Assembly: GCA_023410715.1 (NCBI GenBank)
Contig: JAEYPN010000030.1
Span: forward strand, 48,806 to 112,805
Direction of reading: 5' to 3'
Length of the DNA stretch: 64,000 nt
DNA from: Bacillota bacterium
GTDB taxonomy: Bacteria > Bacillota_I > Bacilli_A > Izemoplasmatales > UBA1188
Shown: positions 1-64,000 of the stretch, piece by piece
How positions within the stretch are numbered: the first letter of the stretch is position 1
Layout of the letters: each line of letters opens with the position of its first letter
Notes under the pieces: model-generated
Told to the model about the DNA's origin: nothing
What the model saw: only the letters and a program-made list of their open reading frames with translations
Database searches by the model: none
Made by a program: the position numbers and the translations under genes

Positions 1-65
1 TGTTTTAATATTTAAGAAAAAAATGAAGGCTTAATTAAAATAATATATAAAAAAGGGGTGACAAA

Positions 66-1010
66 ATGTTTTTAAATAGTAAATTAATTCTTTGGACCTT
101 TTTAGGTATTATTTTAGTTGTTCTTATTTTAATATTAGTAATAACAAATATTTTCTATGTTTCAACAATTTTAAAAAATGGAGTTAACAAACAAGTTCCT
201 CTAGATGCAGAATCATGGAAAAATCTTAAAAATAAAATAGATGAAAGAAAAGAATACTTTTTAAGTAAAAATCCAATTAATTTAGAACTTAATTTTGATG
301 GAACTATTAGAAGAGCGTATTTAAGAGAAAATAAAGAAAGCAATAAGTTAATTATTATAAGTCATGGTTACAGATCTCAAGGTTTAATAGATTATTCGCT
401 AATCGCACATTACTATTTAGACTTAGGATTTAACATTCTAGTAGTTGACCATGCCGCTCATGGGAGATCTGATGGAAAGATTATTGGCTTTGGAATTAAA
501 GACTATAAGCCCCTACTTGAATGGATAAAATTAATGGATGAAAGATATAATCATCAAATGAAAATATATCTACATGGTATTTCAATGGGGGCTAATACAG
601 TCCTACTTTGTGCAAATGGGGATTTACCTTTAAGTGTTAAAGGAATTATCGCCGATTGTGGATATACATCTGCATGGGAAGAATTTAAACATGTTACAAA
701 GGGCCAACTTCATTTACCTATTTTTCCATTTCTTTATACCTTAAGGATTGAGGCTTTACTTAGAGCAAAATATGATATTAAAAAAGGTAACACGATTGAT
801 ACTTTAAAAGAAGCTAAAGTTCCTGTTTTATTTATTCATGGTGATAATGATGACTTTGTCCCAATAAAAATGACATATGAAAACTATGAAGCTTGCATAT
901 CTAAGAAAGAATTATTAATTATAAAAGGGGCATCACATGCGATGAGTCATGAGGTTGATCCTGATTTATATGAGAAAAAGGTCTTAGAATTTATCAGGGA
1001 AAATGAATAA
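66..1010 (+). CDS. Membrane-anchored alpha/beta-fold serine hydrolase
   Basis: 314-aa ORF with an AAGGGGTG RBS. It has an N-terminal TM helix and a GxSxG nucleophile elbow (HGISMGAN). Later FIHGDNDDFVP and GASHAM motifs fit the acid/His positions of alpha/beta hydrolases. Confidence 0.7.
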   Translation: MFLNSKLILWTFLGIILVVLILILVITNIFYVSTILKNGVNKQVPLDAESWKNLKNKIDERKEYFLSKNPINLELNFDGTIRRAYLRENKESNKLIIISHGYRSQGLIDYSLIAHYYLDLGFNILVVDHAAHGRSDGKIIGFGIKDYKPLLEWIKLMDERYNHQMKIYLHGISMGANTVLLCANGDLPLSVKGIIADCGYTSAWEEFKHVTKGQLHLPIFPFLYTLRIEALLRAKYDIKKGNTIDTLKEAKVPVLFIHGDNDDFVPIKMTYENYEACISKKELLIIKGASHAMSHEVDPDLYEKKVLEFIRENE

Positions 1011-1320
1011 AAAGTAAAAATGAAAAATCTTGGGTTTATTCCAAGATATTACAAAATTAATATATTGTAATCTTAACATTTACATAGTTAAGTAATAGAC
1101 TTTAAACTATATCTTTTAATTAATATGACTTAGTTATCGGTAAATATTTAAATCTGTTTTAAAAGCTTTTTATTTCTTGTTTATAAAAAAGTTTTTTTAG
1201 GAAAAAATGCTAATTTTTTAGATATTTAACCTTATTGATAACAATTCTTAATTAAGTTATCTTTTTACCCTTAAAAACGCTTAAAAACTGCAAAAAAACA
1301 TAAAATTTTGCAAAAAACCA

Positions 1321-1349
1321 TTGAATCTTTTGCATTTTTAGTGTAAAAT
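1321..1349 (+). promoter_or_regulatory. Putative sigma-A-type promoter
   Basis: TTGAAT (1321-1326), 17 nt spacer, TAAAAT (1344-1349), about 30 nt upstream of the 1379 ORF. Identified by eye only. Confidence 0.35.
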
Positions 1350-1378
1350 GGTTTTAGTAATTTTATTGAGGTGAATTA

Positions 1379-1723
1379 ATGAAAAAAGGAATTATTTTAG
1401 TTTTAACAGTACTTTTAATGATAACAGTAGGTTTGAGTATTTATTCAATATATAACGTTTTCTATTTTAATTACAATGTTGCGTTAAATTTTGGAAGTCA
1501 TTGGTTTCCTGCATGGCTTTTAATTGCTATAGCCCTTTATTTTATTGCCATTTCAATTTTGATTGCTATTTCTTTAGGTAAAGTAATTAAAGATAAAGAA
1601 CCATTTGTATTAATTATTGTTACATGTGGTGTAGTAATCTTAGTTCCAGTAATGTTAATCTTATTATCATTAATACCTAATAGTATTAACTGGTTATCTT
1701 TTTTAAATAAAATAATGAAATAA
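1379..1723 (+). CDS. Small hydrophobic membrane protein, unknown function
   Basis: 114-aa ORF behind a GAGGTGA RBS with several hydrophobic helices. No family recognised. Confidence 0.5.
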   Translation: MKKGIILVLTVLLMITVGLSIYSIYNVFYFNYNVALNFGSHWFPAWLLIAIALYFIAISILIAISLGKVIKDKEPFVLIIVTCGVVILVPVMLILLSLIPNSINWLSFLNKIMK

Positions 1724-1746
1724 AGCTTGCTGATGCAAGCTTTTTT
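1723..1746 (+). terminator. Rho-independent terminator
   Basis: AAGCTTGC-tgat-GCAAGCTT hairpin followed by a T-run, directly after the stop codon at 1721-1723. Confidence 0.75.
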
Positions 1747-1760
1747 AAAAGGTGATATTA

Positions 1761-2069
1761 ATGGATAAAAGAACAAAAATATTTAAGATGTTTTTTCTTT
1801 TTTTAATCCTTTTTGTTGTTGGTGAAATTTTAAATTTTTTAGGCATCCTAATTGGAAATACCTTATCTAATAATTTATTTAATTTAATATTTTTTTATGT
1901 TATAAGAATAATTGGTTATATTCTCATGCTATGCGGAATATTTGCAATTATTTTTTTACTTGTAATTTTAATTATTGATATAATGAATAGAAAGGCTAAT
2001 TTAAAGAATATTCTAATTAAAGTTTTAATTATTTTAATTATAACGTGTTTATTAATTTTTACATTATAG
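1761..2069 (+). CDS. Small hydrophobic membrane protein, unknown function
   Basis: The ORF track starts at GTG 1752. I prefer ATG 1761 because it follows an AAAGGTGA RBS. The protein is very hydrophobic, with about 3 TM helices. Confidence 0.45.
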   Translation: MDKRTKIFKMFFLFLILFVVGEILNFLGILIGNTLSNNLFNLIFFYVIRIIGYILMLCGIFAIIFLLVILIIDIMNRKANLKNILIKVLIILIITCLLIFTL

Positions 2070-2076
2070 GTGAATT

Positions 2077-3918
2077 ATGAGAAAAACTTTTTTATTGTTA
2101 TTTGTTTTAATGTTATTTGGCTGTAATAATGTTAATAAAAATACGGTAAGTACTACTAATAATACGACTTTACCAACTTTTAGTACAAACATTACTTCTA
2201 CAAATAAATTAGATGATTATACAAGAAGACAAATTAATATTATATTAAAAAGTAGAATTCCTGATTTAGTTGAAAATGATTTAACATTATTAAATTTTAT
2301 TGAGGAATATAATGCAAGTGTATCTTGGTCATCTAGTAATGAACAAGTGATTAGTAAAATAGGAAAGGTAAAAAGATCATTTGTAGAAGAAGAAGTAACC
2401 ATTAAAGCTAAAGTTTTAATTGGCGATAAAGGATATGAAGTTTATTATAATGTGATTGTCAAACCATATGATATTGCGCCACAAAAAGTTGTCACAGATA
2501 ATATTAATCTAGTAAATAAAATTGATGAAATAGATGCAGCTATTAGCTGGGAATCAAGCGATGAAAATGTTATTAGCAAAAGTGGCGTCATTAGTCGTGG
2601 TTTTATTGATAGAGAAATAATATTAACTGCTACAATTAAAATTAATGATGAATTAATAAAGATTGCATATAATGTTACTGTCAAATCATATGATTTAACA
2701 CCAGATTCAATAATATATGGTGATTTAGAGTGTATGAAAGTTCTAGAACAAAATAAAGATATCATTAACTGGGAATCAAGTGATGAGAAATATATTAGTA
2801 AAAACGGGATAGTATTTAGGGATTATGATACACATGAAGTAACCTTGACTTTAACAATAACTGAGAAAGGTGTCACAAAAATTGAAAAATTTGTGGTGAA
2901 AGTTATGCCAAAGGAAAAAGAAATTAAAAAAGAGAATTTAATTGTTGGCTATTTATATGGTTCAATGAATATAACTGAAAAAATGATTGGGATGCTTGAT
3001 CAAATAAATTATTCGTTTGCGATGGTCGAAAACGGAAAAATAAAGATTAGTGAAGCAGATAAAATTGTAATCAAAAAGCTTGTGGAGTATAAAAAGACCA
3101 ATGATATTAAAATATGTCTAGCAATTGGTGGATGGGGCGCAGATGGTTTTTCTGATGCGGTATTAACAAGTGAATCAAGAACGATTTTTGTGGATTCAAT
3201 TATAAAAGCTGTAAAAGAACTTAATTTAAGTGGAATTGACATTGACTGGGAATATCCGGGTTCAAGTGCAGCAGGAATAAAATCTCGACCAGCTGATAAA
3301 ACTAACTTTACTTTATTTATTACGGAATTATATCAAAAACTAAAAGCGATAGATGAAAACTATATTTTGTCAATCGCCGTTGGTTCAACTTATCAAAATT
3401 CTTTAGAAACAAAGAAACTGAATAGTGTTATTGATTTCTTAAATATTATGACTTATGATGGCACTTGGGGTGTAACCTCACATCACACAAGTTTATACCC
3501 TTCAGCATTTCAAACACTTGGGGCTTCATCATGTGTTGATAATTGGCATAAAGCTGGTATTGATTTAAATAAAATCTTTATTGGTTCAGCATTCTATGGT
3601 CGTAAATATTCACCAAATACTACAAACAGTAATGGTATGGGATTAATTATTGATTCATATGCAGATAATTATGCCTCATATCAAACTATTAAAGATGTAT
3701 ATTTAAAAGAAGGATCAGGATACATTCGCTACTTTGATGAGATTGCTAAAGCACCATGGCTTTATAATGGTAAAACATTTGTAACTTATGACGATCCTGA
3801 ATCATTAAAATATAAATGTGAATATGTTAAAGAAAATGTTAGAGGTCTTATGTTTTGGAACTTAGCAGAAGATCCTTCACTTGAATTACTTACAACAATT
3901 TATGAAAATATGAAATAA
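2077..3918 (+). CDS. Lipoprotein GH18 chitinase / endo-beta-N-acetylglucosaminidase-like enzyme with three N-terminal Ig-like repeats
   Basis: Lipoprotein signal MRKTFLLLFVLMLFG-C (lipobox LFGC). The GH18 catalytic DxxDxDxE motif is present in LSGIDIDWEYPG, with downstream MTYD and MFWNLAED motifs. There are three N-terminal ~75-aa repeats. Confidence 0.85.
   Translation: MRKTFLLLFVLMLFGCNNVNKNTVSTTNNTTLPTFSTNITSTNKLDDYTRRQINIILKSRIPDLVENDLTLLNFIEEYNASVSWSSSNEQVISKIGKVKRSFVEEEVTIKAKVLIGDKGYEVYYNVIVKPYDIAPQKVVTDNINLVNKIDEIDAAISWESSDENVISKSGVISRGFIDREIILTATIKINDELIKIAYNVTVKSYDLTPDSIIYGDLECMKVLEQNKDIINWESSDEKYISKNGIVFRDYDTHEVTLTLTITEKGVTKIEKFVVKVMPKEKEIKKENLIVGYLYGSMNITEKMIGMLDQINYSFAMVENGKIKISEADKIVIKKLVEYKKTNDIKICLAIGGWGADGFSDAVLTSESRTIFVDSIIKAVKELNLSGIDIDWEYPGSSAAGIKSRPADKTNFTLFITELYQKLKAIDENYILSIAVGSTYQNSLETKKLNSVIDFLNIMTYDGTWGVTSHHTSLYPSAFQTLGASSCVDNWHKAGIDLNKIFIGSAFYGRKYSPNTTNSNGMGLIIDSYADNYASYQTIKDVYLKEGSGYIRYFDEIAKAPWLYNGKTFVTYDDPESLKYKCEYVKENVRGLMFWNLAEDPSLELLTTIYENMK
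2230..2900 (+). repeat. Three tandem ~75-aa coding repeats (Ig-like module candidate) in the GH18 lipoprotein
   Basis: The motif W(S/E)SS(N/D)E-x-(V/Y)ISK-x-G-x-(V/I)-x-R recurs three times: SWSSSNEQVISKIGKVKR, SWESSDENVISKSGVISR and NWESSDEKYISKNGIVFR. The period is about 220-230 nt. Boundaries are approximate. Confidence 0.6.
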
Positions 3919-3950
3919 AAAGACATTAAATTTTAATTAATGTCTTTTTT
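3917..3950. terminator. Bidirectional rho-independent terminator shared by the convergent GH18 and pepT genes
   Basis: AAAAGACATTAA ... TTAATGTCTTTT inverted repeat with A/T runs on both sides. It overlaps the last codons of pepT. Confidence 0.7.
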
Positions 3951-5147
3951 AACTAGTTCAACAATATTTTTAAGAATCTCTACTGTTTTATTCATTTGAT
4001 TAATAGATTGAAATTCATAAACCCCATGGAAGTTCGCACCACCAACACCAATATTAGGAGTAAGAACTCCTTCATATGTTAAGCGTGCACCATCTGTTCC
4101 CCCACGAATTGGTAGAGCAACTGGATTTAATCCCGCTTTCCTAATAGCTTCAAATGCAATATCAATAATTTCTGGACGTTTTAAAATATGTTCTTTCATA
4201 TTATAGTAACTGTCCTTAATTTCTAAACTTATAATTTCATAACCATATTTTTCATTTAAATAAAGGGCAATACGTTTAAAGTCTTCTTTTTGTTTATTAA
4301 ATAACTTTTTATCATGATTACGAATAATGTATTCAAGTTCAGCATATTCGCATTTACCAACAATTTCTGTTAAATGATTAAATCCTTCATATCCTTCAGT
4401 GAACGCAGGATTTAAAAATTCAGGAAGAAGTGAATGAAATTCCATCCCAACAAGTGATGCATTAATCATTTTACCTTTAGCACTACCTGGATGAATGCTT
4501 TTACCAGTAATTTTTACTTTCGCACTAGCAGCGTTAAAGTTTTCATATTCAAATTCATTAGAAAATCCACCATCAACAGTATAAGCAAAATCAACTTTAA
4601 AATTATCATAATTAAAGTGATCAACACCAGCACCAATTTCTTCATCTGGGGTAAAGCAAACATAAACATCACCATGTTTGACATCATTAGTTGTTAGATA
4701 TTCAAGTAGCGACATGATTTCTGCTATACCAGCTTTATTATCTGAACCTAGTAAAGTATTACCATCAGTTACAATTAAATCATCACCAATGACATAATTT
4801 AAAGCATCAAAGCTTTCAGGATTCATTTTTCTTTTGTCGTTTAAAATAATTTCTTCACCTTGATAATTTTTAATAATACGTGGGTTAACATTCTTTCCAC
4901 TTGCATCATGTGATGTATCCATATGAGCTAAAAATCCTATCTTATAAGCATTAGCTACATTTCCTTTTACCTTAGTATAAACATAACCATATTCATCTAA
5001 AGTTGCTTCTAAACCAAGTGTTTCTAATTCTTCAACTAGGTATTTAGCAAGTATTAATTCTTTAGGGTTTGATGGAGTAGTTTGACTATTTGGGTCACTT
5101 GTCGTTTCAAACTTAATATAATTTAAAAATCTTTCATATGCCTTCAT
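3933..5147 (-). CDS. pepT: Peptidase T (tripeptide aminopeptidase, M20B)
   Basis: The N-terminus MKAYERFLNYIKFETTSDPNS, the FLAHMDTS motif and the GSDNKAG, TPDEEIG and GGTDGA motifs are typical of PepT. The start was moved from 5168 to the ATG at 5147, which sits behind a GAGG RBS. Confidence 0.9.
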   Translation of the reverse strand: MKAYERFLNYIKFETTSDPNSQTTPSNPKELILAKYLVEELETLGLEATLDEYGYVYTKVKGNVANAYKIGFLAHMDTSHDASGKNVNPRIIKNYQGEEIILNDKRKMNPESFDALNYVIGDDLIVTDGNTLLGSDNKAGIAEIMSLLEYLTTNDVKHGDVYVCFTPDEEIGAGVDHFNYDNFKVDFAYTVDGGFSNEFEYENFNAASAKVKITGKSIHPGSAKGKMINASLVGMEFHSLLPEFLNPAFTEGYEGFNHLTEIVGKCEYAELEYIIRNHDKKLFNKQKEDFKRIALYLNEKYGYEIISLEIKDSYYNMKEHILKRPEIIDIAFEAIRKAGLNPVALPIRGGTDGARLTYEGVLTPNIGVGGANFHGVYEFQSINQMNKTVEILKNIVELVKKDIN

Positions 5148-5289
5148 TTTTATACGCCTCACAATCAATTAAAATTATATGCTAGTTAAAAAAAATATGC
5201 AACATAATTGCTTAAAAACATATAATTAGATATATTATTATTGTATAACATTTTTGTGGTTTTATATGTTAAAATTATCTAAAAAACTC

Positions 5290-5317
5290 TTTACATAAAA
5301 TATAATTATGATATAAT
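5290..5317 (+). promoter_or_regulatory. Sigma-A-type promoter of riboswitch operon 1
   Basis: TTTACA (5290-5295), 16 nt spacer, extended -10 TGaTATAAT (TATAAT 5312-5317). This places the TSS at about the 5' end of the aptamer. Confidence 0.6.
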
Positions 5318-5319
5318 AC

Positions 5320-5402
5320 TAATGTAATAAAAAGGCAAACTTACCGAAAGATAAGGACGCAAAGCTATAGGGCCTTTAAATAGGTAGCCAGTTACTATTA
5401 TC
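5320..5402 (+). promoter_or_regulatory. c-di-GMP-I (GEMM-I) riboswitch aptamer, copy 1
   Basis: The core GGCAAAC-(CTTACC GAAA GATAAG)-GACGCAAAGC-TATAGGGCC...AGGTAGCC matches the GEMM-I consensus seen in Vc2 (GGCAAACC...GAAA...GGACGCAAAGCC...GGCC...GGUAGGUAGC). P2 is capped by a GNRA (GAAA) loop. Flanking complementary segments at 5320-5327 and 5392-5400 can form P1. Confidence 0.85.
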
Positions 5403-5423
5403 TTTAGATAATAGTTTTTTTTA
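5394..5423 (+). terminator. Riboswitch expression-platform terminator, copy 1
   Basis: ACTATTATC-ttta-GATAATAGT hairpin followed by a T-run. Its 5' arm overlaps the 3' strand of the putative P1. Confidence 0.8.
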
Positions 5424-5500
5424 TTTCTGCGTTAAATTAATAACATAAAAATGAGAAAAACCCCCAATCTAAGTATCAAAACTAATTAGGAGGTGACTTT

Positions 5501-6955
5501 ATGAAAAATAAAAAACAGAAAACATTAAGATTAATCTTAATTTCTTTTGCTTTCATTTCATTAGTCACTTCTTTTTATTTTTTATCTTATACATATGCCT
5601 GGTTATCAGGTAGCGGTGAAGAAAGTAATAATTTTGTTTTTGATAAATTAAATGTGGAAGTTAAAGCAAATTCATTGCATGTAAGCATAATAAAGTTAAA
5701 TGATTTAGTTTATGTTGATTTTGATGATTATTATAAATTTGATGGCGAAAAACGCGTTGAGACTGAAACTTATTTAAATATTAATGAAATTGCGACTTCA
5801 GTAACCATTAATATTAAAAATATTAGTAACGTTACATCAAGAACTTATATTTCGCAGATTAAAACAGTTAGTGGAACAACCATAAGAAATGAAGGCGTAA
5901 ATGAATTAATTTATGTTTTTGCAAGTAAACAATACATCCGTTCATTTTATCAAGATGGTAGAGTCGATAATTCAATTTACGATTATACTGAAAATATCTG
6001 GTATATAGATCAACCTTTAAGAAACGGTATTTTAGGTGAAGAAGATAAAGTAAATGGTGAATGGGTTTTAGATCCTAATCAACCAGTTTATGACATCTTA
6101 ACTGATGAGTGGTATATTGATCAAGCAAAACCAGATGGCATTTTAGGTGAAGAAGATAAGATGGATGGTAGCTGGGTTTTAAGTGATATTCAAGGAGATA
6201 ATGTTATAAATTCAATCTTTGATGAAGAGACTGGATATTGGTACATTGACCAAGCCGTAAGAAATGGACGTTTAGGTGAAGAAGATAAAGTAAATGGTGA
6301 GTGGGTTTTAGATACAAATACTTTTCATATATATAATGAAGAAACTAATAAATGGTATTTGGACTTAGATACACCAGATGGCATTTTGGATGACATTGAT
6401 AAAATAGATGGAGTTTTTGTAAGAAATTATGACATTCATGTTGTATATGATGCTGCTCGTGATACATTTTATGATGATCAACCAGTTAGAAATGGTGTCT
6501 TAGATGATTATGATAAGGTGAATGGTGCATGGGTAAAAGCTTTAGAACAGGATGGCACTACTCCTTATTCAATAAACTTTAATGGTATCTGGTATATAGA
6601 TCAACCTTTATATAACTATACATTGGGAATTGAAGATAGAGTTCAGGTTAATGGTAATTACCGTAGTATTCTTGAAACAATTTTAGCAAGTAATTATAAA
6701 GGGGAAACTTTAAAAGAAAAAATTGCTGCATATAATACTCAGTATTTAAAAGAAATTTATGAACAGCAATTATTAAGTAAAAATCAAGAAATTTCGATTG
6801 AAGTCGCTATATGGGGAGATTATAATAATTTATCACCTATGCAAAAAGAATATTATTTGAGTTCTGATATAAGTTATAATTTATTGCTAGAAATTAAAGC
6901 GATTCAAAAAGAAAATATAAATCCTAATTATGAAACGGATGGTGACTTGAGATGA
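5501..6955 (+). CDS. Secreted repeat protein with a SipW/TasA-type signal peptide and six ~40-aa WY(I/L)DQ...LG(D/E)EDKVNG-W repeats
   Basis: AGGAGGTGA RBS. The N-terminus is basic then hydrophobic, ending in YTYAWLSGSGEESNNFVFDKLNVEV, which follows the TasA-like pattern. Six tandem repeats span aa 151-386. The stop overlaps the next start (ATGA). Confidence 0.6.
   Translation: MKNKKQKTLRLILISFAFISLVTSFYFLSYTYAWLSGSGEESNNFVFDKLNVEVKANSLHVSIIKLNDLVYVDFDDYYKFDGEKRVETETYLNINEIATSVTINIKNISNVTSRTYISQIKTVSGTTIRNEGVNELIYVFASKQYIRSFYQDGRVDNSIYDYTENIWYIDQPLRNGILGEEDKVNGEWVLDPNQPVYDILTDEWYIDQAKPDGILGEEDKMDGSWVLSDIQGDNVINSIFDEETGYWYIDQAVRNGRLGEEDKVNGEWVLDTNTFHIYNEETNKWYLDLDTPDGILDDIDKIDGVFVRNYDIHVVYDAARDTFYDDQPVRNGVLDDYDKVNGAWVKALEQDGTTPYSINFNGIWYIDQPLYNYTLGIEDRVQVNGNYRSILETILASNYKGETLKEKIAAYNTQYLKEIYEQQLLSKNQEISIEVAIWGDYNNLSPMQKEYYLSSDISYNLLLEIKAIQKENINPNYETDGDLR
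5951..6658 (+). repeat. Six tandem copies of an unassigned ~40-aa coding repeat
   Basis: The repeat consensus is roughly QDG-x-x-x-x-SIYD-x-x-T-x-x-WY(I/L)DQP-x-x-NG(I/V)LG(D/E)EDKVNG-x-WVL. Units are 37-43 aa. Confidence 0.85.
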
Positions 6956-7665
6956 CAAAAAAAATCTTAGTCGCGATTATATCGTTAGCATCCGTAGTGT
7001 TAATTGCTGGTTTTACTTTTGCTTGGTTTATAGTTGAAGCTAACAAAAAGGTTGAAATTAAACCAGGATCATTCACGATTGGCGTTAATATTTATCTAGA
7101 ATATGAAGAAAATGAACAAAACAAAACATTAACTTTAGAAAATATTAAAAGTAATTCAAGCTTAAAAGAATTATACTTTGATGAAAAAAGGGATGCCATC
7201 ATTCTTGATGGTAGTGATGAAACAAAAATAAATTATGTTGGCAACTTACGCGTTAAACTAAAAATAAAAAATGAAATTACTGCTCGTTATCGTGTAAAAA
7301 TTATAGATGAATGGCATGTTAGACGCGAATATAAACTTGATGGAAAAGTTAATGATACCGCTGTTGACCATGAGTTCTCTGAATATAGATTTACCCCATT
7401 TCACATTTTCGAAAGATCAGGAGAAAATTATACGTTTTCTTCAACTGATGGATATATTTATTCTAATAAAATTTTAAATAAGGGTGTTAATGTTAATGAA
7501 ATAGACTTTATTAGCGGCGCAGAAAAGTATCCTACTAAAAATAATTATTTATTTCGTGAAACATGTTATGTTTATTTAAAAGTTAAATTAGAAGTAGTTC
7601 AGTTAAACCGTTACACACAAATATGGAATATCGGAAGTATTCCTGTAAATGATTTAATTTTATAA
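6952..7665 (+). CDS. TasA/camelysin-like small secreted protein (SipW-type signal peptide)
   Basis: 237 aa. The N-terminus MTKKILVAIISLASVVLIAGFTFAWFIVEANKKVEIKPGSFTIGV resembles the B. subtilis TasA leader (...GGGTWAAFND...FASGTLDL). It is translationally coupled to the upstream gene. Confidence 0.55.
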   Translation: MTKKILVAIISLASVVLIAGFTFAWFIVEANKKVEIKPGSFTIGVNIYLEYEENEQNKTLTLENIKSNSSLKELYFDEKRDAIILDGSDETKINYVGNLRVKLKIKNEITARYRVKIIDEWHVRREYKLDGKVNDTAVDHEFSEYRFTPFHIFERSGENYTFSSTDGYIYSNKILNKGVNVNEIDFISGAEKYPTKNNYLFRETCYVYLKVKLEVVQLNRYTQIWNIGSIPVNDLIL

Positions 7666-7682
7666 CTAGGAGGTGAATTTCC

Positions 7683-10600
7683 ATGACCAGAAAAATAAAA
7701 AACGTTATTAAAAAAACGATGGTTTTAGTTTTATCTATTTTAACATCGTTTTTTATTACTTTACAAATTTCTGAAACAAGCAATGTTAAAAAAGTATATG
7801 GTGATGGATATTCAGGTGATTTATATAATCCAAGCTATGGTTCATCATTCATGAACATTGATCCAAGTGTCGCTAACCCATCTAACTATGTAAGTTTTAG
7901 CGAATTTATGGAAGTTACTTATGGGGAAACACAATTTGTTAATGGTAAGATTGTAATAACCAGTCCTGGTATTTTTACAGATGAAATCATCACAAATGAG
8001 GAACAAGTGGTACTTGATCAGTATTCACAAAAAAAAATTGTGATTGGTTCAGCAGATGAGTTATATTATTTTTCATATTTATGCCATATGCAATATAAGA
8101 ATAATAATAGTAATGGTAATATAAATATTCCACGTAATTATTATATGAGCTTATATTATGTGCTTGGCGATGATATTGATTACGTTGATGCCTCACGTTA
8201 TATGCGTTTATTTATCCCTGTTGGAGACTCTGTATCAAAGTTTACGGGAACATTTGATGGCCAAGGATTTACCATTACTAATTTATTTTTAAAACCAATA
8301 GAGTCATCAGATGTTTACGAAGAGTCATATGGAGGACTTGAATATTATTCATTTTTCTCTGAAACAAGTAGTAACGCAATAATAAAGGATTTTGGTTTAA
8401 TCAATCCAACAATTATTCAAACAATAGCTTTTAATCAGATGTTCTATACATCATATGTAGTCGGAAGAAATTATGGTTTAGTTGATCATGTTTATGTTAT
8501 TGATGATAGAGGCAACTCTTCAGGCATTTCTGCTGAAGGTGGCTTTTTCATTTCTGGGTTAGTTTCAAAAAATTATGGAACATTTACTAATGCATACTAT
8601 TCAAGCAGATTAATATCATCTACTTCAGTTACAGAAAAAACTGGTTCAAATCCGATTATTATTGATAACTTTGGTTCAATGTCTCATGTATATTTTGATA
8701 GAAGCATCTTGAATGAAGAATTTACTGTTTGTTCATCAAATAATGCATGTGATGTAACAAATGGGTATATTATTGATGCGACAGTAAGCAATTTTGATCC
8801 TTCAACAATTGTATATAATAATACGTTAATTGGTTTGTCAACTAGTCAGTTCCAAAATGAAACATATTTTAAATCAGATAACTGGTTTAATAATACATCA
8901 TATGGTACTAGTGCTCAAATGAGGTTACATGATACTTATCCAATACTAAAAGGATTTTATTATAATTCAACATATGATGCCTATGAAATAACAGATGCGA
9001 CAGACTTAGTATATATGATTAGTATCTTTTCTAAAGCTTCATATTATCGTAATCAAAAATACATTTTAGTCAATAATCTCGATATGGATCAAATTGGACC
9101 TAAAGCTTATAAGGGCGGCGAAACAGCATTTAGTGGTGTTTTAACATCATTACCGATTAAAATAAATGAAACACAATATATCACTAATCGTGGTCAAAAT
9201 TATAATTATCCATACTATGCGATTTTTAATTTAAAGATCAATGTTGGTTCTGCATTTGGTAATATTTATTCATACGGATTATTTGCATATTTATCAGGTA
9301 AAATTGAAAACATTGCGATTGTTAATGCTGAGATAAGTCCTTTAGATGCAAGCGCAAATGATTTTAACTATTCAATTGGTATCGTTGCAGGAAAATTACT
9401 TAATGGACGTATAAGTAATGTACATGTTTCGGGAAATATTACTTTAAAAACTAAAGCATCAACAAATGCTATTGGCAAGATTTCTGTTGGAGGTCTTGTT
9501 GGTCAAGGTTCAGGGATGATCATTAATTCATCAGCTAGCGGTATTATAAATGGAGAAGTCCATGAAGCTAATAACTACATGAACTCATCATCGATTGGTG
9601 GTTTAATTGGTTTATCTGATAATATTATAGTGACAGGATCACGTAGCGTTATTAATATTTCTGGTATATCATTTACAAGCGCGAATGCTATAACGCAAAA
9701 CATTACAACTTATGTTGGTGGACTTATTGGTACTGGTACAACAAGTGATTTTAACACTTCACATAATGATGGTTCAATTACTATTAATGAAAATGGTTTT
9801 TATAATGGTAATTTATATGTTGGTGGTATTATTGGTAAATTAACTCAAGCAAATGCCATAATTAGTGAAATTACTAATCGAGGTAAGATTACTGTAAACT
9901 TTACTAATTTTGGGACAAAAACATACCTGATGACCACAAGAATCAGTGGAGTAATGAGTGTTCAATCAGCATTACGTAATCCGGAGTTTTACGGGGTTGG
10001 TAATACTGGTAACATTGAAATAAAAAACAAAAATATATCATCAAGTGAATTTACAAACACTAACGCAAGCATTGATGTAAAGGTGGCTGGTGTTATTAAT
10101 GCAAATTCAACTCATATTATTTCTAAGGGGCTACATAACAGTGGCAACATTACTGGTGATCTTGCAATTATTAGTGGAGTTACTGGAGTAATAAGTGCAG
10201 AAAATAGCACATCAACAGTTTATACTGACTTATCTAAATCATACAATTCAGGTAATTTGACCTTAACAACATCTAATGTAATTACTCATCATGATATATT
10301 TGTTTCGGGAATTGCCTTTGGAAAATATATGGTTTTAGATAATTTACGAAATACAGGAAATATTAGTATCAAGATAAGCCATAGTTCAACACTTAGCTTA
10401 AATGCATCAGGAAGTTATAAGACATTTAAAGTGGTTGGTAATTTTGAAGAAGTTTCATTAAACAGAAATATTGCCAATTGTTATAATGAAGGTAAGATTA
10501 ATCTTATAACTGAAAATATAACTGATAATTCTTTTAAGTTTAACACTTATGTCAGTGGAATTTGTTATAAAAATGACAATAGAGCTATTTATTCTGATGC

Positions 10601-13600
10601 ATCAGAAGAATCAATAACTGCAAATATTAGTAAAAGCGGTTCACTGGATAATGTTTTAAACACTGGCGAAATATATGTGAATACTTATATTTATGGAATG
10701 TGTGTTGCCTCAGGAATTACATCTATGAATGCATCATTAATTACTAACGCCTTTAATATTGCCAATATATATGTAAGAAATGAAGGGTTTGCGCCAAGTG
10801 GTGATTGGGGTGGTAGTTTATTTGAAACAGCCGCATGTGGTATTTCATATTTACTACTTAATCGTTATGCTCAAATCAAAGATTCAGCTAACGCTGGTTC
10901 GATTACGGCAATTGAGGAAGTTAATACAGCTACTAATATTTTAGCCTCAGGAATTGCTGGAAGAAATGACGTATCAGAAACTGGTGCGACAATAAGTAAT
11001 ACATCTAATAATCACTTCGCAAAAGTTATGTTTGCGATTAACTATGGTCAAATTTTAGCTTGGAATAATGCTGAAGCATCACCAACTGCGCCAGAACAAT
11101 TAACGCAAGGGTGGTTTGGACTTTGGAGTGGTGGTTCTAACTATGAAGCTAAGACTAAAGCTACAGGAATTTTAGCATCAGGGGTTATGAGTACTGTAAA
11201 TGTAATAAATTATGGTAATATTTATTCACCAACACTTGCGAGTGGAATATTTGGGTATATAAATGTTAACTTATTTACGGTTTCTGCTAACCAAACATAT
11301 GTTGCAAATACCATTAACTATGGTAATATTAGAAGGATTATTGCAAAACCTTCAACAACAACAAGTACAGGTAGCTTTACTGCCGGTAATACAACTTATT
11401 ATTTTACGCCTTCTTCAAGTAATTTAAATAATTATTTCTTAGGAGGAGCAATTGGAAATATTCGTACAAAAGAAAATATTTCTGGCTTATCTGCTTTTTT
11501 AGAAATATTTTCAACAGAATCTTTTAATATTAATTTTAGTTATCTAATAAATTTTGATCAGTTGATTGATATGGTTGGTTTCAATATTAAGAGTGCTTCA
11601 TTTAGTGCGGTTAATGCTTTAATTACAACTAATAGTAATGATACATCAGCTGAACCATTTGAATCTTTAAAACCTTATGCATTTTCAGATGCACCTGCAA
11701 CACAAACAACGAACATGGGAATTTTTTCAAGTGACTTCCCATTAAAAAATCCACCAGATACACCTGAGTTTAAAGGAATTGAAACCAATGAACTTATTCC
11801 TGAATATATTTCATTTATTCCTTATAATAAGGTTAATGGTAAAATTAGAGATATTGTTTTTGGAACTAATGTTTCAGAACAAAATCAAAATATTTATGGA
11901 ATTTATGCTTTAGCTTCAACCCAAGGTGTAGTTAACGGACAGTACATTCCTGAAAATTTTAATTGGTCAGGAATTGATCCAGAAATAGGTGGTGAAGCTG
12001 ACTCAAGCTGGCGAGGAGAAGAAGGTAATAATTTAACTATAATTTTTTCAGGTAAGATGAATCAATTATCTCAATCTGTTTCAACAGCAATCTTTGATTT
12101 AGAATTAGTATCGACAACTGATAGTACGATTAAACTTAAAAAGCCAGTTATTGACCTTAAAAATAGTACACTTACCTATTATGTATCAAAAAACTCAAAG
12201 GAATATTTAACGGGATGGACTTCAGGAGAACTAGAACAAGTTATTTTGGGTAAGCAAAAAACTAAAACTGAATATGTATTAGCTTCAGCAAATAACTATA
12301 ACTTTGGTGGTGTAAGCAATATTACTAATATTCGTATCTTACATGGAACCGATATAATAAAAGAAGACACAACATATTATAAAAATCCAGTAACTGTGGC
12401 AGAAACAAAAATAAAGAATGAAAGTAACACTTTAGGCCGGTTAATTTTGAAAAATTCAGGTACCAATAATTATGTTCCCGTTGGTGATTATTTACTAAGT
12501 GGATCATCATACGTTGATATTTATGATAAATATTATGCTGGTACTTTAGACGTAGAGTTTATTTCTCATACTCCTTATACCATAAGTGGTTTCCTTCAAA
12601 CACATTATTTTTACCAATCAAAAGGAAGTATTATTCAAAAAGGCTTAGATCAATCGATTGCTAAAAACTTTGACATTCTTCAACCAACAAGTGTTACGAC
12701 ATGGTTTAGTTCGTCAACTTATCAATTAGCGTTTACAAGTGGTACAGTTGTTAATAAAACAAATGGTCCTTATTCTGCAAAAGATAGTAATTTTTATGTT
12801 TATGCCGGAGCAAGAACTGATTATGCAAAAACATATGTGCTAGTACAATATACATATTTGGATTTATCAGATCCAGAATCTGAGGTAATCTTTGTTCCTA
12901 ATGAAAAATCTGCATATAAAACTAACTATAATGATGGCTATAAGCTTGCATATGGGGCAAATTTAGTCCAAATGGATTATAATAAAGAAACATATTCAGA
13001 TTGGAAAGACAACCTAGCTTATGTACCTCGTTATTCAGGAGAATTTAAGAGCTTAACAAATGGTGAAAATTTAGGGAAAATTACTGTTATGGCACAGGAT
13101 GGTGAAACAACTTCAACATATACGATTCAAATTGAATATGTTGAAGCCCAAAGTATAAAGGATTTAGATGCTGTTTATGTTAATAATGTCGCATTATCAC
13201 CTGATTGGGTATTAGCTGGTAATCAGACTGGTACTACTCCAAATTCTATATATGATCCGGTTACTAAAAAATGGTACATAGATCAAAAGAATGGTTATAA
13301 TGGTATATTAGGCAATGAAGATAAAGTAAATAATGAATGGGTAGAAATACCAGATCAAAAAATAACTAATCATTGGATATTTGATAGTACAACGAATAAG
13401 TATTATGTTGATCAACCTATTTATAATGGAACGCTTGGAAATGAGGATAAAGTTGATGGATCTTTTGTTTTAGCAGTTCCACAAAGTAGTACAACAGAAC
13501 ATGCAATCTATGATTTACAAACGGGTAACTATTATCTTGATCAACCAGTTTATAATAATATTTTAGGTGTAGAAGATATGGTAACGAATAGATGGACTAA

Positions 13601-16600
13601 TGCATCTAAACAAGATGGTAGTACTTTAAACTCCATTTATGATTCAAAAACAAAAACCTGGTATTTGGATCAACCTGTTTCATATAATAATATCTTAGGT
13701 GATGAGGACAAAATAAATGGTAGTTGGGTTTTAGCAGATAAACAAGACGGTACAACTTTATACTCAATTTATGATTCAACTACAACCAAATGGTATTTAG
13801 ATCAACCGGTTTCATATAATGGTATTCTTGATGAAGAAGATAAGAGCTATCAATATGTTTTAGCTGATGTAAAAAATTATATTTATAGCAGTTCAAATGG
13901 TAAATGGTATTTAGATCAACCTGTTTCATATGATGGAGTTCTTGATGAAAAAGATCGTGTATTCCAATGGGTTATAGCTGATGCTCAGGATGGTTCAACT
14001 CCACACTCAATTTATGATTCAGCAACTGAAATCTATTATCTTGATCAGCCAACTACAAATGGTAAATTAGGTGATGAAGATCAAGTAAATGGTAGTTGGG
14101 TCTTAGCTGACTATCAAGATGGAACTTCATTAAATACAATTTATGATAATAAGACTAAAAAATACTATGTTGATCAAATTGTTTCATATAATGGGGTTTT
14201 AGGTGATGAAGATAAAAAAGTTGTAGTAACAAGTTCTACATCAAGTGAAATCTATTATGAGATTCCAAGTTCAATCGGAAAAGTTAATTATAAACCAGGA
14301 ACAAATCACTTAGGATCGATTAGACTGTCATTTAAGGTATATAATTTTAGAGATAAAACAGATTTAAGTGATATAATAACCTTATATCGTTATGATTCAA
14401 GAACTGGACAAAAAGTATTAGTTCCTCTAATGAATGGAGATATTATTAATTACACATTAATTGGTGGAGTCGTAACAAATGATAATAAAAATTTTGATAA
14501 TTTAAATAAATCATGGAGTTATGGAACACTTGATTTTGAATTATCATTATCACAGGATTTACAAGGCGGACTTTATTATGTCTATGTGTCACTTGGGACA
14601 GATGAATCTACTGATTACTATATCGCGTTTACGAAGATGAAGTCACCTGAACCAATTGTCACTGAGCTTGAATATGATGGAAATTCAATAATTCCTGAAT
14701 ATGAAAATCTTGATGATGAAACAAATTCTAACCGTTTTATCACATCATATACTAGTTACATTGAATTTGGCAAACATTATTTAGAAGGTGTAACTGATAA
14801 ATCAATGTATTTTGATGATTTAAGAACAATTGTTGATGTGTATTACAATGAAATAACCGGTAATAATTTACCTGATTATTTAACAAAACTAAGAATATCG
14901 CAATATTCAACAATTGAAAGCATTACATTTTCACTTGATTCATCATCAACTGCTTCACATCATAGATATATAATCACTTATACAATCTTGGCTGAAGATG
15001 GACTTACTAGAGGAACATTTATTCATTATATTGAAGAAATGAATGTTGATGTAAAAATTAAAGAAACATTTATTAATGGTAATACTGTTGATGCTCAAAA
15101 TAAAGTCTCATTTGCAAGAGAAGAAGCCCCTTTAATACATGTTGAATATGGTTTAACAGATATTTATAATTGGCAATACTTTTCATGCACAAGTAGTAAT
15201 CAAACCTTAGAAGATTCAATGTATTATATCAATGTTGACGAGTCATTTGGTTTTGAGATTATATTTGTTGAAGAACTAGACCCAGGTGATTACACGTTTA
15301 CCTTAAAATATAGTGCTTTAAATGTGTTAATATATGAAGGAAATCCAAGTATTACTAGTGATGATATTTATGTATCATATAATATTGTCTTTGAAATTTT
15401 AGAGGTAACAAAAAAGAAAAATGAAAATAGTTATCTTGAAGCTGTTAAGTTTGTAACAGATGTTATTTTTACCGGGTTAAATACAATTATTGATAATAAT
15501 CTTATTACCCCTGCAACTTATCAAAATTATTTAGTTAATGAGCAAGCGCGAAAAATTGTTTCATTACCAAGCGGAATATATTATAATGAATACAAAGCAA
15601 ATAATAATCGCTTCTGGGTAATTGGGCAGGTTCAAAAGACTAATCTTGATAGTTATATGCCAACCTTTACATTACCAATTGGCGCATTAGTTTACCGCGT
15701 AGAAATTGGATATCTTGAATCAGCAAATCAAGATGGTACAACCGCGCATTCAATTTATGATAGTGTAACTGAAAAATATTATTTAGATCAACCATTACCT
15801 AATTTAGTTTTAGGTGATGAGGACAAAGTTAATGGCGCTTGGATAATTGCATCTTCTCAGGATGGCACAACACCTAATTCCATTTATGACTTTGATACAA
15901 ATAAATGGTATATTGATCAAGCTGTTTATGATGGAAAACTTGGTAAAGAAGATAGGATTAAAGAATATCTAAAGGGTAATGGAACTATTGACTCAGAAGA
16001 TTTAAGATTTGATTTTAATCCACTTGACGAAGATAACTTTAATTATGTGACATATCGTGTGTTTGCAGAAGCATATATAGAAGGTGATGAAACATATGGT
16101 AATATGTACACCGATTATATCGTTTCTGTACAAGATGTTTCATTTAATGTTAAATTTGATATTGTTGTTGAAAAAGATGATTCATTTAATGTTAATCTTA
16201 ATAGCGAGCAACTTGTCGTTCATATTTCATTTGTTAACTATGAATCTGGTTATGTAATTGATAAGAATGGCAACTCTGTTTATGTACCATATAAGGATGA
16301 TACCCACATTAGAACAGCAATGTCAATGTTTTCATATTTAACAAGTAAAGACAATAAACAAGTTTTTATCAATAATCAGTTTTCAACAACTCAAGCTGGT
16401 TATTATAGAATAGATATTGAATTACCAGATAATTTAACATATGAATTGAGTTTTGCTTCATCAACAATTGTTGTTGATGAGGATAATAAAGGATTTATGG
16501 TTCAAGCATCCGTGATTCCAAAAAAATACCTGCTTAAAATAATCATCAAAGCAAATGGAAATCAAAGCGTTGATTGGGGACAACATCAGGAGACAATGGA

Positions 16601-16616
16601 TAAATATCCATTATAA
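7683..16616 (+). CDS. Giant (2977 aa) secreted adhesin-like protein with a GLUG-motif beta-helix region and ten copies of the ~40-aa repeat
   Basis: AGGAGGTGA RBS and an N-terminal signal/TM segment. FTGTFDGQGFTITNL is followed by about 15 periodic G-G-(L/I)-(I/V)-G type turns (VGGLVGQGSG, IGGLIGLSD, VGGLIGTGT, VGGIIGKLT ...), which is typical of GLUG-domain adhesins. Repeat blocks lie at aa 1847-2179 and 2683-2760. No LPxTG or other obvious C-terminal anchor is visible. Confidence 0.8.
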   Translation: MTRKIKNVIKKTMVLVLSILTSFFITLQISETSNVKKVYGDGYSGDLYNPSYGSSFMNIDPSVANPSNYVSFSEFMEVTYGETQFVNGKIVITSPGIFTDEIITNEEQVVLDQYSQKKIVIGSADELYYFSYLCHMQYKNNNSNGNINIPRNYYMSLYYVLGDDIDYVDASRYMRLFIPVGDSVSKFTGTFDGQGFTITNLFLKPIESSDVYEESYGGLEYYSFFSETSSNAIIKDFGLINPTIIQTIAFNQMFYTSYVVGRNYGLVDHVYVIDDRGNSSGISAEGGFFISGLVSKNYGTFTNAYYSSRLISSTSVTEKTGSNPIIIDNFGSMSHVYFDRSILNEEFTVCSSNNACDVTNGYIIDATVSNFDPSTIVYNNTLIGLSTSQFQNETYFKSDNWFNNTSYGTSAQMRLHDTYPILKGFYYNSTYDAYEITDATDLVYMISIFSKASYYRNQKYILVNNLDMDQIGPKAYKGGETAFSGVLTSLPIKINETQYITNRGQNYNYPYYAIFNLKINVGSAFGNIYSYGLFAYLSGKIENIAIVNAEISPLDASANDFNYSIGIVAGKLLNGRISNVHVSGNITLKTKASTNAIGKISVGGLVGQGSGMIINSSASGIINGEVHEANNYMNSSSIGGLIGLSDNIIVTGSRSVINISGISFTSANAITQNITTYVGGLIGTGTTSDFNTSHNDGSITINENGFYNGNLYVGGIIGKLTQANAIISEITNRGKITVNFTNFGTKTYLMTTRISGVMSVQSALRNPEFYGVGNTGNIEIKNKNISSSEFTNTNASIDVKVAGVINANSTHIISKGLHNSGNITGDLAIISGVTGVISAENSTSTVYTDLSKSYNSGNLTLTTSNVITHHDIFVSGIAFGKYMVLDNLRNTGNISIKISHSSTLSLNASGSYKTFKVVGNFEEVSLNRNIANCYNEGKINLITENITDNSFKFNTYVSGICYKNDNRAIYSDASEESITANISKSGSLDNVLNTGEIYVNTYIYGMCVASGITSMNASLITNAFNIANIYVRNEGFAPSGDWGGSLFETAACGISYLLLNRYAQIKDSANAGSITAIEEVNTATNILASGIAGRNDVSETGATISNTSNNHFAKVMFAINYGQILAWNNAEASPTAPEQLTQGWFGLWSGGSNYEAKTKATGILASGVMSTVNVINYGNIYSPTLASGIFGYINVNLFTVSANQTYVANTINYGNIRRIIAKPSTTTSTGSFTAGNTTYYFTPSSSNLNNYFLGGAIGNIRTKENISGLSAFLEIFSTESFNINFSYLINFDQLIDMVGFNIKSASFSAVNALITTNSNDTSAEPFESLKPYAFSDAPATQTTNMGIFSSDFPLKNPPDTPEFKGIETNELIPEYISFIPYNKVNGKIRDIVFGTNVSEQNQNIYGIYALASTQGVVNGQYIPENFNWSGIDPEIGGEADSSWRGEEGNNLTIIFSGKMNQLSQSVSTAIFDLELVSTTDSTIKLKKPVIDLKNSTLTYYVSKNSKEYLTGWTSGELEQVILGKQKTKTEYVLASANNYNFGGVSNITNIRILHGTDIIKEDTTYYKNPVTVAETKIKNESNTLGRLILKNSGTNNYVPVGDYLLSGSSYVDIYDKYYAGTLDVEFISHTPYTISGFLQTHYFYQSKGSIIQKGLDQSIAKNFDILQPTSVTTWFSSSTYQLAFTSGTVVNKTNGPYSAKDSNFYVYAGARTDYAKTYVLVQYTYLDLSDPESEVIFVPNEKSAYKTNYNDGYKLAYGANLVQMDYNKETYSDWKDNLAYVPRYSGEFKSLTNGENLGKITVMAQDGETTSTYTIQIEYVEAQSIKDLDAVYVNNVALSPDWVLAGNQTGTTPNSIYDPVTKKWYIDQKNGYNGILGNEDKVNNEWVEIPDQKITNHWIFDSTTNKYYVDQPIYNGTLGNEDKVDGSFVLAVPQSSTTEHAIYDLQTGNYYLDQPVYNNILGVEDMVTNRWTNASKQDGSTLNSIYDSKTKTWYLDQPVSYNNILGDEDKINGSWVLADKQDGTTLYSIYDSTTTKWYLDQPVSYNGILDEEDKSYQYVLADVKNYIYSSSNGKWYLDQPVSYDGVLDEKDRVFQWVIADAQDGSTPHSIYDSATEIYYLDQPTTNGKLGDEDQVNGSWVLADYQDGTSLNTIYDNKTKKYYVDQIVSYNGVLGDEDKKVVVTSSTSSEIYYEIPSSIGKVNYKPGTNHLGSIRLSFKVYNFRDKTDLSDIITLYRYDSRTGQKVLVPLMNGDIINYTLIGGVVTNDNKNFDNLNKSWSYGTLDFELSLSQDLQGGLYYVYVSLGTDESTDYYIAFTKMKSPEPIVTELEYDGNSIIPEYENLDDETNSNRFITSYTSYIEFGKHYLEGVTDKSMYFDDLRTIVDVYYNEITGNNLPDYLTKLRISQYSTIESITFSLDSSSTASHHRYIITYTILAEDGLTRGTFIHYIEEMNVDVKIKETFINGNTVDAQNKVSFAREEAPLIHVEYGLTDIYNWQYFSCTSSNQTLEDSMYYINVDESFGFEIIFVEELDPGDYTFTLKYSALNVLIYEGNPSITSDDIYVSYNIVFEILEVTKKKNENSYLEAVKFVTDVIFTGLNTIIDNNLITPATYQNYLVNEQARKIVSLPSGIYYNEYKANNNRFWVIGQVQKTNLDSYMPTFTLPIGALVYRVEIGYLESANQDGTTAHSIYDSVTEKYYLDQPLPNLVLGDEDKVNGAWIIASSQDGTTPNSIYDFDTNKWYIDQAVYDGKLGKEDRIKEYLKGNGTIDSEDLRFDFNPLDEDNFNYVTYRVFAEAYIEGDETYGNMYTDYIVSVQDVSFNVKFDIVVEKDDSFNVNLNSEQLVVHISFVNYESGYVIDKNGNSVYVPYKDDTHIRTAMSMFSYLTSKDNKQVFINNQFSTTQAGYYRIDIELPDNLTYELSFASSTIVVDEDNKGFMVQASVIPKKYLLKIIIKANGNQSVDWGQHQETMDKYPL
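13221..14219 (+). repeat. Eight tandem copies of the ~40-aa WY(L/I/V)DQ...LG(D/N)EDK repeat inside the giant adhesin
   Basis: An example unit is QDGTTLYSIYDSTTTKWYLDQPVSYNGILDEEDK. The family is the same as at 5951-6658. Confidence 0.85.
15729..15962 (+). repeat. Two further copies of the ~40-aa repeat near the C-terminal part of the giant adhesin
   Basis: QDGTTAHSIYDSVTEKYYLDQPLPNLVLGDEDKVNGAWIIASS followed by QDGTTPNSIYDFDTNKWYIDQAVYDGKLGKEDRI. Confidence 0.8.
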
Positions 16617-16643
16617 AGGAATCAAGTTACAAGGAGAAAGATT

Positions 16644-17285
16644 ATGAAGGGTTTAAAAAAACTTTTTAAAAGTAAGAAAGGTATCTTTGCTATATCACTA
16701 ATGTTACTTGCAGTAGTGTTAGTGAGTGCTGGCGGATTATGGGCTTGGTTTACGCAAGAAGGTACTCAGAGTACTTTTACGTTTACTGCTGGTCAAGTTA
16801 AATATGAACTAGGCAATATTCCAACAACTGATGGAAACTTTAAACTTCCTGGTGATCCAGTTATGGTTTATGCTTTTAGTCTAACAAACAAATCAAATAT
16901 TGATACGAATGTTAGAATAGAAGCAACATATAAGATTACACCAGCTATCGGATCTACAGCTCCTGAATTAACAGGTATAATCGGAATAGGGAACGTCCTG
17001 ATTACTAGAATAACTGATGGTTGGTTTATAAAGGATGGATATTATTACCTAGGAACATCTGGTTCTGAAACTACTTTAACTGCTGTATCTGATATAGTAA
17101 ATGGCACGATTGTTGTTGAAAACTTTGTCACAACAATGGTTATTAATGGTGATGTAATTGGTAATGACTATATGGGTTCTACCCTCACGATTACATTTAA
17201 GTTTCAAGCCAAACAAGCAAATAATTTAACCTGGGAAGATTGTGCAACAAAAAATATTGATTTTACAACAGGTTTAGCAAAGTAA
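16644..17285 (+). CDS. TasA/camelysin-like fibre-subunit candidate (SipW-type signal peptide)
   Basis: 213 aa with a GGAGA RBS. The N-terminus ...LLAVVLVSAGGLWAWFTQEGTQSTFTFTAGQVKYEL is close to the TasA/CalY leader pattern. The body is Thr/Gly/Val-rich and looks beta-rich. A SipW-type peptidase gene starts 4 nt downstream. Confidence 0.65.
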   Translation: MKGLKKLFKSKKGIFAISLMLLAVVLVSAGGLWAWFTQEGTQSTFTFTAGQVKYELGNIPTTDGNFKLPGDPVMVYAFSLTNKSNIDTNVRIEATYKITPAIGSTAPELTGIIGIGNVLITRITDGWFIKDGYYYLGTSGSETTLTAVSDIVNGTIVVENFVTTMVINGDVIGNDYMGSTLTITFKFQAKQANNLTWEDCATKNIDFTTGLAK

Positions 17286-17289
17286 GAAT

Positions 17290-17787
17290 ATGATAAAAAA
17301 AATAGGTAAGATTATAACTAACGTTTTGATTATTGCAATTCTCTTTTTTTCGTTATTTACAATTATAATGGGATTAATTGGCTTTAAATGGGATGTTGTA
17401 TTATCTGGCTCTATGGAACCAGATATTCATGTTGGAAGCCTAAATTACCGGAAATATGTGTCATTTGAATCACTTAATATTGATGATGACGTTGTCTATA
17501 AATCTAAATCTAGTGGTGATTTAATCACCCATAGAATCATTGATATTGATTACGAAAAAAAGATAGTAGTTACTCAGGGTATTAATGGTAAGGATAGCGG
17601 GGCAGCAAAAGAAGAAGTTGATTATACAAGAATTGTCGGCAAGTCATATTTTTCGATTCCTTTAATTGGATACGTTGCATTTTATTTTAAAAAATATTTT
17701 GTGGCTATAATTCTATTTGTAATTGCAGCCTTATTAATATATCAAGCTATTAAATTATTTAAAACACCAACAAAAGAAGAAAACTAA
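17290..17787 (+). CDS. SipW-type (ER/archaeal-type, S26B) signal peptidase I, paralogue 1
   Basis: 165 aa with an N-terminal TM. It has the canonical VLSGSMEP catalytic Ser box, an ITHRI His box and a C-terminal TM. The usual KGDNN box reads TQGINGKD, so the Asp is absent. Confidence 0.75.
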   Translation: MIKKIGKIITNVLIIAILFFSLFTIIMGLIGFKWDVVLSGSMEPDIHVGSLNYRKYVSFESLNIDDDVVYKSKSSGDLITHRIIDIDYEKKIVVTQGINGKDSGAAKEEVDYTRIVGKSYFSIPLIGYVAFYFKKYFVAIILFVIAALLIYQAIKLFKTPTKEEN

Positions 17788-17788
17788 A

Positions 17789-20167
17789 ATGAAAGGAGTC
17801 TATGTTTTTATGAGAACAAAAAATAATAAACCACTTTTTGCATTATTTTTAGCTTTTGCATTTGGGCTCCTTTTAATTATTGGTTTCTTTTTAATTTTAG
17901 TTATGAATACTAATGATAAAAAATTAGGAGAAATGCTAAGAATTAATACTGATCAAAAATATACAATATTTTTTGATGATATTAATTTTAAAAGAGAAAA
18001 ATACATTGAAAATTATTTAACACTAAGTGATGGAATATTATCTAGAACAGAAGAACTATCAAATAAAAAATATTTAATAATTTCTGGTAAGCTAGCTTAT
18101 TTATATGATGATGGGATTGATGTTTATTATTACTTTGATAATCAAGTATTTGAAGTATTTGATGACGAAGAATTAAATAATATTTACTTGATTAATGATC
18201 AAGGGGAAATCTTATGTTCATATAAGGAAGTTAACTTTAGTTATTATTTTATCGAACTAAGAAAATATATAAGTGAATCTCGTACTAAGGAAATATTTAA
18301 CGCTATTTTAAAAACTAGACATGGTAGTGATGAAATCAGCGTAAATGGTAAAAAGGGCTTCATTATCTATAAATATGTTGATGAATTTCAAGCTAATATG
18401 ATTTTTGAATATCACAATATTAGAAGTGCAAAGTATGATGTACAAATTGTAACTTATACACTTGTATTTATTGTAATTATTTCTATCGTTTTACTTTGTA
18501 TTTACTTTATTTTGTATAAGATGATTATTAAGAAAACTAATGATCTTGATATTGCAAGACGAAATTCACAAAATCCTTATACATATATCATTAAGACTAA
18601 TAAAAGTGGCGTTTTTACTTTTCAAAACCGGAACTTTAGAACTGACTTTCATGGTAAATATAAAAAGTTATCAGACTTTGAATTAGATATTAATACAGAT
18701 ATTGATAGTATCGTTAAAAATCAAATACCATTTACAGTTAAATTAATAGATAACAGAAGTAGAGAACATTACCTACATTTTATTGTAGTTGATAATGTAA
18801 AAGAACTTGTTTTTATTGGTGAGAATTTATCGAAGATGCATAATAAAACTGGTATAGAGTCTTATCATAAAGTTGATGAATTAACTCAAGTTCCAAACAA
18901 AGAAGCATTTATTTCAGATATTGATGAACATATTATTGATAATAAAAAGGTTGAAAAAGCCGGTGTATTATTATTAAATATCAAGAAATTTAATAACATC
19001 AATAATTTATTTGGTCGTTATTTTGGCGACAAGATAATGATGGAATTTGTTAAGATGCTTGTTGAAATAATTGATGATAAAGGAAAAATATATCGTATAG
19101 AGGGCGATAATTACGCGATATTAATTAATCCTTTAGAAAATATTGATGAATGTAAGAAAATGGCCAGTTTAATAATTAAACGTTTTGAAAAACCAATAAA
19201 TTTCTTAAATAATGAAGTAGTTTTAGGTTGTAAAATTGGTGGTTATCTTATTATCAAAGAAAAGTACACCCCAGCCATTACAGCTTTAGAAATTATTGAT
19301 AAAGTATCCTTAGCGTTAAAAGAAGCTAAAAATGATAAGAACAATGATTTTATAATGTATGATAGTAACATTGAAACGATAAATCAAAAAGAGATTCAAA
19401 TGTTAGATGATATGGGCAAAGCCTTAAAAAAAGATGAGTTTGTGATGTTCTATCAAGCACAATATAATACAAAAATAAAAAAAATAGTAGGTTTTGAAGC
19501 TTTAATTAGATGGAATAACCCACTTTACAGAAACGTATCACCACAAAAATACATAAAATTAGCAGAGAAAACTGGAATGATAGTACCTCTAGGTATGCAT
19601 ATTGTTAAAGAGGTTTTAAGGTATGCTAAAAAAATAGTCAATGATATTGTCCATGTATCATTGAACGTTTCGCCAATTCAACTAATTCAGTCAGGATTTG
19701 TTAATGATTTTTTAGCGGAATATAATAAATATAGTTTTAAACCTGGCCAAATTGCTATTGAAATTACTGAATCATTTTTGATGGAAACATTACAAGAAGT
19801 GATTCAAAAATTAAGAATTATAAAAGAAAATGGTATAAAAATTTATATGGATGACTTTGGAACAGGTTATTCATCACTTCTATACCTAAAAGATTTACCA
19901 ATTGATGTAGTTAAACTTGATCAGCAATTTATTTCATTAATTGAAGTCGATGAGTCTTCAAAGCTTATTGTCAAAAAGATAATTGAAGTTGCAAAAGGAT
20001 TAAATTTGGATGTAGTAGCTGAAGGGGTTGAGTCTGAATCCCAAAGCAAGATTTTACTTGAAAATGGCTGTGATATTATCCAGGGATATTTAATCTCTCG
20101 GCCAATACCAGAGCTTGATGCTACAGCTTTGCTTAACAACATCAATAAACAAAAAGGAGTTGATTAA
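17789..20167 (+). CDS. Membrane sensor protein with degenerate GGDEF and intact EAL domains (predicted c-di-GMP phosphodiesterase)
   Basis: 792 aa with two TM segments bracketing a ~190-aa extracytoplasmic region. The GGDEF site reads R-I-E-G-D-N-Y. The EAL domain has all canonical boxes: GFEALIRW, LNVSP, IEITES, MDDFGTGYSS, VKLD, AEGVES and IQGY. The start could instead be ATG 17810. Confidence 0.85.
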   Translation: MKGVYVFMRTKNNKPLFALFLAFAFGLLLIIGFFLILVMNTNDKKLGEMLRINTDQKYTIFFDDINFKREKYIENYLTLSDGILSRTEELSNKKYLIISGKLAYLYDDGIDVYYYFDNQVFEVFDDEELNNIYLINDQGEILCSYKEVNFSYYFIELRKYISESRTKEIFNAILKTRHGSDEISVNGKKGFIIYKYVDEFQANMIFEYHNIRSAKYDVQIVTYTLVFIVIISIVLLCIYFILYKMIIKKTNDLDIARRNSQNPYTYIIKTNKSGVFTFQNRNFRTDFHGKYKKLSDFELDINTDIDSIVKNQIPFTVKLIDNRSREHYLHFIVVDNVKELVFIGENLSKMHNKTGIESYHKVDELTQVPNKEAFISDIDEHIIDNKKVEKAGVLLLNIKKFNNINNLFGRYFGDKIMMEFVKMLVEIIDDKGKIYRIEGDNYAILINPLENIDECKKMASLIIKRFEKPINFLNNEVVLGCKIGGYLIIKEKYTPAITALEIIDKVSLALKEAKNDKNNDFIMYDSNIETINQKEIQMLDDMGKALKKDEFVMFYQAQYNTKIKKIVGFEALIRWNNPLYRNVSPQKYIKLAEKTGMIVPLGMHIVKEVLRYAKKIVNDIVHVSLNVSPIQLIQSGFVNDFLAEYNKYSFKPGQIAIEITESFLMETLQEVIQKLRIIKENGIKIYMDDFGTGYSSLLYLKDLPIDVVKLDQQFISLIEVDESSKLIVKKIIEVAKGLNLDVVAEGVESESQSKILLENGCDIIQGYLISRPIPELDATALLNNINKQKGVD

Positions 20168-20172
20168 ACAAC

Positions 20173-21627
20173 ATGTTAATTTTAGAATCTATTATGCTTG
20201 ATATTTTAGTTACCATTTTCATGTTACTTATAATATGTGTTTTAATACTCTTCCTTTACAGAAGTATAAAAAAAGAAAACTTCAGATACTATAATGAAAA
20301 TATTAGAGAGATTGATGGGATTAAGTCAAAGAGAGATTTTGTGAGTGATGTTTCTGATACGATTGCCAGATTTGGTAATATTGCTAGATTCTCTTTAATG
20401 AAGGTATCAACAGAAGGACTTGAAAATATTAATGAAAAATATGGTATAAAGGATGGAGACAGAACTATTCAGGAAATATGTACTAGAATGCTTAAAATTG
20501 TTCCTGAAAAATCAGTTATAGGTCGAACAGATAATACAGAATTTACAATCTGGATAAAAAATATTTTAAGTTTAGACCAAATTACTGTGTTAGCTGAAGA
20601 TATAATTGAATCAATTGAGAGACCAATTGCCGTTCAAAATGGCGAAGTAAACGTTGAATGTAAGATTGGAATTGTAAAATTTCCCGATCATGGGTTTAAT
20701 TATAAAACATTAATCACTAACCTAAATACTGCCTGTTATGTGGCAATTAAAGACACTGGAGCAAAGTTTGCAATCTTTAGTGAAAAAATTAAAGATGAAG
20801 AAGCTGAAAATGCTAAGTATTTCTTAGAATTAAAAGATGCTATTAAAAGGGAACAATTTACTTTATACTATCAGCCAATTGTTTCCTTAACTAAAAAGAA
20901 AATTGTAGCGGTAGAGTCCTTGCTTAGATGGAATCATCCAACATTAGGTGTTTTAGGACCCCATGAATTTATTGATGTTTTAGAAAAATCAGGCGATATA
21001 AACTGGGTTGGCTTTTGGGGGATTCAGGAATTAATAAAAAAACAACAGGAATTTAAAAAAACAATACCAAACTTTGATGTGGTATTTACTTTTAATCTTT
21101 CGCCAAAACAGCTACAATCACCTACGATTGTCGATGAGTTTAGAAAAATACTTAGAAAGTTTAATCAAAATCCGGAAACAATCTGTTTAGAAATAGTTGA
21201 ATTTGCGATGTTCCAAAAATATGGAATTATTTTAGAAAATGTTGAAAAATTAAAAGAGCTTGGCTTTAAGATTGCTATTGATGACCTAGGATTAGAATAT
21301 GCTACGTTATCAAAGCTTGATAAGATGCCAATTGATTATATCAAACTTGATAAATCATTTATTTCTCAAGCTAAAGAGAATTTTATGAATGTCAAGATTA
21401 CTGAAATGTTGATTGATATTACTAAAGATAAACAAATTAAGATTGTTGCTGAAGCAATTGAAAACGAAGAAATGATTAGCTACGTTCGTAATTTAGGCAT
21501 TAATTTAGTTCAGGGATATTGCTTCTCAAGCCCAGTAAATTCCCAAGATATTAAACAGCTAATTCTTAAAAATAATTATAAAGAGATAATAGATAGCACG
21601 GAAAAAATTAAAGCGTCGACAGAATAA
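20173..21627 (+). CDS. Membrane protein with degenerate GGDEF and divergent EAL domains (phosphodiesterase or c-di-GMP sensor)
   Basis: 484 aa with an N-terminal TM. The GGDEF site reads R-T-D-N-T-E-F. The EAL boxes are partly altered: VESLLRW, FNLSP, LEIVEF, IDDLGLEYAT (for DDFGTGYSS), IKLD, AEAIEN and VQGY. Confidence 0.75.
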   Translation: MLILESIMLDILVTIFMLLIICVLILFLYRSIKKENFRYYNENIREIDGIKSKRDFVSDVSDTIARFGNIARFSLMKVSTEGLENINEKYGIKDGDRTIQEICTRMLKIVPEKSVIGRTDNTEFTIWIKNILSLDQITVLAEDIIESIERPIAVQNGEVNVECKIGIVKFPDHGFNYKTLITNLNTACYVAIKDTGAKFAIFSEKIKDEEAENAKYFLELKDAIKREQFTLYYQPIVSLTKKKIVAVESLLRWNHPTLGVLGPHEFIDVLEKSGDINWVGFWGIQELIKKQQEFKKTIPNFDVVFTFNLSPKQLQSPTIVDEFRKILRKFNQNPETICLEIVEFAMFQKYGIILENVEKLKELGFKIAIDDLGLEYATLSKLDKMPIDYIKLDKSFISQAKENFMNVKITEMLIDITKDKQIKIVAEAIENEEMISYVRNLGINLVQGYCFSSPVNSQDIKQLILKNNYKEIIDSTEKIKASTE

Positions 21628-21666
21628 TTTTTTTTCTAACAAAATGGAAAAAATTATAAATATTAC

Positions 21667-21695
21667 TTGACAATTTTCTATATATATAATAGAAT
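21667..21695 (+). promoter_or_regulatory. Sigma-A-type promoter of riboswitch operon 2
   Basis: TTGACA (21667-21672), 17 nt spacer, TAGAAT (21690-21695). A TATAAT at 21685-21690 would leave only a 12-nt spacer. Confidence 0.55.
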
Positions 21696-21701
21696 GTTTT
21701 T

Positions 21702-21781
21702 GTAATATAAATGGCAAACTTGTTGAAAAACAAGGACGCAAAGCTATAGGGCCTATACATAGGCAGCCAGTTGCTATTATC
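21702..21781 (+). promoter_or_regulatory. c-di-GMP-I (GEMM-I) riboswitch aptamer, copy 2
   Basis: GGCAAAC-(CTTGTT GAAA AACAAG)-GACGCAAAGCTATAGGGCC...AGGCAGCCAGTTGCTATTATC. It shares long identical stretches with copy 1, such as GGACGCAAAGCTATAGGGCCT. Confidence 0.85.
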
Positions 21782-21803
21782 TCTTTCGGATAATAGTTTT
21801 TTA
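21774..21803 (+). terminator. Riboswitch expression-platform terminator, copy 2
   Basis: CTATTATC-tctttcg-GATAATAG hairpin followed by TTTTTT. The stem sequence matches copy 1. Confidence 0.8.
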
Positions 21804-21847
21804 TTTTAAAAAGCTATTATTAACTGAATGAAAGGGGGGTAATGGCC

Positions 21848-22525
21848 ATGAGATTATCTGAAATTAAAGCAGCTAAAAGAATTTTAACAATAAAAAAATT
21901 TACAAGAATTGGCTTAAGTATAACTGCAGCTATATCAGTAATCTTTTCATTTATTGCTCTTTACGCTAAAAATGCTGGTAATTATGCTATAAAACTAGAA
22001 GATTCTCGTTCTAGATCAATGTCATTATCCGAAACTTATGATTTTGCAAAACCGGTTACAAGTCTTACAGCCAAAGGTATTAACAGTATGCTTGATATTG
22101 ATGGTAATTATCTTAACATGGAAACCATATCAAGGGTTGATGGTTCAAATAACCTTGGCAATTTCTATATTGCTTATACATTTTATTTAAAGAATGTAGG
22201 AGAAGAAACTTACGATTATGAGATGAAATTCTTTATTGAAGATGTAACCAAAGGAGTCGATAGTGCTTTAAGACTTCGTATTTATAAAGATGGAGTTGAT
22301 ACCATTTATGCTAAACTAGCAAAAGATGGTAATCCAGAACCTGGTACTATCGCATTTAAGTCCGATGTAGTCGCTGCTGATGAAGTTTATAAAAACTTTA
22401 AACCAGGCGAAATACATAAATATACGATTGTCATATATTTACATGGTCCAGATCCAGAATGTGTTAATGACATTATGTCTGGTATCATTAAAGCCAGTAT
22501 GCAATTTAGTGTTATAGGTCTATAA
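21848..22525 (+). CDS. Membrane-anchored or secreted beta-rich protein, first gene of riboswitch operon 2
   Basis: The ORF track starts at 21842. I prefer ATG 21848, which lies 8 nt after the GGGGGG RBS. A basic N-terminus and one hydrophobic segment (...ISVIFSFIALYAKNAGNYAIKLED) precede a beta-rich body. No family recognised. Confidence 0.5.
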   Translation: MRLSEIKAAKRILTIKKFTRIGLSITAAISVIFSFIALYAKNAGNYAIKLEDSRSRSMSLSETYDFAKPVTSLTAKGINSMLDIDGNYLNMETISRVDGSNNLGNFYIAYTFYLKNVGEETYDYEMKFFIEDVTKGVDSALRLRIYKDGVDTIYAKLAKDGNPEPGTIAFKSDVVAADEVYKNFKPGEIHKYTIVIYLHGPDPECVNDIMSGIIKASMQFSVIGL

Positions 22526-22556
22526 GAAAATTATAAATAAATTAAGGAGAAGAGAA

Positions 22557-23885
22557 ATGAAAGGATTTAACAAGAAATTATTAGTTGCATCATTTACATT
22601 ATTATTTGCAGTTGTTGCAACAGTTGCATCAACATTTGCATGGTTCACAATGAATACAACATCAAGTGTATCTCAATTTGACTTGCAAGTGACAGCCGGC
22701 GAAGGTATGATGATATCTTTAAACGGTCAAGAAGGTACTTATAAGAGTACAATTACAAGAGAAGAAATTCTAGCTTTCTTATTAAAAGGAACTGATAACT
22801 CTGGATGGTTAGTTGATACTAACAGTAAAAGAACAAGACTATTAGACCCAATTACATCAGTTAATGGAACGACTTTCTTAAACTTAAAAGGATTAGTAAC
22901 TGGTACTAATAATGTTTTTGATAACTTAACATTCTACTTTAGAAGCCAAAATAAACTTGATGTTAGACTTCAAACAGCATCTGTTACAGGTCCAAACGCT
23001 GTACTAGATCTTGAAGTTAAAAAAACTGACAAAGTTGGTATTTGGGCAGATAATAATACTTTTAAATCTGATATTTTTGATTATTCAGAAAAAGAAGATC
23101 CTGAACTAGAAAACTTAAGATTAACTACTACTTTAGCTAACGCTATTAGATATTCATTTGAACAAAAATCAGGTTCAGATGCAAACACTACTAAAGTTAA
23201 TGTATTTGATCTTAACTCACAAAAAGGTTTTGGTGGAAGAGACGTTTTAGTTTATAAGTCAGGAACAGATAAACAAGATGTTTATGATTATTTAGTTGAA
23301 AACAACTTAGCTTATGCATACTTAAATAAAGTTTCTCCAGAAGATTTATATGAAAATGGTACAACTATTAACTTTGGTGCAATTAAAAATACTGATCAAA
23401 TTTTCTTACCTACTGAAGATGTAACATACAATTTATATAATGAAGTTAAGTATGGAGAAATCTATCAAGAACAATTAGATAGAATAACTAATGCTCAAAA
23501 TGCGATTAACTTACTAAACAAAGAAGGAGAACTTACTCCAGCTGAACAAGGAACATTAGCTGCAATTATTGATTATTTTAAAAATGATGGTATTACAAGC
23601 GATAGTACAGTTTCTGCTTATGAAGCTATTATAAATACTGCCAATATAGCAATTAATGGCCTTTCTGATAATGATAAGAAAGTATTAACAACACATTATT
23701 CTTATCCAACACTTCTTACTTTAAGTGATACAGCAGATGGTAATGGATGGTATACAGGTTCAATTCAATTAAGAGTTTGGTGCGAAGGTTGGGACGCTGA
23801 CTGCTTTGACGTATTATTTGAAGAAAAAGTATATATTAATTTTACATTCGTAGGTACTAAAATAGAAAGTGCACCTGCAATCTAA
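22557..23885 (+). CDS. Large TasA-like secreted protein (442 aa) with a SipW-type signal peptide, candidate major subunit
   Basis: Strong AAGGAG RBS. The N-terminus MKGFNKKLLVASFTLLFAVVATVASTFAWFTMNTTSSVSQFDLQVTAG fits the TasA-like pattern. A strong terminator follows the gene. Confidence 0.6.
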   Translation: MKGFNKKLLVASFTLLFAVVATVASTFAWFTMNTTSSVSQFDLQVTAGEGMMISLNGQEGTYKSTITREEILAFLLKGTDNSGWLVDTNSKRTRLLDPITSVNGTTFLNLKGLVTGTNNVFDNLTFYFRSQNKLDVRLQTASVTGPNAVLDLEVKKTDKVGIWADNNTFKSDIFDYSEKEDPELENLRLTTTLANAIRYSFEQKSGSDANTTKVNVFDLNSQKGFGGRDVLVYKSGTDKQDVYDYLVENNLAYAYLNKVSPEDLYENGTTINFGAIKNTDQIFLPTEDVTYNLYNEVKYGEIYQEQLDRITNAQNAINLLNKEGELTPAEQGTLAAIIDYFKNDGITSDSTVSAYEAIINTANIAINGLSDNDKKVLTTHYSYPTLLTLSDTADGNGWYTGSIQLRVWCEGWDADCFDVLFEEKVYINFTFVGTKIESAPAI

Positions 23886-23922
23886 CATTTTAATATAATT
23901 TTTAATAACTAAATATTTATAT

Positions 23923-23953
23923 AAGACCACAAAGTTTTTTGTGGTCTTATTTT
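23923..23953 (+). terminator. Rho-independent terminator inside the locus, after the 442-aa subunit gene
   Basis: AAGACCACAAA-gtttt-TTTGTGGTCTT perfect hairpin followed by a T-rich tail. Confidence 0.8.
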
Positions 23954-23960
23954 AGAAATA

Positions 23961-23969
23961 TGGTATAAT
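23961..23969 (+). promoter_or_regulatory. Extended -10 promoter element (TGgTATAAT)
   Basis: TG at 23961-62 and TATAAT at 23964-69, about 35-45 nt upstream of the next ORF. No good -35 element is seen. Confidence 0.45.
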
Positions 23970-24003
23970 TTATACATATATATCAAAATTTAGCAAAGGT
24001 TGT

Positions 24004-24729
24004 GTGAATAAAATGGAGAATGTTACTAATAAACCAAAAGGCAAGAAAATATTTAGCATAATTTTTAATGTAATCTTTTATATTATTATTGTGTTAATAA
24101 TTGTTTTTGCATTTCTAAGTGTCGTTCAGAAAAAAAATAACGGAATATCCTTTGTTTTTGGTTATTCACCAGTTCGGGTTTTAACAAAATCCATGGTTGG
24201 AGAAAATGAAGATTCATTTAATAAAAATGATGTAATAATTGTAAAGAAGTTTACTGATTCTGATGAAATTATAGTTGGTAAGACAATTATTACTTTTTAT
24301 GCTAATATAAATGGGATTACTGCTCCGAATTCACATAGAGTCATAGATATGCTTGTCATTGATGGGAAAATATGCTATCAGACAAAAGGTGATAATAATC
24401 CAGAACCTGACCGTCTTCTTGTGAACGAAGAAGATATAATTGGTATCTATGTAAATAAGATTGAAAAAGTTGGTTATCCAATCGAAAAGTTACAAACAAA
24501 AACAGGATTTTTACTTTCAGTTGTCTTACCTTCTGTTTTGTTTTTAATTTATCAAATGTTTGTTTTTGGTAAAATTGTTATAGATTCTAAGGTAGAAAAA
24601 GAAAAAGCTATACTTGAAGAACAAAAAATTCAAAATGAAATTAAAGAGAAAGAAGCTTTAGAATTAAAGAAGAGATTAGAGGAATTAGAAAAAAAATTAG
24701 CTGCAAGTGACTATGCAAAAGATAAGTAA
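24004..24729 (+). CDS. SipW-type signal peptidase I, paralogue 2, with a C-terminal TM and charged coiled-coil tail
   Basis: The Ser box reads VLTKSMVG. The His box is NSHRVID and the QTKGDNNPEPD box is intact. A C-terminal TM is followed by a Glu/Lys-rich tail. The start is ambiguous between GTG 24004 and ATG 24013. Confidence 0.7.
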   Translation: MNKMENVTNKPKGKKIFSIIFNVIFYIIIVLIIVFAFLSVVQKKNNGISFVFGYSPVRVLTKSMVGENEDSFNKNDVIIVKKFTDSDEIIVGKTIITFYANINGITAPNSHRVIDMLVIDGKICYQTKGDNNPEPDRLLVNEEDIIGIYVNKIEKVGYPIEKLQTKTGFLLSVVLPSVLFLIYQMFVFGKIVIDSKVEKEKAILEEQKIQNEIKEKEALELKKRLEELEKKLAASDYAKDK

Positions 24730-24740
24730 GAGGTGGGTTT

Positions 24741-26285
24741 ATGAGTGCTTTTTCAAAATACTACATTGATTTTTTACTCGAATTTATCAGAGATGTAAAA
24801 AACTTTTTTGTTGATTTGTTTTTAGTCTTCTGGCAAATAATCTTAAATATTGTTGATTACTTTGATATGATGATTGATCAATCAAGTGATTTTGGCATTG
24901 TTGGTTGGTTATTTGCTGTAATTATTACACTCATTAATTTAGCTTTAGCTGTATTTATAGGAATCAGATTATGGCAATTTTTACGTCGATATTTTATCTT
25001 TAGAAAAAGGCAATTAGAAAAAGAAGAGTTGCTTGAAGAAGTGGCAATGCTTAATGAGCAAGTTGCTAATTTAGTTGATGAAAAGAATAATATTATGAAT
25101 TTAAAACTTTCTGCTTTAAGTGCTAAAGGTTTTGATATTAGTAAAATTAACCAAGGTTCTGGAACTGCTGAAAATAATGCAAGCGAAAAATCTGCTAATT
25201 CTCGGTTTATAAAGTTAACTATAGTCGATGAAATTTATCGTAATAAGAATACCAAAATTACAATGGGTCAAGATGACGCTATTGGTTTAACTGAACTTGT
25301 TGAACGATTTGTTAACTTCTCTGCAAGTCAACTTAAACTTTACTATACGAAAAAAACAATCTCAGTATTTTTTGCAGGCTTAGCTACATCGAAGATTATG
25401 ATCCTTGAAGGTATATCTGGTACAGGTAAAACCTCGCTACCTTATGCCATGGGTAAATTTTTTAAAACGCAAACACAAATTATTTCAGTTCAGCCATCGT
25501 GGCGTGACCGTGCTGAAATTTTAGGATATCTAAATGAGTTTACTAAGAGATTTGTTGAAACTGACTTCTTAAAATGTGTTTATGAAGTTACTTATCGTGA
25601 AGATATTAACTTTATAATTTTAGATGAGATGAACTTAGCACGTATTGAGTATTATTTCGCTGACTTTTTATCAATGATGGAAATGCCAGATATTTCTGAA
25701 TGGAAAATAGACTTAGTTCCAAGTTCACTTGCATCAGACCCTGTTAATTTAATTGAAGGAAAGTTACTCGTTCCTCAAAATGTCTGGTTTATTGGAACAG
25801 CAAATAAGGATGACTCAACATTCACAATTACCGATAAGGTTTATGACCGTGCGACAACACTAGAATTTAGATCTAAGGGTGAATATTTTGATGCGCCATA
25901 TACGGAAAATCTTAATATGAGTTATGATTACTTAAATGAACTATTCCAACAAGCGTTAGATAAGATTCATGTTTCACCACTTGTGACAGATAATTTAAAT
26001 AAACTTGATCAATTTATTCAACAAAAATTTAAACTGGCATTTGGTAATCGTATTTTAAAACAAATTAATACCTTTATTCCAGTTTACGTTGCTTGCGGTG
26101 GAAATGAAGTAGATGGGTTAGACTATTTATTTGCTCATAAAATACTTAGAAAGTTTGAAAGCTTAAACATTGGTTTTATGACTGATGAGGTTAATCAATT
26201 AATTTTATTAATTCAAAAATTATTTGGAAAAAATAAATTTACTGAATCAATTCAGTATTTACAATCATTAATGAAAATGATGTAA
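24741..26285 (+). CDS. Membrane-anchored McrB-like AAA+ (AAA_5 family) NTPase
   Basis: AGAGGTGG RBS. The N-terminal ~80 aa are hydrophobic (TM around GWLFAVIITLINLALAVFIGI) and are followed by a coiled-coil segment. Walker A is EGISGTGKTS and Walker B is FIILDEMNLARIEYYFADFLSMME. WFIGTANKDDSTF corresponds to the McrB GTMNTADRS box. Confidence 0.7.
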   Translation: MSAFSKYYIDFLLEFIRDVKNFFVDLFLVFWQIILNIVDYFDMMIDQSSDFGIVGWLFAVIITLINLALAVFIGIRLWQFLRRYFIFRKRQLEKEELLEEVAMLNEQVANLVDEKNNIMNLKLSALSAKGFDISKINQGSGTAENNASEKSANSRFIKLTIVDEIYRNKNTKITMGQDDAIGLTELVERFVNFSASQLKLYYTKKTISVFFAGLATSKIMILEGISGTGKTSLPYAMGKFFKTQTQIISVQPSWRDRAEILGYLNEFTKRFVETDFLKCVYEVTYREDINFIILDEMNLARIEYYFADFLSMMEMPDISEWKIDLVPSSLASDPVNLIEGKLLVPQNVWFIGTANKDDSTFTITDKVYDRATTLEFRSKGEYFDAPYTENLNMSYDYLNELFQQALDKIHVSPLVTDNLNKLDQFIQQKFKLAFGNRILKQINTFIPVYVACGGNEVDGLDYLFAHKILRKFESLNIGFMTDEVNQLILLIQKLFGKNKFTESIQYLQSLMKMM

Positions 26286-26301
26286 GATTGCAGGTGAAAA
26301 A

Positions 26302-28032
26302 ATGGGGAAAAGTAGTTTAGAAAAAATATATACAAGTATTGATGCTAGCTTAAATAAAAATCTTAATAGTGATGCCCCATTTTCTTTGGCATTTTCTACA
26401 GCTCTTGAAACCGGTAAAAATGAAATTAATCAGAAACAAACTGAAGAAACAAAAGTTTTTGATACTAGCTGGATTGATGCGATTGATGAAGCCTTACCAC
26501 ATATTGAAAAAATCATTTTAAATCCTCGTAAATTTATCAAAGAAATTGATGAAATAGTACCTGTTGAGCTTGCAAAAAAGACAAACAAAGATTCTGTCCG
26601 TCATTTAGCTCAACACACGCAGTTTATTAGATCAATTGAAGATGAAAATGTTACGCCTAATAAGATTTTAACAACTTATAAAGATGAAAATTTAGCAATT
26701 TATGAAAATCGTTTTATTAAGACACTAATTGATAAACTTAATATATTTGTTGAAAGAAGATATGAAGCGTTAATTCAAAACCAGGAATCATTTATTAAGA
26801 ATGATTTAAAATTAAAATCGGATTTTAATTACTTATCATCTTTTATTAATGTTGAATTAATTGTTAATCTCAAAGAAGATTTAAAGGATTCAGAATTAGG
26901 TAAAAAAAATAAAGCAATTATTGAGCGTGCTTTCAAAGTAAAAGATTATGTGAGAAAGCTTAAAGGCTCACGCTTTATGCAAGAGCTTGAAGGTGCAAAA
27001 AAAGTTACACCACCAATTATGAAAACAAATATCATAATGAAACAGCCAGATTATAGAGCAGCTTATAAACTTTGGACCCAAATTGAATCATATTCAGTTT
27101 TAGGATACGATATTGATATTAAAGAAAAAGATTTACCGATTGATGATGAATATTTAGATGATATCTATCATTTAATTGAGTTATCAGCGTTAACCTTGAT
27201 TTATAATCAACAAACAAGAACAACAGATTATGACGAGATACCAGCAAATAATAAAAAATTGAAAAGGCCAAAAAATGGTCAATGGTATAGTGATCAGATT
27301 GATTTTGTTAATGGCGAAATAAAACTTGAAGATAACGAAATTAATGAATATTATTATCAAAAATCAAAAAATAATGTTAGAACTAAATTATCAACATTAG
27401 TAAGAAGTGGCTATTCATATGAGGATGCTTTTCGTAATGTAATTAAACAAATGATGAACATTAATAATGTAATTATCAATAATGGGCTTTTAAATGCCGA
27501 TTTTAATCATGTTTTAGATGAAGAAGAAGATAATCTAGATGATAATAAATTTATGGATATTGACGTTGATATTAATAAGGAAACATTAGAGAAAAAATTA
27601 GAAATACTAGAACGTCAAACCAAATTACTTCTTATTGCTGAAGAGTTAAAAAGAAATGATTTAGAAACATTAGATAGACAACTGGAGAACTTAAATAAAC
27701 AAAAATTTGCAATTAACTGTGAATTGAGTAATCGAGAATTAAATGATCAAATTGCTAATGAAATTTTATTAGAAGAAAGTTTCCAAAATGAAAGAATTAG
27801 AAGAATTAAACCTCGCGAGCGGGATATCACGAAACATTTAGAGTTGTTAAAGAAAGTTCAGGATGCTGGCTTGGCCCGTCAAAAACGACTTGAAGCGGAA
27901 AAATTACATGAAAAAGAGCGCTTTGAAAAATTAAAACTTTTAGAACAGCAAAAAAAAGCAGAGCAGAAAGAAAAAAACAAGGAAAAGAAAGCTCATCTTA
28001 AAGAAAAAAATAAGAATAAAGGGAAAAAGTAA
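26302..28032 (+). CDS. DUF2357-like (McrC N-terminal-like) protein with a long C-terminal coiled-coil, Lys-rich tail
   Basis: 576 aa immediately 3' of the McrB-like gene. Segments ...VRHLAQHTQFI...NLAIYENRFIKTLIDKL... and QPDYRAAYKLW resemble, from memory, DUF2357-type partners of McrB-like ATPases. I see no PD-(D/E)xK nuclease motif. The C-terminal ~170 aa are a heptad-like, Glu/Lys-rich region. Confidence 0.4.
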   Translation: MGKSSLEKIYTSIDASLNKNLNSDAPFSLAFSTALETGKNEINQKQTEETKVFDTSWIDAIDEALPHIEKIILNPRKFIKEIDEIVPVELAKKTNKDSVRHLAQHTQFIRSIEDENVTPNKILTTYKDENLAIYENRFIKTLIDKLNIFVERRYEALIQNQESFIKNDLKLKSDFNYLSSFINVELIVNLKEDLKDSELGKKNKAIIERAFKVKDYVRKLKGSRFMQELEGAKKVTPPIMKTNIIMKQPDYRAAYKLWTQIESYSVLGYDIDIKEKDLPIDDEYLDDIYHLIELSALTLIYNQQTRTTDYDEIPANNKKLKRPKNGQWYSDQIDFVNGEIKLEDNEINEYYYQKSKNNVRTKLSTLVRSGYSYEDAFRNVIKQMMNINNVIINNGLLNADFNHVLDEEEDNLDDNKFMDIDVDINKETLEKKLEILERQTKLLLIAEELKRNDLETLDRQLENLNKQKFAINCELSNRELNDQIANEILLEESFQNERIRRIKPRERDITKHLELLKKVQDAGLARQKRLEAEKLHEKERFEKLKLLEQQKKAEQKEKNKEKKAHLKEKNKNKGKK

Positions 28033-28052
28033 TAAAAACAGGAGGTGGTAAC

Positions 28053-28703
28053 GTGAAAAATCTAGGTATTTATCGAAGACTTATATTAGGCGTTATCACT
28101 ATATTTTTTGCTATTTTAGCGATTATTGGCGGAACATATGCTTGGTACACAGAAAGTGTAAGAGCGAATGTTGAGGACTTAGTTTTACAGGTAAGTGGAA
28201 GAGAAGCCATAGTTAAAATATATTTAGGTCAAGATAGTAATCGTGATGGAATACTTGATTTAGGCGTAGATAATTTGCCAATTTATACAGAAATAGTAAA
28301 TGCAATATATTTTAATTATGATGAGAATGGTGGAAATTTAGAGCCTGGGAATGTCTTTACCTTTAGAATTGTTGTTAAAAATGCTGATGATTTAATGAAT
28401 ATTAGAATAACTGATATTATTGAATTTAATTCTAATTATAATAATTCCAACGAAATAAAAAAAGCAATGCTTCTTAATTATATTAATAATTATCAAGAAG
28501 ATTTATTTGACGTAAGTAATTTATCACTTGAAGATTTTATGAATATAAATAATGGATTTTTTGTTAAAGATTTAGATACTAATCCAATGATGGAATATAT
28601 ATTTGATTTTACTTTGACTTTTGATGGAGATGTAAGCGGAAATGAAGGTCAAGCAGGATACTTATCGATAAAAAAAATTCGGATAAATTTTAGTAAGGAT
28701 TAA
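28053..28703 (+). CDS. TasA/camelysin-like secreted protein (SipW-type signal peptide)
   Basis: GTG start behind an AGGAGGTGG RBS. The N-terminus ...FAILAIIGGTYAWYTESVRANVEDLVLQVSG fits the pattern. A SipW-type peptidase gene starts 2 nt downstream. Confidence 0.6.
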   Translation: MKNLGIYRRLILGVITIFFAILAIIGGTYAWYTESVRANVEDLVLQVSGREAIVKIYLGQDSNRDGILDLGVDNLPIYTEIVNAIYFNYDENGGNLEPGNVFTFRIVVKNADDLMNIRITDIIEFNSNYNNSNEIKKAMLLNYINNYQEDLFDVSNLSLEDFMNINNGFFVKDLDTNPMMEYIFDFTLTFDGDVSGNEGQAGYLSIKKIRINFSKD

Positions 28704-28705
28704 AT

Positions 28706-29266
28706 ATGAAAAAGACAATCTATATCATCACAACAGCACTTACATATTTGTTTATAGTTTTGGCTGGATTAGTTATTATATCTTTTTCAGTAAGTATAAT
28801 TAAAAAAGAACGTCCAAATTTATTTGGTGTTTACTTATTTCACGTTGAAACGCCTTCAATGCAAGGAACTATTGATAAAGGCGATGTTATTATTGTAATT
28901 AGAAAGAAAAAATACCATAAAGATGAAATTATTACTTTTGAATCTATTAATTACTTTCCTGAATTAAAAGGTTATCCTATAACTCATAGAATAGTAGATG
29001 AGGTTGGAAAAGATAAATTATATCAGACCAAAGGTGATAATAATGAGGCTAATGATGATTTTAGAGTTAAAAAAGAGGATATCATTGGTAAATATGTATA
29101 TAAAACATATTTAATTACTGCTTTATATAAACTGTTTGCTTATAAAGATGTCTCATATATTTATGGACCAATTATTATATGTTTTATAATTATTGGTATT
29201 ATATCTATCAAGGAAATAATTAAGTATCAAGTAAAAAAGAAATTAGATGAAACAAAGGCCAAATAA
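28706..29266 (+). CDS. SipW-type signal peptidase I, paralogue 3
   Basis: The Ser box reads VETPSMQG. The His box is PITHRIVD and the QTKGDNNEAND box is intact. N- and C-terminal TM segments are present. Confidence 0.7.
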   Translation: MKKTIYIITTALTYLFIVLAGLVIISFSVSIIKKERPNLFGVYLFHVETPSMQGTIDKGDVIIVIRKKKYHKDEIITFESINYFPELKGYPITHRIVDEVGKDKLYQTKGDNNEANDDFRVKKEDIIGKYVYKTYLITALYKLFAYKDVSYIYGPIIICFIIIGIISIKEIIKYQVKKKLDETKAK

Positions 29267-29276
29267 GGCCTTTTTA
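29254..29276 (+). terminator. Rho-independent terminator ending riboswitch operon 2
   Basis: AAAGGCC-aaataa-GGCCTTT hairpin followed by T's. It overlaps the stop codon. Confidence 0.7.
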
Positions 29277-29395
29277 TATTTATTACACATATAAATAATT
29301 AAAAATATAATAAACTTAATCATTATTATAAAAAAAATGGTAAAATAAAATAGAACAATATTAATGATTATAAGTCGTATTTTATGGAGGAAGAC

Positions 29396-30571
29396 ATGAA
29401 CGATTTAAATGAAAAAGCACTTATTGCCCACAAAATGTGGCAAGGTAAAATAGAAATGAAATCAAGGGTTGACTTAAGTATAAAAGATGAATTAGCAATA
29501 GCATATACCCCAGGGGTAGCCAGTCCTTGTTTAGAAATAGAAAAAGATATAAATAACAGTTATATTTATACCAGAAGATGGAATACCATCGCTGTCATTA
29601 CTGATGGGACATCTGTTTTAGGACTTGGTGATATTGGCCCTGAAGCTGGTATGCCGGTTATGGAAGGAAAAGCACTATTATTTAAGACATTTGGTGATGT
29701 TGACGCTATTCCATTATGTTTGAAAACTAAAGATGTTGATGAAATTGTTAGAACTGTTTATTTGTTATCTGGATCTTTTGGTGGGATAAATCTAGAAGAT
29801 ATTTCCGCTCCACGTTGTTTTGAAATTGAAGAAAAACTTAAAAAAATTTGTGATATTCCCGTTTTTCATGATGATCAACATGGAACAGCAATCGTTGTTG
29901 GTGCAGCATTAATTAATGCTTTAAAAGTGGTTAAGAAAGATATGAAAGATATTAAATGCGTTATTAATGGAGCAGGAGCTGCTGGTGTTTCTATTGGTAA
30001 ATTCTTAATGACTCTTGGCGTTAAAAACATTATTTTCTGTGATAAAGAAGGAGTTATTTATGATGGCAAACCTAATTTGAACTATGTTCATCAAGAATTA
30101 GCGAAAATATCAAATAAAGATAAAATAACAGGTAATCTTAAAGAAGCTTTAGTAAAGGCTGATGTGTTTATTGGTGTTTCAGCACCTAACGTTGTTACTA
30201 AAGAAATGGTTACATCTATGGCTAAAGATGCCATTTGTTTTCCTCTGGCAAATCCTGTTCCCGAAATATCCTATGATGATGCAAAAGAAGCTGGGGCAAA
30301 GATTATTGGCACGGGAAGTTCAAAATTTCCTAACCAAATTAATAATGTTTTAGTTTTTCCTGGACTATTTAGAGGAGTATTAGATGCAAGAGCGAGCGAT
30401 ATTAATGATGAAATAATGATATCTGCAGCTTATGCCATTGCATCAATGATCAATGATGAAGATTTAAACGAGCATAATATTATCCCTCCTGCTACTTCAA
30501 AAGAGATTCATAAAAGAGTAGCTGAGGCAGTAAAAATAATGGCTATAAAAACAAAGGTTAGTAGAATATAA
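29396..30571 (+). CDS. NAD(P)-dependent malic enzyme (short form)
   Basis: [53 protein letters not shown] and NGAGAAG motifs are present. The start was moved to ATG 29396, behind a GGAGG RBS. Confidence 0.9.
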
Positions 30572-30575
30572 AAAT

Positions 30576-30599
30576 CAAGTCTTTTATAGGCTTGTTTTT
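30576..30599 (+). terminator. Rho-independent terminator
   Basis: CAAGTC-ttttata-GGCTTG hairpin (one G-U pair) followed by TTTTT. Confidence 0.55.
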
Positions 30600-30689
30600 A
30601 AATTGTGACAAATTAATTAGTTAAATTTATTACAATATTAATTATGATTAGGTATTTGTAAAATATTGTAGGAAAAAAGACCCCCTTAA

Positions 30690-30718
30690 TAGACAAAAAT
30701 ACTCGGGTATGCTATAAT
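30690..30718 (+). promoter_or_regulatory. Sigma-A-type promoter with extended -10
   Basis: TAGACA (30690-95), 17 nt spacer, TGcTATAAT (TATAAT 30713-18). Confidence 0.5.
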
Positions 30719-30796
30719 TATATTGAGTTAAATTTTACCAAATTGTTAAAGATAATTTTGGATTATTTTAATAAACAACTTAAAGAAAGTAGTGGT

Positions 30797-32071
30797 ATGA
30801 TGAATATACTTGAATTTTTAAAAAATAATATTAGCCCTTATCATTTAGTTGCAAGGGTTAAAGAAGAATTAATAAAAAATGATTTTATAGAACTTAATGT
30901 TTATGAAAAATGGACTTTAGAAAAAGGAAGAAAATATTTTTATATTAAAAATGATGCATCGCTTGTGGCTTTTAAATTACCTAATGATCAAGCTAATTTA
31001 AAATATATTATTTCAGCAAGTCATGTGGATCATCCAACATTTAAAGTTAAACCACAAAATAAAATTGAACATAATAATAACTTTTATGTTAATACATCAC
31101 CTTATGGTGGTTTAATATTATCAACATTTTTTGATCGCCCATTATCAATTGCTGGTCGCGTATTTGTAAATGAAAATGGCGTAATTAAAAATAAACTTGT
31201 CAATTTTGATCGTGATTTAATGATCATTCCTTCTTTACCAATTCATTTTGGTAAAGTTACTGAACCAAACCCACAAACAGATATGTTACCAATAATGTCA
31301 CTTGAAAGTGAAAATTCATCTGTTGACGATTTATTAAAGAAGGAAGCAAAGATTGAGAACTATGTAAGTTATGATTTATTCTTATATAATTGTGATGAAT
31401 ATAAAATCTTTGGAGCTAATAATGAATTTTTAGGTGGAGTAGGACTTGATGACGCCTTAGGTGTTTTTACATCTTTAGTTGGCTTTATAAGAGCTAATGA
31501 TAGCAATAATATTAATGTTTTATATCTAACAAACAATGAGGAAGTAGGTTCAATGAGCAATACTGGGGCTGACTCAAATGTTTTAGATGTCGCAATTAAA
31601 AGAATCAATAAGCTTTATAACTTAACTGATGAAGAACAAGAAATTGCTTTAGCTAAATCACTACTTATTTCTGTAGATAATGCCCATGCATTTAATAATA
31701 ACTTTGCTTCTAAATATGATAATACAAACCGCGTATACTTAAATAAAGGTGTTGTAATTAAACATAGCGCTAATATGTTATATACAACTGATGCCATATC
31801 AAATGCAATGTTTAAATCATGTTTAGATAAAAAACAAATTCCTTACCAGGAATTTGTAAATAGAAGTGATATTAGAGGTGGTTCGACTTTAGGTGCCATT
31901 CTATTAAGCCATGTAAGTATTAATAGTATCGATATTGGTTTGCCACAACTTGCTATGCATTCAGCTTATGAAACAAGCGGATTAAAAGATATTGATTACA
32001 TGATTGATGCGATAAAAGCAATGTATGAAGCAGATTTTATTTTTAAAGAAGGACAAATAATCATTAGATAG
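30797..32071 (+). CDS. M18 family aminopeptidase
   Basis: MMNILEFLKNNISPYH, SASHVDHPTFKVKP, GLDDALG, NNEEVGS and HSAYE motifs are typical of M18 aminopeptidases. The ORF-track start (TTG 30743) is probably too far upstream, and the start remains uncertain. Confidence 0.85.
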   Translation: MMNILEFLKNNISPYHLVARVKEELIKNDFIELNVYEKWTLEKGRKYFYIKNDASLVAFKLPNDQANLKYIISASHVDHPTFKVKPQNKIEHNNNFYVNTSPYGGLILSTFFDRPLSIAGRVFVNENGVIKNKLVNFDRDLMIIPSLPIHFGKVTEPNPQTDMLPIMSLESENSSVDDLLKKEAKIENYVSYDLFLYNCDEYKIFGANNEFLGGVGLDDALGVFTSLVGFIRANDSNNINVLYLTNNEEVGSMSNTGADSNVLDVAIKRINKLYNLTDEEQEIALAKSLLISVDNAHAFNNNFASKYDNTNRVYLNKGVVIKHSANMLYTTDAISNAMFKSCLDKKQIPYQEFVNRSDIRGGSTLGAILLSHVSINSIDIGLPQLAMHSAYETSGLKDIDYMIDAIKAMYEADFIFKEGQIIIR

Positions 32072-32081
32072 AAGGTGACTG

Positions 32082-32654
32082 ATGCGTATTTTAATTTTAG
32101 GATTTACCAAGTTTAATGGCATGTTATATAATAGTTCAGAAGAAGCAGTTAAAATGGCGGATGTAAAAAATGATGTTTATAAAGCATATCTACCTGTTTC
32201 TTATGATAAGGCAACTGATGTATTGTTAGATAGTGTAGATAAGATTAATCCTGATATGGTCATTTTGTTTGGCCAAGCAGGTAATTCAAGTAAAATTAAA
32301 GTTGAAACAAGGGCAATAAATTTAATGGATTCAATGAGTCCTGATGTATTTGGTGTAATTAAAACGAACGAAAAAATTATTCTTTCTGGCAGCGATTTTA
32401 TTTCAACACTTGTGAATGTTGAAAATCTTGTTGAATATTTGAAATCAGCAGATATTGATGCTGAAGTATCGTTTGATTGTGGGACATATTTATGTAATAA
32501 AACGTATTATGAAGCAATGTATTATCTAAATATACCATGTGTGTTCATTCATCTTCCTCTTTTTACTGGGCAAGATTTTGATCCAAGATATGTATATGAG
32601 AATATTGAAAAATTAGTTAAAACAGTTGAATTATCAACAAATTTTTTTAGGTAG
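32082..32654 (+). CDS. pcp: Pyroglutamyl-peptidase I (C15)
   Basis: MRILILGF N-terminus, LFGQAG, the Cys box CGTYLCN and the His box VFIHLP. Confidence 0.8.
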   Translation: MRILILGFTKFNGMLYNSSEEAVKMADVKNDVYKAYLPVSYDKATDVLLDSVDKINPDMVILFGQAGNSSKIKVETRAINLMDSMSPDVFGVIKTNEKIILSGSDFISTLVNVENLVEYLKSADIDAEVSFDCGTYLCNKTYYEAMYYLNIPCVFIHLPLFTGQDFDPRYVYENIEKLVKTVELSTNFFR

Positions 32655-32663
32655 GTATAAAGT

Positions 32664-33047
32664 ATGAAATGGTTAGAAGAAGTATTAGTATTTGTAATTA
32701 AATTATTTATATATCCGATTGTTTTTGTCTTACTGATTCCGTTTTTTGTGATAGTTGGCATTATCTCGACTATCTATTTAATAACAATTACGATTAAGCA
32801 AACAAGAAAATATCAGAACTTTTATCTTATTAAAGTCAAGGATTTCTGGAAATATTATCAATCTAAAACAAATGATTTTTTTATAAAGCTTAGAACTTAT
32901 GTTGAAAATTCGGCTTTAACTCGCAATATGGACGTCTTTATGATGTTACTATATTATACATTTTATGTAATTGAAATGATAATTTCTTTCTTGATGTTAC
33001 TAATTGTCACGATATTCAATTTATTATTTGGATATTTATATTTATAG
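32664..33047 (+). CDS. Small membrane protein, unknown function
   Basis: 127-aa ORF with hydrophobic helices at both ends. No family recognised. Confidence 0.4.
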   Translation: MKWLEEVLVFVIKLFIYPIVFVLLIPFFVIVGIISTIYLITITIKQTRKYQNFYLIKVKDFWKYYQSKTNDFFIKLRTYVENSALTRNMDVFMMLLYYTFYVIEMIISFLMLLIVTIFNLLFGYLYL

Positions 33048-33056
33048 GTGTTTATT

Positions 33057-34220
33057 ATGTATGCAACAATATTTTTAAAGAAAAACGAAGAAACTCGTCT
33101 CAAGGAAGGCCATCCTTGGGTTTTTTCAAGTGAAGTAGATAAAATCAAAGGATATTTTGTATCTGGGGATTTAGTCGAAGTTAGGGCGTTTAATAATGAA
33201 TTTATAGGTATTGGTTATGTCAATACTGCCTCAAAGATTTGGATTAGATTACTAACTAGAAATGAAGAAATTATTGATGAAGATTTCTTCTTAGGAAAAA
33301 TTAGAGAAGCTAATGATTTAAAGAAGATGCTTGGTTTTGAAAATAACTACCGAGTTGTCTTTGCTGAAGCAGACTTCTTACCAGGCTTAATCATCGATAA
33401 ATATGGTGATTATTTAGTTGCTCAGTTTTTAACCCTTGGAATGGATAAAAGAAAAGACTTAATTATTAGTGCTTTAGTTAAAATATTTAATCCACTTGGC
33501 ATCTATGAAAGAAGCGATGTTGATGTAAGACTTAAAGAAGGCCTAGAAAAAATTAAGGAAGTAAGATATGGAAATGTTCCTGAAAGTATTGAAATTATTG
33601 AAAATGGTATTAAACTTAATATTGATATAATTAATGGACAAAAGACTGGTTATTTTTTAGATCAAAAAAAGAATCGCTTGTTTTTACAAAACATCTCTTA
33701 TGGTAAAGATGTTCTAGATTGTTTTTCAAATGTTGGTGGTTTTGGACTAAATGCCTTAAAGGGTGGAGCTAAAAATGTGACATTTGTTGATATTTCTAAA
33801 AGAGCGTGCGAGGAAATTGAACGGAATGCAAAATTAAATAATTTTATAAACTATCGTGTTTTATGTGAAGATGTATTTAATTATTTAAAAACAGTAAAAG
33901 AAGAGTTTGATATTGTGGTCCTTGATCCCCCTGCATTCACAAAAACTAAAGAAAAGAAAGAAAATGCTTATAAGGGCTATAAAGAAATTAATTCTTTAGG
34001 AATAAAGCTAGTTAAAAATCATGGAATTCTAATTAGCTGTTCATGTTCAGAACATATGGACCGCATAACTTTCTTATCGTTATTTAAAGAAATAAATTAT
34101 GAAAACAACTATCATTTAAAATTAATTGGGGAATTTTATCAATCATTTGATCATCCACGTCTTATTGGCGCTGATGAAAACCTGTATTTAAAATGTTTAG
34201 TATTTGAGGTAGTAAAATGA
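33057..34220 (+). CDS. Class I SAM-dependent rRNA (m5C) methyltransferase, RlmI/YwbD-like
   Basis: The N-terminus KKNEETRLKEGHPWVF is PUA-like. It also has GYFLDQKKNR, LDCFSNVGGFG (SAM motif I) and VVLDPPAF. The start was moved to ATG 33057. Confidence 0.75.
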   Translation: MYATIFLKKNEETRLKEGHPWVFSSEVDKIKGYFVSGDLVEVRAFNNEFIGIGYVNTASKIWIRLLTRNEEIIDEDFFLGKIREANDLKKMLGFENNYRVVFAEADFLPGLIIDKYGDYLVAQFLTLGMDKRKDLIISALVKIFNPLGIYERSDVDVRLKEGLEKIKEVRYGNVPESIEIIENGIKLNIDIINGQKTGYFLDQKKNRLFLQNISYGKDVLDCFSNVGGFGLNALKGGAKNVTFVDISKRACEEIERNAKLNNFINYRVLCEDVFNYLKTVKEEFDIVVLDPPAFTKTKEKKENAYKGYKEINSLGIKLVKNHGILISCSCSEHMDRITFLSLFKEINYENNYHLKLIGEFYQSFDHPRLIGADENLYLKCLVFEVVK

Positions 34221-34795
34221 AAATAAAAAATGCAGAATATATTTTAACAGCAGTCAATGAAAAACAATACCCAACAGATCATTTAAAAGAGATTATTTTA
34301 GCAGGACGTTCTAATGTTGGTAAATCTTCGTTTATTAATTCTATAGCTAACAATAATAAACTGGCCAGAGTTTCATCAACCCCTGGGAAAACTGCGACCT
34401 TAAATTTTTATTTGATCAATAAAGAATTTTATTTTGTTGATGCACCAGGTTATGGCTATGCTAAAAGGTCAAAAGAAGAAATTGAAAAGTTTGGATTAAT
34501 GTTTGAAAAATATTTAACCGAGAGAAAAAATTTAGTATTAGCTATATTACTTGTTGATTTTCGTCATGAACCAACTATGGATGATGTAATTATGTATCAG
34601 GGCTTTAAACAACTTAATCTTCCTGTATTAATTATTTTAACAAAAGCAGATAAAGTAAAAAATTCAGAAAAAAACATTAATAAAAAATTAATTAAAGATA
34701 AGCTAAATATTTCTGGTGATGATATGATCGAATATTCTATCACGACTAAAATTAATCACGATACTATTTTAAACACAATTGAAAAGTATTTGTAA
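34217..34795 (+). CDS. engB: Ribosome-biogenesis GTPase EngB/YsxC
   Basis: GRSNVGKSSFIN (G1), TPGKT (G2), DAPGYG (G3) and TKADK (G4). A 4-nt overlap links it to the upstream gene. Confidence 0.9.
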   Translation: MKIKNAEYILTAVNEKQYPTDHLKEIILAGRSNVGKSSFINSIANNNKLARVSSTPGKTATLNFYLINKEFYFVDAPGYGYAKRSKEEIEKFGLMFEKYLTERKNLVLAILLVDFRHEPTMDDVIMYQGFKQLNLPVLIILTKADKVKNSEKNINKKLIKDKLNISGDDMIEYSITTKINHDTILNTIEKYL

Positions 34796-34842
34796 ATATG
34801 CATAATTTTGATAAGTTATGCATATTTTTTATTGGTGATATA

Positions 34843-35475
34843 ATGAAATATGAAATTCCAATTTTTAAAACAATTACAATTGAGGGCTTAGATGATATTG
34901 TTGATCTAGATTATCAGCTAAAGGATACAAGCTTTAGTGATGATGAAATTAATGGTGTTTTAGAAGTCAGAGGTATTTATAAAAATAAAGATGGTATTGA
35001 AACACCATTTAATGAAGATTTAAACTTTACGGTTTTGTCGCCTAATGATAATGAAAAGTCATTAGACATAACCCATTTTGATTATGAAGTTGTAAAGAAT
35101 CATGGTTTAGAAATTTTATTTACAATTGAAGTTGAAGTCGATGACGAAAAGAAAGCCATCATCAAAAATGATATGGTTAATAAGCTAGAAGAAGAAATAA
35201 GATCAGAAACTAAAAATGTAGTACGTGATGAAGAAATTATTGAAGCAAAAACAAAACTAAAAAATATCGTTGATAGTAGTGAACATGGTGAAGAAGAAGA
35301 TTATTTATTGCCACTAGAGGATAAATATGTTAATTATTGCTATCATTTTATTAATAATGAAAATGAAATTGAGAGTTTAGCCAGAGAATACAATGTAAAT
35401 GTGACTGATATATATAAAGTTAATAAATATAATATAAAAGATCGTGTTTTGATTATTTATGATAGCGAAGATTAA
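34843..35475 (+). CDS. SpoVID-like protein (acidic, with a C-terminal LysM-like segment), tentative
   Basis: ATG 34843 lies behind a GGTGA RBS and is preferred over 34798. The middle of the protein is acidic. The C-terminal ...IESLAREYNVNVTDIYKVNKYNIKDRVLIIY resembles LysM. Its position next to engB and a ysxE-like gene matches the B. subtilis spoVID-ysxE arrangement. Confidence 0.35.
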   Translation: MKYEIPIFKTITIEGLDDIVDLDYQLKDTSFSDDEINGVLEVRGIYKNKDGIETPFNEDLNFTVLSPNDNEKSLDITHFDYEVVKNHGLEILFTIEVEVDDEKKAIIKNDMVNKLEEEIRSETKNVVRDEEIIEAKTKLKNIVDSSEHGEEEDYLLPLEDKYVNYCYHFINNENEIESLAREYNVNVTDIYKVNKYNIKDRVLIIYDSED

Positions 35476-36388
35476 AGAGCTTTTACGATTAAACTATAAT
35501 TTATATGCCCAAAATGTCATCCAGATTTCACCGTGTGTTTTTCTAATTGATAAGCGATATATTTTAAAGAAAACAAATAAAAAAACTGAATATATCTATA
35601 CATATTTATATTCAACTAATTTAGAGAATGTTATTTTACCACTTAAAACGTTAAGTGGTAATTTTACCTTTAATTACAATAATGAATTGTATTATCTAAT
35701 GCCTTTTGTTGAAAATATTCCTTATCCAAACTCAAGAAAAATTCTTGAATTAAAAAACGAGTTAAGTAAACTTCATAAAAGCACATCTCACTCTGCTAAA
35801 CTTAAAATAAATAAGATATATAAAAAGCTTTATTTGATTTATAAAACCTTAAATGTTAAATTTTCTTTAATTGAAACATTTATTAGGGAAATAGAAATAA
35901 AAGATAATTATGATGATTTAGATTTAATTTTCTTAAATAATTATAATTTTTACTTACGTTTAAAACAGATCATGTATGAATCACAAAAGGTTATCCATAA
36001 ATACCTAGATGAAGAATTTCCAGTTAACTATAGCTTAATTCATATGTATCCGGAAGTAACCCATTTTTTAAGTAATAATAAAAAGTTTCTAATATCTTTT
36101 GAAAAAGCAAAAATTGGTTTACCAATTATTGATATTTATCGTTTTTATATCTTAAATGAAGATAATGAAATTAATGTTGTAAGAATTGTTAAAGAATGGC
36201 TCGATGAATATAATCATCCGTTTTATACGAATTATTTCTTTTTTATGACCGCGTATACTTATTTATTGTTAATTGATGACACAAGTGATAAAAAATGTAG
36301 CATTGAAAAATACCTATATGTTATTGAAAAAATAAAAAAAGTTCTCTTTTTAACAGAGAAAAAAGAGACAAGTGACAACGAATATTAA
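35459..36388 (+). CDS. YsxE/CotS-like protein (tentative)
   Basis: 309-aa ORF overlapping the upstream gene by 17 nt. The assignment rests on synteny and weak kinase-like-fold hints only. Confidence 0.3.
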   Translation: MIAKIKELLRLNYNLYAQNVIQISPCVFLIDKRYILKKTNKKTEYIYTYLYSTNLENVILPLKTLSGNFTFNYNNELYYLMPFVENIPYPNSRKILELKNELSKLHKSTSHSAKLKINKIYKKLYLIYKTLNVKFSLIETFIREIEIKDNYDDLDLIFLNNYNFYLRLKQIMYESQKVIHKYLDEEFPVNYSLIHMYPEVTHFLSNNKKFLISFEKAKIGLPIIDIYRFYILNEDNEINVVRIVKEWLDEYNHPFYTNYFFFMTAYTYLLLIDDTSDKKCSIEKYLYVIEKIKKVLFLTEKKETSDNEY

Positions 36389-36517
36389 TATATCAATAAA
36401 TATTAACCAAAAGTTAAAACCAAATGGGAAAATACAAGTAATAATTATTTGATAAACGATAATGCCTAGCATTATCACGCGACTTAAATAACCAATGTTA
36501 TAACGAATTCTATTCAT
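36350..36517 (-). CDS. Candidate 55-aa hydrophobic small protein (not in ORF track)
   Basis: My hand translation gives MNRIRYNIGYLSRVIMLGIIVYQIIITCIFPFGFNFWLIFIDILIFVVTCLFFLC. The ATG at 36517 is preceded by AGGGGGTAC. It overlaps the 3' end of the convergent 35459-36388 gene by 39 nt. Confidence 0.3.
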   Translation of the reverse strand: MNRIRYNIGYLSRVIMLGIIVYQIIITCIFPFGFNFWLIFIDILIFVVTCLFFLC

Positions 36518-36693
36518 AGTACCCCCTAATATATAATATGCTTTGTGGGTGAATTTGTGAAAAAAAACTTTTAAATAAATAGAAAATAAGATATAATTAT
36601 ATGTAGTACACTAAATAATTCATTTTTTATATTTAGTAGATATTAAAGACAATACACAAAGCGAGGTGAAATCGGGTTTTTATCCGGTTAGAA

Positions 36694-37320
36694 ATGAGTG
36701 AAACTTTAAAAGAGTTAAATAAACAAGAAATCACAGATTTATCTGTTCTTGAAGATTATGAATTAAATACATTAACCCCAGAAGAACATTTATATGGCTT
36801 ATTAATTATAAACAAGTATTTGCAAAAGAAAGAAGATTATTATGGTTCATATCTTTTATCACTTGCAGCATTTGATTTAATTCAGTTTGATTATCAAGGA
36901 AGACTTAACTTTCAAGATAAAGATAATCATGTCTTATACTATGGATTTGTTAATGTGATTAAAAAGTTTGATACTAAAAACTTACTTACAAAAATTAGAA
37001 TGTTTGGCGTTGGTTTAGCCCTTGTTAGTATGATTTACACTAAGAACTTTATTGATGATATTAAATATCCAATTTGGATCGCATCAGTTGCTTTATTTGT
37101 CGTCTTAATTCCTTATTTATCAAAATTAATTATAGGTAAAATATATAAGAAAAAATATCATTTTTCTGATGATTATGTTTTTGATGTAATTCCTAAAAAA
37201 TGGTTAGATTTTAAGGTTGAACCAGTAGAACAAAATGAAAATTCAATCGAACAAAAGGAAAATAATAATATTGAAGAAGTTGAAATAGTGAAAGAAAATG
37301 ACAGCCAACGAGATAATTAA
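36694..37320 (+). CDS. Hypothetical membrane protein
   Basis: 208-aa ORF with two central hydrophobic helices and an acidic C-terminus. No family recognised. Confidence 0.45.
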   Translation: MSETLKELNKQEITDLSVLEDYELNTLTPEEHLYGLLIINKYLQKKEDYYGSYLLSLAAFDLIQFDYQGRLNFQDKDNHVLYYGFVNVIKKFDTKNLLTKIRMFGVGLALVSMIYTKNFIDDIKYPIWIASVALFVVLIPYLSKLIIGKIYKKKYHFSDDYVFDVIPKKWLDFKVEPVEQNENSIEQKENNNIEEVEIVKENDSQRDN

Positions 37321-37720
37321 TATATTAAAAGAAAATGATGTATATGAAGGTGAATATCCAGTAATACTGACAATTCTTCCAATCCAAGGTCATGCTTATA
37401 AGCAGTATACTGCATGTATTATGACTATATCAATTGAAGAAGAAATATTGCATTTATTCCCAATGGTCGGATCTTTCAAGGAAAAATACCAAAAAGGCGA
37501 AGAAAGACATATAAGTATTAAAGATATTGAACTTTTTCAATTTCATCGTTATGATTTATTTTTTAGTAAGGCAATTAGCTTGCATATTAAAGAAGGGGAC
37601 TGGTTTGATTTCGATTATCGCTTTAAAGAAAAAGATTTTAAAGAGCAAAAAAGTAACCTATTATTTATTAAAGATAAAGTTAGGGAAATTCGTTCAAATA
37701 GTATTGTAAGTAGACAATAA
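37298..37720 (+). CDS. Hypothetical protein
   Basis: 140-aa ORF overlapping the upstream gene by 23 nt. No family recognised. Confidence 0.4.
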   Translation: MTANEIINILKENDVYEGEYPVILTILPIQGHAYKQYTACIMTISIEEEILHLFPMVGSFKEKYQKGEERHISIKDIELFQFHRYDLFFSKAISLHIKEGDWFDFDYRFKEKDFKEQKSNLLFIKDKVREIRSNSIVSRQ

Positions 37721-37732
37721 ATGTGTTAAAAT
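37704..37732 (+). promoter_or_regulatory. Putative promoter of the T-box leader
   Basis: TTGTAA (37704-09), 17 nt spacer, TAAAAT (37727-32). Confidence 0.4.
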
Positions 37733-37739
37733 ACTCATA

Positions 37740-37955
37740 GATGTAATGAAGTAGAGTAGTAAATATAAACGAGTTTATAGAGAACAAGTGGTTGGTGGAA
37801 ACTTGTATGAATTTATATTGAAGTAGCTATGGAGCAGTTTTTATGAAACTAAGTAGTAAAAACCGGTCACGACCGTTAAAAGTGTTGAGTGCTAGTTTAT
37901 CTAGAACAAAGGTGGTACCACGGAATATTTCGTCCTTTTTAGGGCGATTTTTTTT
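37740..37955 (+). promoter_or_regulatory. T-box riboswitch leader, valine-specific (specifier GUA)
   Basis: Stem I shows AGTA (S-turn), an AGAGA bay and a GGTGGAA distal loop. The specifier-loop context is GAA-GTA-G, with the GTA codon at 37823-37825. The conserved T-box sequence AAAGGTGGTACCACGG lies at about 37908-37923. A terminator (TCGTCCT...AGGGCGA plus a T-run) lies at about 37930-37956. Confidence 0.85.
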
Positions 37956-37966
37956 TGGAGGAAAAG

Positions 37967-38440
37967 ATGGATAGTTACGTAAAAAAAATTAGAAGTTTAG
38001 TTGGAAATACAGAAAAAATAATTTTACATGCTTGTGCAGTAATTATTACAAACGAGAATAACGAAATATTGCTTCAACAAAGAGCTGATACACTTAAATG
38101 GGGACTTCCAGGCGGCTTAAAAGAATTAAATGAAACGCTTCTAGAATGTGCGAAAAGAGAAGTCAAAGAAGAAACTAACTTAGATGTGAAAATTTTAAAA
38201 CTACAAGGAATTTATACAAATCCTGATATGAGCTGGTTTGGATATGACCACGCTGAAGTCATTTGTACAATGTTTATTGGCAAAGCAAGTGGCGAGATTA
38301 AATGTGATAATGAAGAAGGCGTTGCCTTAAAATATTTTAAAAAAGAAGATTTACCAGTTATTCATTCAGTGGATAACTTTGAAGCAATAACTGATTACTT
38401 TAATAACCGACACAATGTTGTCGATGGGAGGATATTATGA
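37967..38440 (+). CDS. NUDIX hydrolase
   Basis: The Nudix box is GGLKELNETLLECAKREVKEETNL (GX5EX7REUXEEXGU). ATG 37967 behind a GGAGG RBS is preferred over TTG 37955. The stop overlaps the valS start (ATGA). Confidence 0.8.
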   Translation: MDSYVKKIRSLVGNTEKIILHACAVIITNENNEILLQQRADTLKWGLPGGLKELNETLLECAKREVKEETNLDVKILKLQGIYTNPDMSWFGYDHAEVICTMFIGKASGEIKCDNEEGVALKYFKKEDLPVIHSVDNFEAITDYFNNRHNVVDGRIL

Positions 38441-41004
38441 TAAAACCAAAATATGATCATAAAGAAGTAGAAGAAGGACGTTACCAAGAATGGTTGAAAG
38501 GTGGATTTTTTGATTCGGGCGACTTATCGAAGAAGCCTTTTACAATTGTTATACCACCACCAAATGTTACAGGTAAGCTCCATCTTGGACATGCTTGGGA
38601 TACAGCAATTCAAGATATGATTATAAGACGTAAAAGGATGCAAGGATATGATGCTTTATGGGTACCTGGAATGGATCATGCAGGTATTGCTACTCAAGCC
38701 AAAGTTGACCAAAAATTAAGAGCGCAAGGCATATCACGCTATGATTTAGGTAGAGAAGAATACCTAAAAGTTGCATGGAGCTGGAAAAAAGAATATGCAG
38801 AATTTATTCATGCGCAATGGGCAAAGCTTGGTCTTTCTTTAGACTATAATAAAGAAAGATTTACTCTTGATGAAGGATTAAATAAAGCGGTTAACTATGT
38901 TTTCGTAACTTTATATAATAAAGGTTTAATTTATCGTGGTGAAAGAATCATTAACTGGGATTGTGAAGCAAAAACTGCTTTATCAAATGTTGAAATTGAA
39001 CATGAGGATACAAATGGCGCTTTTTATTATTTTAAATACATGCTTAAAGATAGTGATGATTATTTAGTAATTGCAACGACAAGACCTGAAACGATGTTTG
39101 GAGATACTGCTATAATGGTTCATCCAAGCGATGAAAGATTTAAAGATTATGTTGGTAAGGAAGTTTATATTCCTACGACTAATCGTTTAATTCCTGTTAT
39201 TACTGATTACTATGTAGATAAGAATTTTGGAACTGGTTGCGTTAAAGTAACACCAGCTCATGACCCCAATGACTTTGAAGTAGGACGTCGTCATAAACTT
39301 GATATGCCACTTTGTATGAATGAAGATGGCACAATGAATGAGTTAGCTCATAAATATCAAGGTATGGACCGCTTTGAGTGCCGAAAAGAGCTAGTTAAAG
39401 ACATTGATGCTTTAGGATTACTTGTTAAAATTGAACCAATAGTTCACTCTGTTGGTTATTCTGAAAGAACTAAAGTTATGGTTGAACCAAGACTTTCTAA
39501 ACAATGGTTTGTTAAAATGAAACCACTTGTTGAACAAGCGTTAAGTGATGATACTTTATCATGGATACCTCGTCGTTTTGAAAAAACATATAGAAATTGG
39601 ATGGAAAACCTAGATGACTGGTGTATATCACGTCAGTTATGGTGGGGTCATAGAATTCCGGTATATTATAAAGGTGATGAAATAATTGTATCAGAGACAA
39701 AGCCAGAAGGTATTGGTTATATTCAAGATGAAGATGTGCTTGATACTTGGTTCTCATCAGCCTTATGGCCATTCTCAACTTTAGGTTGGCCAGAAAAGAC
39801 GATAGATTTTGAACGTTATTTTCCAAATGATGTTTTAGTTACTGCATATGATATTATTTTCTTCTGGGTTGCTAGAATGATTTTCCAGGGAAAAGAATTT
39901 ACCGGAAAAATGCCATTTAAAGAAGTTTTAATTCATGGATTAATTCGTGATAAAGATGGTAGAAAAATGAGTAAGTCACTTGGCAATGGTGTTGATCCAA
40001 TGGATGAAATTGAAAAATATGGTGCTGATTCTCTTCGCTATTTCTTAACTACAAACTCATCTCCTGGGCAAGATTTACGTTATGACCCTGAAAAGGTCGA
40101 AGCTAGTTGGAACTTCATTAATAAGCTATGGAATATCTCTCGCTTTGTTTTAATGATGGTTGAAGACTTAGAATCATCTGATTTAGTGTTAAATGAAGAA
40201 GAATTAGATATTCCTTCAAAATGGATTTTAACAAATTTAAATAACGTTATTAAATCTGTTGATGCTAACTTCGATAAATACGAATTTGGTGAAGTAGCGA
40301 GAGCTTTATATAATTTTACTTGGAATGATTTTGCACCATGGTATCTAGAAATGGCTAAATTAAAACCAAATGATCATAATACAAAAGTTGTTTTAGTTTC
40401 AGTTTTAAAAGATGTTTTAAAGATGTTACATCCATTTATTCCATTTGTAACTGAAGAATTATATCTTAAACTTCCAGTTTTAGAAAAGTCAATTATGGTT
40501 GCTTCATGGCCAACAGCCTCATATAAAGAATATGATGTTCTAAAAGAAATGAATTTATTAATGGATATTGTAACTAAGACACGAAATATTCGTAACGAGT
40601 ATAACGTACCATTATCGAAAAAAATTGATTTTATCGTTAAAGCAGGAGAAGAAAACAAAAATATTATTAATGAACTAAGACCTTATTTAGACAAATTTAT
40701 TAATATTAATGAGTTTAACTTTACAACTATTGCTGAAATCAAAGATACAGTAAACTTTGTAAGTGATGAAGTAACAGTTTCCATTCCTCTTGGATCTTTA
40801 GTGGATTCTCAAGCAGAAAAGCTTAGATTAGAAAATGAACTAGTAAGACTTGAAAAAGAAATTGCTCGTTCTAATGGCATGTTAAATAATCAAAACTTTA
40901 TAAGTAAAGCTAATCCAGCTAAAGTAGAAGAAGAAAGGGAAAAATTAACTAAATATCAAAAGAGCTTAGAAGAAGTTAAAAATGCTCTTTCAAGGTTAAA
41001 TTAA
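38437..41004 (+). CDS. valS: Valyl-tRNA synthetase
   Basis: 855 aa with PPPNVTGKLHLGHAW (HIGH), KMSKS, editing-domain motifs and the C-terminal coiled coil typical of ValRS. Confidence 0.97.
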   Translation: MIKPKYDHKEVEEGRYQEWLKGGFFDSGDLSKKPFTIVIPPPNVTGKLHLGHAWDTAIQDMIIRRKRMQGYDALWVPGMDHAGIATQAKVDQKLRAQGISRYDLGREEYLKVAWSWKKEYAEFIHAQWAKLGLSLDYNKERFTLDEGLNKAVNYVFVTLYNKGLIYRGERIINWDCEAKTALSNVEIEHEDTNGAFYYFKYMLKDSDDYLVIATTRPETMFGDTAIMVHPSDERFKDYVGKEVYIPTTNRLIPVITDYYVDKNFGTGCVKVTPAHDPNDFEVGRRHKLDMPLCMNEDGTMNELAHKYQGMDRFECRKELVKDIDALGLLVKIEPIVHSVGYSERTKVMVEPRLSKQWFVKMKPLVEQALSDDTLSWIPRRFEKTYRNWMENLDDWCISRQLWWGHRIPVYYKGDEIIVSETKPEGIGYIQDEDVLDTWFSSALWPFSTLGWPEKTIDFERYFPNDVLVTAYDIIFFWVARMIFQGKEFTGKMPFKEVLIHGLIRDKDGRKMSKSLGNGVDPMDEIEKYGADSLRYFLTTNSSPGQDLRYDPEKVEASWNFINKLWNISRFVLMMVEDLESSDLVLNEEELDIPSKWILTNLNNVIKSVDANFDKYEFGEVARALYNFTWNDFAPWYLEMAKLKPNDHNTKVVLVSVLKDVLKMLHPFIPFVTEELYLKLPVLEKSIMVASWPTASYKEYDVLKEMNLLMDIVTKTRNIRNEYNVPLSKKIDFIVKAGEENKNIINELRPYLDKFININEFNFTTIAEIKDTVNFVSDEVTVSIPLGSLVDSQAEKLRLENELVRLEKEIARSNGMLNNQNFISKANPAKVEEEREKLTKYQKSLEEVKNALSRLN

Positions 41005-42257
41005 TGTTTAAAAATATAAAAGAAGCGATTGAATGGATTGAAACACGTCGTAGATTTTCAAAAAAAGTTGATTTACACAAAATAACTTTAGCTTTAAAAT
41101 TGTTAGATAACCCTGAAAAAGCTTATCCAACAATTCATATCGCAGGAACAAACGGAAAAGGATCTTGTTGTAACTATTTAAAAAATGCGTTAAAGCAAGC
41201 TGGCTATAAGGTTGGACTTTATACATCACCTTATGTTGTAAAATTCAATGAAAGAATCATGATTAATGACGAGTATATTAGTGATGATGACATCTTATTA
41301 TACACTAATTATTTGCTAGATTTAAATGATCGACTTGAACAAGAATTTAATGAACAAATGACTTTCTTTGAACTTGAAACAACTATGGCTTTCTTATATT
41401 TTAAAGATCAAATGGTTGATGTGGCAGTAATTGAAGTAGGACTTGGTGGCATTCTTGATGCGACTAATGTAATTACCCCTTTAGCATGTGGAATAACTAA
41501 TATTGGTTATGATCATATGAATATTTTAGGTAATACTTTAGAAGAAATTGCTATTAATAAATTAGGCATTTTGAAACCTAATGTCCCAATGTTTACCACT
41601 GCCGATAAATCACTATATTCTCTATTTAAAGAATATTCAAGTAAAACACTATCTCCATTATATTTTTTAGAAAACGATGCTAAAAATATAATAGTTAATG
41701 ATAAAACTAGATTTGATTATTTAGATATGCACTTTGATTTATCACTAATTGGTTATCATCAAGTCGATAATGCGATACTTGCCATCAATATCTTAAAATA
41801 TTTAAAAAATAAAAAAGAATTTGATATAAGTGATAGTAATATTATTACGGGTTTAAATGAAACAAAGTGGCCAGGAAGATTTGAAGTATTCAACAATGTC
41901 ATTATTGATGGTGCTCACAATGAGCCAGGAATATTATCATTAAAAAAGACTTTAAGTATTTATAATGATAAAAAAATTATTGCCATGCTTTGTATGATGC
42001 ATGATAAGGATTATAAGACAGTAATAAAAATTGTTGATAGTATGGTTGATGAAATATATTTTACAAAAATTGACTATAAAAGAAGTAGTGAATCTTATGA
42101 ATTATATTTAAACTCTAATCATCCTAATAAGCATTATGTTGATGATTATATTACAACTTTTAATAACATTGTCTCAAATCTCAAGGATAACGAAATTTTA
42201 CTTGTAACTGGATCGCTTTATTTTGTCAGTGAAATAAGAAAATTATTAGTGAAATAG
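41004..42257 (+). CDS. folC: Folylpolyglutamate synthase / dihydrofolate synthase
   Basis: HIAGTNGKGS P-loop, EVGLGG and IIDGAHN motifs. It sits immediately after valS, as in Bacillus. Confidence 0.9.
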   Translation: MFKNIKEAIEWIETRRRFSKKVDLHKITLALKLLDNPEKAYPTIHIAGTNGKGSCCNYLKNALKQAGYKVGLYTSPYVVKFNERIMINDEYISDDDILLYTNYLLDLNDRLEQEFNEQMTFFELETTMAFLYFKDQMVDVAVIEVGLGGILDATNVITPLACGITNIGYDHMNILGNTLEEIAINKLGILKPNVPMFTTADKSLYSLFKEYSSKTLSPLYFLENDAKNIIVNDKTRFDYLDMHFDLSLIGYHQVDNAILAINILKYLKNKKEFDISDSNIITGLNETKWPGRFEVFNNVIIDGAHNEPGILSLKKTLSIYNDKKIIAMLCMMHDKDYKTVIKIVDSMVDEIYFTKIDYKRSSESYELYLNSNHPNKHYVDDYITTFNNIVSNLKDNEILLVTGSLYFVSEIRKLLVK

Positions 42258-42282
42258 TGTCAAAATTGACACTATTTTTTTT
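42254..42282 (+). terminator. Rho-independent terminator
   Basis: ATAGTGTCAA-aa-TTGACACTAT palindrome followed by TTTTTTTT. Confidence 0.8.
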
Positions 42283-42308
42283 GAGGTGATAATATTAAAA
42301 ATGAAGGA

Positions 42309-42944
42309 ATGCCACGTGAAAGGTTATTAAAATATGGCGCAAAGAATTTACTTGATGAAGAATTACTTGCCATTTTAATTTCAACAGGAACAAAAAAAGA
42401 AAATGTTTTATCTTTATCAACAAGAATCATTAAAAATTTAGAAAATATAAAGACATTAGAAGATATGACATTTAATGAATTAACTAAATATGAAGGAATT
42501 GGAATAGCTAAAGCCATTACAATAATTGCAGCAATTGAACTTGGAAAAAGAATAATTTATAAGATTGACCAACCACTTTATTTTAATAAAAGTGAAACAG
42601 TCTATGAATTTATGCGTTATGATTTAGAAGATGAAAAGCAGGAGCAATTTTATGTTCTTTTTTTAGATAGCAAATTAAAATTAATACAAAAAAAATGTTT
42701 GTTTATTGGAACTTTAAATAAATCCCTAGTTTCTCCAAGAGAAGTTTTTAAGTATGCTTATAAGCTTGATGCATATGCCTTAATTTTAGTTCATAATCAT
42801 CCATCAGGGGATTCAACACCATCAAAAGATGACATTGAAATTACAAAAAACTTTATGACAATTTCTGATATATTTGGTCTAAAAATAATTGACCATATAA
42901 TAATTGGTAAAAACAGATATGATAGTGTCATTAATTGCATATAA
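42309..42944 (+). CDS. radC: RadC-like JAMM-domain protein
   Basis: PRERLLKYGAKNLLDEELLAILISTG (HhH region) and the JAMM motif LVHNHPSGDSTPSKDD. Confidence 0.85.
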   Translation: MPRERLLKYGAKNLLDEELLAILISTGTKKENVLSLSTRIIKNLENIKTLEDMTFNELTKYEGIGIAKAITIIAAIELGKRIIYKIDQPLYFNKSETVYEFMRYDLEDEKQEQFYVLFLDSKLKLIQKKCLFIGTLNKSLVSPREVFKYAYKLDAYALILVHNHPSGDSTPSKDDIEITKNFMTISDIFGLKIIDHIIIGKNRYDSVINCI

Positions 42945-42948
42945 TTAG

Positions 42949-43434
42949 TTGGTGAAAGATTTGAAGAGAATATTAATTTCTATAATTATATTATTAGTGG
43001 TTGTTTGTTTTAATAATATTGAGATCATGAATAAACCTTTAAAAGCGTACTTTTTAGAAACAATAAATATAACGAAAATAACAAATTTATTTAGAAACAA
43101 AAAAATTGAAAAGGTTAATTTAAATATGGATAAAGTACTAAGTAAAGAATTAGTACCTTTTAAAGATGGAGCTTTAGTTAAAATAAATGAGGATTTTGTA
43201 AATCCGCTTATGCCAGGTAGTGTTATATATGTCGGATATTTAGAATATTACGGAAACAGCGTGATAATTAAAGGTATTGATGGAAAAGAATATCATTATG
43301 GATTTTTAGAAAAAATTTATGTTAAATTATATGATGAAGTCACAGTTGAGACTGTGCTTGCCGATTTAAGTCTTGATCATGACATGTTATATTATTTATA
43401 CTTTTTAGAAATCAAGGGTTATGACATTATTTAA
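42949..43434 (+). CDS. SpoIVFA-like protein with a degenerate M23/LytM domain
   Basis: N-terminal TM followed by a C-terminal PGSVIYVGYLEYYGNSVIIKGIDGKEYHYGFLEKIYVKLYDEV. This has the LytM fold pattern, but the catalytic His positions are replaced. It lies directly upstream of an M50 protease gene, as in spoIVFA-spoIVFB. Confidence 0.5.
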   Translation: MVKDLKRILISIIILLVVVCFNNIEIMNKPLKAYFLETINITKITNLFRNKKIEKVNLNMDKVLSKELVPFKDGALVKINEDFVNPLMPGSVIYVGYLEYYGNSVIIKGIDGKEYHYGFLEKIYVKLYDEVTVETVLADLSLDHDMLYYLYFLEIKGYDII

Positions 43435-44170
43435 AAAAATAGAAATTCATTTTAGTAGTTATTTATGGTTGATTTTTTTGCTTTTTACTGGGCAAATATC
43501 TTTTTTCATTAATATGTTTATAATATTAGTTGCCCATGAACTAGGGCATATAATTATTATTAGATTATTAAATAGAAAAATATATAAAATTGTAATATTT
43601 CCACTTGGTGGAGTCATTGATTTTGAAATTGATAAAAATGCCGATTTAAAAGAAGAATTCCTAATTTTTTTAGGAGGATTATTAGTTAATATTTTAATTT
43701 GTTTTTTACCGCTGAGTGAAGAAATTAAAATATTTAATTTTTCTATGTTAATATTTAATGCATTGCCAATAATTCCACTTGATGGCGGAAGAATTTTAGA
43801 AAATTTAATTTCAAGATTTTTTTCTTTTATAAATACTTTAAAAATTATGAGTATATTTTCTATTACTGTAAGCATTTCTATTTATTTATACTTTTTGTTT
43901 ATCACAAGAAACTTTACTTATTTTGCTCTCCTATGTTACCTACTACTAGAAATTGTCAATTATTACTCCAAAATAAATAAACGTTTTAATTATTTTATCT
44001 TAAATAAATATCTTTATAATAACGATAGATTAAAAAGAAGAAAGGTAAAAAACAGTAACATTCCCAAGAATTTTTATAAAGGCTATAATAACTATCAAAA
44101 TGATAAGAATGAAAAATATTTGTTAGATACTTATTTTAAGAAAGAAACAAATAATAATTTTGATAAATAG
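43421..44170 (+). CDS. M50 site-2 metalloprotease, SpoIVFB-like (no CBS domain)
   Basis: Polytopic membrane protein with HELGH (LVAHELGHII) and NALPIIPLDGGRIL motifs. It sits before rplU, as in B. subtilis. Confidence 0.7.
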   Translation: MTLFKKIEIHFSSYLWLIFLLFTGQISFFINMFIILVAHELGHIIIIRLLNRKIYKIVIFPLGGVIDFEIDKNADLKEEFLIFLGGLLVNILICFLPLSEEIKIFNFSMLIFNALPIIPLDGGRILENLISRFFSFINTLKIMSIFSITVSISIYLYFLFITRNFTYFALLCYLLLEIVNYYSKINKRFNYFILNKYLYNNDRLKRRKVKNSNIPKNFYKGYNNYQNDKNEKYLLDTYFKKETNNNFDK

Positions 44171-44214
44171 TTTTGTAAATAAACTCAAACTTTATTTACA
44201 AAACTATTTTGTTT
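44168..44214 (+). terminator. Rho-independent terminator
   Basis: A 16-bp stem TAGTTTTGTAAATAAA ... TTTATTTACAAAACTA followed by TTTTGTTT. Confidence 0.8.
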
Positions 44215-44381
44215 AAATTTAAATTATCAATTAAATTTTTTATAAAAAAACCAATAAAATCTAGAAGCAAATAAATAATAATGATAGATAAAAAAGTAAA
44301 AGTTTCAAAATAAAAACAATTGTTGCGTTTACTTATTCCTTTAACAAATAAATATTAGTAGTAATAATAATAAAAAATAAA

Positions 44382-44410
44382 TTGACTTAAGTGTAAAATT
44401 AATGTATAAT
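44382..44410 (+). promoter_or_regulatory. Sigma-A promoter of the rplU-rpmA operon
   Basis: TTGACT (44382-87), 17 nt spacer, TGtTATAAT (TATAAT 44405-10). Confidence 0.65.
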
Positions 44411-44416
44411 TGTTAC

Positions 44417-44500
44417 GTATGTCGCATACCGCACAAAAAAGGTTATAAATCACATGGTGTGTACCTTTGTTTGGCGAGTCTATTAAATATATTTAGGAGG
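44417..44500 (+). promoter_or_regulatory. Probable L21 ribosomal-protein leader RNA
   Basis: An ~80-nt structured 5' UTR between the promoter and the rplU RBS. GTATGTCGCATACCGCAC forms a hairpin, and GGTGTGTACC/GGTTATAAATCACATGG segments follow. Position and length fit the Firmicute L21 leader, but I did not test it against a covariance model. Confidence 0.45.
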
Positions 44501-44509
44501 TGCAATTTA

Positions 44510-44818
44510 ATGTACGCAGTTATTGAAACAGGTGGAAAACAAGTTCGTTGTGAAGTTGGACAAAGTATTTATGTTGAAAAGATTGAAGTAGCAGCAGGCG
44601 AAAACTATACTTTTGATAAAATACTTATGGTCGGTGGAGAAAAGACTATTGTTGGTGAACCCTATATTGCAGGAGCTAGTGTTGTAGCAACTGTAGAAAA
44701 ACAAGGACGCGGTAAAAAAATTATTGTTTTCAAAATGAAACAAAAAAAGAAATACCGTCGTAAAAAAGGTCACAGACAATCTTACACAAAATTATTAATT
44801 CAAGAAATTAATGCTTAA
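44510..44818 (+). CDS. rplU: 50S ribosomal protein L21
   Basis: [18 protein letters not shown]... behind an AGGAGGTG RBS. The ORF-track start at 44402 is a spurious 5' extension through the leader. Confidence 0.95.
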
Positions 44819-44846
44819 TTAAAACTAAAAAATGGAGGTGTTTTCT

Positions 44847-45134
44847 ATGATATTAAACATGCAGGTTTTGGAACTATGTGCTTCTAAAAAAGGTGTTGGT
44901 TCTACTAAGAATGGTAGAGACTCAGCTGGTAGAAGATTAGGTGCTAAATTATCTGATGGACAATTCTGTACAGCTGGTAGTATTATATATCGTCAAAGAG
45001 GAACTAAAGTACATCCAGGTTTAAACGTTGGAATTGGCTCTGATGACACATTGTTCGCAACAATTGATGGTGTTGTTAAATTTGAAAGACTAGGAAAAGA
45101 TCGCAAAAAAGCGTCAGTATACCCAGTAGAATAA
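44847..45134 (+). CDS. rpmA: 50S ribosomal protein L27, with an N-terminal extension
   Basis: [34 protein letters not shown]...YRQRGTK... ATG 44847 lies 6 nt after a GGAGGTG RBS. Confidence 0.95.
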
Positions 45135-45138
45135 TTGG

Positions 45139-45167
45139 AAATAGTAACTTTGTTACTATTTTTTTTA
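45139..45167 (+). terminator. Rho-independent terminator after rpmA
   Basis: AATAGTAAC-ttt-GTTACTATT hairpin followed by TTTTTT. Confidence 0.8.
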
Positions 45168-45203
45168 TTATTAATATGCTATAATTATTTAGGGTGTAAA
45201 GTC

Positions 45204-46415
45204 ATGAAAAATTACGAAAATATTAATACCAAAAAAACCGCTACCTTTTGCAATATTCTTGTATTTATAATTTTTTTTGGTGCGGGTTTTTTATCATATG
45301 CAGCAAATGCTGATCTTCATCCAGCGGTGGTCTTTTTTAAAATGTTTTTTTATATATTATTAGCACTATTTGTATCAATTATTATTCATGAATCAGGCCA
45401 TTTAGTGACAGGGCTTATAACCGGATATAAATTTGTTTCCTTTAGAATTTTAAATATTTTGATTTACCGCAAGAAAAATAAAGTAAAGATTAAGTTAGGA
45501 AAAGGTGTTGCTTTAGGACAATGCTTATTATCTATAAAAGATCCTCAAAATAGTGAAAAAATGTCAGTAGATTTTTATTTGGCAGGGGGATCACTTTTCA
45601 ATTTTTTAACATTTATCATTACTTTACCAATAGTCTTATATGAATGGCTTAATTATGGTAATATATTATTATTTTTAGCAATTTTATGTTTAATAAGCCT
45701 TTACTTAACTTTTGTCAATTACCTACCACTTAACGTTAATGGACTATATAATGATGGATTAAATATTAAGATAGCAGATAATGAAGAAGCAAGATTAACA
45801 CTAATCAATTCACTATATTTAAATGAATTATTAGTTGAAGGACTTGATATTAATGAGATTAGTGATGAGTTAATCGATAATTATGGAATACATCCATCAA
45901 AATCCTATGTAAACTATTTTCCTTTTTCAAGTATAAAAACTTTAAAGCTTTATTATAACTCTGAAAAAGAAGAGGCAAAAAAATTAATTAGGTCTTATTT
46001 ATATTTTAGATCTGTATTACCAAAGGTTTATCAAAATATTATTACGATACTTTATTTGTTATTAATGCTTTTTACTGAACCAGATAAAGAAGAATTATTA
46101 AAATATCTTGATGACAAAAATCGACTTTTGCTACTTAATAATCATAATCCTTATAGTTATTTATTAAAGGCAATATATTTAAGAAACATTGAAAATGATC
46201 AACCAACTGCCTTAAAAACATATAATAAAGGTTTAAAATTGGTTAATAGTATAAATGAAAAAGCTGAAAGACAGGTTATTTTAAAGATGTATGAAGAAGG
46301 TATTAATTTAATTCAAACATCTGATAATATCTTTAAGAAGGTGGAAAAAAATGAGAATAATGACGACATACAACAAGAAGATGTTAATGAAGTTCAACCA
46401 AAATATTTTGTTTAA
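45204..46415 (+). CDS. Polytopic membrane zinc metalloprotease-like protein (HExxH) with a helical-repeat C-terminal half
   Basis: The start was moved to ATG 45204, after the rpmA terminator and behind a GGGTG RBS. It has IIHESGHLVTG (HExxH) in a TM helix, a NYLPLNVNGLYNDG segment reminiscent of the M50 second motif, and a soluble alpha-helical C-terminus. Confidence 0.55.
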   Translation: MKNYENINTKKTATFCNILVFIIFFGAGFLSYAANADLHPAVVFFKMFFYILLALFVSIIIHESGHLVTGLITGYKFVSFRILNILIYRKKNKVKIKLGKGVALGQCLLSIKDPQNSEKMSVDFYLAGGSLFNFLTFIITLPIVLYEWLNYGNILLFLAILCLISLYLTFVNYLPLNVNGLYNDGLNIKIADNEEARLTLINSLYLNELLVEGLDINEISDELIDNYGIHPSKSYVNYFPFSSIKTLKLYYNSEKEEAKKLIRSYLYFRSVLPKVYQNIITILYLLLMLFTEPDKEELLKYLDDKNRLLLLNNHNPYSYLLKAIYLRNIENDQPTALKTYNKGLKLVNSINEKAERQVILKMYEEGINLIQTSDNIFKKVEKNENNDDIQQEDVNEVQPKYFV

Positions 46416-46827
46416 ATATATGTTTAAGGTTTATCTCTTTATAAGCCTTTTAGTATTTTTAATATCAGTATATTTATGGCTAACATATAACTATATTTAT
46501 GGAATCGCATCTTTGGGTGCGGGTATAATATTGTTAAGTATCTTAATCATTTTTAACACATTAAAATCTAAAAAAGCAATTAAGGAAAATCCATACTTTT
46601 ATGAAGAGGTAATCTTTAACTATGATTTTTTGGATAATGATATTGTTGTAAATGTAAAAGATCAAACTATTACATTTAAATATTCAGATATTATTGAATT
46701 AGAAATATTTAAAAATTATATTATGATGGTTACTTATAATAACCATAACTTTATTATTGATAAATCAGCTTTTACAAGGGATGAAATTATGAAAATTAAA
46801 GAAAAGATGGGCAAAAAGGATGCTTAG
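46351..46827 (+). CDS. YcxB-like small membrane protein (tentative)
   Basis: ATG 46351 follows a strong GAAGGTGG RBS. Two TM helices precede a small beta-rich domain. It overlaps the upstream ORF by 65 nt. Confidence 0.45.
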   Translation: MRIMTTYNKKMLMKFNQNILFKYMFKVYLFISLLVFLISVYLWLTYNYIYGIASLGAGIILLSILIIFNTLKSKKAIKENPYFYEEVIFNYDFLDNDIVVNVKDQTITFKYSDIIELEIFKNYIMMVTYNNHNFIIDKSAFTRDEIMKIKEKMGKKDA

Positions 46828-48688
46828 AAAATATTTGCCAAAATATCGGTATGGGATAAAACTTATAGCTAATGGGGAGTATGAGGAAGCATATAATTAT
46901 TTTTCCCAGACGGCAGATACGGACCCATACGCTAGATTTTATCTTTTACAAATTGATTATAGTTTTTTAAAAAGAATTCCCATGGATGAAGTAGAAACAG
47001 AGCTTGAAAAACTTCTTTATTTAGGAAAAGAATATGAAAAAGCATCTTATCCAGTTTTATCGCATATTGCTTTTATTAAACAAAATATTGATAAATCAGC
47101 GAATTATGCAAGAAAAGCATTAGCATTAGGCATTGATAATGAGTTTATACATTTTGTTATTGCTAGTTCAATTTTATCGGATAATACTGCTACAAAAAAA
47201 GATATTTTAGAAGCTTTTGAACATTTAAACTTTATTGATGATGAGAATGATTTAATTAAGGAAAGCTTAATTTATACTAAAGTAAGCTTGCTTATTAAAA
47301 ATGGCGATTTAGAAGAAGCTAGTAATTTAATTTACAAAAATGCTTTCTGCGCTAACAATTATAGTTTATATAATTTACTTACTTTAAAACTTTTAGTAGC
47401 AAATGATGCTTCGACTAAAGAAATAATTGAAGCATATAAAAAAGTTATTAGCAATGATGATGATTTTATTGAAGGTAATCTAGAAATACTTAATTATTAT
47501 GAAAAGAAAAATATGCTTAATGACGCGTTAGAAATAATTGATTTATTACTTACTAAAACATCTGATCCATCTTTTATCTATCGAAAAGGTATAATATTAG
47601 CTAAAACTGGTAAATTTATAGATGCGATTAGCTTATTTAAGGAACATCTTAATGAGTTTGTTTTTAAAGCAGAAATTTTATATTCAATTGGTATTTGGAC
47701 AGCAAATGAAGATAAAATTGAAGCTAAACTTGAAGGTATAAAATACTTAGAAGAAAGTATAAAAGAATTTCCTGATCCATATGTGATTAATAGTTTATTC
47801 AATCTATATTATAGCTGCCACTTTTATGACGAGATTAGAAAATTAGCACTTTATGTTAAGAAAATGCATATAAAAGGCACAGGATCTGTTTATTATATGG
47901 CCAGGTATTTTTACTTTAATCGAAATATGAAAAAGACATTAAATTTATATAAAAAAAGTTACAAAGAAGATATAATTGATGAATTTGAATATTTAGAATT
48001 TCTTGTAAATACTACTAAGAATGGTTATAAATATTTTGATAAATATAGAGAGTACCTAATCGCAAAAAAAGATGATGAATTTGTACGTTCTTTAACAAGT
48101 CAAATGCTTTATTATGGCGAGTATGGTTCTAACATTGATGAAGTAGAAGCTAAAAGAATTATTAATGACGTTATTAAATATGACCATATCGATGATGATG
48201 TTAAAGCAAGGTATTTACTAAGTGAAAATTATCAAGAAGGAAAAAAATATATTATTGATGCATATAACAGACAAGAATCGACATTTACTCCGTGCGATAA
48301 TTTAACTGCTTTTTATGCTCATATCTTAATTCAAGAAGGAAAAAAAGAAGAAGCTTTAATATTGCTTGAAGAAAACATTAGAAAGTTTCAAGGTGATGCA
48401 TCAGAAAATGTATTTAATTTATATACATTTTTAAACCTAGACAATAAAGATAAATATCAGGAATTAATTCATTTACAAAAAAGAATGAATACCGACGTAT
48501 ATTATTCGCTAACTCGCTTATATATGTTAATGTTGATATATGAAAAGATGAATAAAAAATTATTAATTAGTAAAATCAAAAAACAAATTGATGTAGCACT
48601 AAAGTATGTTTCAAAAAGAGAAAGAGCTTGGTTTTTAGATTTGATACAAAATAAGAAACCATTCTACCCTTTTTTGACAAATAATTAA
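46820..48688 (+). CDS. TPR-like helical repeat protein
   Basis: 622 aa and all-helical, with recurring ~34-aa A/Y/L-rich units (e.g. ...EEAYNYFSQTADTDPYARFYLLQI...). An 8-nt overlap links it to the upstream gene. Confidence 0.5.
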   Translation: MLRKYLPKYRYGIKLIANGEYEEAYNYFSQTADTDPYARFYLLQIDYSFLKRIPMDEVETELEKLLYLGKEYEKASYPVLSHIAFIKQNIDKSANYARKALALGIDNEFIHFVIASSILSDNTATKKDILEAFEHLNFIDDENDLIKESLIYTKVSLLIKNGDLEEASNLIYKNAFCANNYSLYNLLTLKLLVANDASTKEIIEAYKKVISNDDDFIEGNLEILNYYEKKNMLNDALEIIDLLLTKTSDPSFIYRKGIILAKTGKFIDAISLFKEHLNEFVFKAEILYSIGIWTANEDKIEAKLEGIKYLEESIKEFPDPYVINSLFNLYYSCHFYDEIRKLALYVKKMHIKGTGSVYYMARYFYFNRNMKKTLNLYKKSYKEDIIDEFEYLEFLVNTTKNGYKYFDKYREYLIAKKDDEFVRSLTSQMLYYGEYGSNIDEVEAKRIINDVIKYDHIDDDVKARYLLSENYQEGKKYIIDAYNRQESTFTPCDNLTAFYAHILIQEGKKEEALILLEENIRKFQGDASENVFNLYTFLNLDNKDKYQELIHLQKRMNTDVYYSLTRLYMLMLIYEKMNKKLLISKIKKQIDVALKYVSKRERAWFLDLIQNKKPFYPFLTNN

Positions 48689-48776
48689 AGATTTTGACTA
48701 ATAAATTTATGCATATTATTGTGGTGCAAAATAATTTAAGGTATAATAAAATGAAGATTTATATTTTGGAGGTTTA

Positions 48777-51700
48777 ATGATGGGATCTAGTATTACTGAA
48801 TTAGTTAATCAAATACCTTTTGATTCACTCAATTTAATTTTTTTTGGAATATTTGGCGTTATAATTCTTGGAAAAATATTGAGTGGTCTTTTTAATGGAT
48901 TTACAAAAACTACCTATAGATTTATACGTTATACTGTCTTTTTAGTTGGTTTTTTCTTAACTGTAGATTTAGTTGCAAATTTTCTATATGATTTTAATTT
49001 ATCAAATTATAGTGAAATGATTAGCAATTTTTTAGCAATACCTAATACTGGAATTACAAATATTGAATCGATAGTTAAGTTATATGTAAAAACAAATTTT
49101 GCTCAATATAGTGATTTAGTTATAAATAATGCCGCTTTAATATCTCTAATTGCGGGAATTGCTAAATTTGTAATTAAAATTTTATACTTTATTCTGTATT
49201 TTACAGTGATAAGATTACTATATATAATAATTACTGGAATAATTAGAGCAATATTTGTGCCAAAAAATAATCGAAAAGATGTTGGAATGAGAAGCAAGAG
49301 TAAGCAAGGATTACTCGGAATGGTCGTAGGTTTTGTTTTCGGTGTTGTTGTATGCTTTAATGCTACAATAATCATGACATCACTTATGGGAATCTTAAAA
49401 ACAAGTTCCGAAGTAGTTGATGCAACAAATGCGATTAGTGAAAGATATTTAGAAGCAAATGATCCAAGTGGAAATCTCATCGATCCTGAGAATGTAAAAG
49501 AAATAAGGGTCGGTATTAATGCAATCAAGAAAATTTCTGAAATTTATGAAGAAAATAAAATAATAAAATTTTTGAATGGTATAACAATTTCAGTTAAAGA
49601 AGGTAAAGGAGATAGCGCTAAGCAAGTTACTTATCAAGCAAATGAATACTTGTTTGATAAAGTAATGTCAATTGATGCTTCTGGAACAAAAATTGCCTTT
49701 AGAAAAGAGTTAAATAATGTTTTAAATGCTTTATATGATGTTACTGATTCTAAGTTTATGGAGACTGGAGAAATAAAGGATTTAGAAGATTATACTGTTA
49801 CTAATGTTTTTTATCGATTATCGGACTCGAATTTAATTAATGTCTTATTTCCTGTGGCTATCGAAACTGCTGCTAAATATTTTGAAGTTGATGTTGATTT
49901 AAAAGAATTATATGGTGTAGACTGGAGTAAAGACTTCATGAGGCTTGGCGATATTGCTGGTGTATTTATAAGTGAAGGATTATTTGTTACATTTACAGAT
50001 AATAATGGTTCAATGATTGATATGCTTGCGGATGTGACAATTTCAAATACAGCATCAAATAAAATTGTTAATTCTATTTCAAAAATGGAATTATTAAATC
50101 GTTCATTTGAAATTGCTGTTGCCGGTGCCTTAACAACTGATGAAATAAAAGATGCTTTAGCTAAATATGATGTAGAAATTAGTGCTAGTGATTTTTCTAA
50201 TGTCAAGTTTGGCGAAGAATTAAGTAAAGTTGTTAAAATAGGTTTAATAACCTTAAATAATTTTGATAAAGCCATCGAAGGCGAAGAATTTAGCTTTAAA
50301 CTAGAGAATAGTTTTTATAAAGTTGATGTATATAAAGATATCGATACAATTGTTGATGAACTAACAAGTATGGATTTATTAACAATTGTTTTAGAAAAAG
50401 CCGCTGAATATGGCCAAAAATTATTAAATAACAAAGTTCCAGAACTTGAAGTATCAATTGCTGATATTGTCTGGGCAACTGAAGTTAATAATTTTGGAAA
50501 CATTTTAAAAAGTGTAGCAAGTGTGGAATTCGATTATACACAAGCTAAAGATAAAAATTATTTACTAAATATAGTTAGTGTTAAAAATAGTCAGTTACAA
50601 GATGTAATTTCATCTCTTTTTGAGTTGCAATTGATTGATAAAATGATTAAATCAGCTGTTCCATATATTAATAAAACATATGTGCCAGATGAATATAAAT
50701 TTATTCTTGATGATGCAAATGTAACAAAAGCTGGACTTGAAGGTGACGTAATTGGTTTAATTATTGTAGCTAAGGATATTTCAGATAATGGTGTAATTGA
50801 CCTTATTGAGAATAAAGAATACTTAAATTTACCTAGTGCAACCTTACGTACAGTTATATCTACTATCATGGATTTCTCTTTTATTTCAGGACGAGAAAAA
50901 GTTTTAATTGAAAATTTACTTGCTTTAGTAAAACTTGATGAGTTAGAAGACATTTCAATACCTGATAATATAAATTATAAAAATGAAATGTTGTTAATTG
51001 TTGATATCTATGATGAAGTTAAAAAAGCAAATATTGATTTAGATAATCCAACTAACATTCAAAATATAGAACCTAAAGCTTTAGAAAATATTTTTAAAAC
51101 CTTAGGATTATCAGAAATATTATCCTCACAGGGTGATCAACTTATTAAACTAGCTAATAAATTAATAAGTTCAGATGAAGAAGCAATATCGTTAAAATTT
51201 CCAGAAAACGTTGATTGGAAAAATGAATTTACTGTTATTGGTACAATTTTAAAGGATTTAATTACAGAAGCAAAGAAAATTGAAAATATTGATGGTTCTA
51301 AGAAATATATTGTTTTTAACGACTTTCTCAAAGAACCAACTGAACTTATTGATATAGTTGTTAAAATAGATACAGATAATTTATGTTTATCGCAAGTATT
51401 CTCACATACTATCGTAAGCTTATTATCTGGAAAAATGATTGAGTTTGAAGGTTTAGAAAAAATTAAAGTTCCTTATAGTGAAACTGATTCACGTTGGTTT
51501 TCAACTAAAAAAATAGTAGATGGAGAAGAAATTGTTACCCATCTTGAATTAAGCAAATTATTAAAAGCATTAAAAGAATTACTAGGTATTGTTGATCTTG
51601 AAAAACTTGATGAAATTGATACATCAATTCTAAATGAAATTTCTGATGAAATTGCAGATACATTATTCTCATCGCTTACAATTCAAGCTACATTATCATC

Positions 51701-54700
51701 AATAATAGAAGAATTAGACTTTGAAATTAATGGCTTTGGAATTACAATTCCAGATCACGTTGTAGATTATGCCGCAGAAGATACTTTAATATCTACAATT
51801 AGATTAATTAAAAAATCAGAATTTAAGAATTTAGTGGGTGCTGCAAAAGCAATTGATTTAGAAGCTTTAGCAAATGATCAAAATGAACCACTTGAAGTAT
51901 TAAAAGATACAACTGATCAAAATATTGAAAAATTATTTGATTCAGAAATCATTAGAGCAACGATATCTAATGCTCTAGCAACCTTCAGCACTGATGGTTT
52001 TGAAATAGTCGTCGTTACTGAAGTTGAGGATGAATATGGTTTAATTATAAAAAAAGAGTTTGTCGATTTGTTTAAAATCATCAAACTTGATGTGGTTAAT
52101 GAACTAATGAATCCTCCTGTTGATGAAATCACCGGTGAAGAAAAAGCAATTATCGATATCTTAAAAGATATGGAAGAATCAGAAATGTATCAAATATTTG
52201 ATTCTATGTTAATTAGAGCTTCAGCAACAAAGATGATTTTTGATTTGGATCTTGGTGATGATTTTAATCTTTTAGCACCATATTCAGTTAATATGGACGA
52301 TACAGCGTTAGAAATCAGGCATGTTAGAAACAGTGAGGATATAGTTTTAGAAAAGAGATATATTACTAAAGATGAATATGTTAGATTAATTACAGCGGTT
52401 AAGGTTCTTGATCTTGATTTACTAAAAGCAGATCAAATGGACTTTATTCAAAGTTTAAATACAGATGCTTATCCTGATGATGATGAAAATAACAAGACAA
52501 AAGCCAATGTTATATTAAATTCAAAAATTTTAAATGCATCATTAGGAAATACCATTTTAACATTAGATATTGATAATTTTACATTAATTATTCCAAAGAA
52601 TCTCATTATTAATGTAAAAAATCAAGATGATGCTTTAGTAGAAACTATATCTACAGCTGAACTTGATGCAATAATTACAGGCATAAATCAAATTAATATT
52701 GATAATATTTCTGATAATGACAAGATGCTTGACGAAGTAGCATCATTATCAAAAGCCTCAACAACTGATCCAACTAAAACTAAAATTAATTTAATTCTTG
52801 AAAGTCAAATTTTAGCTGCAACTATTGGTGGAAAAATTATTGAATTAAATGTTGATGGTATTGATATTATTGTTCCATTTGCGGCTATAACTAAAATTAT
52901 TGATCAAAACGATAATGAAAAAGATACTTTATTAACTGAAGAAATAACCGCAATTATTATAGGCGTTAATCAGATTGATTTAGATGCTTTATCTAATACA
53001 GACGATGGTAATGGTGGTAACCCAATGCTTGATGAAGTAAAATCTTTATCAGGACCATCAGAAACAAATCCAGGAGAGACTAAGCTTGAAGTTTTATTAA
53101 AGAGTAAAATTTTAGCTGCTACAATTGGACGAAAAATTTATTTAATCGATAGTGACTTAGACCAAGCAACGATTATAGTTCCAAAAGAAGTCGTAGTTAA
53201 TATTGAGACTAATAAACTTATTAGTGGTACAAGTGAGCATTTGTTTGTTGATATAGTAAATAATGACGAGGTAACAAATTTAATTGGAGCTTTAACTTAT
53301 ATTGATCTAAACGGCGAACTAGGAATGAGCACTGTAAAAAGTTTAAATGATGAAACAAGTGCGAACTCAGGCATTAAAAAATCAGAAAAAGTATACCAGT
53401 CAAAGATTTTAAAAGCTACTATTTCAAAAGTAGTTCTAGATATGCGAACTGATGCATCAAATCCAATTATTATTCCCGATGAAGCAATAGATAGTCAAGA
53501 AGAACATTTATTACACAATAATGATAATACAGTAATTCAAACAATTACTAATGATGAGTTTAATAGCGTTGTTTCAGGAATAGTCTATCTAGATGAAAAT
53601 AAATTAAATGGTACTGCAATTTTAAAAGATTTAAATGAAACAGTTGAAATCTATAAAAATGTCATTGATTCAAGAAAGAGATTTGCCCGTATATTAGTTA
53701 CAGTTAAAAAGAGCTCAATTGTATATAATTCACTAATTTTACAAGCTACAATCTCTAATAAAATCATAGGAATGACTAATGATGGTACAATTAAGATCAG
53801 TGAAAACTATGATTATGATATTTTACATATTAATGGTGAGCCAACAAACATGATTACTCGTGAAGAATTTGTAAACTTAGTAAATGCCTTTGCATGGCTT
53901 GATATTAATGATTTAGATAATATTAATGGCGTTACTATAATTGAAAAATTACAAGAAGATTCTATTGCTCCGCGAAAAATAGCGGATGAAGTTCATGATT
54001 CAATAGTTATTTCTTCAACTATCACTGATAAAGCTAAATCAATTGCTACTGGTTCGCTTGTAATAATTATTCCTGATTCAGCTAAAGATGAAAACGGAAA
54101 TATTAGTGCGCAAGAGTTATTAAAACTATCGGAAAGTATTTCTTGCTTACCAAAAGATGATGAAGATAACTTGATTTTTAATGGAATAGAAACGATAAAG
54201 AAATTAAATGAGCATACTGACCCAAGCAATCCAAGTAGTCCAATGAAATATGATAAAATCTATGAATCAGACATCTTAAAAGCTACTGTTTCTAATGAAA
54301 TTATCAAGCTTGAGTTGGATGGTACAATTGTTATTCCAGATAATGCCTATTTAAATGAAAATTATACTACTATGACTATTAGTCCTGAAGAGTTTTCAAA
54401 TCTGTGTGAAGGCTTAAATCATATTGATGTAGATTCATTCTCTGATGTTTCATTTGATGGTATTAAGATGCTAAAAGACTTAGATGCGCCATCTATCGTC
54501 GATGACCCTAGTTCAACAAAGAAGAGTGCAATTGTAATAAATTCCTTAATTCTTCAATGTACAATTTCAAGAGAAATTGTGAAACTTGATAATGATGAAG
54601 ATACAATTGTTATTCCAAGTGATGCTTATACACAAATGAAGTTTAACTTAATTTCAAAAGATGTTGTAACAGAAGATGAATTTATAAATCTAGTATCAGC

Positions 54701-56807
54701 AATTAATTATCTTGAAGTTAATGATTTTAAAGAAGCTTCATTTGATAGTGTTAAGATGTTAGAAGATTTAAATAAAAATATTATTGAAGGTGATAAATTA
54801 TCACCAAAAAGAAGTGAAATCATTATTAATTCTTTAATCCTACAATGTACAATTTCAAGAGAAATTGTGAAACTTGATAATGATGATACGATTATTATTC
54901 CTGATGATGCATATGAATCAAAAACAATTGATGGTTCAGAAACTAATATTGTATCCAAGAAAGAATTTAATGATTTAGTTGCTGGTATGGCTCATATAAA
55001 TGTAAATACGCTTAATGGTTCAGAAACAGTAAAAGCTTTAAATGATCCAATAGAGGAAGGTTCTACAACTACAAAAGCCAGTGCAGTATATAATTCTCTT
55101 ATCTTAAAATGTACGATATCACGAGAAGTAGTAAATATTTCATCACTTATAATTCCAGATAATGCTATTGAATATTTAAATGTAGATTCTAATCCAACTA
55201 AGGTTATAACAGAAGATGAGTTTACAAAAATTGTTCGTGGTCTTAAATACTTAGATGTAGACACTTTAAATGGTTCGGAAACAGTTAAAGCCTTAAATGA
55301 ACCAATTAAAGAAGGTTCAACAGTAACTAAAGCTAGCGTTGTATATGAATCAGATATCTTAAAATGTACAATTTCAAAAGAAATAATGGGTATTTCATCA
55401 CTTGCAATTCCAAATGAAGCAACGATTAGTATGAATGTTGATAGTGTAGCTACTAAAGTTATTACTAATGAAGAATTTACTTTAATTGTCAATGGACTTA
55501 ACTACATTGACGTTGATGGCTTAAATGGTATGAATACAATTAAGAGTTTAAATGATACTTCAAAAGGTTCTAGAACTAAACTTGATGAAATTTATGATTC
55601 TTTAATCTTAAGTGCAACTATTTCTCAAGAAATAAGAGGTTTATCAGAAGGAACGAATCCGACAATTGTTATTCCTAATAATGCTTATGTCGATGGTGTA
55701 TATGTCGATGGAATTATTCTAAAATCTGAAATCGCTAATCTAGTTGATGGAGTTAAACAATTATCGACAAAAGAAACAGGAGAACTTAATTTAGAAGGTT
55801 CATCAACGATAAAAACTTTAAATGCTAGTGCTGGAATCGCATATGGTGATAGAACAAAAGCTCAAGTAGTTTATTCATCACTAATTTTGAAAGCCTCAAT
55901 TTCGAAAGAAATATTTAATATTAGTTCGTTAATAATCACAACTGATGCATATACCCCATATTTAGTAAAAGACGGAAGCTTCAATATAATTGATGAAGTA
56001 GAATTTAATAATCTAGTTGTCGGTATGTGTCAGCTTGATATTGATCACTTAGATGGTCAAACAACGATTAATGATTTGAATTTACCTTCAGTTGATGATC
56101 CATTAAAAACTAAAGGTCAACTTGTTTACGAATCACTTATTTTAAAAGCTACAATTTCTGATACAATTATGGGTATTAGTAATTTAATTACTCCAGATGA
56201 TGTAAAAGTTGAAAAAACTAATAATCTTGGATCAACAGTTTATGTTTTAACAGATACTGAATTTAATGCCTTAATTAGAGGCATTAACACGATTGACTTT
56301 GAAGATGCAGGATTTGGCGCCAACTCAATTCTTTTATTAGAAGAAAATGAAATTGATAATTTAGTTTCTTCAAGAATCTTACAGGCTACAATTTCTTCAA
56401 AAATGAAACCAGTTATTGCTAGTAATGGAAACTTAGTATATATGTCAGAATGTGAAGATCAATATGGAGATATTTCTCCAGAAGAAATTAAGAGATTTAC
56501 TTTAGGTATTCAAGCACTTGGTTCTTCTGACATAGGTACGGTTGAATTAAATATTACTACAATTGTTGAATTTGATTCAGTAAAACAAGAAAAGGTTATA
56601 TCATCACTAATCTTTAGGGCTACAATTACTAAGATTTTAGTAACAAATATTAATGCTTATAATATCACTGCCCCATTGATTGGTAAAGAGAAAATTACAA
56701 TACTTGAAAGTGATTATGAGTATAAAAAGATTGATGGAAATAGTGAAGACTGCTTCTCAATTGATGGTACTAATCGCGTTATTAGTGAATGTAAAGAAAA
56801 AATGTAA
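48777..56807 (+). CDS. Giant (2676 aa) membrane-anchored repeat protein, unknown function
   Basis: GGAGG RBS. The N-terminal ~210 aa contain about 4-5 TM helices, with a possibly CvpA-like topology. About 19 repeats of ~85-100 aa follow, with the core S-x-IL-x-(A/C)TIS-x-x-(I/V)...(I/V)IP-x-x-A...(E/D)EF-x-x-L(V)-x-G...(L/I)D(V)...LNG...(I/V)K-x-LN. No LPxTG motif is present. Confidence 0.85.
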   Translation: MMGSSITELVNQIPFDSLNLIFFGIFGVIILGKILSGLFNGFTKTTYRFIRYTVFLVGFFLTVDLVANFLYDFNLSNYSEMISNFLAIPNTGITNIESIVKLYVKTNFAQYSDLVINNAALISLIAGIAKFVIKILYFILYFTVIRLLYIIITGIIRAIFVPKNNRKDVGMRSKSKQGLLGMVVGFVFGVVVCFNATIIMTSLMGILKTSSEVVDATNAISERYLEANDPSGNLIDPENVKEIRVGINAIKKISEIYEENKIIKFLNGITISVKEGKGDSAKQVTYQANEYLFDKVMSIDASGTKIAFRKELNNVLNALYDVTDSKFMETGEIKDLEDYTVTNVFYRLSDSNLINVLFPVAIETAAKYFEVDVDLKELYGVDWSKDFMRLGDIAGVFISEGLFVTFTDNNGSMIDMLADVTISNTASNKIVNSISKMELLNRSFEIAVAGALTTDEIKDALAKYDVEISASDFSNVKFGEELSKVVKIGLITLNNFDKAIEGEEFSFKLENSFYKVDVYKDIDTIVDELTSMDLLTIVLEKAAEYGQKLLNNKVPELEVSIADIVWATEVNNFGNILKSVASVEFDYTQAKDKNYLLNIVSVKNSQLQDVISSLFELQLIDKMIKSAVPYINKTYVPDEYKFILDDANVTKAGLEGDVIGLIIVAKDISDNGVIDLIENKEYLNLPSATLRTVISTIMDFSFISGREKVLIENLLALVKLDELEDISIPDNINYKNEMLLIVDIYDEVKKANIDLDNPTNIQNIEPKALENIFKTLGLSEILSSQGDQLIKLANKLISSDEEAISLKFPENVDWKNEFTVIGTILKDLITEAKKIENIDGSKKYIVFNDFLKEPTELIDIVVKIDTDNLCLSQVFSHTIVSLLSGKMIEFEGLEKIKVPYSETDSRWFSTKKIVDGEEIVTHLELSKLLKALKELLGIVDLEKLDEIDTSILNEISDEIADTLFSSLTIQATLSSIIEELDFEINGFGITIPDHVVDYAAEDTLISTIRLIKKSEFKNLVGAAKAIDLEALANDQNEPLEVLKDTTDQNIEKLFDSEIIRATISNALATFSTDGFEIVVVTEVEDEYGLIIKKEFVDLFKIIKLDVVNELMNPPVDEITGEEKAIIDILKDMEESEMYQIFDSMLIRASATKMIFDLDLGDDFNLLAPYSVNMDDTALEIRHVRNSEDIVLEKRYITKDEYVRLITAVKVLDLDLLKADQMDFIQSLNTDAYPDDDENNKTKANVILNSKILNASLGNTILTLDIDNFTLIIPKNLIINVKNQDDALVETISTAELDAIITGINQINIDNISDNDKMLDEVASLSKASTTDPTKTKINLILESQILAATIGGKIIELNVDGIDIIVPFAAITKIIDQNDNEKDTLLTEEITAIIIGVNQIDLDALSNTDDGNGGNPMLDEVKSLSGPSETNPGETKLEVLLKSKILAATIGRKIYLIDSDLDQATIIVPKEVVVNIETNKLISGTSEHLFVDIVNNDEVTNLIGALTYIDLNGELGMSTVKSLNDETSANSGIKKSEKVYQSKILKATISKVVLDMRTDASNPIIIPDEAIDSQEEHLLHNNDNTVIQTITNDEFNSVVSGIVYLDENKLNGTAILKDLNETVEIYKNVIDSRKRFARILVTVKKSSIVYNSLILQATISNKIIGMTNDGTIKISENYDYDILHINGEPTNMITREEFVNLVNAFAWLDINDLDNINGVTIIEKLQEDSIAPRKIADEVHDSIVISSTITDKAKSIATGSLVIIIPDSAKDENGNISAQELLKLSESISCLPKDDEDNLIFNGIETIKKLNEHTDPSNPSSPMKYDKIYESDILKATVSNEIIKLELDGTIVIPDNAYLNENYTTMTISPEEFSNLCEGLNHIDVDSFSDVSFDGIKMLKDLDAPSIVDDPSSTKKSAIVINSLILQCTISREIVKLDNDEDTIVIPSDAYTQMKFNLISKDVVTEDEFINLVSAINYLEVNDFKEASFDSVKMLEDLNKNIIEGDKLSPKRSEIIINSLILQCTISREIVKLDNDDTIIIPDDAYESKTIDGSETNIVSKKEFNDLVAGMAHINVNTLNGSETVKALNDPIEEGSTTTKASAVYNSLILKCTISREVVNISSLIIPDNAIEYLNVDSNPTKVITEDEFTKIVRGLKYLDVDTLNGSETVKALNEPIKEGSTVTKASVVYESDILKCTISKEIMGISSLAIPNEATISMNVDSVATKVITNEEFTLIVNGLNYIDVDGLNGMNTIKSLNDTSKGSRTKLDEIYDSLILSATISQEIRGLSEGTNPTIVIPNNAYVDGVYVDGIILKSEIANLVDGVKQLSTKETGELNLEGSSTIKTLNASAGIAYGDRTKAQVVYSSLILKASISKEIFNISSLIITTDAYTPYLVKDGSFNIIDEVEFNNLVVGMCQLDIDHLDGQTTINDLNLPSVDDPLKTKGQLVYESLILKATISDTIMGISNLITPDDVKVEKTNNLGSTVYVLTDTEFNALIRGINTIDFEDAGFGANSILLLEENEIDNLVSSRILQATISSKMKPVIASNGNLVYMSECEDQYGDISPEEIKRFTLGIQALGSSDIGTVELNITTIVEFDSVKQEKVISSLIFRATITKILVTNINAYNITAPLIGKEKITILESDYEYKKIDGNSEDCFSIDGTNRVISECKEKM
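51380..56700 (+). repeat. About 19-20 tandem ~85-100-aa coding repeats (unassigned family)
   Basis: The core motif recurs, for example in VYNSLILKCTISREVV, VYESDILKCTISKEIM, VYSSLILKASISKEIF and VYESLILKATISDTIM. Two neighbouring units share a 44-nt exact match (54555-54598 and 54843-54886). Boundaries are approximate. Confidence 0.8.
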
Positions 56808-56838
56808 AAGATGGTTGAATTTTAACCATCTTTTTTAC
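56807..56838 (+). terminator. Rho-independent terminator
   Basis: AAAGATGGTT-gaatttt-AACCATCTTT hairpin followed by TTT, directly after the stop codon. Confidence 0.8.
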
Positions 56839-57025
56839 TTAGAAATCATTAAATTTAAACTTATAAAAGTTCATTATAATAATATGCTTGTCCTACTTAA
56901 TAAATATTATTTTAGATTTCAAAAATAAATGTGATAAATATATTAATAAAATATATATTTATGTGAAAATAATGTGATGTAAAAAATTTGATTTTTTTAA
57001 TTTAACAAAAAATTAAACAATAGTG

Positions 57026-57034
57026 TGATATAAT
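57026..57034 (+). promoter_or_regulatory. Extended -10 promoter element (TGaTATAAT)
   Basis: TG at 57026-27 and TATAAT at 57029-34, about 28 nt upstream of the ATG at 57062. Confidence 0.45.
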
Positions 57035-57061
57035 ATATATGAATATTAAAAGGAGTATTTT

Positions 57062-58765
57062 ATGAAAAAAAAGTTATCATTATTTATTTTGTTTATTTTA
57101 TGCTTAATATTATCTAGTTGTGATCTTTTTACAAAGGCTTCAACAAAAGTTACAACAACTAGTAATATAACATCAAATATAACATCAAGTAGCAAAACAA
57201 GTAGTAAAACAAGTAGTAAAACAAGTAGTAAAACAACAACTTCGGCAACTACAGTTCCAACGACTAAAAAGCCTACAACGAGTATTTCAACAAAAAATAC
57301 ATTTACAACAATAACTACGACTAGTACAACAACTAGTATAACAACTAAACCAACAGAATTAGTTACAATTAATTTTTATGCATTTAATGATTTACATGGA
57401 TATATTAATTCTAATGAACCAAATTTAAGTAAAATAGCTAATTATCTAGTAAATGCGAAAGAAAATAATAAAAATACTGTTATTCTAGCTAATGGTGATA
57501 TGTTCCAGGGAACTGCTTTATCTAATTATTATTATGGCTTACCAATTGTTGAAACTCTTAATTATTTAGAGGTTGATGCATTTACAATAGGTAATCACGA
57601 GTTTGACTGGGGAATCGATAAAATTGCGAATTATAAAGATGGTAATTTAACTAATGGTGAAGCTAATTTCTCGTTTTTAGCTGCAAATATTGTTGATAAG
57701 GATAATGAAGAATTATTGTCTTTTACTGAACCTTATACAATTATTGAAAGAGAAGGCGTTAAAATTGGTATTATTGGCACAATCGGGGAATATGAAAACT
57801 CAATTGCTGCAAGTCGTGTTGCAGGTTATAAGTTTGTTGATCCAAATGAAACTGCTAGAAAATATGCAAGAATTTTAAGAGAAGAAAATGATTGTAAGAT
57901 CGTTATTTTATTAACCCATTCATATGATGAATATCTATCTGATAATAATACCATTGCAAAGTTTGAAGGTAGCGAAAGAATAGATGCGATTTTTAATGGA
58001 CATCTTCACTGGAATGTTAATGGGGTTATAAATGGTAAAAATCATCAAGTACCTTATGCACAAGTAGATTCAAGCAATAACTTCTTATCATTAATAACAA
58101 TAGTATATGATCCAGTTACTGAAGATGTAATGCCACAATACCCACAGCTAATAAGTAAGTCAAACTTTACTCAAGAAGATGAGTATGCTAAGAATATTAT
58201 CAATGCTTTTAATAGTGACGAGATATACTTAAATTTTATTAATGAAGAATTTTTGGTATCTCGCGAATATTTGTATCGTAATAATATGCCACAGTATCTT
58301 TCTTCAGTAATAAAATATGCTGCACATGTTGACTTTGGTATGGTAAATAGTGGTGGAGTTAGAAAAGCAATAGAATCAAACAAAATGTTAACAATGGCTG
58401 ATCTAGTTTTAATATATCCATTTGACAATGCTATCAAAACATGTTCTTTAAAAGGTTCTGATATTATAGATTTATATTTAAATGCTCAAAAAGGATATGC
58501 GGATGTTGTATTTGATCTAGATGTTACTTATAATAGTGGAAACCTATACATTAAAGGAGAGAAAGTTGATCCAAATAAAATGTATACAGTGGGAGCTGTA
58601 GATTATATTTTTGATAAAGATAATTATCCATTCCTTAAGGGAGAAAACATTTTATACACTAGCATGTTAATGAGAGATTTAATGGTTGAAGATTTAAGAT
58701 TACAAAAATCTAGTGGCATTACTGAATTTTATCCAAGTAATGGACCATTTACATCATGGAATTAA
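57062..58765 (+). CDS. Lipoprotein 5'-nucleotidase / metallophosphoesterase (UshA-like) with a Ser/Thr-rich linker
   Basis: Lipobox LILSS-C. A ~90-aa S/T/K-rich linker includes 4x SSKT. Calcineurin-like motifs are NDLHGY, GDMFQGT and GNHEFDWG, and a C-terminal 5'-nucleotidase-type domain is present. Confidence 0.8.
   Translation: MKKKLSLFILFILCLILSSCDLFTKASTKVTTTSNITSNITSSSKTSSKTSSKTSSKTTTSATTVPTTKKPTTSISTKNTFTTITTTSTTTSITTKPTELVTINFYAFNDLHGYINSNEPNLSKIANYLVNAKENNKNTVILANGDMFQGTALSNYYYGLPIVETLNYLEVDAFTIGNHEFDWGIDKIANYKDGNLTNGEANFSFLAANIVDKDNEELLSFTEPYTIIEREGVKIGIIGTIGEYENSIAASRVAGYKFVDPNETARKYARILREENDCKIVILLTHSYDEYLSDNNTIAKFEGSERIDAIFNGHLHWNVNGVINGKNHQVPYAQVDSSNNFLSLITIVYDPVTEDVMPQYPQLISKSNFTQEDEYAKNIINAFNSDEIYLNFINEEFLVSREYLYRNNMPQYLSSVIKYAAHVDFGMVNSGGVRKAIESNKMLTMADLVLIYPFDNAIKTCSLKGSDIIDLYLNAQKGYADVVFDLDVTYNSGNLYIKGEKVDPNKMYTVGAVDYIFDKDNYPFLKGENILYTSMLMRDLMVEDLRLQKSSGITEFYPSNGPFTSWN
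57188..57235 (+). repeat. Four tandem 12-nt units (AGTAG(C/T)AAAACA) encoding (SSKT)4
   Basis: Read directly: units at 57188-199, 57200-211, 57212-223 and 57224-235. The last three are identical. Confidence 0.9.
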
Positions 58766-58785
58766 TAATCTAGGGGGACATTAAT

Positions 58786-59907
58786 TTGAATATCAATAAT
58801 ATTACTTATTTTCAAAATGGTGAGTTTAAATTAGGTTCAATCAGAATAGAAAATGGGATTTATAAAAAGATTCAGAATGAACCTTTTGATGATGGAATAG
58901 ATGGTAGAAACCTTTATTTAATACCTGGATTTGTTGATATCCATACCCATGGTATAAGTGGTAGTGATTTTTCAAATGTTGATACTTTAGAGATTAAAAA
59001 AATGTTAAAAGATTATTTAAAGGATGGAGTAAGTTTTATACTTCCTACCACAGTTGCGATGGAAGAAGATAAGTTGTTTAAAACTTTAAAGACTTTTAAT
59101 GATTATAAAAATGATAATGGTGAAACAAATATTTTAGGAATTCATTTAGAAGGACCATTTATAAATAAAAAATATAAAGGGGCACTTTTAGAAAAATATA
59201 TTTTAGCACCAGATGTATTAAAATTTAAGAAATATTTAGACATCAATCCAAATATTAAGAAAGTTACTTATGCCATTGAAAATGATGATTTATCTTTGAC
59301 AAAGCTGTTAAAAGAAAAAGGAATTAGTGCTTCAATTGGTCATTCATGTGCTAAAAAAGAAGAGGTTAATAAAGGTATTGAATTTGGTGTAAATTCTATC
59401 TCGCATTTGTTTAATGCGATGACACCAATTACAAGTAGAGAAGATTCACTAGCTTTAACAGGCCTTCTAGATGACCGTTTATATACGGAAATCATAATGG
59501 ATTTTTATCACGTTAAAAAAGAAGTTATTGAACTATTAATTAAAGCAAAACCACATGATAAGATTATTTGTATTACCGATTCAATTGCGGCACGTGGTGT
59601 TCCTGATGGTAAATATAAGCTGGGCGAATATGATATAGATGTAATAGATGGCAAATGCCATTTAGCTGATGGCACAATTGCAGGTTCAACATTAACATTT
59701 AAGCAAATTTTAAAAAACTTATATGAATTAAATATATCATTAATTGATGTTGTAAAATTTACATCATTAAATGCTTTAGCGTCTTTAAATATTGAGGATG
59801 TAGATTTAATAATAGAAGGATTTCCCGTATCAGCATGTATAATTGATCAAAATTATAATCTGTTAACAGTATTAAAAAATGACCAATTGTTGGAAGTTAA
59901 GGATTGA
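58786..59907 (+). CDS. nagA: N-acetylglucosamine-6-phosphate deacetylase
   Basis: GFVDIHTHG, HLEGPFI, ASIGHS, SHLFNAM and ITDS motifs. TTG start behind a GGGGGA RBS. Confidence 0.85.
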   Translation: MNINNITYFQNGEFKLGSIRIENGIYKKIQNEPFDDGIDGRNLYLIPGFVDIHTHGISGSDFSNVDTLEIKKMLKDYLKDGVSFILPTTVAMEEDKLFKTLKTFNDYKNDNGETNILGIHLEGPFINKKYKGALLEKYILAPDVLKFKKYLDINPNIKKVTYAIENDDLSLTKLLKEKGISASIGHSCAKKEEVNKGIEFGVNSISHLFNAMTPITSREDSLALTGLLDDRLYTEIIMDFYHVKKEVIELLIKAKPHDKIICITDSIAARGVPDGKYKLGEYDIDVIDGKCHLADGTIAGSTLTFKQILKNLYELNISLIDVVKFTSLNALASLNIEDVDLIIEGFPVSACIIDQNYNLLTVLKNDQLLEVKD

Positions 59908-59961
59908 AAAAGCAATTCTTATATTATATAATTAGATGAAAAAATTAAGATGAGGTGGAGA

Positions 59962-62900
59962 ATGAACGATTATTACTTTGAAAAAAATGACTTTATAATT
60001 AAAAATTATGATCAAAAGAAAACATTTTCTAGTTTCTTACCCGCGTTAGCTGGAAAACATGGTATTCCTCTATGGGCATTTTATGTTAATCGCGGTCAAG
60101 GGATTGCTAGCTTTGGTATTCGTGATAAAAATGGTTCGATTATGGAATTTTTTCCAGCTAATGCAGCATATATTCATACTGCTCATTTAGGGTTTAGAAC
60201 ATTTATTAAAGATGAAAATAATAAAACATATGAAATATTTTCAACTGAGAATAAAAATAAAAGAGAAATGCACATTAAACAAGCTGAATTCAGCATTGTT
60301 GAATATAATCCTGAATTAAACATTAAGGTGACAATTACTTATTTTGGCTTGCCAAATGAAAAAATTGCTTCACTTGTTAGAATGGTAAAAATTGAAAATC
60401 TAAGTGATGTAGAACGTCATTTAGAGGTTTTAGATGGTATTGCTCAAATTTTACCAGCTGGAACAGGATACGAAGCATATAAGATGGTTTCTCATATTCG
60501 TCGTAGTTTCATGGAAGTTAACGAACTAGAAAATAATTTTGCTTTTTATCAAATGAAAGGTAATGGAGCAGATGAAGCAGAAATGCAAAGCGTTATTGAT
60601 GGAAACTATTATTTTTCTATCTATAATGATCAGTTAGTTAAACCTATATGTGATAGTAATTTAATTTTTGATTATGATACAGCTTTAACTAAACCTGAAT
60701 ATTTTAATAATCATTCATTAAATGAAATCCTAAAAGAACCACAAATAACAGATAATAAAGTTCCTTGTGGATTTACAGCTGTAAAAGTTGTGTTAACTAA
60801 AGAAAAGCCAGTTAATATTGATACTTTAATTGGTTATGCAAGTAAAATTGATATTCTTAAAAAAGAAATGGATAAATTCCTTTCTCACGAATATGTTGAA
60901 GCAAAGCGCAATGAAGCGACTTTAGTTATTGATGAATTATTAAATGATATTGATACATCAACTAATTATCCAATTTTTGATGAATACGTTAAACAAATGT
61001 ATCTTGACAACATCTTACGTGGTGGTTATCCGCTTGTAATAAATTCAGAAAACAAAAATTTTTGTTACCATATTTATTCACGTAAACATGGTGACTTAGA
61101 GCGCGATTATAACTACTTTACAATTAATCCCGAATTTTATTCGCAAGGTAACGGTAACTTCCGTGATGTTTGCCAAAATCGTCGTTGTGATGTATTCTTT
61201 AATAAGGATGTTTATGATAATAACATTCATGTTTTTGCCAGTTTAATTCAAGCAGATGGTTATAATCCACTTCAATTAAGCGGTCTAACATTTGAAATTA
61301 AAGATAAATCTAAAGTAGATGAATTATTAAATCTATTCAAAAACAAAAAAGAAGTAATGGAAAAACTACTTTTAGGTAAATTTACTCCTGGATCAATCAT
61401 TAATACACTTGAAAACGAAGAAATTGAAGTTACTTTTGATTTAACAGGTGAAGAAAGAGATAATAAATTATTTACTGAAATATTTAAATATGCTGAATCA
61501 AATATTGAAGCTAATTATGCTGAAGGATATTGGATTGATCACTGGACTTATATCCTTGATATATTTAAAAACTTCTACCGTATTTATCCTGATAAAGTTT
61601 ATGATTGCTTATTTAAACGTAATGATTATCGTTTCTTTGAATCATGCGCAACTGTTTACCCTCGCGATGAAAAATATGTTTTATCCAAAAATGGTAAAGT
61701 TCGTCAATTTGGAGCTGTAAATAAAAATGATCTTGAAAAAGTAAACAAGCTTGGATTAACTAGAGGAAGCAACTGGCTAAAAACTGCTGATGGAAACATT
61801 TTAGAAACTAACCTTTATGGTAAGTTCTTAGTATTAGCGATCAACAAATTTGCGCTTTTAGACCAGGAACAAATGGGTATTGAAATGGAAGCTGATCGTC
61901 CAGGATGGAATGATGCGATGAATGGTTTACCAGGAATATTTGCTTCAGGTGTTTCAGAGACAATTGAATTAAAGAGATTAATTGAAACATTGCTTGTTTA
62001 TTCTAAAGAAAATGAATTTGTTAAATTACCATATGAATTTGTCAAATTCGCAGACAGAATTGAGTCTATTTTAGGTATTAAAGATCATTTTGAGTTTTGG
62101 GATAAACTTTCAACTGTAAGAGAAAATTACAGAAGTGATATCCGTCTTGGCTCAAAAGCCGCAATGGAAGTTAAAGCTAATAGATATGATGCAATGCTTA
62201 GAGAAATGTTAGAAATTATTAATGATGGTATCAGACGTGCCATTCAATTAGGAAATGGTATTGTACCAACATATTTATCATACGAAGTAACTGATTATGA
62301 AAAGATTTTAGTTGATGGTAAAGAAAAAATTACTCATTATGGCTTGCCAGCTGTTAAAGCTAAAGCCTTCAAGGTAACTTTAATTCCATTATTCTTAGAA
62401 GCACCTGCGAGATATTTTACATCATGCTTTGATCGTGATGAATTAAAAGATATGTATAAGAAGGTTAAATCATCGGAGTTATATGATGAAGCTTTAAAAA
62501 TGTATAAAACTTCAACACCTCTTGATGACTGGTCAACTGATATTGGCCGTATTAGAATCTTTAGTAAAGGCTGGCTCGAAAGAGAATCAAACTTTATGCA
62601 TATGACTTATAAATATATGCTAGGTTTAATTAAAGGTGGATTATACCGTGATTTCTATAATGAGATAATGTCAAATTTCTCGTGCTTTATGGACCCAAGT
62701 GTATATGGAAGAAACCCACTTGAAAATTCATCATTTATTGCGACATCTAACAATCCTGATAAATCATTACATGGTCAAGGATTCTATGCAAGACTTTCAG
62801 GTTCAACATCAGAAGTATTAATTATTTGGGAATTAATGTTTATGGGACATCATCCATTTATCTTAAAAGATGGTAAGTTATCACTTAAACTTAAACCTTT

Positions 62901-63123
62901 ATTATCTCGTCATTTCTTCAAAAATGGCAAAGTATCATTTATGCTTTTAAGTCATACTAAGGTTACTTATATTAACGAGGATGATTTAAACTTATTTGAA
63001 AAAGGAAAAGCTTATAAATATGTTTTAGATGGAAAAGAAATTTTAGGTGAATCACTTCCTGAACAAGAATCCTTAGATGTACGAAATGGTAAAGTAAAAG
63101 AATTAGTTGTATATTTTAAATAA
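59962..63123 (+). CDS. Large (about 1050 aa) putative glycoside phosphorylase/hydrolase-like protein with a probable (alpha/alpha)6-barrel
   Basis: ATG 59962 lies behind a GAGGTGGAG RBS. EADRPGWNDAMNGLPG resembles the catalytic G-D-W-N-D region of GH94-type phosphorylases. The size and the context between nagA and a GH2 gene fit a carbohydrate-active enzyme. The family assignment is not secure. Confidence 0.35.
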   Translation: MNDYYFEKNDFIIKNYDQKKTFSSFLPALAGKHGIPLWAFYVNRGQGIASFGIRDKNGSIMEFFPANAAYIHTAHLGFRTFIKDENNKTYEIFSTENKNKREMHIKQAEFSIVEYNPELNIKVTITYFGLPNEKIASLVRMVKIENLSDVERHLEVLDGIAQILPAGTGYEAYKMVSHIRRSFMEVNELENNFAFYQMKGNGADEAEMQSVIDGNYYFSIYNDQLVKPICDSNLIFDYDTALTKPEYFNNHSLNEILKEPQITDNKVPCGFTAVKVVLTKEKPVNIDTLIGYASKIDILKKEMDKFLSHEYVEAKRNEATLVIDELLNDIDTSTNYPIFDEYVKQMYLDNILRGGYPLVINSENKNFCYHIYSRKHGDLERDYNYFTINPEFYSQGNGNFRDVCQNRRCDVFFNKDVYDNNIHVFASLIQADGYNPLQLSGLTFEIKDKSKVDELLNLFKNKKEVMEKLLLGKFTPGSIINTLENEEIEVTFDLTGEERDNKLFTEIFKYAESNIEANYAEGYWIDHWTYILDIFKNFYRIYPDKVYDCLFKRNDYRFFESCATVYPRDEKYVLSKNGKVRQFGAVNKNDLEKVNKLGLTRGSNWLKTADGNILETNLYGKFLVLAINKFALLDQEQMGIEMEADRPGWNDAMNGLPGIFASGVSETIELKRLIETLLVYSKENEFVKLPYEFVKFADRIESILGIKDHFEFWDKLSTVRENYRSDIRLGSKAAMEVKANRYDAMLREMLEIINDGIRRAIQLGNGIVPTYLSYEVTDYEKILVDGKEKITHYGLPAVKAKAFKVTLIPLFLEAPARYFTSCFDRDELKDMYKKVKSSELYDEALKMYKTSTPLDDWSTDIGRIRIFSKGWLERESNFMHMTYKYMLGLIKGGLYRDFYNEIMSNFSCFMDPSVYGRNPLENSSFIATSNNPDKSLHGQGFYARLSGSTSEVLIIWELMFMGHHPFILKDGKLSLKLKPLLSRHFFKNGKVSFMLLSHTKVTYINEDDLNLFEKGKAYKYVLDGKEILGESLPEQESLDVRNGKVKELVVYFK

Positions 63124-63137
63124 ATTATAGGTGAAAT

Positions 63138-64000
63138 ATGAGCCATCAAATTCTTGATACTAATTTTAAATATAAGGATATTCCTTGGAATGATTATCCT
63201 CGTCCTAATTTAGTACGTAATTCCTACTTAAATTTAAATGGTTTATATGATTATATGGTAACAAGGGAACACATGACTAACAAATTTTTGGGTAAGGTTA
63301 TGGTTCCCTTTCCCATAGAATCAAAATTATCACTAGTTGAAAAAACCTTAAAAAAAGGTGAATATCTATTTTATCACAAAGATGTAACACTGGATCCACA
63401 ATTTATTAAAGATAAATTATTACTTCATTTTGGTGCTGTAGATAATATTTCAGACATTTATATTAATAATATTCATGCTTATCACCATGAAGGTGGTTAC
63501 CTACCTTTTTCTTTTGATATTAAAAAATATTTAAAAGATACTCATTTTTCCCTACTTATAAGGGTTAAAGATGATATGGATTTAAATTTTCCATATGGTA
63601 AACAAAAGATAAAACGCGGAGGTATGTGGTATACAAAGATATCTGGTATTTGGCAGACTGTATGGCTTGAAAGTGTCGATGAAAAATATATAAAGAATAT
63701 CATCATTACGCCTGATATTGATAAAAGTGAAGTAAACTTAAAAATAATAAGCGATGCGACTAGTTTTATAATTAAATATGAGAATAAGGTTATTAAAACA
63801 AGAGAAAAAGAAATTACTTTAAAAATTGATAATCTCCATTTATGGTCACCAGAAGATCCATATCTATATGATTTAGTAATAAGTACTGATAATGATTTAG
63901 TTAGAAGTTACTTTGCTATGCGTAAATTTTCGGTTAAAAATGGAAAAATGGAATTAAATAATAAACCATATTTCTTTAATGGTTTACTTGACCAAGGATA
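63138..64000 (+). CDS. Glycoside hydrolase family 2 protein (5' part, runs off the window)
   Basis: It is absent from the ORF track because it has no stop in the window. My hand translation gives MSHQILDTNFKYKDIPWNDYPRPNLVRNSYLNLNG...LLLHFGAVDNISDIYINNIHAYHHEGGYLPFSFDI...GGMWYTKISGIWQTVWLESV, which is typical of the GH2 N-terminal sugar-binding domain. Confidence 0.7.
   Translation, partial: MSHQILDTNFKYKDIPWNDYPRPNLVRNSYLNLNGLYDYMVTREHMTNKFLGKVMVPFPIESKLSLVEKTLKKGEYLFYHKDVTLDPQFIKDKLLLHFGAVDNISDIYINNIHAYHHEGGYLPFSFDIKKYLKDTHFSLLIRVKDDMDLNFPYGKQKIKRGGMWYTKISGIWQTVWLESVDEKYIKNIIITPDIDKSEVNLKIISDATSFIIKYENKVIKTREKEITLKIDNLHLWSPEDPYLYDLVISTDNDLVRSYFAMRKFSVKNGKMELNNKPYFFNGLLDQG

Follow-up and report, generated by a model that had tools for sequence, protein, structure and literature searches.

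A predicted c-di-GMP-responsive transcriptional ON switch in the leader of a TasA-like fibre and adhesin operon

Organization of the locus

The window, which is the whole 64-kb (64,000-nucleotide) stretch of DNA analyzed here, carries on its plus strand a sigma-70-type promoter, a structured leader and a unit of seven closely spaced genes (Table 1). The leader is in a 5' regulatory position, between a promoter that matches the consensus at 11 of 12 positions and the ATG at 5501. Such good promoter matches are infrequent: both strands of 5430-21700 contain just three, one of which is the promoter of a second, similar leader downstream of the unit. Hereafter the two leader elements are called copy 1 and copy 2.

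The seven genes encode two proteins with signal peptides, a very large adhesin-like protein, a camelysin/TasA-like protein, a SipW-type signal peptidase and two proteins with a degenerate GGDEF domain and an EAL domain. No relative of the first gene (5501-6955) was found in the genome contigs, and a protein homology search returned just the protein itself, which makes this gene an orphan. Inspection of the product of 17789-20167 revealed that it keeps the EAL, EITE, DDFGTGYSS, KLD, EGVE and QGY motifs together with a degenerate GGDEF motif (EGDNY), and that the product of 20173-21627 is more degenerate (ESL, DDLGLEYAT). The first-pass annotation had described about 16 kb of adhesin and fibre genes downstream of the leader. 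The size agrees with our gene map, but the content needs to be amended, as the unit ends with two GGDEF-EAL genes, one of which encodes a probable phosphodiesterase. In our own scan, no terminator-like site was detected on the plus strand of 5430-21700.

Table 1. Predicted features of the copy 1 leader, the downstream genes and the copy 2 leader
Feature	Position	Strand	Details and basis
Sigma-70-type promoter	-35 5290-5295; extended -10 5309-5317	+	TTTACA, 16-nt spacer, TGnTATAAT; 11/12 match
Predicted transcription start	G5324	+	7 nt past the -10 hexamer; first P1 nucleotide; promoter geometry
P1 5' strand	5324-5329	+	GUAAUA; pairs with 5396-5401 (one G.U and five A-U/U-A pairs)
J1/2	5330-5334	+	AAAAG; Rfam alignment; J1/2 of 5-6 nt also in other instances
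P2, outer part	5335-5360	+	GC/GC pairs and AAA/GAC internal loop; Rfam alignment and folding
P2, inner 6-bp stem	5340-5345/5350-5355	+	C5344.A5351 mismatch, adjoining the pair that closes the tetraloop
P2 tetraloop	5346-5349	+	GAAA
J2/3	5361-5362	+	AA; A5361 taken as A47-equivalent
P3 (short form), outer part	5363-5366/5390-5393; 5370-5371/5388-5389	+	AUA bulge between the two helical parts; Rfam alignment
P3 (short form), inner part	5372-5374/5383-5385; loop 5375-5382	+	AG bulge; Rfam alignment
J3/1	5394-5395	+	AC; first two bases of the terminator 5' arm; C5395 taken as C92-equivalent
P1 3' strand (switching sequence)	5396-5401	+	UAUUAU; common to the terminator 5' arm
Intrinsic terminator	5394-5423	+	Stem 5394-5402/5407-5415 (nine Watson-Crick pairs); loop UUUA 5403-5406; U8 5416-5423
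Ribosome-binding site; start codon of first gene	5488-5493; 5501	+	AGGAGG; ATG
Seven-gene unit	5501-21627	+	Intergenic gaps from overlap to 27 nt
Two signal-peptide proteins	5501-6955; 6952-7665	+	TasA-type AW(F/L) motifs (…TYAWLS…, …FTFAWF…)
Adhesin-like protein	7683-16616	+	2977 aa; GLUG motif
Camelysin/TasA-like protein	16644-17285	+	Peptidase_M73, E 2.9e-7
SipW-type signal peptidase	17290-17787	+	TIGR02228, 72.5 bits
Two GGDEF(degenerate)-EAL proteins	17789-20167; 20173-21627	+	EAL E 1e-60 to 1e-63
Copy 2 promoter	21667-21695	+	TTGACA-17-TAGAAT
Copy 2 predicted start and aptamer	G21702; 21702-21780	+	P1 21702-21707/21775-21780
Copy 2 terminator	21773-21782/21788-21797	+	Followed by U6; whole copy 2 unit 21667-21803

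The leader contains a class I c-di-GMP aptamer

To assign the leader to a family, we used the Rfam covariance models. Copy 1 matched RF03167 at 5325-5400 on the plus strand (59.5 bits, E 1.6e-11), and copy 2 matched at 21704-21779 (62.2 bits), again with RF03167 as the best model. The first-pass annotation had placed copy 1 in the GEMM-I family, and its score, 0.5 bit above the gathering score of 59, is in keeping with that assignment. In the Rfam scans, each copy had one extra match from clan CL00126 that exceeded its own gathering score and was masked by the clan filter; this masked match is presumably RF01051 (gathering score 35).

The consensus core reported earlier, consisting of GGCAAAC, a GAAA-capped P2, GACGCAAAGC and GGGCC...GGTAGCC, was found in full. 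In GEMM RNAs, the first hairpin has stems of 2 bp and 6 bp with a conserved 3-nt internal loop between them and a GNRA loop, and the two hairpins are joined by a linker that is nearly always AAA (PMC1950547). P2 of copy 1 (GC-AAA-CUUACC-GAAA-GAUAAG-GAC-GC) follows the same rule, and the AAA linker is intact (A5361-A5363). The pairs of P3 are all canonical or G.U; this hairpin is without the 11-nt GAAA-tetraloop receptor and has an AUA bulge at 5367-5369. In GEMM-I RNAs, a GAAA tetraloop usually goes together with a receptor in the second hairpin, which otherwise has bulged A residues near its base. The short form of P3 is widespread, more than 119 loci carrying the same 20-mer. As judged from its sequence, copy 1 is a genuine class I c-di-GMP (GEMM-I) aptamer.

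RF03167 is named c-di-GMP-I-GGC, and the fact that it is the best model for both copies would favor a variant class with an altered ligand rather than c-di-GMP. The bases of the predicted pocket argue against this explanation. Three positions, G5334, A5361 and C5395, located by Rfam alignment, were taken to be the equivalents of G20, A47 and C92 in Vc2, with their roles adopted from the known Vc2 structure. The RF03167 consensus reads GACGC-G-AA, as opposed to GACGC-A-AA in RF01051 (the meaning of "GGC" was deduced by comparing these two consensus lines), and both copies read GACGC-A-AAGC, with the A of RF01051 at the diagnostic position. Thus, the A47-equivalent, which is G in the GGC variant, is A5361 in copy 1. 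Furthermore, position 5334 is a G, where c-AMP-GMP variants typically have A. Elsewhere, the labels RF01051 and RF03167 are given almost without distinction, as if at random, to aptamers whose core is identical; three near-identical tandem copies at a single locus (L004) bear both labels. Copy 1 resembles the RF03167 variant in that this model gives the highest score (59.5 and 62.2 bits for the two copies) and in its short P3 without receptor, and it is because both copies share such a P3 that RF03167 scores best. An altered ligand is therefore very improbable. On the basis of these nucleotides, we consider the pocket to be of the canonical c-di-GMP-I type despite the variant label, and copy 1 not to be a member of the c-di-GMP-I-GGC variant. 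The label should be read with caution, since it can fall on canonical aptamers that merely have a short P3.

Promoter geometry and conservation set the register of P1

We compared copy 1 with copy 2 and with a related metagenomic locus. A metagenome scan with AGCCAGTTNCTATTATC returned at least 120 stretches, and L157 was the sole riboswitch among the matches listed. This metagenomic locus is orthologous to that of copy 2, and its promoter (TTGACA-16-TAAAAT) is followed after 6 nt by GUAAUA. In copy 1, copy 2 and L157 alike, 6 nt separate the -10 element from GUAAUA, and the GUAAUA/UAUUAU P1 is shared as well; the six bases in between differ (ACTAAT, GTTTTT and GTGCTT, respectively). Together with the promoter geometry, we infer from this spacing that transcription of copy 1 starts at about G5324.

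In the first-pass annotation, P1 of the ON switch had been drawn in another register, as an 8-bp helix of 5320-5327 with 5392-5400 interrupted by one bulge. This helix pairs on paper, with a whole-fold energy of about -7.3 kcal/mol, and its inner part, GUAA(U)/(G)UUAC, appears in unconstrained minimum free energy (MFE) folds of truncated transcripts. However, it would occupy C5395, the predicted ligand contact, and A5394 of J3/1, and would cost two P3 pairs, those of U5392 and U5393 in the Rfam alignment. In addition, the four bases of its outer half (5320-5323) precede the predicted start and are unconserved, being replaced by TTTT in copy 2 and GCTT in L157, which as UUUU and GCUU in the RNA cannot pair. 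We therefore had to abandon this register, and an ON switch that depends on it has very little probability.

By contrast, pairing of 5324-5329 with 5396-5401 leaves AAAAG as J1/2 and AC as J3/1, and agrees with the structure line of RF03167 after a 1-nt shift. This helix is the family-consistent P1. A P1 that is drawn regardless of the start site and the family consensus may thus be in the wrong register while the regulatory logic is still right.

The terminator shares a strand with P1

The leader ends with a hairpin whose DNA consists of ACTATTATC (5394-5402), TTTA and GATAATAGT (5407-5415), followed by T8. In the RNA, the arms are ACUAUUAUC on the 5' side and GAUAAUAGU on the 3' side, and the energy of the hairpin is -7.3 to -7.8 kcal/mol. 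Our own scan detected five sites of terminator quality on both strands of the 64-kb window, against 0.17 expected from first-order Markov shuffles. Another of the five sites, at 3921-3945, was compared with the gene map and falls where two convergent genes meet, at a gene end. A stock terminator scan was blank at 5394-5423, as it demands at least three G-C pairs and the stem has two; we rejected this blank as proof that there is no terminator, because our own scan detects the 9-bp stem and the U8 tract. Assignment of the hairpin to the upstream gene was also rejected, because pepT (3933-5168) is encoded on the minus strand and transcribed away from it. Judging from its stem and U tract, we regard the hairpin as a genuine intrinsic terminator.

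P1 and this terminator had been proposed to be mutually exclusive, and the corrected register bears this out: the 5' arm (5394-5402) includes A5394 and C5395 of J3/1 as well as all six nucleotides of the P1 3' strand. The overlap between aptamer and terminator stands under either register of P1. The 3' arm contains UAAUA, which is also the sequence of the P1 5' strand, and both therefore compete for UAUUA.

We then analyzed the energetics by nearest-neighbour folding. For copy 1 with both P2 and P3 in place, the calculation gave -14.7 kcal/mol for the terminator state versus -6.4 kcal/mol for the P1-closed aptamer, and the corresponding values for copy 2 were -21.9 and -12.0 kcal/mol. Closure of P1 alone amounted to about +0.5 kcal/mol. 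When P2 and P3 were enforced without ligand, P1 was present in no MFE structure, and the terminator formed from transcript end 5411 onward. Unconstrained MFE prediction misfolded the aptamer core and was used for the terminator alone. These calculations point to termination as the default fold. Since P1 is unstable by itself, only a ligand-stabilized junction would be able to hold it, as in an ON switch. Because the two states differ by about 8 kcal/mol and a mere 6 nt separate P1 from the terminator 3' arm, control is expected to be kinetic. The time available for ligand capture would be short, and the switch might leak or stay off most of the time.

The opposite direction was also considered, in which the ligand promotes termination or occludes the ribosome-binding site. 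All functional class I riboswitches of Clostridioides difficile are OFF switches (PMC6366702), and among 133 instances with the same 20-mer as copy 1, a U-run follows P1 immediately in 37, and a Shine-Dalgarno sequence is located next to or inside P1 in many. In copy 1, however, the U tract trails not P1 itself but another hairpin, of which the P1 3' strand forms part, and the ribosome-binding site is about 90 nt downstream of the aptamer, to which it has no complementarity. An OFF switch based on termination would also find just 5 bp in the best anti-terminator candidate. This candidate, in which the P2 3' strand GAUAA (5350-5354) pairs with 5398-5402, was rejected, as it has 5 bp only and P2 must unfold; no anti-terminator of more than 5 bp was seen in the leader, and the ON mechanism requires none. 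OFF or translational control is accordingly the least probable of the alternatives and can almost be dismissed.

The switching strands are conserved in related leaders

P1 and both terminator arms are almost unchanged across copy 1, copy 2 and L157. The changes are the replacement of one A-U pair by G.U in L157 and a G.U at the pair that involves a J3/1 base in copy 2. The inner stems of P2 differ fully but are compensated (CUUACC/GAUAAG in copy 1, CUUGUU/AACAAG in copy 2 and GUAUAG/CUAUAC in L157), the length of P3 varies, and the terminator loops are unrelated (UUUA in copy 1, and UCUUUCG/CUUUC and UAAGCAUA in the others). P2 of copy 2 is perfect, unlike that of copy 1, which has the C5344.A5351 mismatch.

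Further relatives were found in metagenome-assembled genomes (MAGs) labelled Acholeplasmataceae or Bacilli, in which five loci (L003, L016, L037, L050 and L082) are syntenic with the window. The gene order in these loci is giant protein, EAL genes, riboswitch, MRLS protein, TasA-like protein, SipW and ATPase, and their proteins share 30-53% amino-acid identity with those of the window. Each locus carries 2-4 tandem riboswitch units, and each unit has its own terminator. The Acholeplasmataceae-type units have AAUG/CAUU as P1, and their terminator 3' arm, AAUGAU-GCUGGC, invades P1 and then P3. The P1 5' strand, P1 3' strand and terminator 3' arm therefore covary together, as UAAUA/UAUUA/UAAUA in the window and AAUG/CAUU/AAUG in the Acholeplasmataceae. 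From these alignments, the same ON logic is evidently conserved in copy 2, in L157 and, with other sequences, in the Acholeplasmataceae loci.

The conservation bears on the main alternative, namely that the aptamer of copy 1 has decayed or is too weak, so that the hairpin acts as a constitutive attenuator and relief by c-di-GMP is absent or trivial. The mismatch in P2, the very weak P1 (five A-U pairs and one G.U), an energy advantage of about 8 kcal/mol for the terminator and the marginal RF03167 score would all fit this explanation, and there is precedent in C. difficile, where 5 of 16 predicted c-di-GMP riboswitches are non-functional (PMC6366702). Conversely, the three ligand-contact positions and the AAA linker are intact, and the P1/terminator design is kept in copy 2 and L157 alongside compensatory changes in P2 and P3, which argues for selection. 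A permanent strong terminator would, moreover, silence a 16-kb operon. We consider decay unlikely.

Proposed mechanism of the switch

With these alternatives weighed, we conclude that the leader (5324-5423) is probably a class I c-di-GMP (GEMM-I) riboswitch of the canonical type, working as a transcriptional ON switch. From the features described above, we infer that the ligand binds, which way and how far it shifts expression, and that transcription continues into the operon. The direction, in which c-di-GMP blocks termination, had been predicted in the first-pass annotation; it is supported by the overlap, the default fold and the conserved logic, and holds under the corrected P1.

In the proposed mechanism, transcription would begin at about G5324, and P2 and P3 would fold before P1. 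If c-di-GMP is present, G5334, A5361 and C5395 would hold it in the three-helix junction, and the bound ligand would lock the weak 6-bp P1 (5324-5329/5396-5401). The locked P1 would withhold ACUAUUAU, which otherwise serves as the terminator 5' arm, and RNA polymerase would then pass the U8 tract into the 16-kb operon for TasA-like fibre, adhesin, SipW and EAL proteins. Without ligand, P1 would be unstable and the 3' arm would capture 5394-5402, so that the 9-bp hairpin followed by U8 would form and the transcript would end about 95-100 nt from its start.

Comparison with known riboswitches

Terminators that overlap the 3' hairpin of the aptamer were described for 78 of 322 GEMM instances in 2007, and ligand-induced expression was predicted for them (PMC1950547). 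A crude classifier flagged 31 of our 133 instances with the same 20-mer as being of the overlap type, of which about 25 look genuine. The ON architecture is thus ordinary for the GEMM family; its design has been known since 2007, and knowledge of the mechanism is unchanged by copy 1. Copy 1 resembles the GEMM/RF01051 elements of Weinberg et al. 2007 (PMC1950547) in its consensus, in the position of the terminator 5' arm over the 3' side of the aptamer and in the predicted induction. Unlike the overlaps described there, that of copy 1 is minimal and is limited to J3/1 and P1 without reaching the P3 strand, and the terminator stem is therefore short (9 bp with two G-C pairs). A further difference from that description is that P1 of copy 1 begins at the predicted +1.

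Among individual riboswitches, Bc2 of Bacillus thuringiensis, upstream of cap (collagen adhesion protein), is a class I transcriptional ON switch that has been shown experimentally (PMC6366702). Copy 1 is like Bc2 in class, in predicted read-through into an adhesin gene and in belonging to a low-GC Gram-positive; the two differ in host and gene, the operon in the window being much larger and including EAL genes. The pilM riboswitch of Geobacter metallireducens, a c-AMP-GMP (GEMM-Ib) ON switch, has a mutually exclusive aptamer and terminator; it is controlled kinetically and stays competent for binding for about 1 s (PMC9262584). It shares with copy 1 a homologous aptamer fold, the transcriptional ON design and the exclusion of aptamer and terminator, whereas it has A at the G20 position, where copy 1 has G, and a strand order in the expression platform that is described as atypical. 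Cd1 (Cdi-1-3) of C. difficile precedes the 23-kb flgB operon and is a class I OFF switch that acts by termination in the leader (PMC6366702). A class I aptamer, a very long operon and a leader terminator are common to Cd1 and copy 1, but in Cd1 the aptamer and terminator can coexist, vying with an anti-terminator, whereas in copy 1 the aptamer opposes the terminator directly. A review of these riboswitches emphasizes that the regulatory direction needs testing in each context (PMC6366702).

A possible feedback circuit

What copy 1 adds in terms of annotation is a predicted c-di-GMP-induced, SipW-dependent operon for TasA-like fibres and adhesins in an organism of 28% GC that is uncultured or poorly studied. 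Adhesive fibres induced by c-di-GMP are consistent with the general role of this messenger.

According to the same review, c-di-GMP riboswitches rarely control genes for c-di-GMP phosphodiesterases (PMC6366702), and the inclusion of such genes in the regulated transcript is the only modestly unusual point of the locus. The GGDEF-EAL proteins encoded by the operon suggest, from their motifs, a negative feedback. More tentatively, the transcript controlled by the ON switch may at its end encode one or more catalytically active EAL phosphodiesterases and so form an RNA-based negative-feedback or pulse circuit that is extended through copy 2 to a two-threshold cascade; we put this forward as a speculative reading that could well be wrong. 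If it were true, high c-di-GMP would induce fibre synthesis along with an enzyme that destroys the signal. Because there is no terminator between the operon and copy 2, read-through would reach this paralogue, itself a predicted ON switch and one whose P2 is better, giving a two-threshold cascade over two TasA-like fibre systems. As to the lineage in which such a circuit would operate, the nearest syntenic relatives are in MAGs labelled Acholeplasmataceae.

A second riboswitch and gene cluster

The window contains a second, paralogous c-di-GMP-I riboswitch (copy 2), followed by a second gene cluster encoding TasA-type signal-peptide proteins and SipW peptidases. The P1 helix (GUAAUA/UAUUAU) and the terminator arms of copy 2 are identical to those of copy 1, the leader of the first operon, whereas the terminator loop differs between them. 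No terminator was present between the end of the first operon (21627) and copy 2, so read-through transcripts would reach copy 2 too.

In copy 1, the 6-bp stem of P2 carries a C·A mismatch (5344 and 5351) adjoining the closing pair of the GAAA loop; P2 is perfect in copy 2 and likewise free of mismatches in L157, the metagenomic orthologue of the copy 2 locus. The mismatch could reduce the affinity of copy 1 and thereby give the two copies differing thresholds.

Coordinates of riboswitches, leaders and genes (window positions unless a related locus, L, is named)
Feature	Position	Remarks
First gene product	5501-6955	
2977-aa protein	7683-16616	
SipW-type peptidase	17290-17787	
GGDEF(degenerate)-EAL gene	17789-20167	near end of riboswitch-controlled operon
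GGDEF(degenerate)-EAL gene	20173-21627	last in riboswitch-controlled operon
Copy 2 riboswitch	21667-21803	own 11/12 promoter
Second gene cluster	21842-29266	downstream of copy 2
TasA-type signal-peptide proteins, second cluster	22557-23885, 28053-28703	
SipW peptidases, second cluster	24004-24729, 28706-29266	
Aptamers labelled RF03167	5325-5400, 21704-21779	
Tandem copies	L004 6826-7174	mixed labels
Tandem array	L003 699-1020	
Tandem array	L016 4675-4993	
Tandem array	L037 3425-3876	
Tandem array	L050 768-1088	
Tandem array	L082 4271-4498	
T-box leader	37737-37940	141.4 bits
Ribosomal protein L21 leader	44416-44491	41.5 bits

Fibre, SipW and EAL genes

Three SipW-type signal peptidase paralogues lie inside 12 kb, and at least five proteins bear TasA-type signal peptides with an AW(F/Y/L) motif. 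Both the first gene product and the 2977-aa protein contain numerous copies of a repeat of about 35 aa with the form WY(I/L)DQP..NG.LG.EDKVNG.WV; a search of 5.8 billion proteins with the first gene product returned only itself, with no detectable homologue. The riboswitch-controlled operon ends with two GGDEF(degenerate)-EAL genes, the upstream one encoding the full set of usual EAL catalytic motifs and the other a degenerate EAL domain (ESL, DDLGLEYAT). The same EAL gene pair is located ahead of the riboswitch in L157, L016, L050 and L082.

Aptamers with the same core were also found near SipW homologues in seven loci (L088, L096, L103, L108, L086, L071 and L051) from Alkaliphilus, Tissierella, Tepidanaerobacteraceae and Syntrophomonadaceae, and in the first four the gene directly downstream of the aptamer encodes a TasA-type signal-peptide protein. 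c-di-GMP-I riboswitches therefore seem to be widely associated with SipW/TasA-like fibre operons; our literature search found no paper connecting c-di-GMP riboswitches, SipW and TasA.

Tandem arrays and variant aptamers

In syntenic loci from Acholeplasmataceae/Bacilli metagenome-assembled genomes, two to four complete c-di-GMP-I units, each comprising an aptamer and its own terminator, stand in tandem before an MRLS/TasA-like operon. The L037 array has four consecutive units; a 2022 survey gave doublets and triplets only.

In eight loci (L003, L016, L037, L050, L082, L013, L083 and L044), U replaces the C that the family consensus conserves in J3/1 (equivalent to C92 of Vc2) in the context ...AGUU-GU/AU-CAUU, while G20 and A47 are retained. 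The resulting G/A/U pocket could form a G·U wobble to the ligand or have a shifted specificity.

Under Rfam clan competition, aptamers of the canonical A47 type whose P3 is short are assigned to RF03167, the GGC variant. The RF03167 label on such aptamers is an annotation pitfall. In L004, three tandem copies that are nearly identical to one another are divided between RF01051 and RF03167.

Elsewhere in the window, which has a GC content of 28.1% overall, T-box and L21 leaders are consistent with a Bacillota-type genome.

Follow-up and report, generated by a model that had tools for sequence, protein, structure and literature searches.

An orphan tandem repeat inserted into two proteins of a riboswitch-preceded operon: a possible surface-displayed binding cassette

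Two proteins of one operon of an Acholeplasma-like bacterium, here termed A and B, share 16 copies of a repeat of about 43 residues in the window, by which is meant the whole 64-kb stretch of DNA that was analysed. At a probability of roughly 0.5, this orphan, lineage-specific repeat is an extracellular module that acts as a surface-displayed, multivalent and possibly cation-dependent binding cassette. Tandem arrays of it have been inserted at three permissive sites, once in the small A-family protein and twice in the giant protein B. According to this proposal, they would be displayed on the cell-surface structure built by the operon when c-di-GMP signalling turns the operon on. The arrays, probably stabilised by divalent cations, would bind multivalently, so that small subunit and giant protein would share one adhesive specificity, directed at an environmental or host polymer. 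Export and the surface context are indicated by the SipW-type N-termini, the SipW peptidase and the Peptidase_M73 protein, and the link to c-di-GMP by riboswitch aptamers in the window and in relatives and by GGDEF-EAL genes. The insertion of the arrays into conserved scaffolds and the probable control of the operon by a riboswitch had escaped an earlier sequence-only reading of this DNA.

Repeat Units in Proteins A and B

Translation of both open reading frames and a motif scan located the copies, which are 37-44 aa long and follow one another at a spacing of 37-44 aa (period ~43 aa). Six of them form the array of protein A (484 aa; gene 5501..6955, + strand) at aa 148-388 (5942..6664, +), with units at 5945-6073, 6074-6181, 6185-6313, 6311-6427, 6425-6541 and 6539-6661 that score 47-72 bits against the unit HMM. 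The giant, secreted or surface protein B (2977 aa; gene 7683..16616, +) carries the other ten. Array 1 (aa 1845-2185; 13215..14237, +) consists of eight units of 47-75 bits at 13215-13346, 13347-13475, 13473-13604, 13602-13736, 13734-13865, 13866-13979, 13977-14108 and 14106-14222, and array 2 (aa 2680-2766; 15720..15980, +) of two units at 15723-15851 and 15849-15971.

The sequence-only reading had placed the repeats at 5951-6658, 13221-14219 and 15729-15962, in agreement with these arrays, and its consensus corresponds to that of the 16-unit alignment A1, AxxQDGTTxxSIYDxxTxKWYxDQPVxNGxLGxEDKVNGxWVxx, in which Y21, D23, L32 and D36 are invariant and Q24 is found in 15 of the 16 units. When all 64 kb were scanned with the HMM in six frames, exactly 16 units (47-75 bits) and no further one were returned, the next best match scoring 0.2 bits. 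An HMM built from the A units alone recovers 10/10 B units (i-E 2e-9 to 2e-18), and one built from the B units alone recovers 6/6 A units (1e-9 to 2e-20). Because each single-protein HMM recovers all units of the other protein, the sharing of 16 copies by the two proteins, as originally claimed, is established without circularity, and the likeness is far beyond chance. The acidic character noted earlier was likewise confirmed: the arrays have a pI of 4.05-4.35 and net charges of -35 (A array, pI 4.05), -27 and -7, and are aromatic-rich and Cys-free. Canonical Ca2+ motif spacing (EF-hand, DxDxDG) is absent from the arrays by inspection, and the dockerin, TSP3, RTX and cadherin Pfam models do not match them even at E<=10.

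Insertion of the Arrays into Conserved Scaffolds

Protein A belongs to a family of ~215-aa proteins with SipW-type signals and is the sole interrupted member among 53, the other 52 being unbroken (208-265 aa). The intact protein matches the family HMM in two parts (hmm 9-103 with aa 18-118, hmm 123-209 with aa 378-466), and after removal of the repeats it gives a single-domain match (E=5.9e-19, hmm 9-209). From this split match and the 52 unbroken relatives, the A array is recognised as an insertion into a conserved scaffold. The N-terminus, SYTYAWLSG with the TYAWL motif at aa 31, is of the SipW type, as had been proposed, and a SipW gene and a camelysin/TasA-like gene lie 3′ of B.

The family of B is widespread in Acholeplasmataceae, Mariniplasma, Peloplasma and Izemoplasmatales, with 35 homologues of 25-36% identity and 71 genomic loci. 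B shows weak GLUG and cadherin-like Pfam matches and is colinear with a homologue-only profile of 2416 positions. Array 1, between two domains of B, lies inside a 355-residue insertion (aa 1842-2196; window 13206-14270), where the profile moves only from 1684 to 1693 between residues 1841 and 2197 of B. Array 2 lies inside a 94-residue insertion (aa 2674-2767; window 15702-15983) in a loop of the conserved C-terminal domain, where the profile advances from 2141 to 2150 and B from residue 2673 to 2768; in 17 of the 20 aligned homologues, this site is a loop of 6-7 aa between conserved flanks. Judged from the alignment with the 20 homologues and from the homologue-only profile, both B arrays are thus insertions into a conserved scaffold.

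The same loop of the giant protein (profile positions ~2142-2166) holds another cassette in homologues P0053 and P0056, a ~50-aa 'FYVSxDG...TG....F.Y.G..YTL' repeat that, like array 2, is tandem, beta-rich and without an assigned family. Its sequence is unrelated to that of the present repeat, the unit HMM finding nothing in it, and among the proteins of those lineages it was found in the giant one alone, whereas the present repeat occurs in both A and B. The other cassette in two lineages indicates that the array 2 site is surface-permissive and used for variable display.

Operon Structure and c-di-GMP Context

Gene spacings of -4, 17, 27, 4, 1 and 5 nt are consistent with the earlier claim that A and B lie in the same operon. 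Ahead of the operon leader is a promoter-like site, TTTACA-16-TG-TATAAT (5290..5317, +), which is a consensus match only, with 11/12 consensus positions and an extended -10 TG. The leader of gene A contains a c-di-GMP-I-class riboswitch aptamer (Rfam RF03167, 'c-di-GMP-I-GGC' variant; 5325..5400, +), detected by cmscan over the full model (1-80) with 59.5 bits against a gathering score of 59 (E=1.6e-11). Overlapping its 3′ end, an AU-rich hairpin read from the sequence, ACUAUUAUC-UUUA-GAUAAUAGU followed by U7 (5394..5422, +), is a candidate expression-platform terminator; a G+C-based terminator scan did not flag it. RF01051 aptamers are located directly upstream of A-family genes in relatives, and the position of the operon behind a c-di-GMP-I-class riboswitch is an arrangement common to them.

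The start of p237 (6952..7665, +), a second small protein with a SipW-type N-terminus (GFTFAWF), overlaps the stop of A by 4 nt; p237 is orthologous to a gene of 218-228 aa found ahead of the giant gene in relatives (phmmer E=2.4e-24 to L001 9335-9991). Gene B is followed by p213 (16644..17285, +), a camelysin/TasA-family protein (Peptidase_M73, Pfam PF12389, 30.9 bits, cutoff 22.5, E=2.9e-7) with the N-terminus ...GGLWAWFTQ, and by a SipW-type (archaeal/ER-type) signal peptidase I (17290..17787, +; NCBIfam TIGR02228, 72.5 bits, cutoff 51.85), which scores 60 bits with the SipW equivalog model, under its cutoff. Two GGDEF-EAL proteins (17789..21627, +; 17789-20167 and 20173-21627) are encoded at the 3′ end of the operon (Pfam EAL 1.9e-63 and 1.7e-60; GGDEF 4.9e-22 and 5.2e-18), and such a pair is also found 3′ of the giant gene in loci L002 and L003. 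The conserved module comprises a c-di-GMP-class riboswitch, an A-family gene, a p226-family gene and a giant gene; the operon that contains it also encodes a SipW signal peptidase and a TasA/camelysin-like protein. At 52 loci, the synteny of A-family and giant genes is strict.

A SipW-type peptidase, a Peptidase_M73 (TasA/camelysin) protein and several small proteins with an N-terminal '...T-F/Y-A-W/Y-F...' motif liken this operon to those of Bacillus subtilis TapA-SipW-TasA and of archaeal bundling pili. TasA-type proteins form matrix fibres via donor-strand exchange (PMC9674648), TapA is the nucleator (PMC10151520), and archaea possess TasA-like pili (PMC9245690). The Bacillus and archaeal operons, however, contain neither a giant protein nor the repeat nor a riboswitch, and similarity of the A and p237 families to TasA or TapA was not detected. 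Because A, p237 and most of B have no Pfam match and the scaffold family has no PDB relatives, 'adhesin' and 'fibre' can be used for these proteins only by analogy.

Distribution and Age of the Repeat

The repeat was not found in 1.84 billion representative proteins, nor in 851 kb of related operons, nor in metagenome or viral contigs. The sequence-only reading had held that absence outside this genome would weaken any functional inference, and the occurrence in one genome only indeed leaves a function without comparative support. Proteins A and B are recorded from two contigs and several sources. Synonymous divergence is alike for A-A, B-B and A-B unit pairs (pS ~0.61), and pN is 0.38; overall, pN/pS is ~0.64 (roughly 0.4 after correction), so that positions outside the motif are under no more than moderate constraint. 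Third-position identity between units is 0.50, against 0.38 expected from composition. The copies are thus old, with the motif residues Y21, D23, Q24, L32, E35 and D36 maintained.

Possible Roles of the Arrays

In general, c-di-GMP favours adhesion and the formation of biofilms. Choline-binding (CW_binding_1) and clostridial toxin CROP repeats are tandem, W/Y-rich β-hairpin units that form multivalent ligand-binding surfaces on secreted proteins. Their 'KWYYLD..NG.M' pattern, set beside 'KWYLDQ..NG.L' in the present repeat, provides a working analogy only: the present unit has double their length and contains an acidic G-D/E-E-D-K segment, and, as the sequence-only reading had stated, it is not a choline-binding or CW_binding repeat, there being no sequence match even at E<=10. 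The host lineage is, moreover, probably wall-less. Its scaffold relatives are of the Acholeplasmataceae/Izemoplasmatales type, a group without peptidoglycan, so that the cell-wall pull-downs suggested in the sequence-only reading are probably moot.

It is unlikely that the arrays are instead passive extenders, that is, spacers or stalk segments, possibly rigidified by cations, that lengthen or project surface proteins without a binding specificity of their own. Tandem small β modules are common as extenders in giant bacterial adhesins, and both the location of array 1 between two domains and the variation of copy number with site (2, 6, 8) would suit such a role. Array 2 and the A array, however, interrupt loops of compact domains, a setting in which an extender would be of little obvious use, and the invariant residues are polar or aromatic (Y21, D23, Q24, D36) rather than just core hydrophobics. 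The gain of the same module by two co-expressed proteins also suggests a shared specificity.

Mutual docking, in which the A and B arrays would bind each other, perhaps bridged by cations, and so tether or co-assemble B with the A-containing structure without any external ligand, is quite unlikely. The module is confined to two proteins of one operon, their genes being two positions apart, the synteny at 52 loci suggests that these proteins already work together, and 6 + 2 = 8 units is suggestive arithmetic, though no more than that. Nevertheless, the strong acidity of every array speaks against direct association in the absence of bridging cations; the A-family/giant partnership persists in relatives that lack the module, so docking does not need it; and the two lineages with the different cassette have it in the giant protein only.

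Family and Fold of the Unit

Each unit consists of one aromatic β-hairpin (SIYD-turn-xWYLDQ) followed by an irregular acidic segment (NG-x-L-G-D/E-E-D-K-V-NG-x-WVLA). The earlier statement that the repeat fits no known family holds: no Pfam or NCBIfam model matches at normal thresholds, and at E<=10 the Pfam models FG-GAP, FG-GAP_3, VCBS, WW and CW_binding, like those for dockerin and TSP3, do not match the arrays, the only matches being sub-threshold and hairpin-only (DUF5710 and Kelch_2). A PDB sequence search found no relative beyond designed hairpins. Likeness to known families (FG-GAP/VCBS, Kelch, DUF5710, designed hairpins) is confined to the 19-22-residue hairpin half. DUF5710 (PF18974; 25.8 bits on array 1, cutoff 26.5), Kelch (PF07646/PF01344) and designed hairpins, among them SAKe propellers (7on8; E=3.5e-5) and AFFinger (3wkn, 'YDPETGTWY'; 0.069), share with the repeat a 15-19-residue aromatic hairpin, phi-Y-D-x-x-T-x-x-W-Y, but nothing in them aligns with the second half of the unit. 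Because the matching families are mutually unrelated, the hairpin half is best read as a generic, recurrent stable motif rather than as a sign of common descent.

An AlphaFold (AF2) model of two units, computed from an alignment with 13 rows, all of them paralogous unit pairs of this single genome, reached a pLDDT of 87.6 (5/5 models >81) and predicts that the unit folds autonomously, with one 4+4 hairpin and short bridges per unit according to DSSP. A structure search with this model gave no fold match among solved or viral structures.

These results bear on whether the units are highly diverged FG-GAP/VCBS-type (PF01839, PF13517) β-propeller blades, the 6- and 8-unit arrays closing into propellers like those of integrin-alpha-like bacterial proteins, and the array of two units completing a propeller or oligomerising into one, which we regard as improbable. 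An exhaustive search did return 28 proteins besides the two of the window at E<=0.001, and seven of the ten matches checked with Pfam are FG-GAP/VCBS proteins (44-52-aa period, E 1.7e-11 to 9e-4); hhalign of the unit profile against 31 FG-GAP/VCBS units gave 96.5% probability over 22 columns (DGSTLNSIYDSKTKTWYLDQPV vs DGKTDVSIYRSNTGWWYVDQSS). Both kinds of repeat form extracellular tandem arrays and have in common a first half with a DG-containing loop, a strand ending in Y/F-D/R, a tight turn with T/G, and W-Y-phi-D(Q). The ~43-aa period and a plausible four-strand pattern (WVLA / SIYD / WYLDQ / GIL) would suit a blade, and closed propellers supply the adjacent termini that loop-inserted arrays need. 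However, all ten Pfam-checked proteins matched the hairpin half alone, and the hhalign value is circular, since the FG-GAP set was chosen by the unit's own profile. The hairpin also matches the unrelated Kelch_2, DUF5710, SAKe and chignolin-like AFFinger sequences, as a generic stable hairpin would, and the FG-GAP and VCBS models miss the arrays. Unlike FG-GAP/VCBS repeats, the unit has neither the DxDGDG calcium loop nor the WG...GD-IPV-P-GD second half, and its 2-, 6- and 8-unit arrays are placed inside other proteins. The confident two-unit model contains no four-stranded blades, matches no propeller and does not resemble propeller blades, and a two-unit array is unable to close alone.

The remaining explanation, a non-functional product of recent slippage or expansion, or an assembly or annotation artefact, would suit a repeat found in a single genome but is essentially refuted, because the motif residues are invariant among copies that are all close to saturation at synonymous sites, units vary in length and sequence, the reading frames are intact over 484 and 2977 codons, both proteins are recorded from two contigs and several sources, and AF2 folds the unit pair confidently.

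Repeat units in two proteins of one operon

Translation, a motif scan and a profile HMM bear out the sequence-only reading, according to which two proteins of one gene string share 16 copies of a repeat; translation and the motif scan also bear out its placing of the copies. Six units lie at aa 148-388 of protein A (484 aa; 5501-6955, + strand), which has a SipW-type signal, and the giant protein B (2977 aa; 7683-16616, +) contains eight units at aa 1845-2185 (array 1) and another two at aa 2680-2766 (array 2). The units are spaced by 37-44 aa in both proteins, and the arrays are acidic (pI 4.05-4.35). The consensus of the 16-unit alignment is AxxQDGTTxxSIYDxxTxKWYxDQPVxNGxLGxEDKVNGxWVxx; all units have Y21, D23, L32 and D36, 15/16 have Q24, and I12, Y13, D14, N/D29 and E35 are almost fixed. 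When all six frames of the 64-kb window were scanned with the HMM, exactly these 16 units came back (47-75 bits), with no other match >0.2 bits. HMMs trained on the units of one protein only, a design that prevents circularity, recover those of the other: the A-only HMM finds 10/10 B units (i-E 2e-9 to 2e-18) and the B-only HMM 6/6 A units (i-E 1e-9 to 2e-20).

Insertion of the arrays into conserved scaffolds

The chief new finding of this analysis is that each array has been inserted into a conserved scaffold. B has 35 homologues of 25-36% identity and ~2300-2500 aa, from Acholeplasmataceae, 'Tenericutes' and Izemoplasmatales MAGs, and their alignment extends over the full length of B; a scan of species-representative genomes gave 71 B-type loci, including those of Mariniplasma, Peloplasma aerotolerans and complete Acholeplasmataceae chromosomes. 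A profile of the family built from homologues only (16 homologues, 2416 positions) is colinear with B throughout; the step from profile position 1684 to 1693 spans 355 extra B residues (1842-2196), which contain array 1, and that from 2141 to 2150 spans 94 extra residues (2674-2767), which contain array 2. The unit HMM matched nowhere in 20 B homologues (all i-E > 0.2).

The array-2 site, which in 17/20 homologues is a loop of 6-7 residues with well-conserved flanks, is a recurrent insertion point, and at least one insertion site is thus used by other cassettes in other lineages. Two homologues of B, P0053 and P0056, carry in this same loop an unrelated tandem repeat of ~50 aa, likewise without a family, with the pattern '..FYVSxDG..I....G..V..TG....F.Y.G..YTL' (aa ~2950-3293 and aa ~3291-3391, respectively). 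Both also have insertions of 730-940 aa at profile position ~1290. Derivation of the unit from the 'GIYDSMYDEENTYIDGVEDHYGSVRV' segment, which lies beside array 1 in B homologues, was considered and rejected, the unit HMM being blank there.

Full-length A matched only itself among 5.8 billion clusters. By synteny, the relatives' gene at its position encodes ~215 aa, and an HMM built from five such syntenic proteins (the A-family) matches A without its repeats as one domain (E=5.9e-19, hmm 9-209); on intact A the match is split, hmm 9-103 corresponding to aa 18-118 and hmm 123-209 to aa 378-466. Another 52 A-family members adjoining giant genes are all 208-265 aa long and uninterrupted. Three insertions have brought the repeat into A and B, two exported proteins that are partners, and its insertion history is unusually clear.

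The database search that had been proposed for the unit profile confined the full unit to A and B (E 4e-185, 9e-102) in an exhaustive comparison, made without a word index, with 1.84 billion representative proteins. No match to the unit HMM came from 75 related loci (851 kb) translated in all six frames, and a degenerate DNA pattern that matches 5/16 units, with zero matches expected by chance, had none in metagenome or viral contig collections. Sampling of the lineage is very poor: the closest homologue of B has 37% identity, and even the ValRS of this genome is a singleton at 90% identity. Hence 'unique' may mean unique so far.

Export and c-di-GMP context

A is followed on the + strand by p237 (6952-7665), which is the orthologue of the 218-228-aa gene (p226-family) that precedes the giant gene in relatives, by B, by the camelysin/TasA-like p213 (16644-17285; Peptidase_M73) and by the gene of a SipW-type signal peptidase (17290-17787; 165 aa). 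Two GGDEF-EAL genes of ~480-790 aa stand at the 3' end of the string, as they do in relatives. From A to the last gene the intergenic gaps are -4 to 27 nt; at 6952-6955 the stop of A and the start of p237 share 4 nt (an ATGA-type overlap), which suggests translational coupling.

Each behind a hydrophobic segment, the N-termini of A, p237 and p213 carry SYTYAWLSG, GFTFAWF and GGLWAWFTQ, respectively, with the common form T/F-Y/F/W-A-W-F/L, which we take to be the SipW-cognate signal type of TasA and CalY. Since both the motif and a SipW gene in the operon are present, A stands as the SipW-type secreted protein that had been proposed, with cleavage predicted. Pfam searches for TasA-likeness with A, p237 and other small 'YAWF' families found no match, nor did a PDB sequence search with B and p213. 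The fibre biology of TasA (PMC9674648, PMC10151520, PMC9245690) offers an analogy only for the operon.

Many relatives have two paralogous giant genes per contig, and each of the two is accompanied by a separate A-family gene (related loci L006/L012, L010/L027, L023/L052, L026/L033 and L047/L051), and the 64-kb window contains a single giant gene of the B type. A second giant ORF (48777-56807, +; 2676 aa), which has a hydrophobic N-terminus, no Pfam match and several antisense ORFs >100 aa inside it, was rejected as a repeat-free paralogue of B, since BLASTP shows no similarity between the two.

The operon is tied to c-di-GMP. A c-di-GMP-I-class aptamer lies in the leader of A (5325-5400, +; RF03167, 59.5 bits, gathering score 59), with a promoter-like site ahead of it (5290-5317) and an AU-rich hairpin followed by U7 (5394-5422) that overlaps its 3' end. 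A second aptamer of this class (21704-21779, +; RF03167, 62.2 bits, gathering score 59) precedes a neighbouring cluster with another TFAWF protein. In relatives, c-di-GMP-I aptamers are found directly upstream of A-family genes (6504-6581 in locus L004, 25923-25998 in L001). The shared aptamers therefore make the order of riboswitch, A-family, p226-family and giant gene a conserved c-di-GMP-linked module, for which a literature search found no paper describing it.

The window aptamers match best the 'GGC' variant family RF03167, at threshold, and those of relatives are standard RF01051. Before the second gene cluster, relatives have unusually dense tandem double or triple c-di-GMP-I aptamers, ~125-140 nt apart (17090-17413 in L001, 21228-21576 in L002, 21320-21529 in L003).

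Possible role of the arrays

With a probability of about 0.5, the arrays are displayed on the surface and would give A and B a common multivalent binding property. The invariant D23 and D36, together with E35 and the low pI, suggest that such binding could possibly depend on cations. If the arrays do act in this way, the locus would be a clean natural case of the modular re-tooling of a surface machine, in which a single short cassette sits in three permissive sites of two co-expressed proteins and dozens of relatives are without it. The arrays mark permissive display sites in a widespread family of giant-protein/SipW-type operons under the control of c-di-GMP riboswitches, whose hosts are Acholeplasmataceae, Mariniplasma, Peloplasma and Izemoplasmatales.

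It is unlikely that the arrays are passive extenders; as inert spacers they would be just another lineage-specific adhesin repeat. Mutual docking of A and B by their arrays is quite unlikely, since the like charges of the arrays disfavour it and relatives pair A-family and giant proteins that do not have the repeat. A more far-reaching account, which we consider decidedly unlikely, starts from a new autonomous extracellular mini-fold of ~43 residues that would have arisen in one sparsely sampled Acholeplasma-like lineage and spread within the genome as a cassette to three sites of two partner proteins. The A array and the B arrays would then bind each other or the same polymer in a cation-dependent, 'Velcro'-like self-recognition, and in a wall-less bacterium this would have re-wired how a surface fibre-adhesin machine under a c-di-GMP riboswitch assembles or which targets it recognises.

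Relation to known families and predicted structure

The 'unassigned' status that the sequence-only reading had given the repeat stands in all available tests (Pfam, NCBIfam, the exhaustive profile search and Foldseek). At normal thresholds, Pfam and NCBIfam have no match on the repeat. The exhaustive search gave 28 further matches (E 1.7e-11 to 9e-4), mainly to unit positions 5-22 and at most to 3-32, and Pfam places 7/10 of those checked among the bacterial FG-GAP/VCBS proteins, whose period is similar; hhalign of the unit profile against 31 FG-GAP/VCBS units, a set picked by the query's own profile, yields 96.5% over 22 columns. This similarity is a lead rather than membership, because the comparison set was chosen circularly, the alignment covers just half of the unit, and the defining calcium loop and the second half are missing from the unit: ahead of the first strand, where FG-GAP/VCBS units have D-x-D/N-x-D-G-x-x-D, the unit reads (A)D-x-Q-D-G-T-T, with only DG left. 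In addition, the FG-GAP, FG-GAP_3 and VCBS models (PF01839, PF13517) are blank on A, B and the isolated arrays even at E<=10, and the hairpin that the unit does share, 'phi-Y-x-x-x-T-G-x-W-Y-phi', is not specific to FG-GAP/VCBS, as it also resembles unrelated families below threshold. That the arrays are diverged FG-GAP-type propellers is therefore very unlikely.

The Kelch profile, including the GG doublet and the blade W/R, was not found, Kelch_2 giving 14.5 bits (cutoff 21.3) and Kelch_1 7.6 bits on the arrays, each for the hairpin only. DUF5710 (PF18974), a domain of 44 positions, reaches 25.8 bits, below its gathering score of 26.5, with only profile positions 16-34 aligned. The hairpin of 15-19 residues has a sub-threshold likeness also to the designed SAKe Kelch propellers and to the chignolin-like AFFinger 'YDPETGTWY'. 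Because it matches unrelated families, the common element seems to be a very stable aromatic beta-hairpin of a generic kind. The repeat is, as had been held, not of the CW_binding type, the model of this choline-binding hairpin of ~20 aa (PF01473) having no match at E<=10. By inspection the Trp spacing (WVLA...KWYLDQP, 22 residues) is like that of the WW domain, for which Pfam has no match on the arrays at E<=10 (PF00397), and the same holds for the dockerin, TSP3, RTX and cadherin models. The unit's G-D/E-E-D-K-V-N-G differs from the canonical D-x-D-x-D-G or GGxGxD spacing of Ca2+ repeats.

An AF2 model of B units 4-5, based on an alignment of 13 two-unit blocks (adjacent unit pairs in register, paralogues of one genome), has a mean pLDDT of 87.6 and a pTM of 0.59, with 5/5 models >81. 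For each unit, DSSP assigns one 4+4 hairpin (SIYD / xWYL), a helical turn at (D/E)ED and a tight K-I/N-G/S-W hairpin plus isolated bridges, so that the unit as modelled is a small loop-rich module and not a four-stranded blade. The two-unit model matches no propeller; two units cut out of an array would be unable to close into one, whether or not the complete array closes. The Foldseek check proposed earlier, carried out on this model, gave no significant structural neighbour: the top PDB match is Keap1 Kelch (E=0.52, TMq 0.15), then come fibronectin type I pairs and tandem WW at E>4 (2jxw, a tandem WW structure, at E=4.5 and TMq 0.16), and in BFVD the best E is ~1. An AF2 model of full-length A from a three-row alignment (pLDDT 36.6) was discarded, as B units had been misaligned onto the N-terminal domain of A.

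The repeat is an orphan module of ~43 aa that is confidently folded in silico, and it is best described as a new family of a familiar kind, namely the tandem beta-hairpin modules of bacterial surface proteins, in one genome. A small module free of Cys, with a confident AlphaFold fold and no structural neighbour, is attractive for structural work and as a binding scaffold.

Age and constraint of the units

The repeat is old and constrained. In codon-aligned units, pS (Nei-Gojobori) is ~0.61 for A-A, B-B and A-B pairs equally, and all copies are therefore of comparable age; pS is >=0.75 in 9/120 pairs, and pN is ~0.38. Third-codon-position identity between units is 0.50 in the 16-codon ungapped core, against 0.38 expected from base composition. 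Nothing in the codon comparison of the 16 units points to gene conversion, to recent amplification or to a recent transfer between A and B. Motif residues have been kept while synonymous sites neared saturation, which rules out both an artefact and a new product of slippage, so that a repeat that is mere junk or artefact is extremely improbable.

Other features of the window

The second cluster (21842-29266, +), behind the second riboswitch, contains a 442-aa protein (22557-23885) with an STFAWFT N-terminus, a 241-aa ORF (24004-24729) with a hydrophobic N-terminal start, and ORFs of 514 aa and 576 aa at the positions of the relatives' AAA_5 and DUF2357 (McrBC-like) genes. A T-box leader (37737-37940, +; 141 bits) lies upstream of a ValRS-like gene (38437-41004), and a ribosomal protein L21 leader (44416-44491, +; 41.5 bits) overlaps the start of the ORF at 44402-44818. 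The product of 57062-58765 (+) is a putative lipoprotein that combines a metallophosphoesterase domain with a 5'-nucleotidase C-terminal domain, and behind its signal it has a low-complexity linker rich in Ser, Thr and Lys (TSSSKTSSKTSSKTSSK).

Follow-up and report, generated by a model that had tools for sequence, protein, structure and literature searches.

The window, the whole 64,000-nucleotide stretch of Bacillota bacterium DNA that was analyzed, contains two adjacent sets of forward-strand genes, operons A and B, each headed by a promoter-like site and a c-di-GMP-I riboswitch. Operon A ends in two genes, A6 and A7, encoding proteins with GGDEF and EAL domains. The features that precede this pair are:

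5290..5317, + strand: promoter-like site of operon A, TTTACA-16-TATAAT with a TG extension, 11/12 matches; it aligns with the leader B promoter
5325..5400, + strand: c-di-GMP-I aptamer A (Rfam clan CL00126, 59.5 bits, E 1.6e-11)
5394..5423, + strand: leader A terminator, stem ACUAUUAUC / GAUAAUAGU (5394-5402/5407-5415), loop UUUA, then U8
5501..7665, + strand: A1 (484 aa) and A2 (237 aa), both secreted, each with a hydrophobic segment at the N terminus and then an [ST][FY]AW[FL] motif
7683..16616, + strand: A3, giant surface protein of 2977 aa (Pfam: GLUG motif only)
16644..17285, + strand: A4, TasA/camelysin-like secreted protein (Pfam Peptidase_M73, 30.9 bits vs cut-off 22.5)
17290..17787, + strand: A5, SipW-type (archaeal-type) signal peptidase I (TIGR02228, 72.5 bits vs cut-off 51.85)

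Repeats are common to A1 and the giant protein A3, and the model of BsaA-family SipW-dependent matrix proteins matches A2 weakly, below its threshold. ORFs resembling A4 lie directly 3' of the same aptamer subtype as aptamer A in approximately 15 metagenomic loci. The genes predicted to be co-regulated with the pair are best described as a secreted-fiber set of the SipW and TasA/camelysin type together with a giant surface protein. A first-pass annotation of this DNA had called them adhesin genes; "adhesin" was a guess.

A6 and A7 come after these five genes in a tightly packed array: the gaps along A1-A7 measure -4, 17, 27, 4, 1, and 5 nt, and the gap of 1 nt between sipW (A5) and A6 becomes 22 nt if A6 starts at 17810. 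This in-frame ATG is likely the true start; the entry for A6 in a public protein collection (785 aa) begins there, and a ribosome-binding site, AAAGGAG, precedes it. A relaxed hairpin-plus-U scan revealed no stable terminator-like hairpin on the + strand between 5416 and 21772; across 5200-29500 on this strand, such hairpins are limited to the two leaders and the 3' flanks of B2 and B7. The 1.2 kb preceding A6 hold no promoter better than chance: the best + strand matches are 9-10/12, and the number of sites is what chance would give. Given this close packing (-4 to 27 nt between genes), the lack of an internal terminator-like hairpin, and the lack of an above-chance promoter, the earlier placement of the pair inside a riboswitch-headed operon is supported, and the seven genes would be co-transcribed. 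The pair itself is made up as follows:

17789..20167, + strand: A6 (PDE1), intact ORF of 792 aa from the upstream start
17831-17905, + strand: TM1 of A6, hydrophobic segment, about aa 15-39
17906-18442, + strand: orphan extracytoplasmic domain of A6, ~180 aa, between TM1 and TM2
18443-18523, + strand: TM2 of A6, hydrophobic segment, about aa 219-245, with a PAS-like linker next
18869-19345, + strand: degenerate GGDEF domain of A6 (EGDNY; Pfam GGDEF E 4.9e-22)
19418-20104, + strand: canonical EAL domain of A6 (Pfam EAL E 1.9e-63)
20173..21627, + strand: A7 (PDE2), intact ORF of 484 aa
about aa 8-29 of A7, + strand: single N-terminal TM, hydrophobic segment
20320-20748, + strand: degenerate GGDEF domain of A7 (DNTEF; Pfam GGDEF E 5.2e-18)
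20827-21534, + strand: EAL domain of A7 (Pfam EAL E 1.7e-60), with all catalytic residues and a degenerate loop 6 (DDLGLEYAT)

Two intact + strand ORFs, each with Pfam GGDEF and EAL domains and hydrophobic segments, agree with the original description of two degenerate-GGDEF/EAL membrane proteins. All motif strings quoted in it are present, both in A6 (R-I-EGDNY at 436-442, FEALIRW, SLNVSP, IEITES, DDFGTGYSS, VKLDQQF, AEGVES, and IQGY) and in A7 (R-T-DNTEF at 118-124, VESLLRW, FNLSP, LEIVEF, IDDLGLEYAT, IKLDKSF, AEAIEN, and VQGY). The extracytoplasmic region of ~190 aa that had been proposed for the first protein corresponds to the ~180-aa loop between its two TMs, and, judged from the distribution of charges, the GGDEF-EAL part is cytoplasmic. 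This two-TM sensor architecture is common to A6 and all its orthologs. A search of 1.84 billion representative proteins returned 0 homologs of the A6 ectodomain, and no fold assignment was found for it either; therefore, no ligand can be proposed.

For the enzymatic domains, alignments compared both proteins with MucR and MorA, two active phosphodiesterases of solved structure, and with five intact GGDEF-EAL proteins. MucR and MorA were also the best PDB matches (E 1e-62 to 1e-57). Identity of the two proteins to any named relative is just 27-33%. Both GGDEF domains, in A6 and in A7, have lost GG[DE]EF as well as the upstream Mg-binding Asp and lack an RxxD site, so that both sites, already noted as degenerate, are predicted to be dead. 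The guanine-binding Asn and Asp are retained in the GGDEF domain, and GTP sensing as in CC3396, where a degenerate GGDEF domain senses GTP, may therefore be possible.

In the EAL domains, the catalytic and metal-binding positions (E570, R574, N626, E658, E661, D688, D689, K709, D711, E745, E748, and Q765 in A6 numbering) are invariant in A6 and A7 alike. A6 keeps every catalytic residue, as the first-pass annotation had it, along with a perfect loop 6 (DDFGTGYSS), and these are invariant in four orthologs. The same annotation described the A7 domain as altered at several boxes, which overstates the damage: the ESL and EAIE changes are confined to non-catalytic positions, and the sole substantive change is in loop 6 (D-L-G-L-E-Y-A-T vs D-F-G-T-G-Y-S-S). 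The A7 orthologs are more degenerate, with DG replacing DD in 4/4 and ExxQ replacing ExxE in 2/4, and across five A7 orthologs the loop keeps its degenerate form, D[DG][LF]GL[DE]Y. "Weak enzyme or binding partner" is therefore a reasonable prediction for the A7 family, and a less certain one for this copy, which retains all catalytic residues. Single substitutions beyond the signature residues can abolish EAL catalysis (PMC12900916), which tempers any prediction of activity, that of A6 included. Most likely, A7 is not a second strong enzyme but a partner of A6 with a regulatory or c-di-GMP-binding function; its gene invariably comes right behind that of an EAL protein that looks active, which suggests a dedicated heteromeric role.

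On the other side of the pair, riboswitch B begins 77 nt downstream. This conserved neighbor, a second ON riboswitch with operon B behind it, had been missed in the earlier reading of the locus:

21667..21695, + strand: promoter-like site of operon B, TTGACA-17-TAGAAT, 11/12 matches
21704..21779, + strand: c-di-GMP-I aptamer B, a paralog of aptamer A (62.2 bits, E 2.8e-12)
21773..21803, + strand: leader B terminator, GCUAUUAUCU / GGAUAAUAGU (hairpin 21773-21797) plus a U-run; predicted ON design
21842..29266, + strand: operon B, B1-B7, of which B1 and B2 are conserved neighbors of the A6-A7 pair
23925-23946, + strand: terminator after B2 (hairpin scan)
29254-29273, + strand: final operon B terminator (hairpin scan)

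Within operon B, SipW-like proteins are encoded by B3 and B7, B6 has a SipW-type signal, and inspection by eye shows a Walker-A-like motif (GISGTGKTS) in the membrane protein B4. The leader B terminator is the first terminator-like hairpin for any transcript leaving A7. Leaders A and B share 79% identity, and one helix carries a compensatory change. Both aptamers carry an A where the GGC-variant consensus has G, exceed the Rfam gathering thresholds, and are canonical c-di-GMP-I. In aptamer A, P1 pairs UAAUA (5325-5329) with UAUUA (5396-5400), and the last 7 nt of the aptamer, including the ligand-contacting C5395 and the P1 3' strand, are shared with the terminator 5' arm. Because the arm is built from these elements, the folded aptamer and the terminator should be mutually exclusive; in other words, the aptamer 3' end doubles as the terminator 5' arm, which makes both leaders an ON design. 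The switch direction assumed in the first-pass annotation is thus the one that the leader sequence predicts. No separate anti-terminator element was seen in leader A, and the overlap layout requires none. In both window leaders and in nine folded riboswitches of relatives, the 5' arm of the terminator falls within the aptamer.

The same A6-A7 pair was found on four metagenomic contigs (L078, L021, L084, and L116). In 4/4, a canonical promoter, placed like that of operon B here, fills the short gap between the pair and 2-3 tandem c-di-GMP-I riboswitches, behind which lie B1/B2 homologs. Whatever lies upstream, the most conserved feature is the pair adjoining promoter, riboswitch(es), and B1-B2 (5/5 loci). 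The orthologous pair is preceded by its own ON-type c-di-GMP-I riboswitch in L078 and L021, 45 and 22 nt upstream, respectively, with unrelated housekeeping genes (MetRS, a YitT-family gene) farther upstream. No riboswitch precedes it in L084 and L116, even at E<=1; in L116, an A3 homolog (36% identical) lies upstream. Considering that 2 of the 4 relatives lack a riboswitch before the pair, this control is recurrent, not universal. The A6/A7 orthologous genes overlap by 1-4 nt in three relatives, and all relatives show tight or translational coupling of A7 to A6. L062 and L071, two further loci where triple riboswitches accompany B1/B2, have no EAL gene within 2.9-3.9 kb of upstream sequence.

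We consider A6-A7 to be a conserved membrane-anchored phosphodiesterase pair whose expression is itself switched on by c-di-GMP, a reading to which we assign a probability of roughly 0.6. While c-di-GMP is low, transcription begun at the operon A promoter (5290-5317) would halt at the leader terminator (5394-5423). Binding of c-di-GMP to the aptamer (5325-5400) would fix C5395 and the P1 strand 5396-5400 and block the terminator, and RNA polymerase would read through ~16 kb encoding two secreted proteins, the 2977-aa surface protein, the TasA/camelysin-like protein, SipW, and lastly A6 and A7. A6, with its canonical EAL behind an orphan sensor domain and a dead GGDEF, would then hydrolyze c-di-GMP, and the resulting drop would return leader A and the identically designed leader B to termination. 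Such negative feedback, already raised in the first-pass annotation, is well supported in silico, with the riboswitches directly before the pair in L078 and L021 as further support, and a self-limiting loop is likely at this locus. As the phosphodiesterase genes are the most distal on the 16-kb transcript, a delayed loop with a pulse of fiber-gene expression would be favored.

The conserved position of the pair also fits a somewhat different role, which is possible though rather unlikely: that of a signal-gated shut-off or threshold device for operon B instead of a bulk c-di-GMP homeostat. Here, the A6 ectodomain would sense an external cue (assembled fiber, surface contact, or a nutrient) and lower c-di-GMP to turn B1/B2 off, and the position behind operon A would be incidental in this genome. 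The junction with B1-B2 in 5/5 loci, the sensor architecture retained by all A6 orthologs, and the 2-3 tandem ON riboswitches before B1 in relatives, a known sharp-threshold device (PMC9481103), all argue for it; however, L062 and L071 have the riboswitches and B1/B2 but no nearby EAL gene, the sensor domain offers no ligand, and this role could coexist with the feedback loop instead of replacing it. An improbable case is that A6 and A7 are expressed from their own internal promoter, constitutive or otherwise regulated, leaving riboswitch A a minor role and no built-in loop here. The pair does exist without an upstream riboswitch in L084 and L116, and the AT-rich coding DNA is rich in weak promoter-like sites; these hexamers occur at chance frequency (131 observed vs 129.9 expected in this 28% GC genome), so that one of them could act as a promoter. 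Yet A6 follows sipW almost without a gap, its upstream 1.2 kb has only the 9-10/12 matches, and the mapped promoters of this locus family are all near-consensus TTGACA-17-TATAAT sites in intergenic gaps.

It is highly unlikely that A6 and/or A7 are LapD-type receptors that bind c-di-GMP without hydrolyzing it and signal outward to govern how SipW processes or releases the giant surface protein. The order of TM, extracytoplasmic domain, TM, linker, dead GGDEF, and EAL, with a dedicated peptidase and a giant surface protein encoded alongside, does resemble LapD/LapG/LapA logic (PMC3032553), and in the A7 family loop 6 is degenerate and most members have lost the second Asp of the DD pair. Still, in all five orthologs A6 retains the full set of catalytic and metal-binding residues and an intact DDFGTGYSS, the score with the NCBIfam LapD model is 100 bits where the cut-off is 1020, and the degenerate member, A7, is the one without an extracytoplasmic domain. 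An OFF switch, with high c-di-GMP shutting off its own phosphodiesterase to give positive feedback or bistability, is very hard to credit: the C. difficile class I c-di-GMP riboswitches shown to be functional behaved as OFF switches (PMC6200980), but here the terminator 5' arm (5394-5402) holds the ligand-pairing C and the whole P1 3' strand, the two folds cannot coexist, and this layout recurs in the folded riboswitches of the locus family.

Several known systems share parts of the arrangement preferred here, that of a riboswitch-controlled phosphodiesterase pair. A dead GGDEF followed by a canonical EAL is also found in Caulobacter PdeA/CC3396 and in P. aeruginosa MorA and MucR (PDB 4RNH, 5M3C), from which A6 differs in its orphan N-terminal sensor region. 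A7 resembles the YkuI-type "uncertain activity" EAL class (PMC12943098, PMC2994820, PMC12900916) in keeping E, R, N, E, E, D, D, K, E, and Q with a degenerate loop 6 (D-L-G-L-E-Y-A-T, against the reference D-F-G-(T/A)-G-Y-S-S), whereas its degenerate loop is conserved among orthologs and an active-looking EAL partner is always encoded just before it. As in C. perfringens sipW-bsaABCRSD and Bacillus tapA-sipW-tasA (PMC7395162), a SipW-type peptidase is encoded with secreted fiber or matrix substrates, and a partial terminator follows early genes (here, B2); the operon also brings along regulators of its own, which in C. perfringens are the two-component system BsaRS. Control differs, by c-di-GMP riboswitches and a PDE pair here and by a two-component system or SinR there, and the proteins are very distant, with only Peptidase_M73 and TIGR02228 matching above threshold. 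Tandem c-di-GMP-I riboswitches have been catalogued as 347 doublets and 12 triplets (PMC9481103); the relatives have 2-3 complete ON copies before B1/B2, unlike the window, which has a single riboswitch per adjacent operon with the PDE pair between them.

The closest precedent is the occurrence of c-di-GMP-I (GEMM) riboswitches upstream of DGC/PDE genes, a bioinformatic observation of Sudarsan et al. 2008 as reported in PMC7266159, PMC3971182, and PMC12564702. According to reviews, such cases are rare (PMC6366702), and our literature searches found no experimentally characterized riboswitch-DGC/PDE case. As there, a class I aptamer with an intrinsic-terminator platform heads a unit with c-di-GMP turnover genes, and the ligand would control its own metabolism. 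The window differs in that its PDE genes close a 16-kb structural operon as the last two cistrons instead of opening it, although they do come first in two of its relatives, and in its predicted ON design, which would give negative feedback. The locus adds a new example to a known idea, that of riboswitches 5' of c-di-GMP turnover genes, noted since 2008.

The two proteins considered here are encoded at 17789-21627, at the distal end of a seven-gene + strand operon (operon A, genes A1 to A7) that is headed by a c-di-GMP-I riboswitch. The first-pass annotation had placed two degenerate-GGDEF/EAL membrane proteins here, and indeed the interval fits exactly two ORFs, in which every motif string quoted by that annotation is present. 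The window has a G+C content of 28%; from 5.5 to 29.3 kb, all ORFs that were examined are on the + strand.

Operon A and the two aptamers of the window (coordinates, strand, feature).
5325-5400, +, c-di-GMP-I aptamer A, ahead of the seven genes A1-A7
5501-7665, +, A1 and A2, secreted proteins
7683-16616, +, A3, 2977-aa surface protein
16644-17285, +, A4, Pfam Peptidase_M73 (camelysin/TasA), 30.9 vs 22.5, covering aa 17-101 only
17290-17787, +, A5, SipW-type signal peptidase (archaeal-type signal peptidase I), TIGR02228 72.5 bits vs 51.85
17789-20167, +, A6, ORF of 792 aa, GGDEF and EAL (Pfam)
20173-21627, +, A7, ORF of 484 aa, GGDEF and EAL (Pfam)
21704-21779, +, c-di-GMP-I aptamer B, the second aptamer of the window

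The entry for A6 in the public protein collection starts at an in-frame ATG at 17810 (785 aa), which is preceded by an AAAGGAG site and is probably the real start. Hydropathy places membrane segments of A6 at about aa 15-39 and 219-245, and the loop of about 180 aa between them corresponds to the extracytoplasmic region that had been proposed from the sequence; the charges follow a positive-inside pattern by which the GGDEF-EAL part would be cytoplasmic. In A7, hydropathy shows one membrane segment, at the N-terminus.

For the catalytic residues, A6 and A7 were aligned with MucR and MorA, two active phosphodiesterases of solved structure, and with five intact GGDEF-EAL proteins, and the EAL signature (ExLxR, N, ExxE, DD, K, E(G)xE and Q) was scored. 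A6 keeps all signature residues (E570, R574, N626, E658, E661, D688, D689, K709, E745, E748 and Q765), which match the same residues in MucR and MorA and are invariant in both multiple alignments, and so does A7 (E248, R252, N308, E340, E343, D370, D371, K391, E427, E430 and Q447). In other words, neither protein has lost any of the EAL positions that contact metal, substrate or the catalytic water. The two proteins part at loop 6, whose motif DFG(T/A)GYSS is regarded in the literature as a requirement for activity, dimerisation and the binding of cofactors (PMC12943098, PMC2994820): A6 reads DDFGTGYSS (aa 688-696), a match that is invariant in 5/5 orthologues, and A7 reads D-L-G-L-E-Y-A-T, which departs from the motif. 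EAL domains with deviating signatures have been assigned to a class of "uncertain activity" (PMC12900916). A6 is therefore predicted to be a catalytically competent EAL c-di-GMP phosphodiesterase, with signature residues and loop 6 intact, while A7, because its loop 6 is degenerate, is best classed as "activity uncertain or partner" and not as a proven phosphodiesterase. The earlier view that the first EAL domain keeps all its boxes is borne out by this comparison. The second had been described as altered at several boxes; its loop 6 is truly damaged, but ESL and EAIE fall at non-catalytic positions, so that the damage was overstated, loop 6 being the only real lesion.

The GGDEF domains of both proteins had been read as degenerate and inactive, and the alignment agrees. 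Their motifs are EGDNY (A6) and DNTEF (A7), neither of which matches GG[DE]EF; in the "LDxDxFKxxND" box, NIK (A6) and VST (A7) take the place of DxD, with loss of the upstream Mg-binding Asp; and no RxxD site is found in either domain. The motif is degenerate across all A6 and A7 orthologues as well, and both domains are predicted to be dead as cyclases. The guanine-contacting Asn and Asp are kept in both proteins, so that GTP sensing by the GGDEF domain would still be possible, by analogy with Caulobacter PdeA, which senses GTP.

The remainder of operon A had been called a set of adhesin genes. A better description is that of a SipW/TasA-type secreted-fibre operon plus a giant surface protein; a dedicated archaeal-type signal peptidase I (SipW) is one mark of such a fibre system, and A5 is predicted to be one. 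In A1, A2, A4 and two proteins of the next operon (B2 and B6), a hydrophobic N-terminus is followed, by eye, by a [ST][FY]AW[FLY] motif, which is probably the SipW-cognate signal; the signal-peptide models stay below threshold (TIGR04088, 17.0 vs 19 for B6; TIGR04090, E 0.012 for A2). Most of A1 (5501-6955) is built of ~40-aa repeats (…WYIDQ…G.LGEEDKVNGEWV…), and the same repeats, at 35-54% identity, make up part of the C-terminal third of A3 (7683-16616).

Successive genes of operon A are separated by -4, 17, 27, 4, 1 and 5 nt. A standard terminator scan, which demands three G-C pairs, missed even the AT-rich terminators of the two leaders (the promoter, aptamer and terminator that head operons A and B), and a relaxed hairpin-plus-U scan was therefore written. 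On the + strand between 5200 and 29500 it returned stable hairpins only at 5394-5415, 21773-21797, 23925-23946 and 29254-29273, and thus no stable terminator-like hairpin between leaders A and B. In the 1.2 kb upstream of A6, no promoter-like site scored above 10/12 and the number of sites was at chance level, whereas the promoters of both leaders match at 11/12 positions. Given the small gaps, the lack of a hairpin and the lack of a promoter above chance, co-transcription of A6/A7 with A1-A5 is the simplest, if unproven, reading.

The two window aptamers score 62.2 and 59.5 bits vs a gathering threshold of 59 on RF03167, the c-di-GMP-I-GGC variant (Rfam clan CL00126), and relatives have near-identical aptamers that reach 54-65 bits with the model of the standard family RF01051 (threshold 35). 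The variant was rejected: both window aptamers carry GACGCAAAG vs the variant consensus GACGCGAAG, and in the Rfam alignment the variant-defining G is replaced by the canonical A at the intercalating position. The aptamers are therefore best regarded as canonical c-di-GMP-I sequences that score marginally better on the variant model; the Rfam GGC label is misleading, and their sequences do not imply an altered ligand. The ligand-contacting nucleotides are present, namely the GGC in AAAGGCAAAC, the A in CGCAAAGC and the C in GUUAC / GUUGC, which we take to correspond to G20, A47 and C92 of Vc2 (Vc2 structure numbering). In leader A, P1 is formed by UAAUA (5325-5329) and UAUUA (5396-5400), C5395 is the C that pairs with the ligand, and the terminator pairs ACUAUUAUC (5394-5402) with GAUAAUAGU (5407-5415), followed by eight U. 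Considering that the 5' arm of the terminator is thus built from aptamer nucleotides, aptamer and terminator are predicted to be mutually exclusive: a ligand-locked aptamer would exclude the terminator with no need for a separate anti-terminator. This is the layout of an ON switch. Leader B is arranged in the same way and, promoter included, shares 79% identity with leader A, with a compensatory change in one helix. The functional class I c-di-GMP riboswitches of C. difficile are all OFF switches (PMC6200980), and the ON call is therefore provisional. A second GCUAUUAU copy lies at 21813-21821, 3' of the leader B terminator; it can base-pair with the 3' arm and U-run of that terminator, as it does in the minimum-free-energy structure of the fragment, and this pairing might affect the structure of the read-through transcript near the ribosome-binding site of B1.

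Relatives of the locus were hard to find by protein similarity. A word-indexed search of 5.8 billion proteins for close homologues of A6 and SipW returned the proteins themselves and relatives of at most 38% identity, a scan of species-representative genomes gave only unrelated GGDEF-EAL proteins, and the locus of the nearest SipW homologue (L006) encodes a giant protein with SpaA repeats and no phosphodiesterase. Orthologues of A6 and A7 surfaced only when metagenome contigs were scanned for the 20-nt aptamer core, which yielded 120 loci, and these loci were then searched offline with phmmer. Four contigs (28-32% G+C) carry orthologues of both proteins (A6-like, 819-868 aa; A7-like, 467-522 aa), encoded by genes that are adjacent or overlap by 1-4 nt.

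The A6/A7 pair in the window and in four metagenomic loci (locus; upstream genes; riboswitch before the pair; riboswitches before B1).
Window; A1-A5 (SipW/TasA-type); at the head of operon A; 1
L078; MetRS and YitT-family membrane protein genes; 4920-4994; 2
L021; layout of L078, by ORF sizes; 4074-4147; 2
L084; MGMT gene; none found, even at E<=1; 2
L116; opposite-strand histidine kinase/response regulator gene, then a 36%-identical A3 homologue; none found, even at E<=1; 3

In L021, ORFs match the MetRS and YitT-family genes of L078 in size and position. The riboswitch before the pair in L078 and L021 has a terminator of the form GCCAGUUAC-loop-GUAACUGGC-UUUUAUUAUUU, the 5' arm of which is again the 3' end of the aptamer. 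By these comparisons, control of the pair by a c-di-GMP ON switch appears to recur in three of the five loci, in two architectures. On the other side of the pair, all four contigs show a near-consensus promoter, then a tandem array of two to three c-di-GMP-I riboswitches, then genes homologous to B1 and B2, the first genes of operon B, so that the pair adjoins a riboswitch-B1-B2 unit in 5/5 loci. Of the 64 aptamer-pattern hits for which 2 kb or more of downstream sequence was available, an A4-like gene comes immediately next in about 15 and a B1/B2-like gene in about 7, and none has an EAL or GGDEF gene downstream; the riboswitch-to-fibre link would thus be common, and the riboswitch-to-phosphodiesterase link special to the A6/A7 pair. 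Among loci L007-L126, this aptamer subtype (core GGACGCAAAGCTATAGGGCC) has an A4-like (TasA/camelysin-like) ORF within about 80-100 nt in those roughly 15 loci and a B1/B2-like ORF in the roughly 7 others, which indicates that c-di-GMP riboswitches are repeatedly linked to SipW-type fibre genes, a link that is apparently undescribed.

Tandem arrays of two to three c-di-GMP-I riboswitches stand before B1/B2 at L084 2312-2510, L116 743-1091, L062 3874-4191, L071 2906-3226, L078 9182-9356 and L021 8358-8527. Most of the units that were folded have their own terminator, none being seen for the first unit of L078; the window has a single riboswitch at this place. Tandem c-di-GMP-I riboswitches have been catalogued before (PMC9481103). 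At L116 (5550-7049, +; 7086-14099, -), an opposite-strand hybrid histidine kinase/response regulator gene lies between the A3-like giant gene and the pair.

Within the A6 family (n=5), the two-TM sensor layout, the degenerate GGDEF and a canonical EAL domain are invariably combined, and a conserved cytoplasmic linker starts with a PAS-like YIIKxNKxG pattern. All A7 orthologues share the loop 6 consensus D[DG][LF]GL[DE]Y; in the four from metagenomes DD is replaced by DG, and in two of these ExxE by ExxQ. Together with the tight or overlapping gene junctions, this degeneracy suggests that A7 serves A6 as a partner or a c-di-GMP-binding subunit and is not a second strong enzyme. The ectodomain of A6 is an orphan: an exhaustive phmmer search of 1.84 billion representative proteins found no homologue of it, the sensor region gave three weak matches (TM2 and linker, all in other GGDEF-EAL proteins), and a five-sequence ectodomain profile had no match among PDB sequences. 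Single-sequence structure prediction of the N-terminal 352 aa reached a pLDDT of 42 and was confident for the TM helices only. By eye the ectodomain looks Cache-like, an impression that we do not claim as an assignment.

Taken together, the interpretation offered by the first-pass annotation, a c-di-GMP feedback loop built into the operon, is supported in silico with three corrections, and we give a probability of about 0.6 to delayed negative feedback running from riboswitch A through A6/A7 to a fall in c-di-GMP. A rise in c-di-GMP would cause anti-termination at leader A; fibre and surface genes would be expressed first and the phosphodiesterase pair last; A6 would then lower c-di-GMP, gated by its ectodomain and possibly also by GTP and A7; and leaders A and B would go back to termination. 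The main alternative emphasis is that the pair acts as a cue-gated shut-off for the adjoining operon B, which fits the universal adjacency of the pair to the riboswitch-B1-B2 unit and is compatible with the feedback.

Three other readings appear less likely. Independent transcription of A6/A7 would uncouple the pair from riboswitch A; L084 and L116 carry the pair with no riboswitch found before it, and in the window the junctions of operon A and the chance-level promoter count upstream of A6 speak for a shared transcript. An OFF switch would be in keeping with the C. difficile precedent, and the overlap of aptamer and terminator in leader A points the other way. A LapD-like receptor role was rejected for A6, as its catalytic residues, which a LapD-type EAL domain lacks, are intact; the LapD equivalog model NF045673 gave 100.5 and 105.5 bits vs a cut-off of 1020. 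Beyond delayed feedback, A6/A7 could be a dedicated "exit timer" that is linked to its locus and serves a regulon in which c-di-GMP riboswitches govern SipW-dependent surface fibres, in bacteria that are Izemoplasmatales-like and related to Mycoplasmatota; we regard this idea as speculative and rather improbable. Active A6 would join the conserved pseudo-enzyme A7 in a heteromer at the membrane, the state of the assembled fibre or of the surface would be reported by the orphan ectodomain, and the distal place of the pair on a 16-kb ON transcript, before a second ON switch, would give a delayed self-terminating pulse; the pair could also form a local c-di-GMP sink at the membrane-tethered locus, setting the thresholds of adjacent riboswitches.

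Operon B (21704-29266) has its own promoter and an ON-type c-di-GMP-I riboswitch paralogous to aptamer A, followed by genes B1-B7.

Features of operon B.
22557-23885 (B2) and 28053-28703 (B6), +, proteins with SipW-type signals
B3 and B7, +, SipW-like peptidases related to each other; the Peptidase_S24 match of B7 is weak and sub-threshold
B4, +, membrane protein with a Walker-A-like motif, GISGTGKTS, by eye
B5, +, Glu/Lys-rich protein, coiled-coil in appearance by eye

The strong terminator at 23925-23946 lies 3' of B2, which suggests that a short B1-B2 transcript is abundant and that a longer product arises by read-through. Elsewhere in the window, a giant ORF at 48777-56807 (2676 aa) and a 1057-aa ORF at 59950-63123 have no Pfam match; two ordinary housekeeping RNA elements are present, a T-box leader ahead of the gene for valyl-tRNA synthetase (37737-37940) and an L21 ribosomal protein leader (44416-44491); and ValS (38437-41004) is 63-65% identical to its best matches, the named ones being Izemoplasmatales MAGs, unclassified Mycoplasmatota isolates and Hujiaoplasma, which gives the source an approximate placement.

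Passages in PMC7266159, PMC3971182 and PMC12564702 indicate that GEMM/c-di-GMP-I RNAs upstream of diguanylate cyclase and phosphodiesterase genes were noted when the class was discovered. Reviews call riboswitch control of c-di-GMP turnover genes rare (PMC6366702), C. perfringens provides a precedent for SipW operons with regulator genes of their own (PMC7395162), and in the literature we found no experimentally dissected case of such riboswitch control of turnover genes, nor one of an ON riboswitch driving a phosphodiesterase. The novelty is therefore modest: the additions are the conserved pairing of active and degenerate EAL proteins and the comparative evidence for riboswitch control, and the locus does not overturn current understanding. 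The window, together with L078 and L021, offers a compact case in which RNA-based negative feedback on a second messenger could be tested, and it points to both that conserved EAL pairing and a recurrent tie between an aptamer subtype and SipW/TasA-like fibre genes. It also places c-di-GMP signalling in a lineage near Izemoplasmatales and other Mycoplasmatota, where, to our knowledge, such signalling has been little explored and where riboswitches and EAL proteins may deserve a survey.
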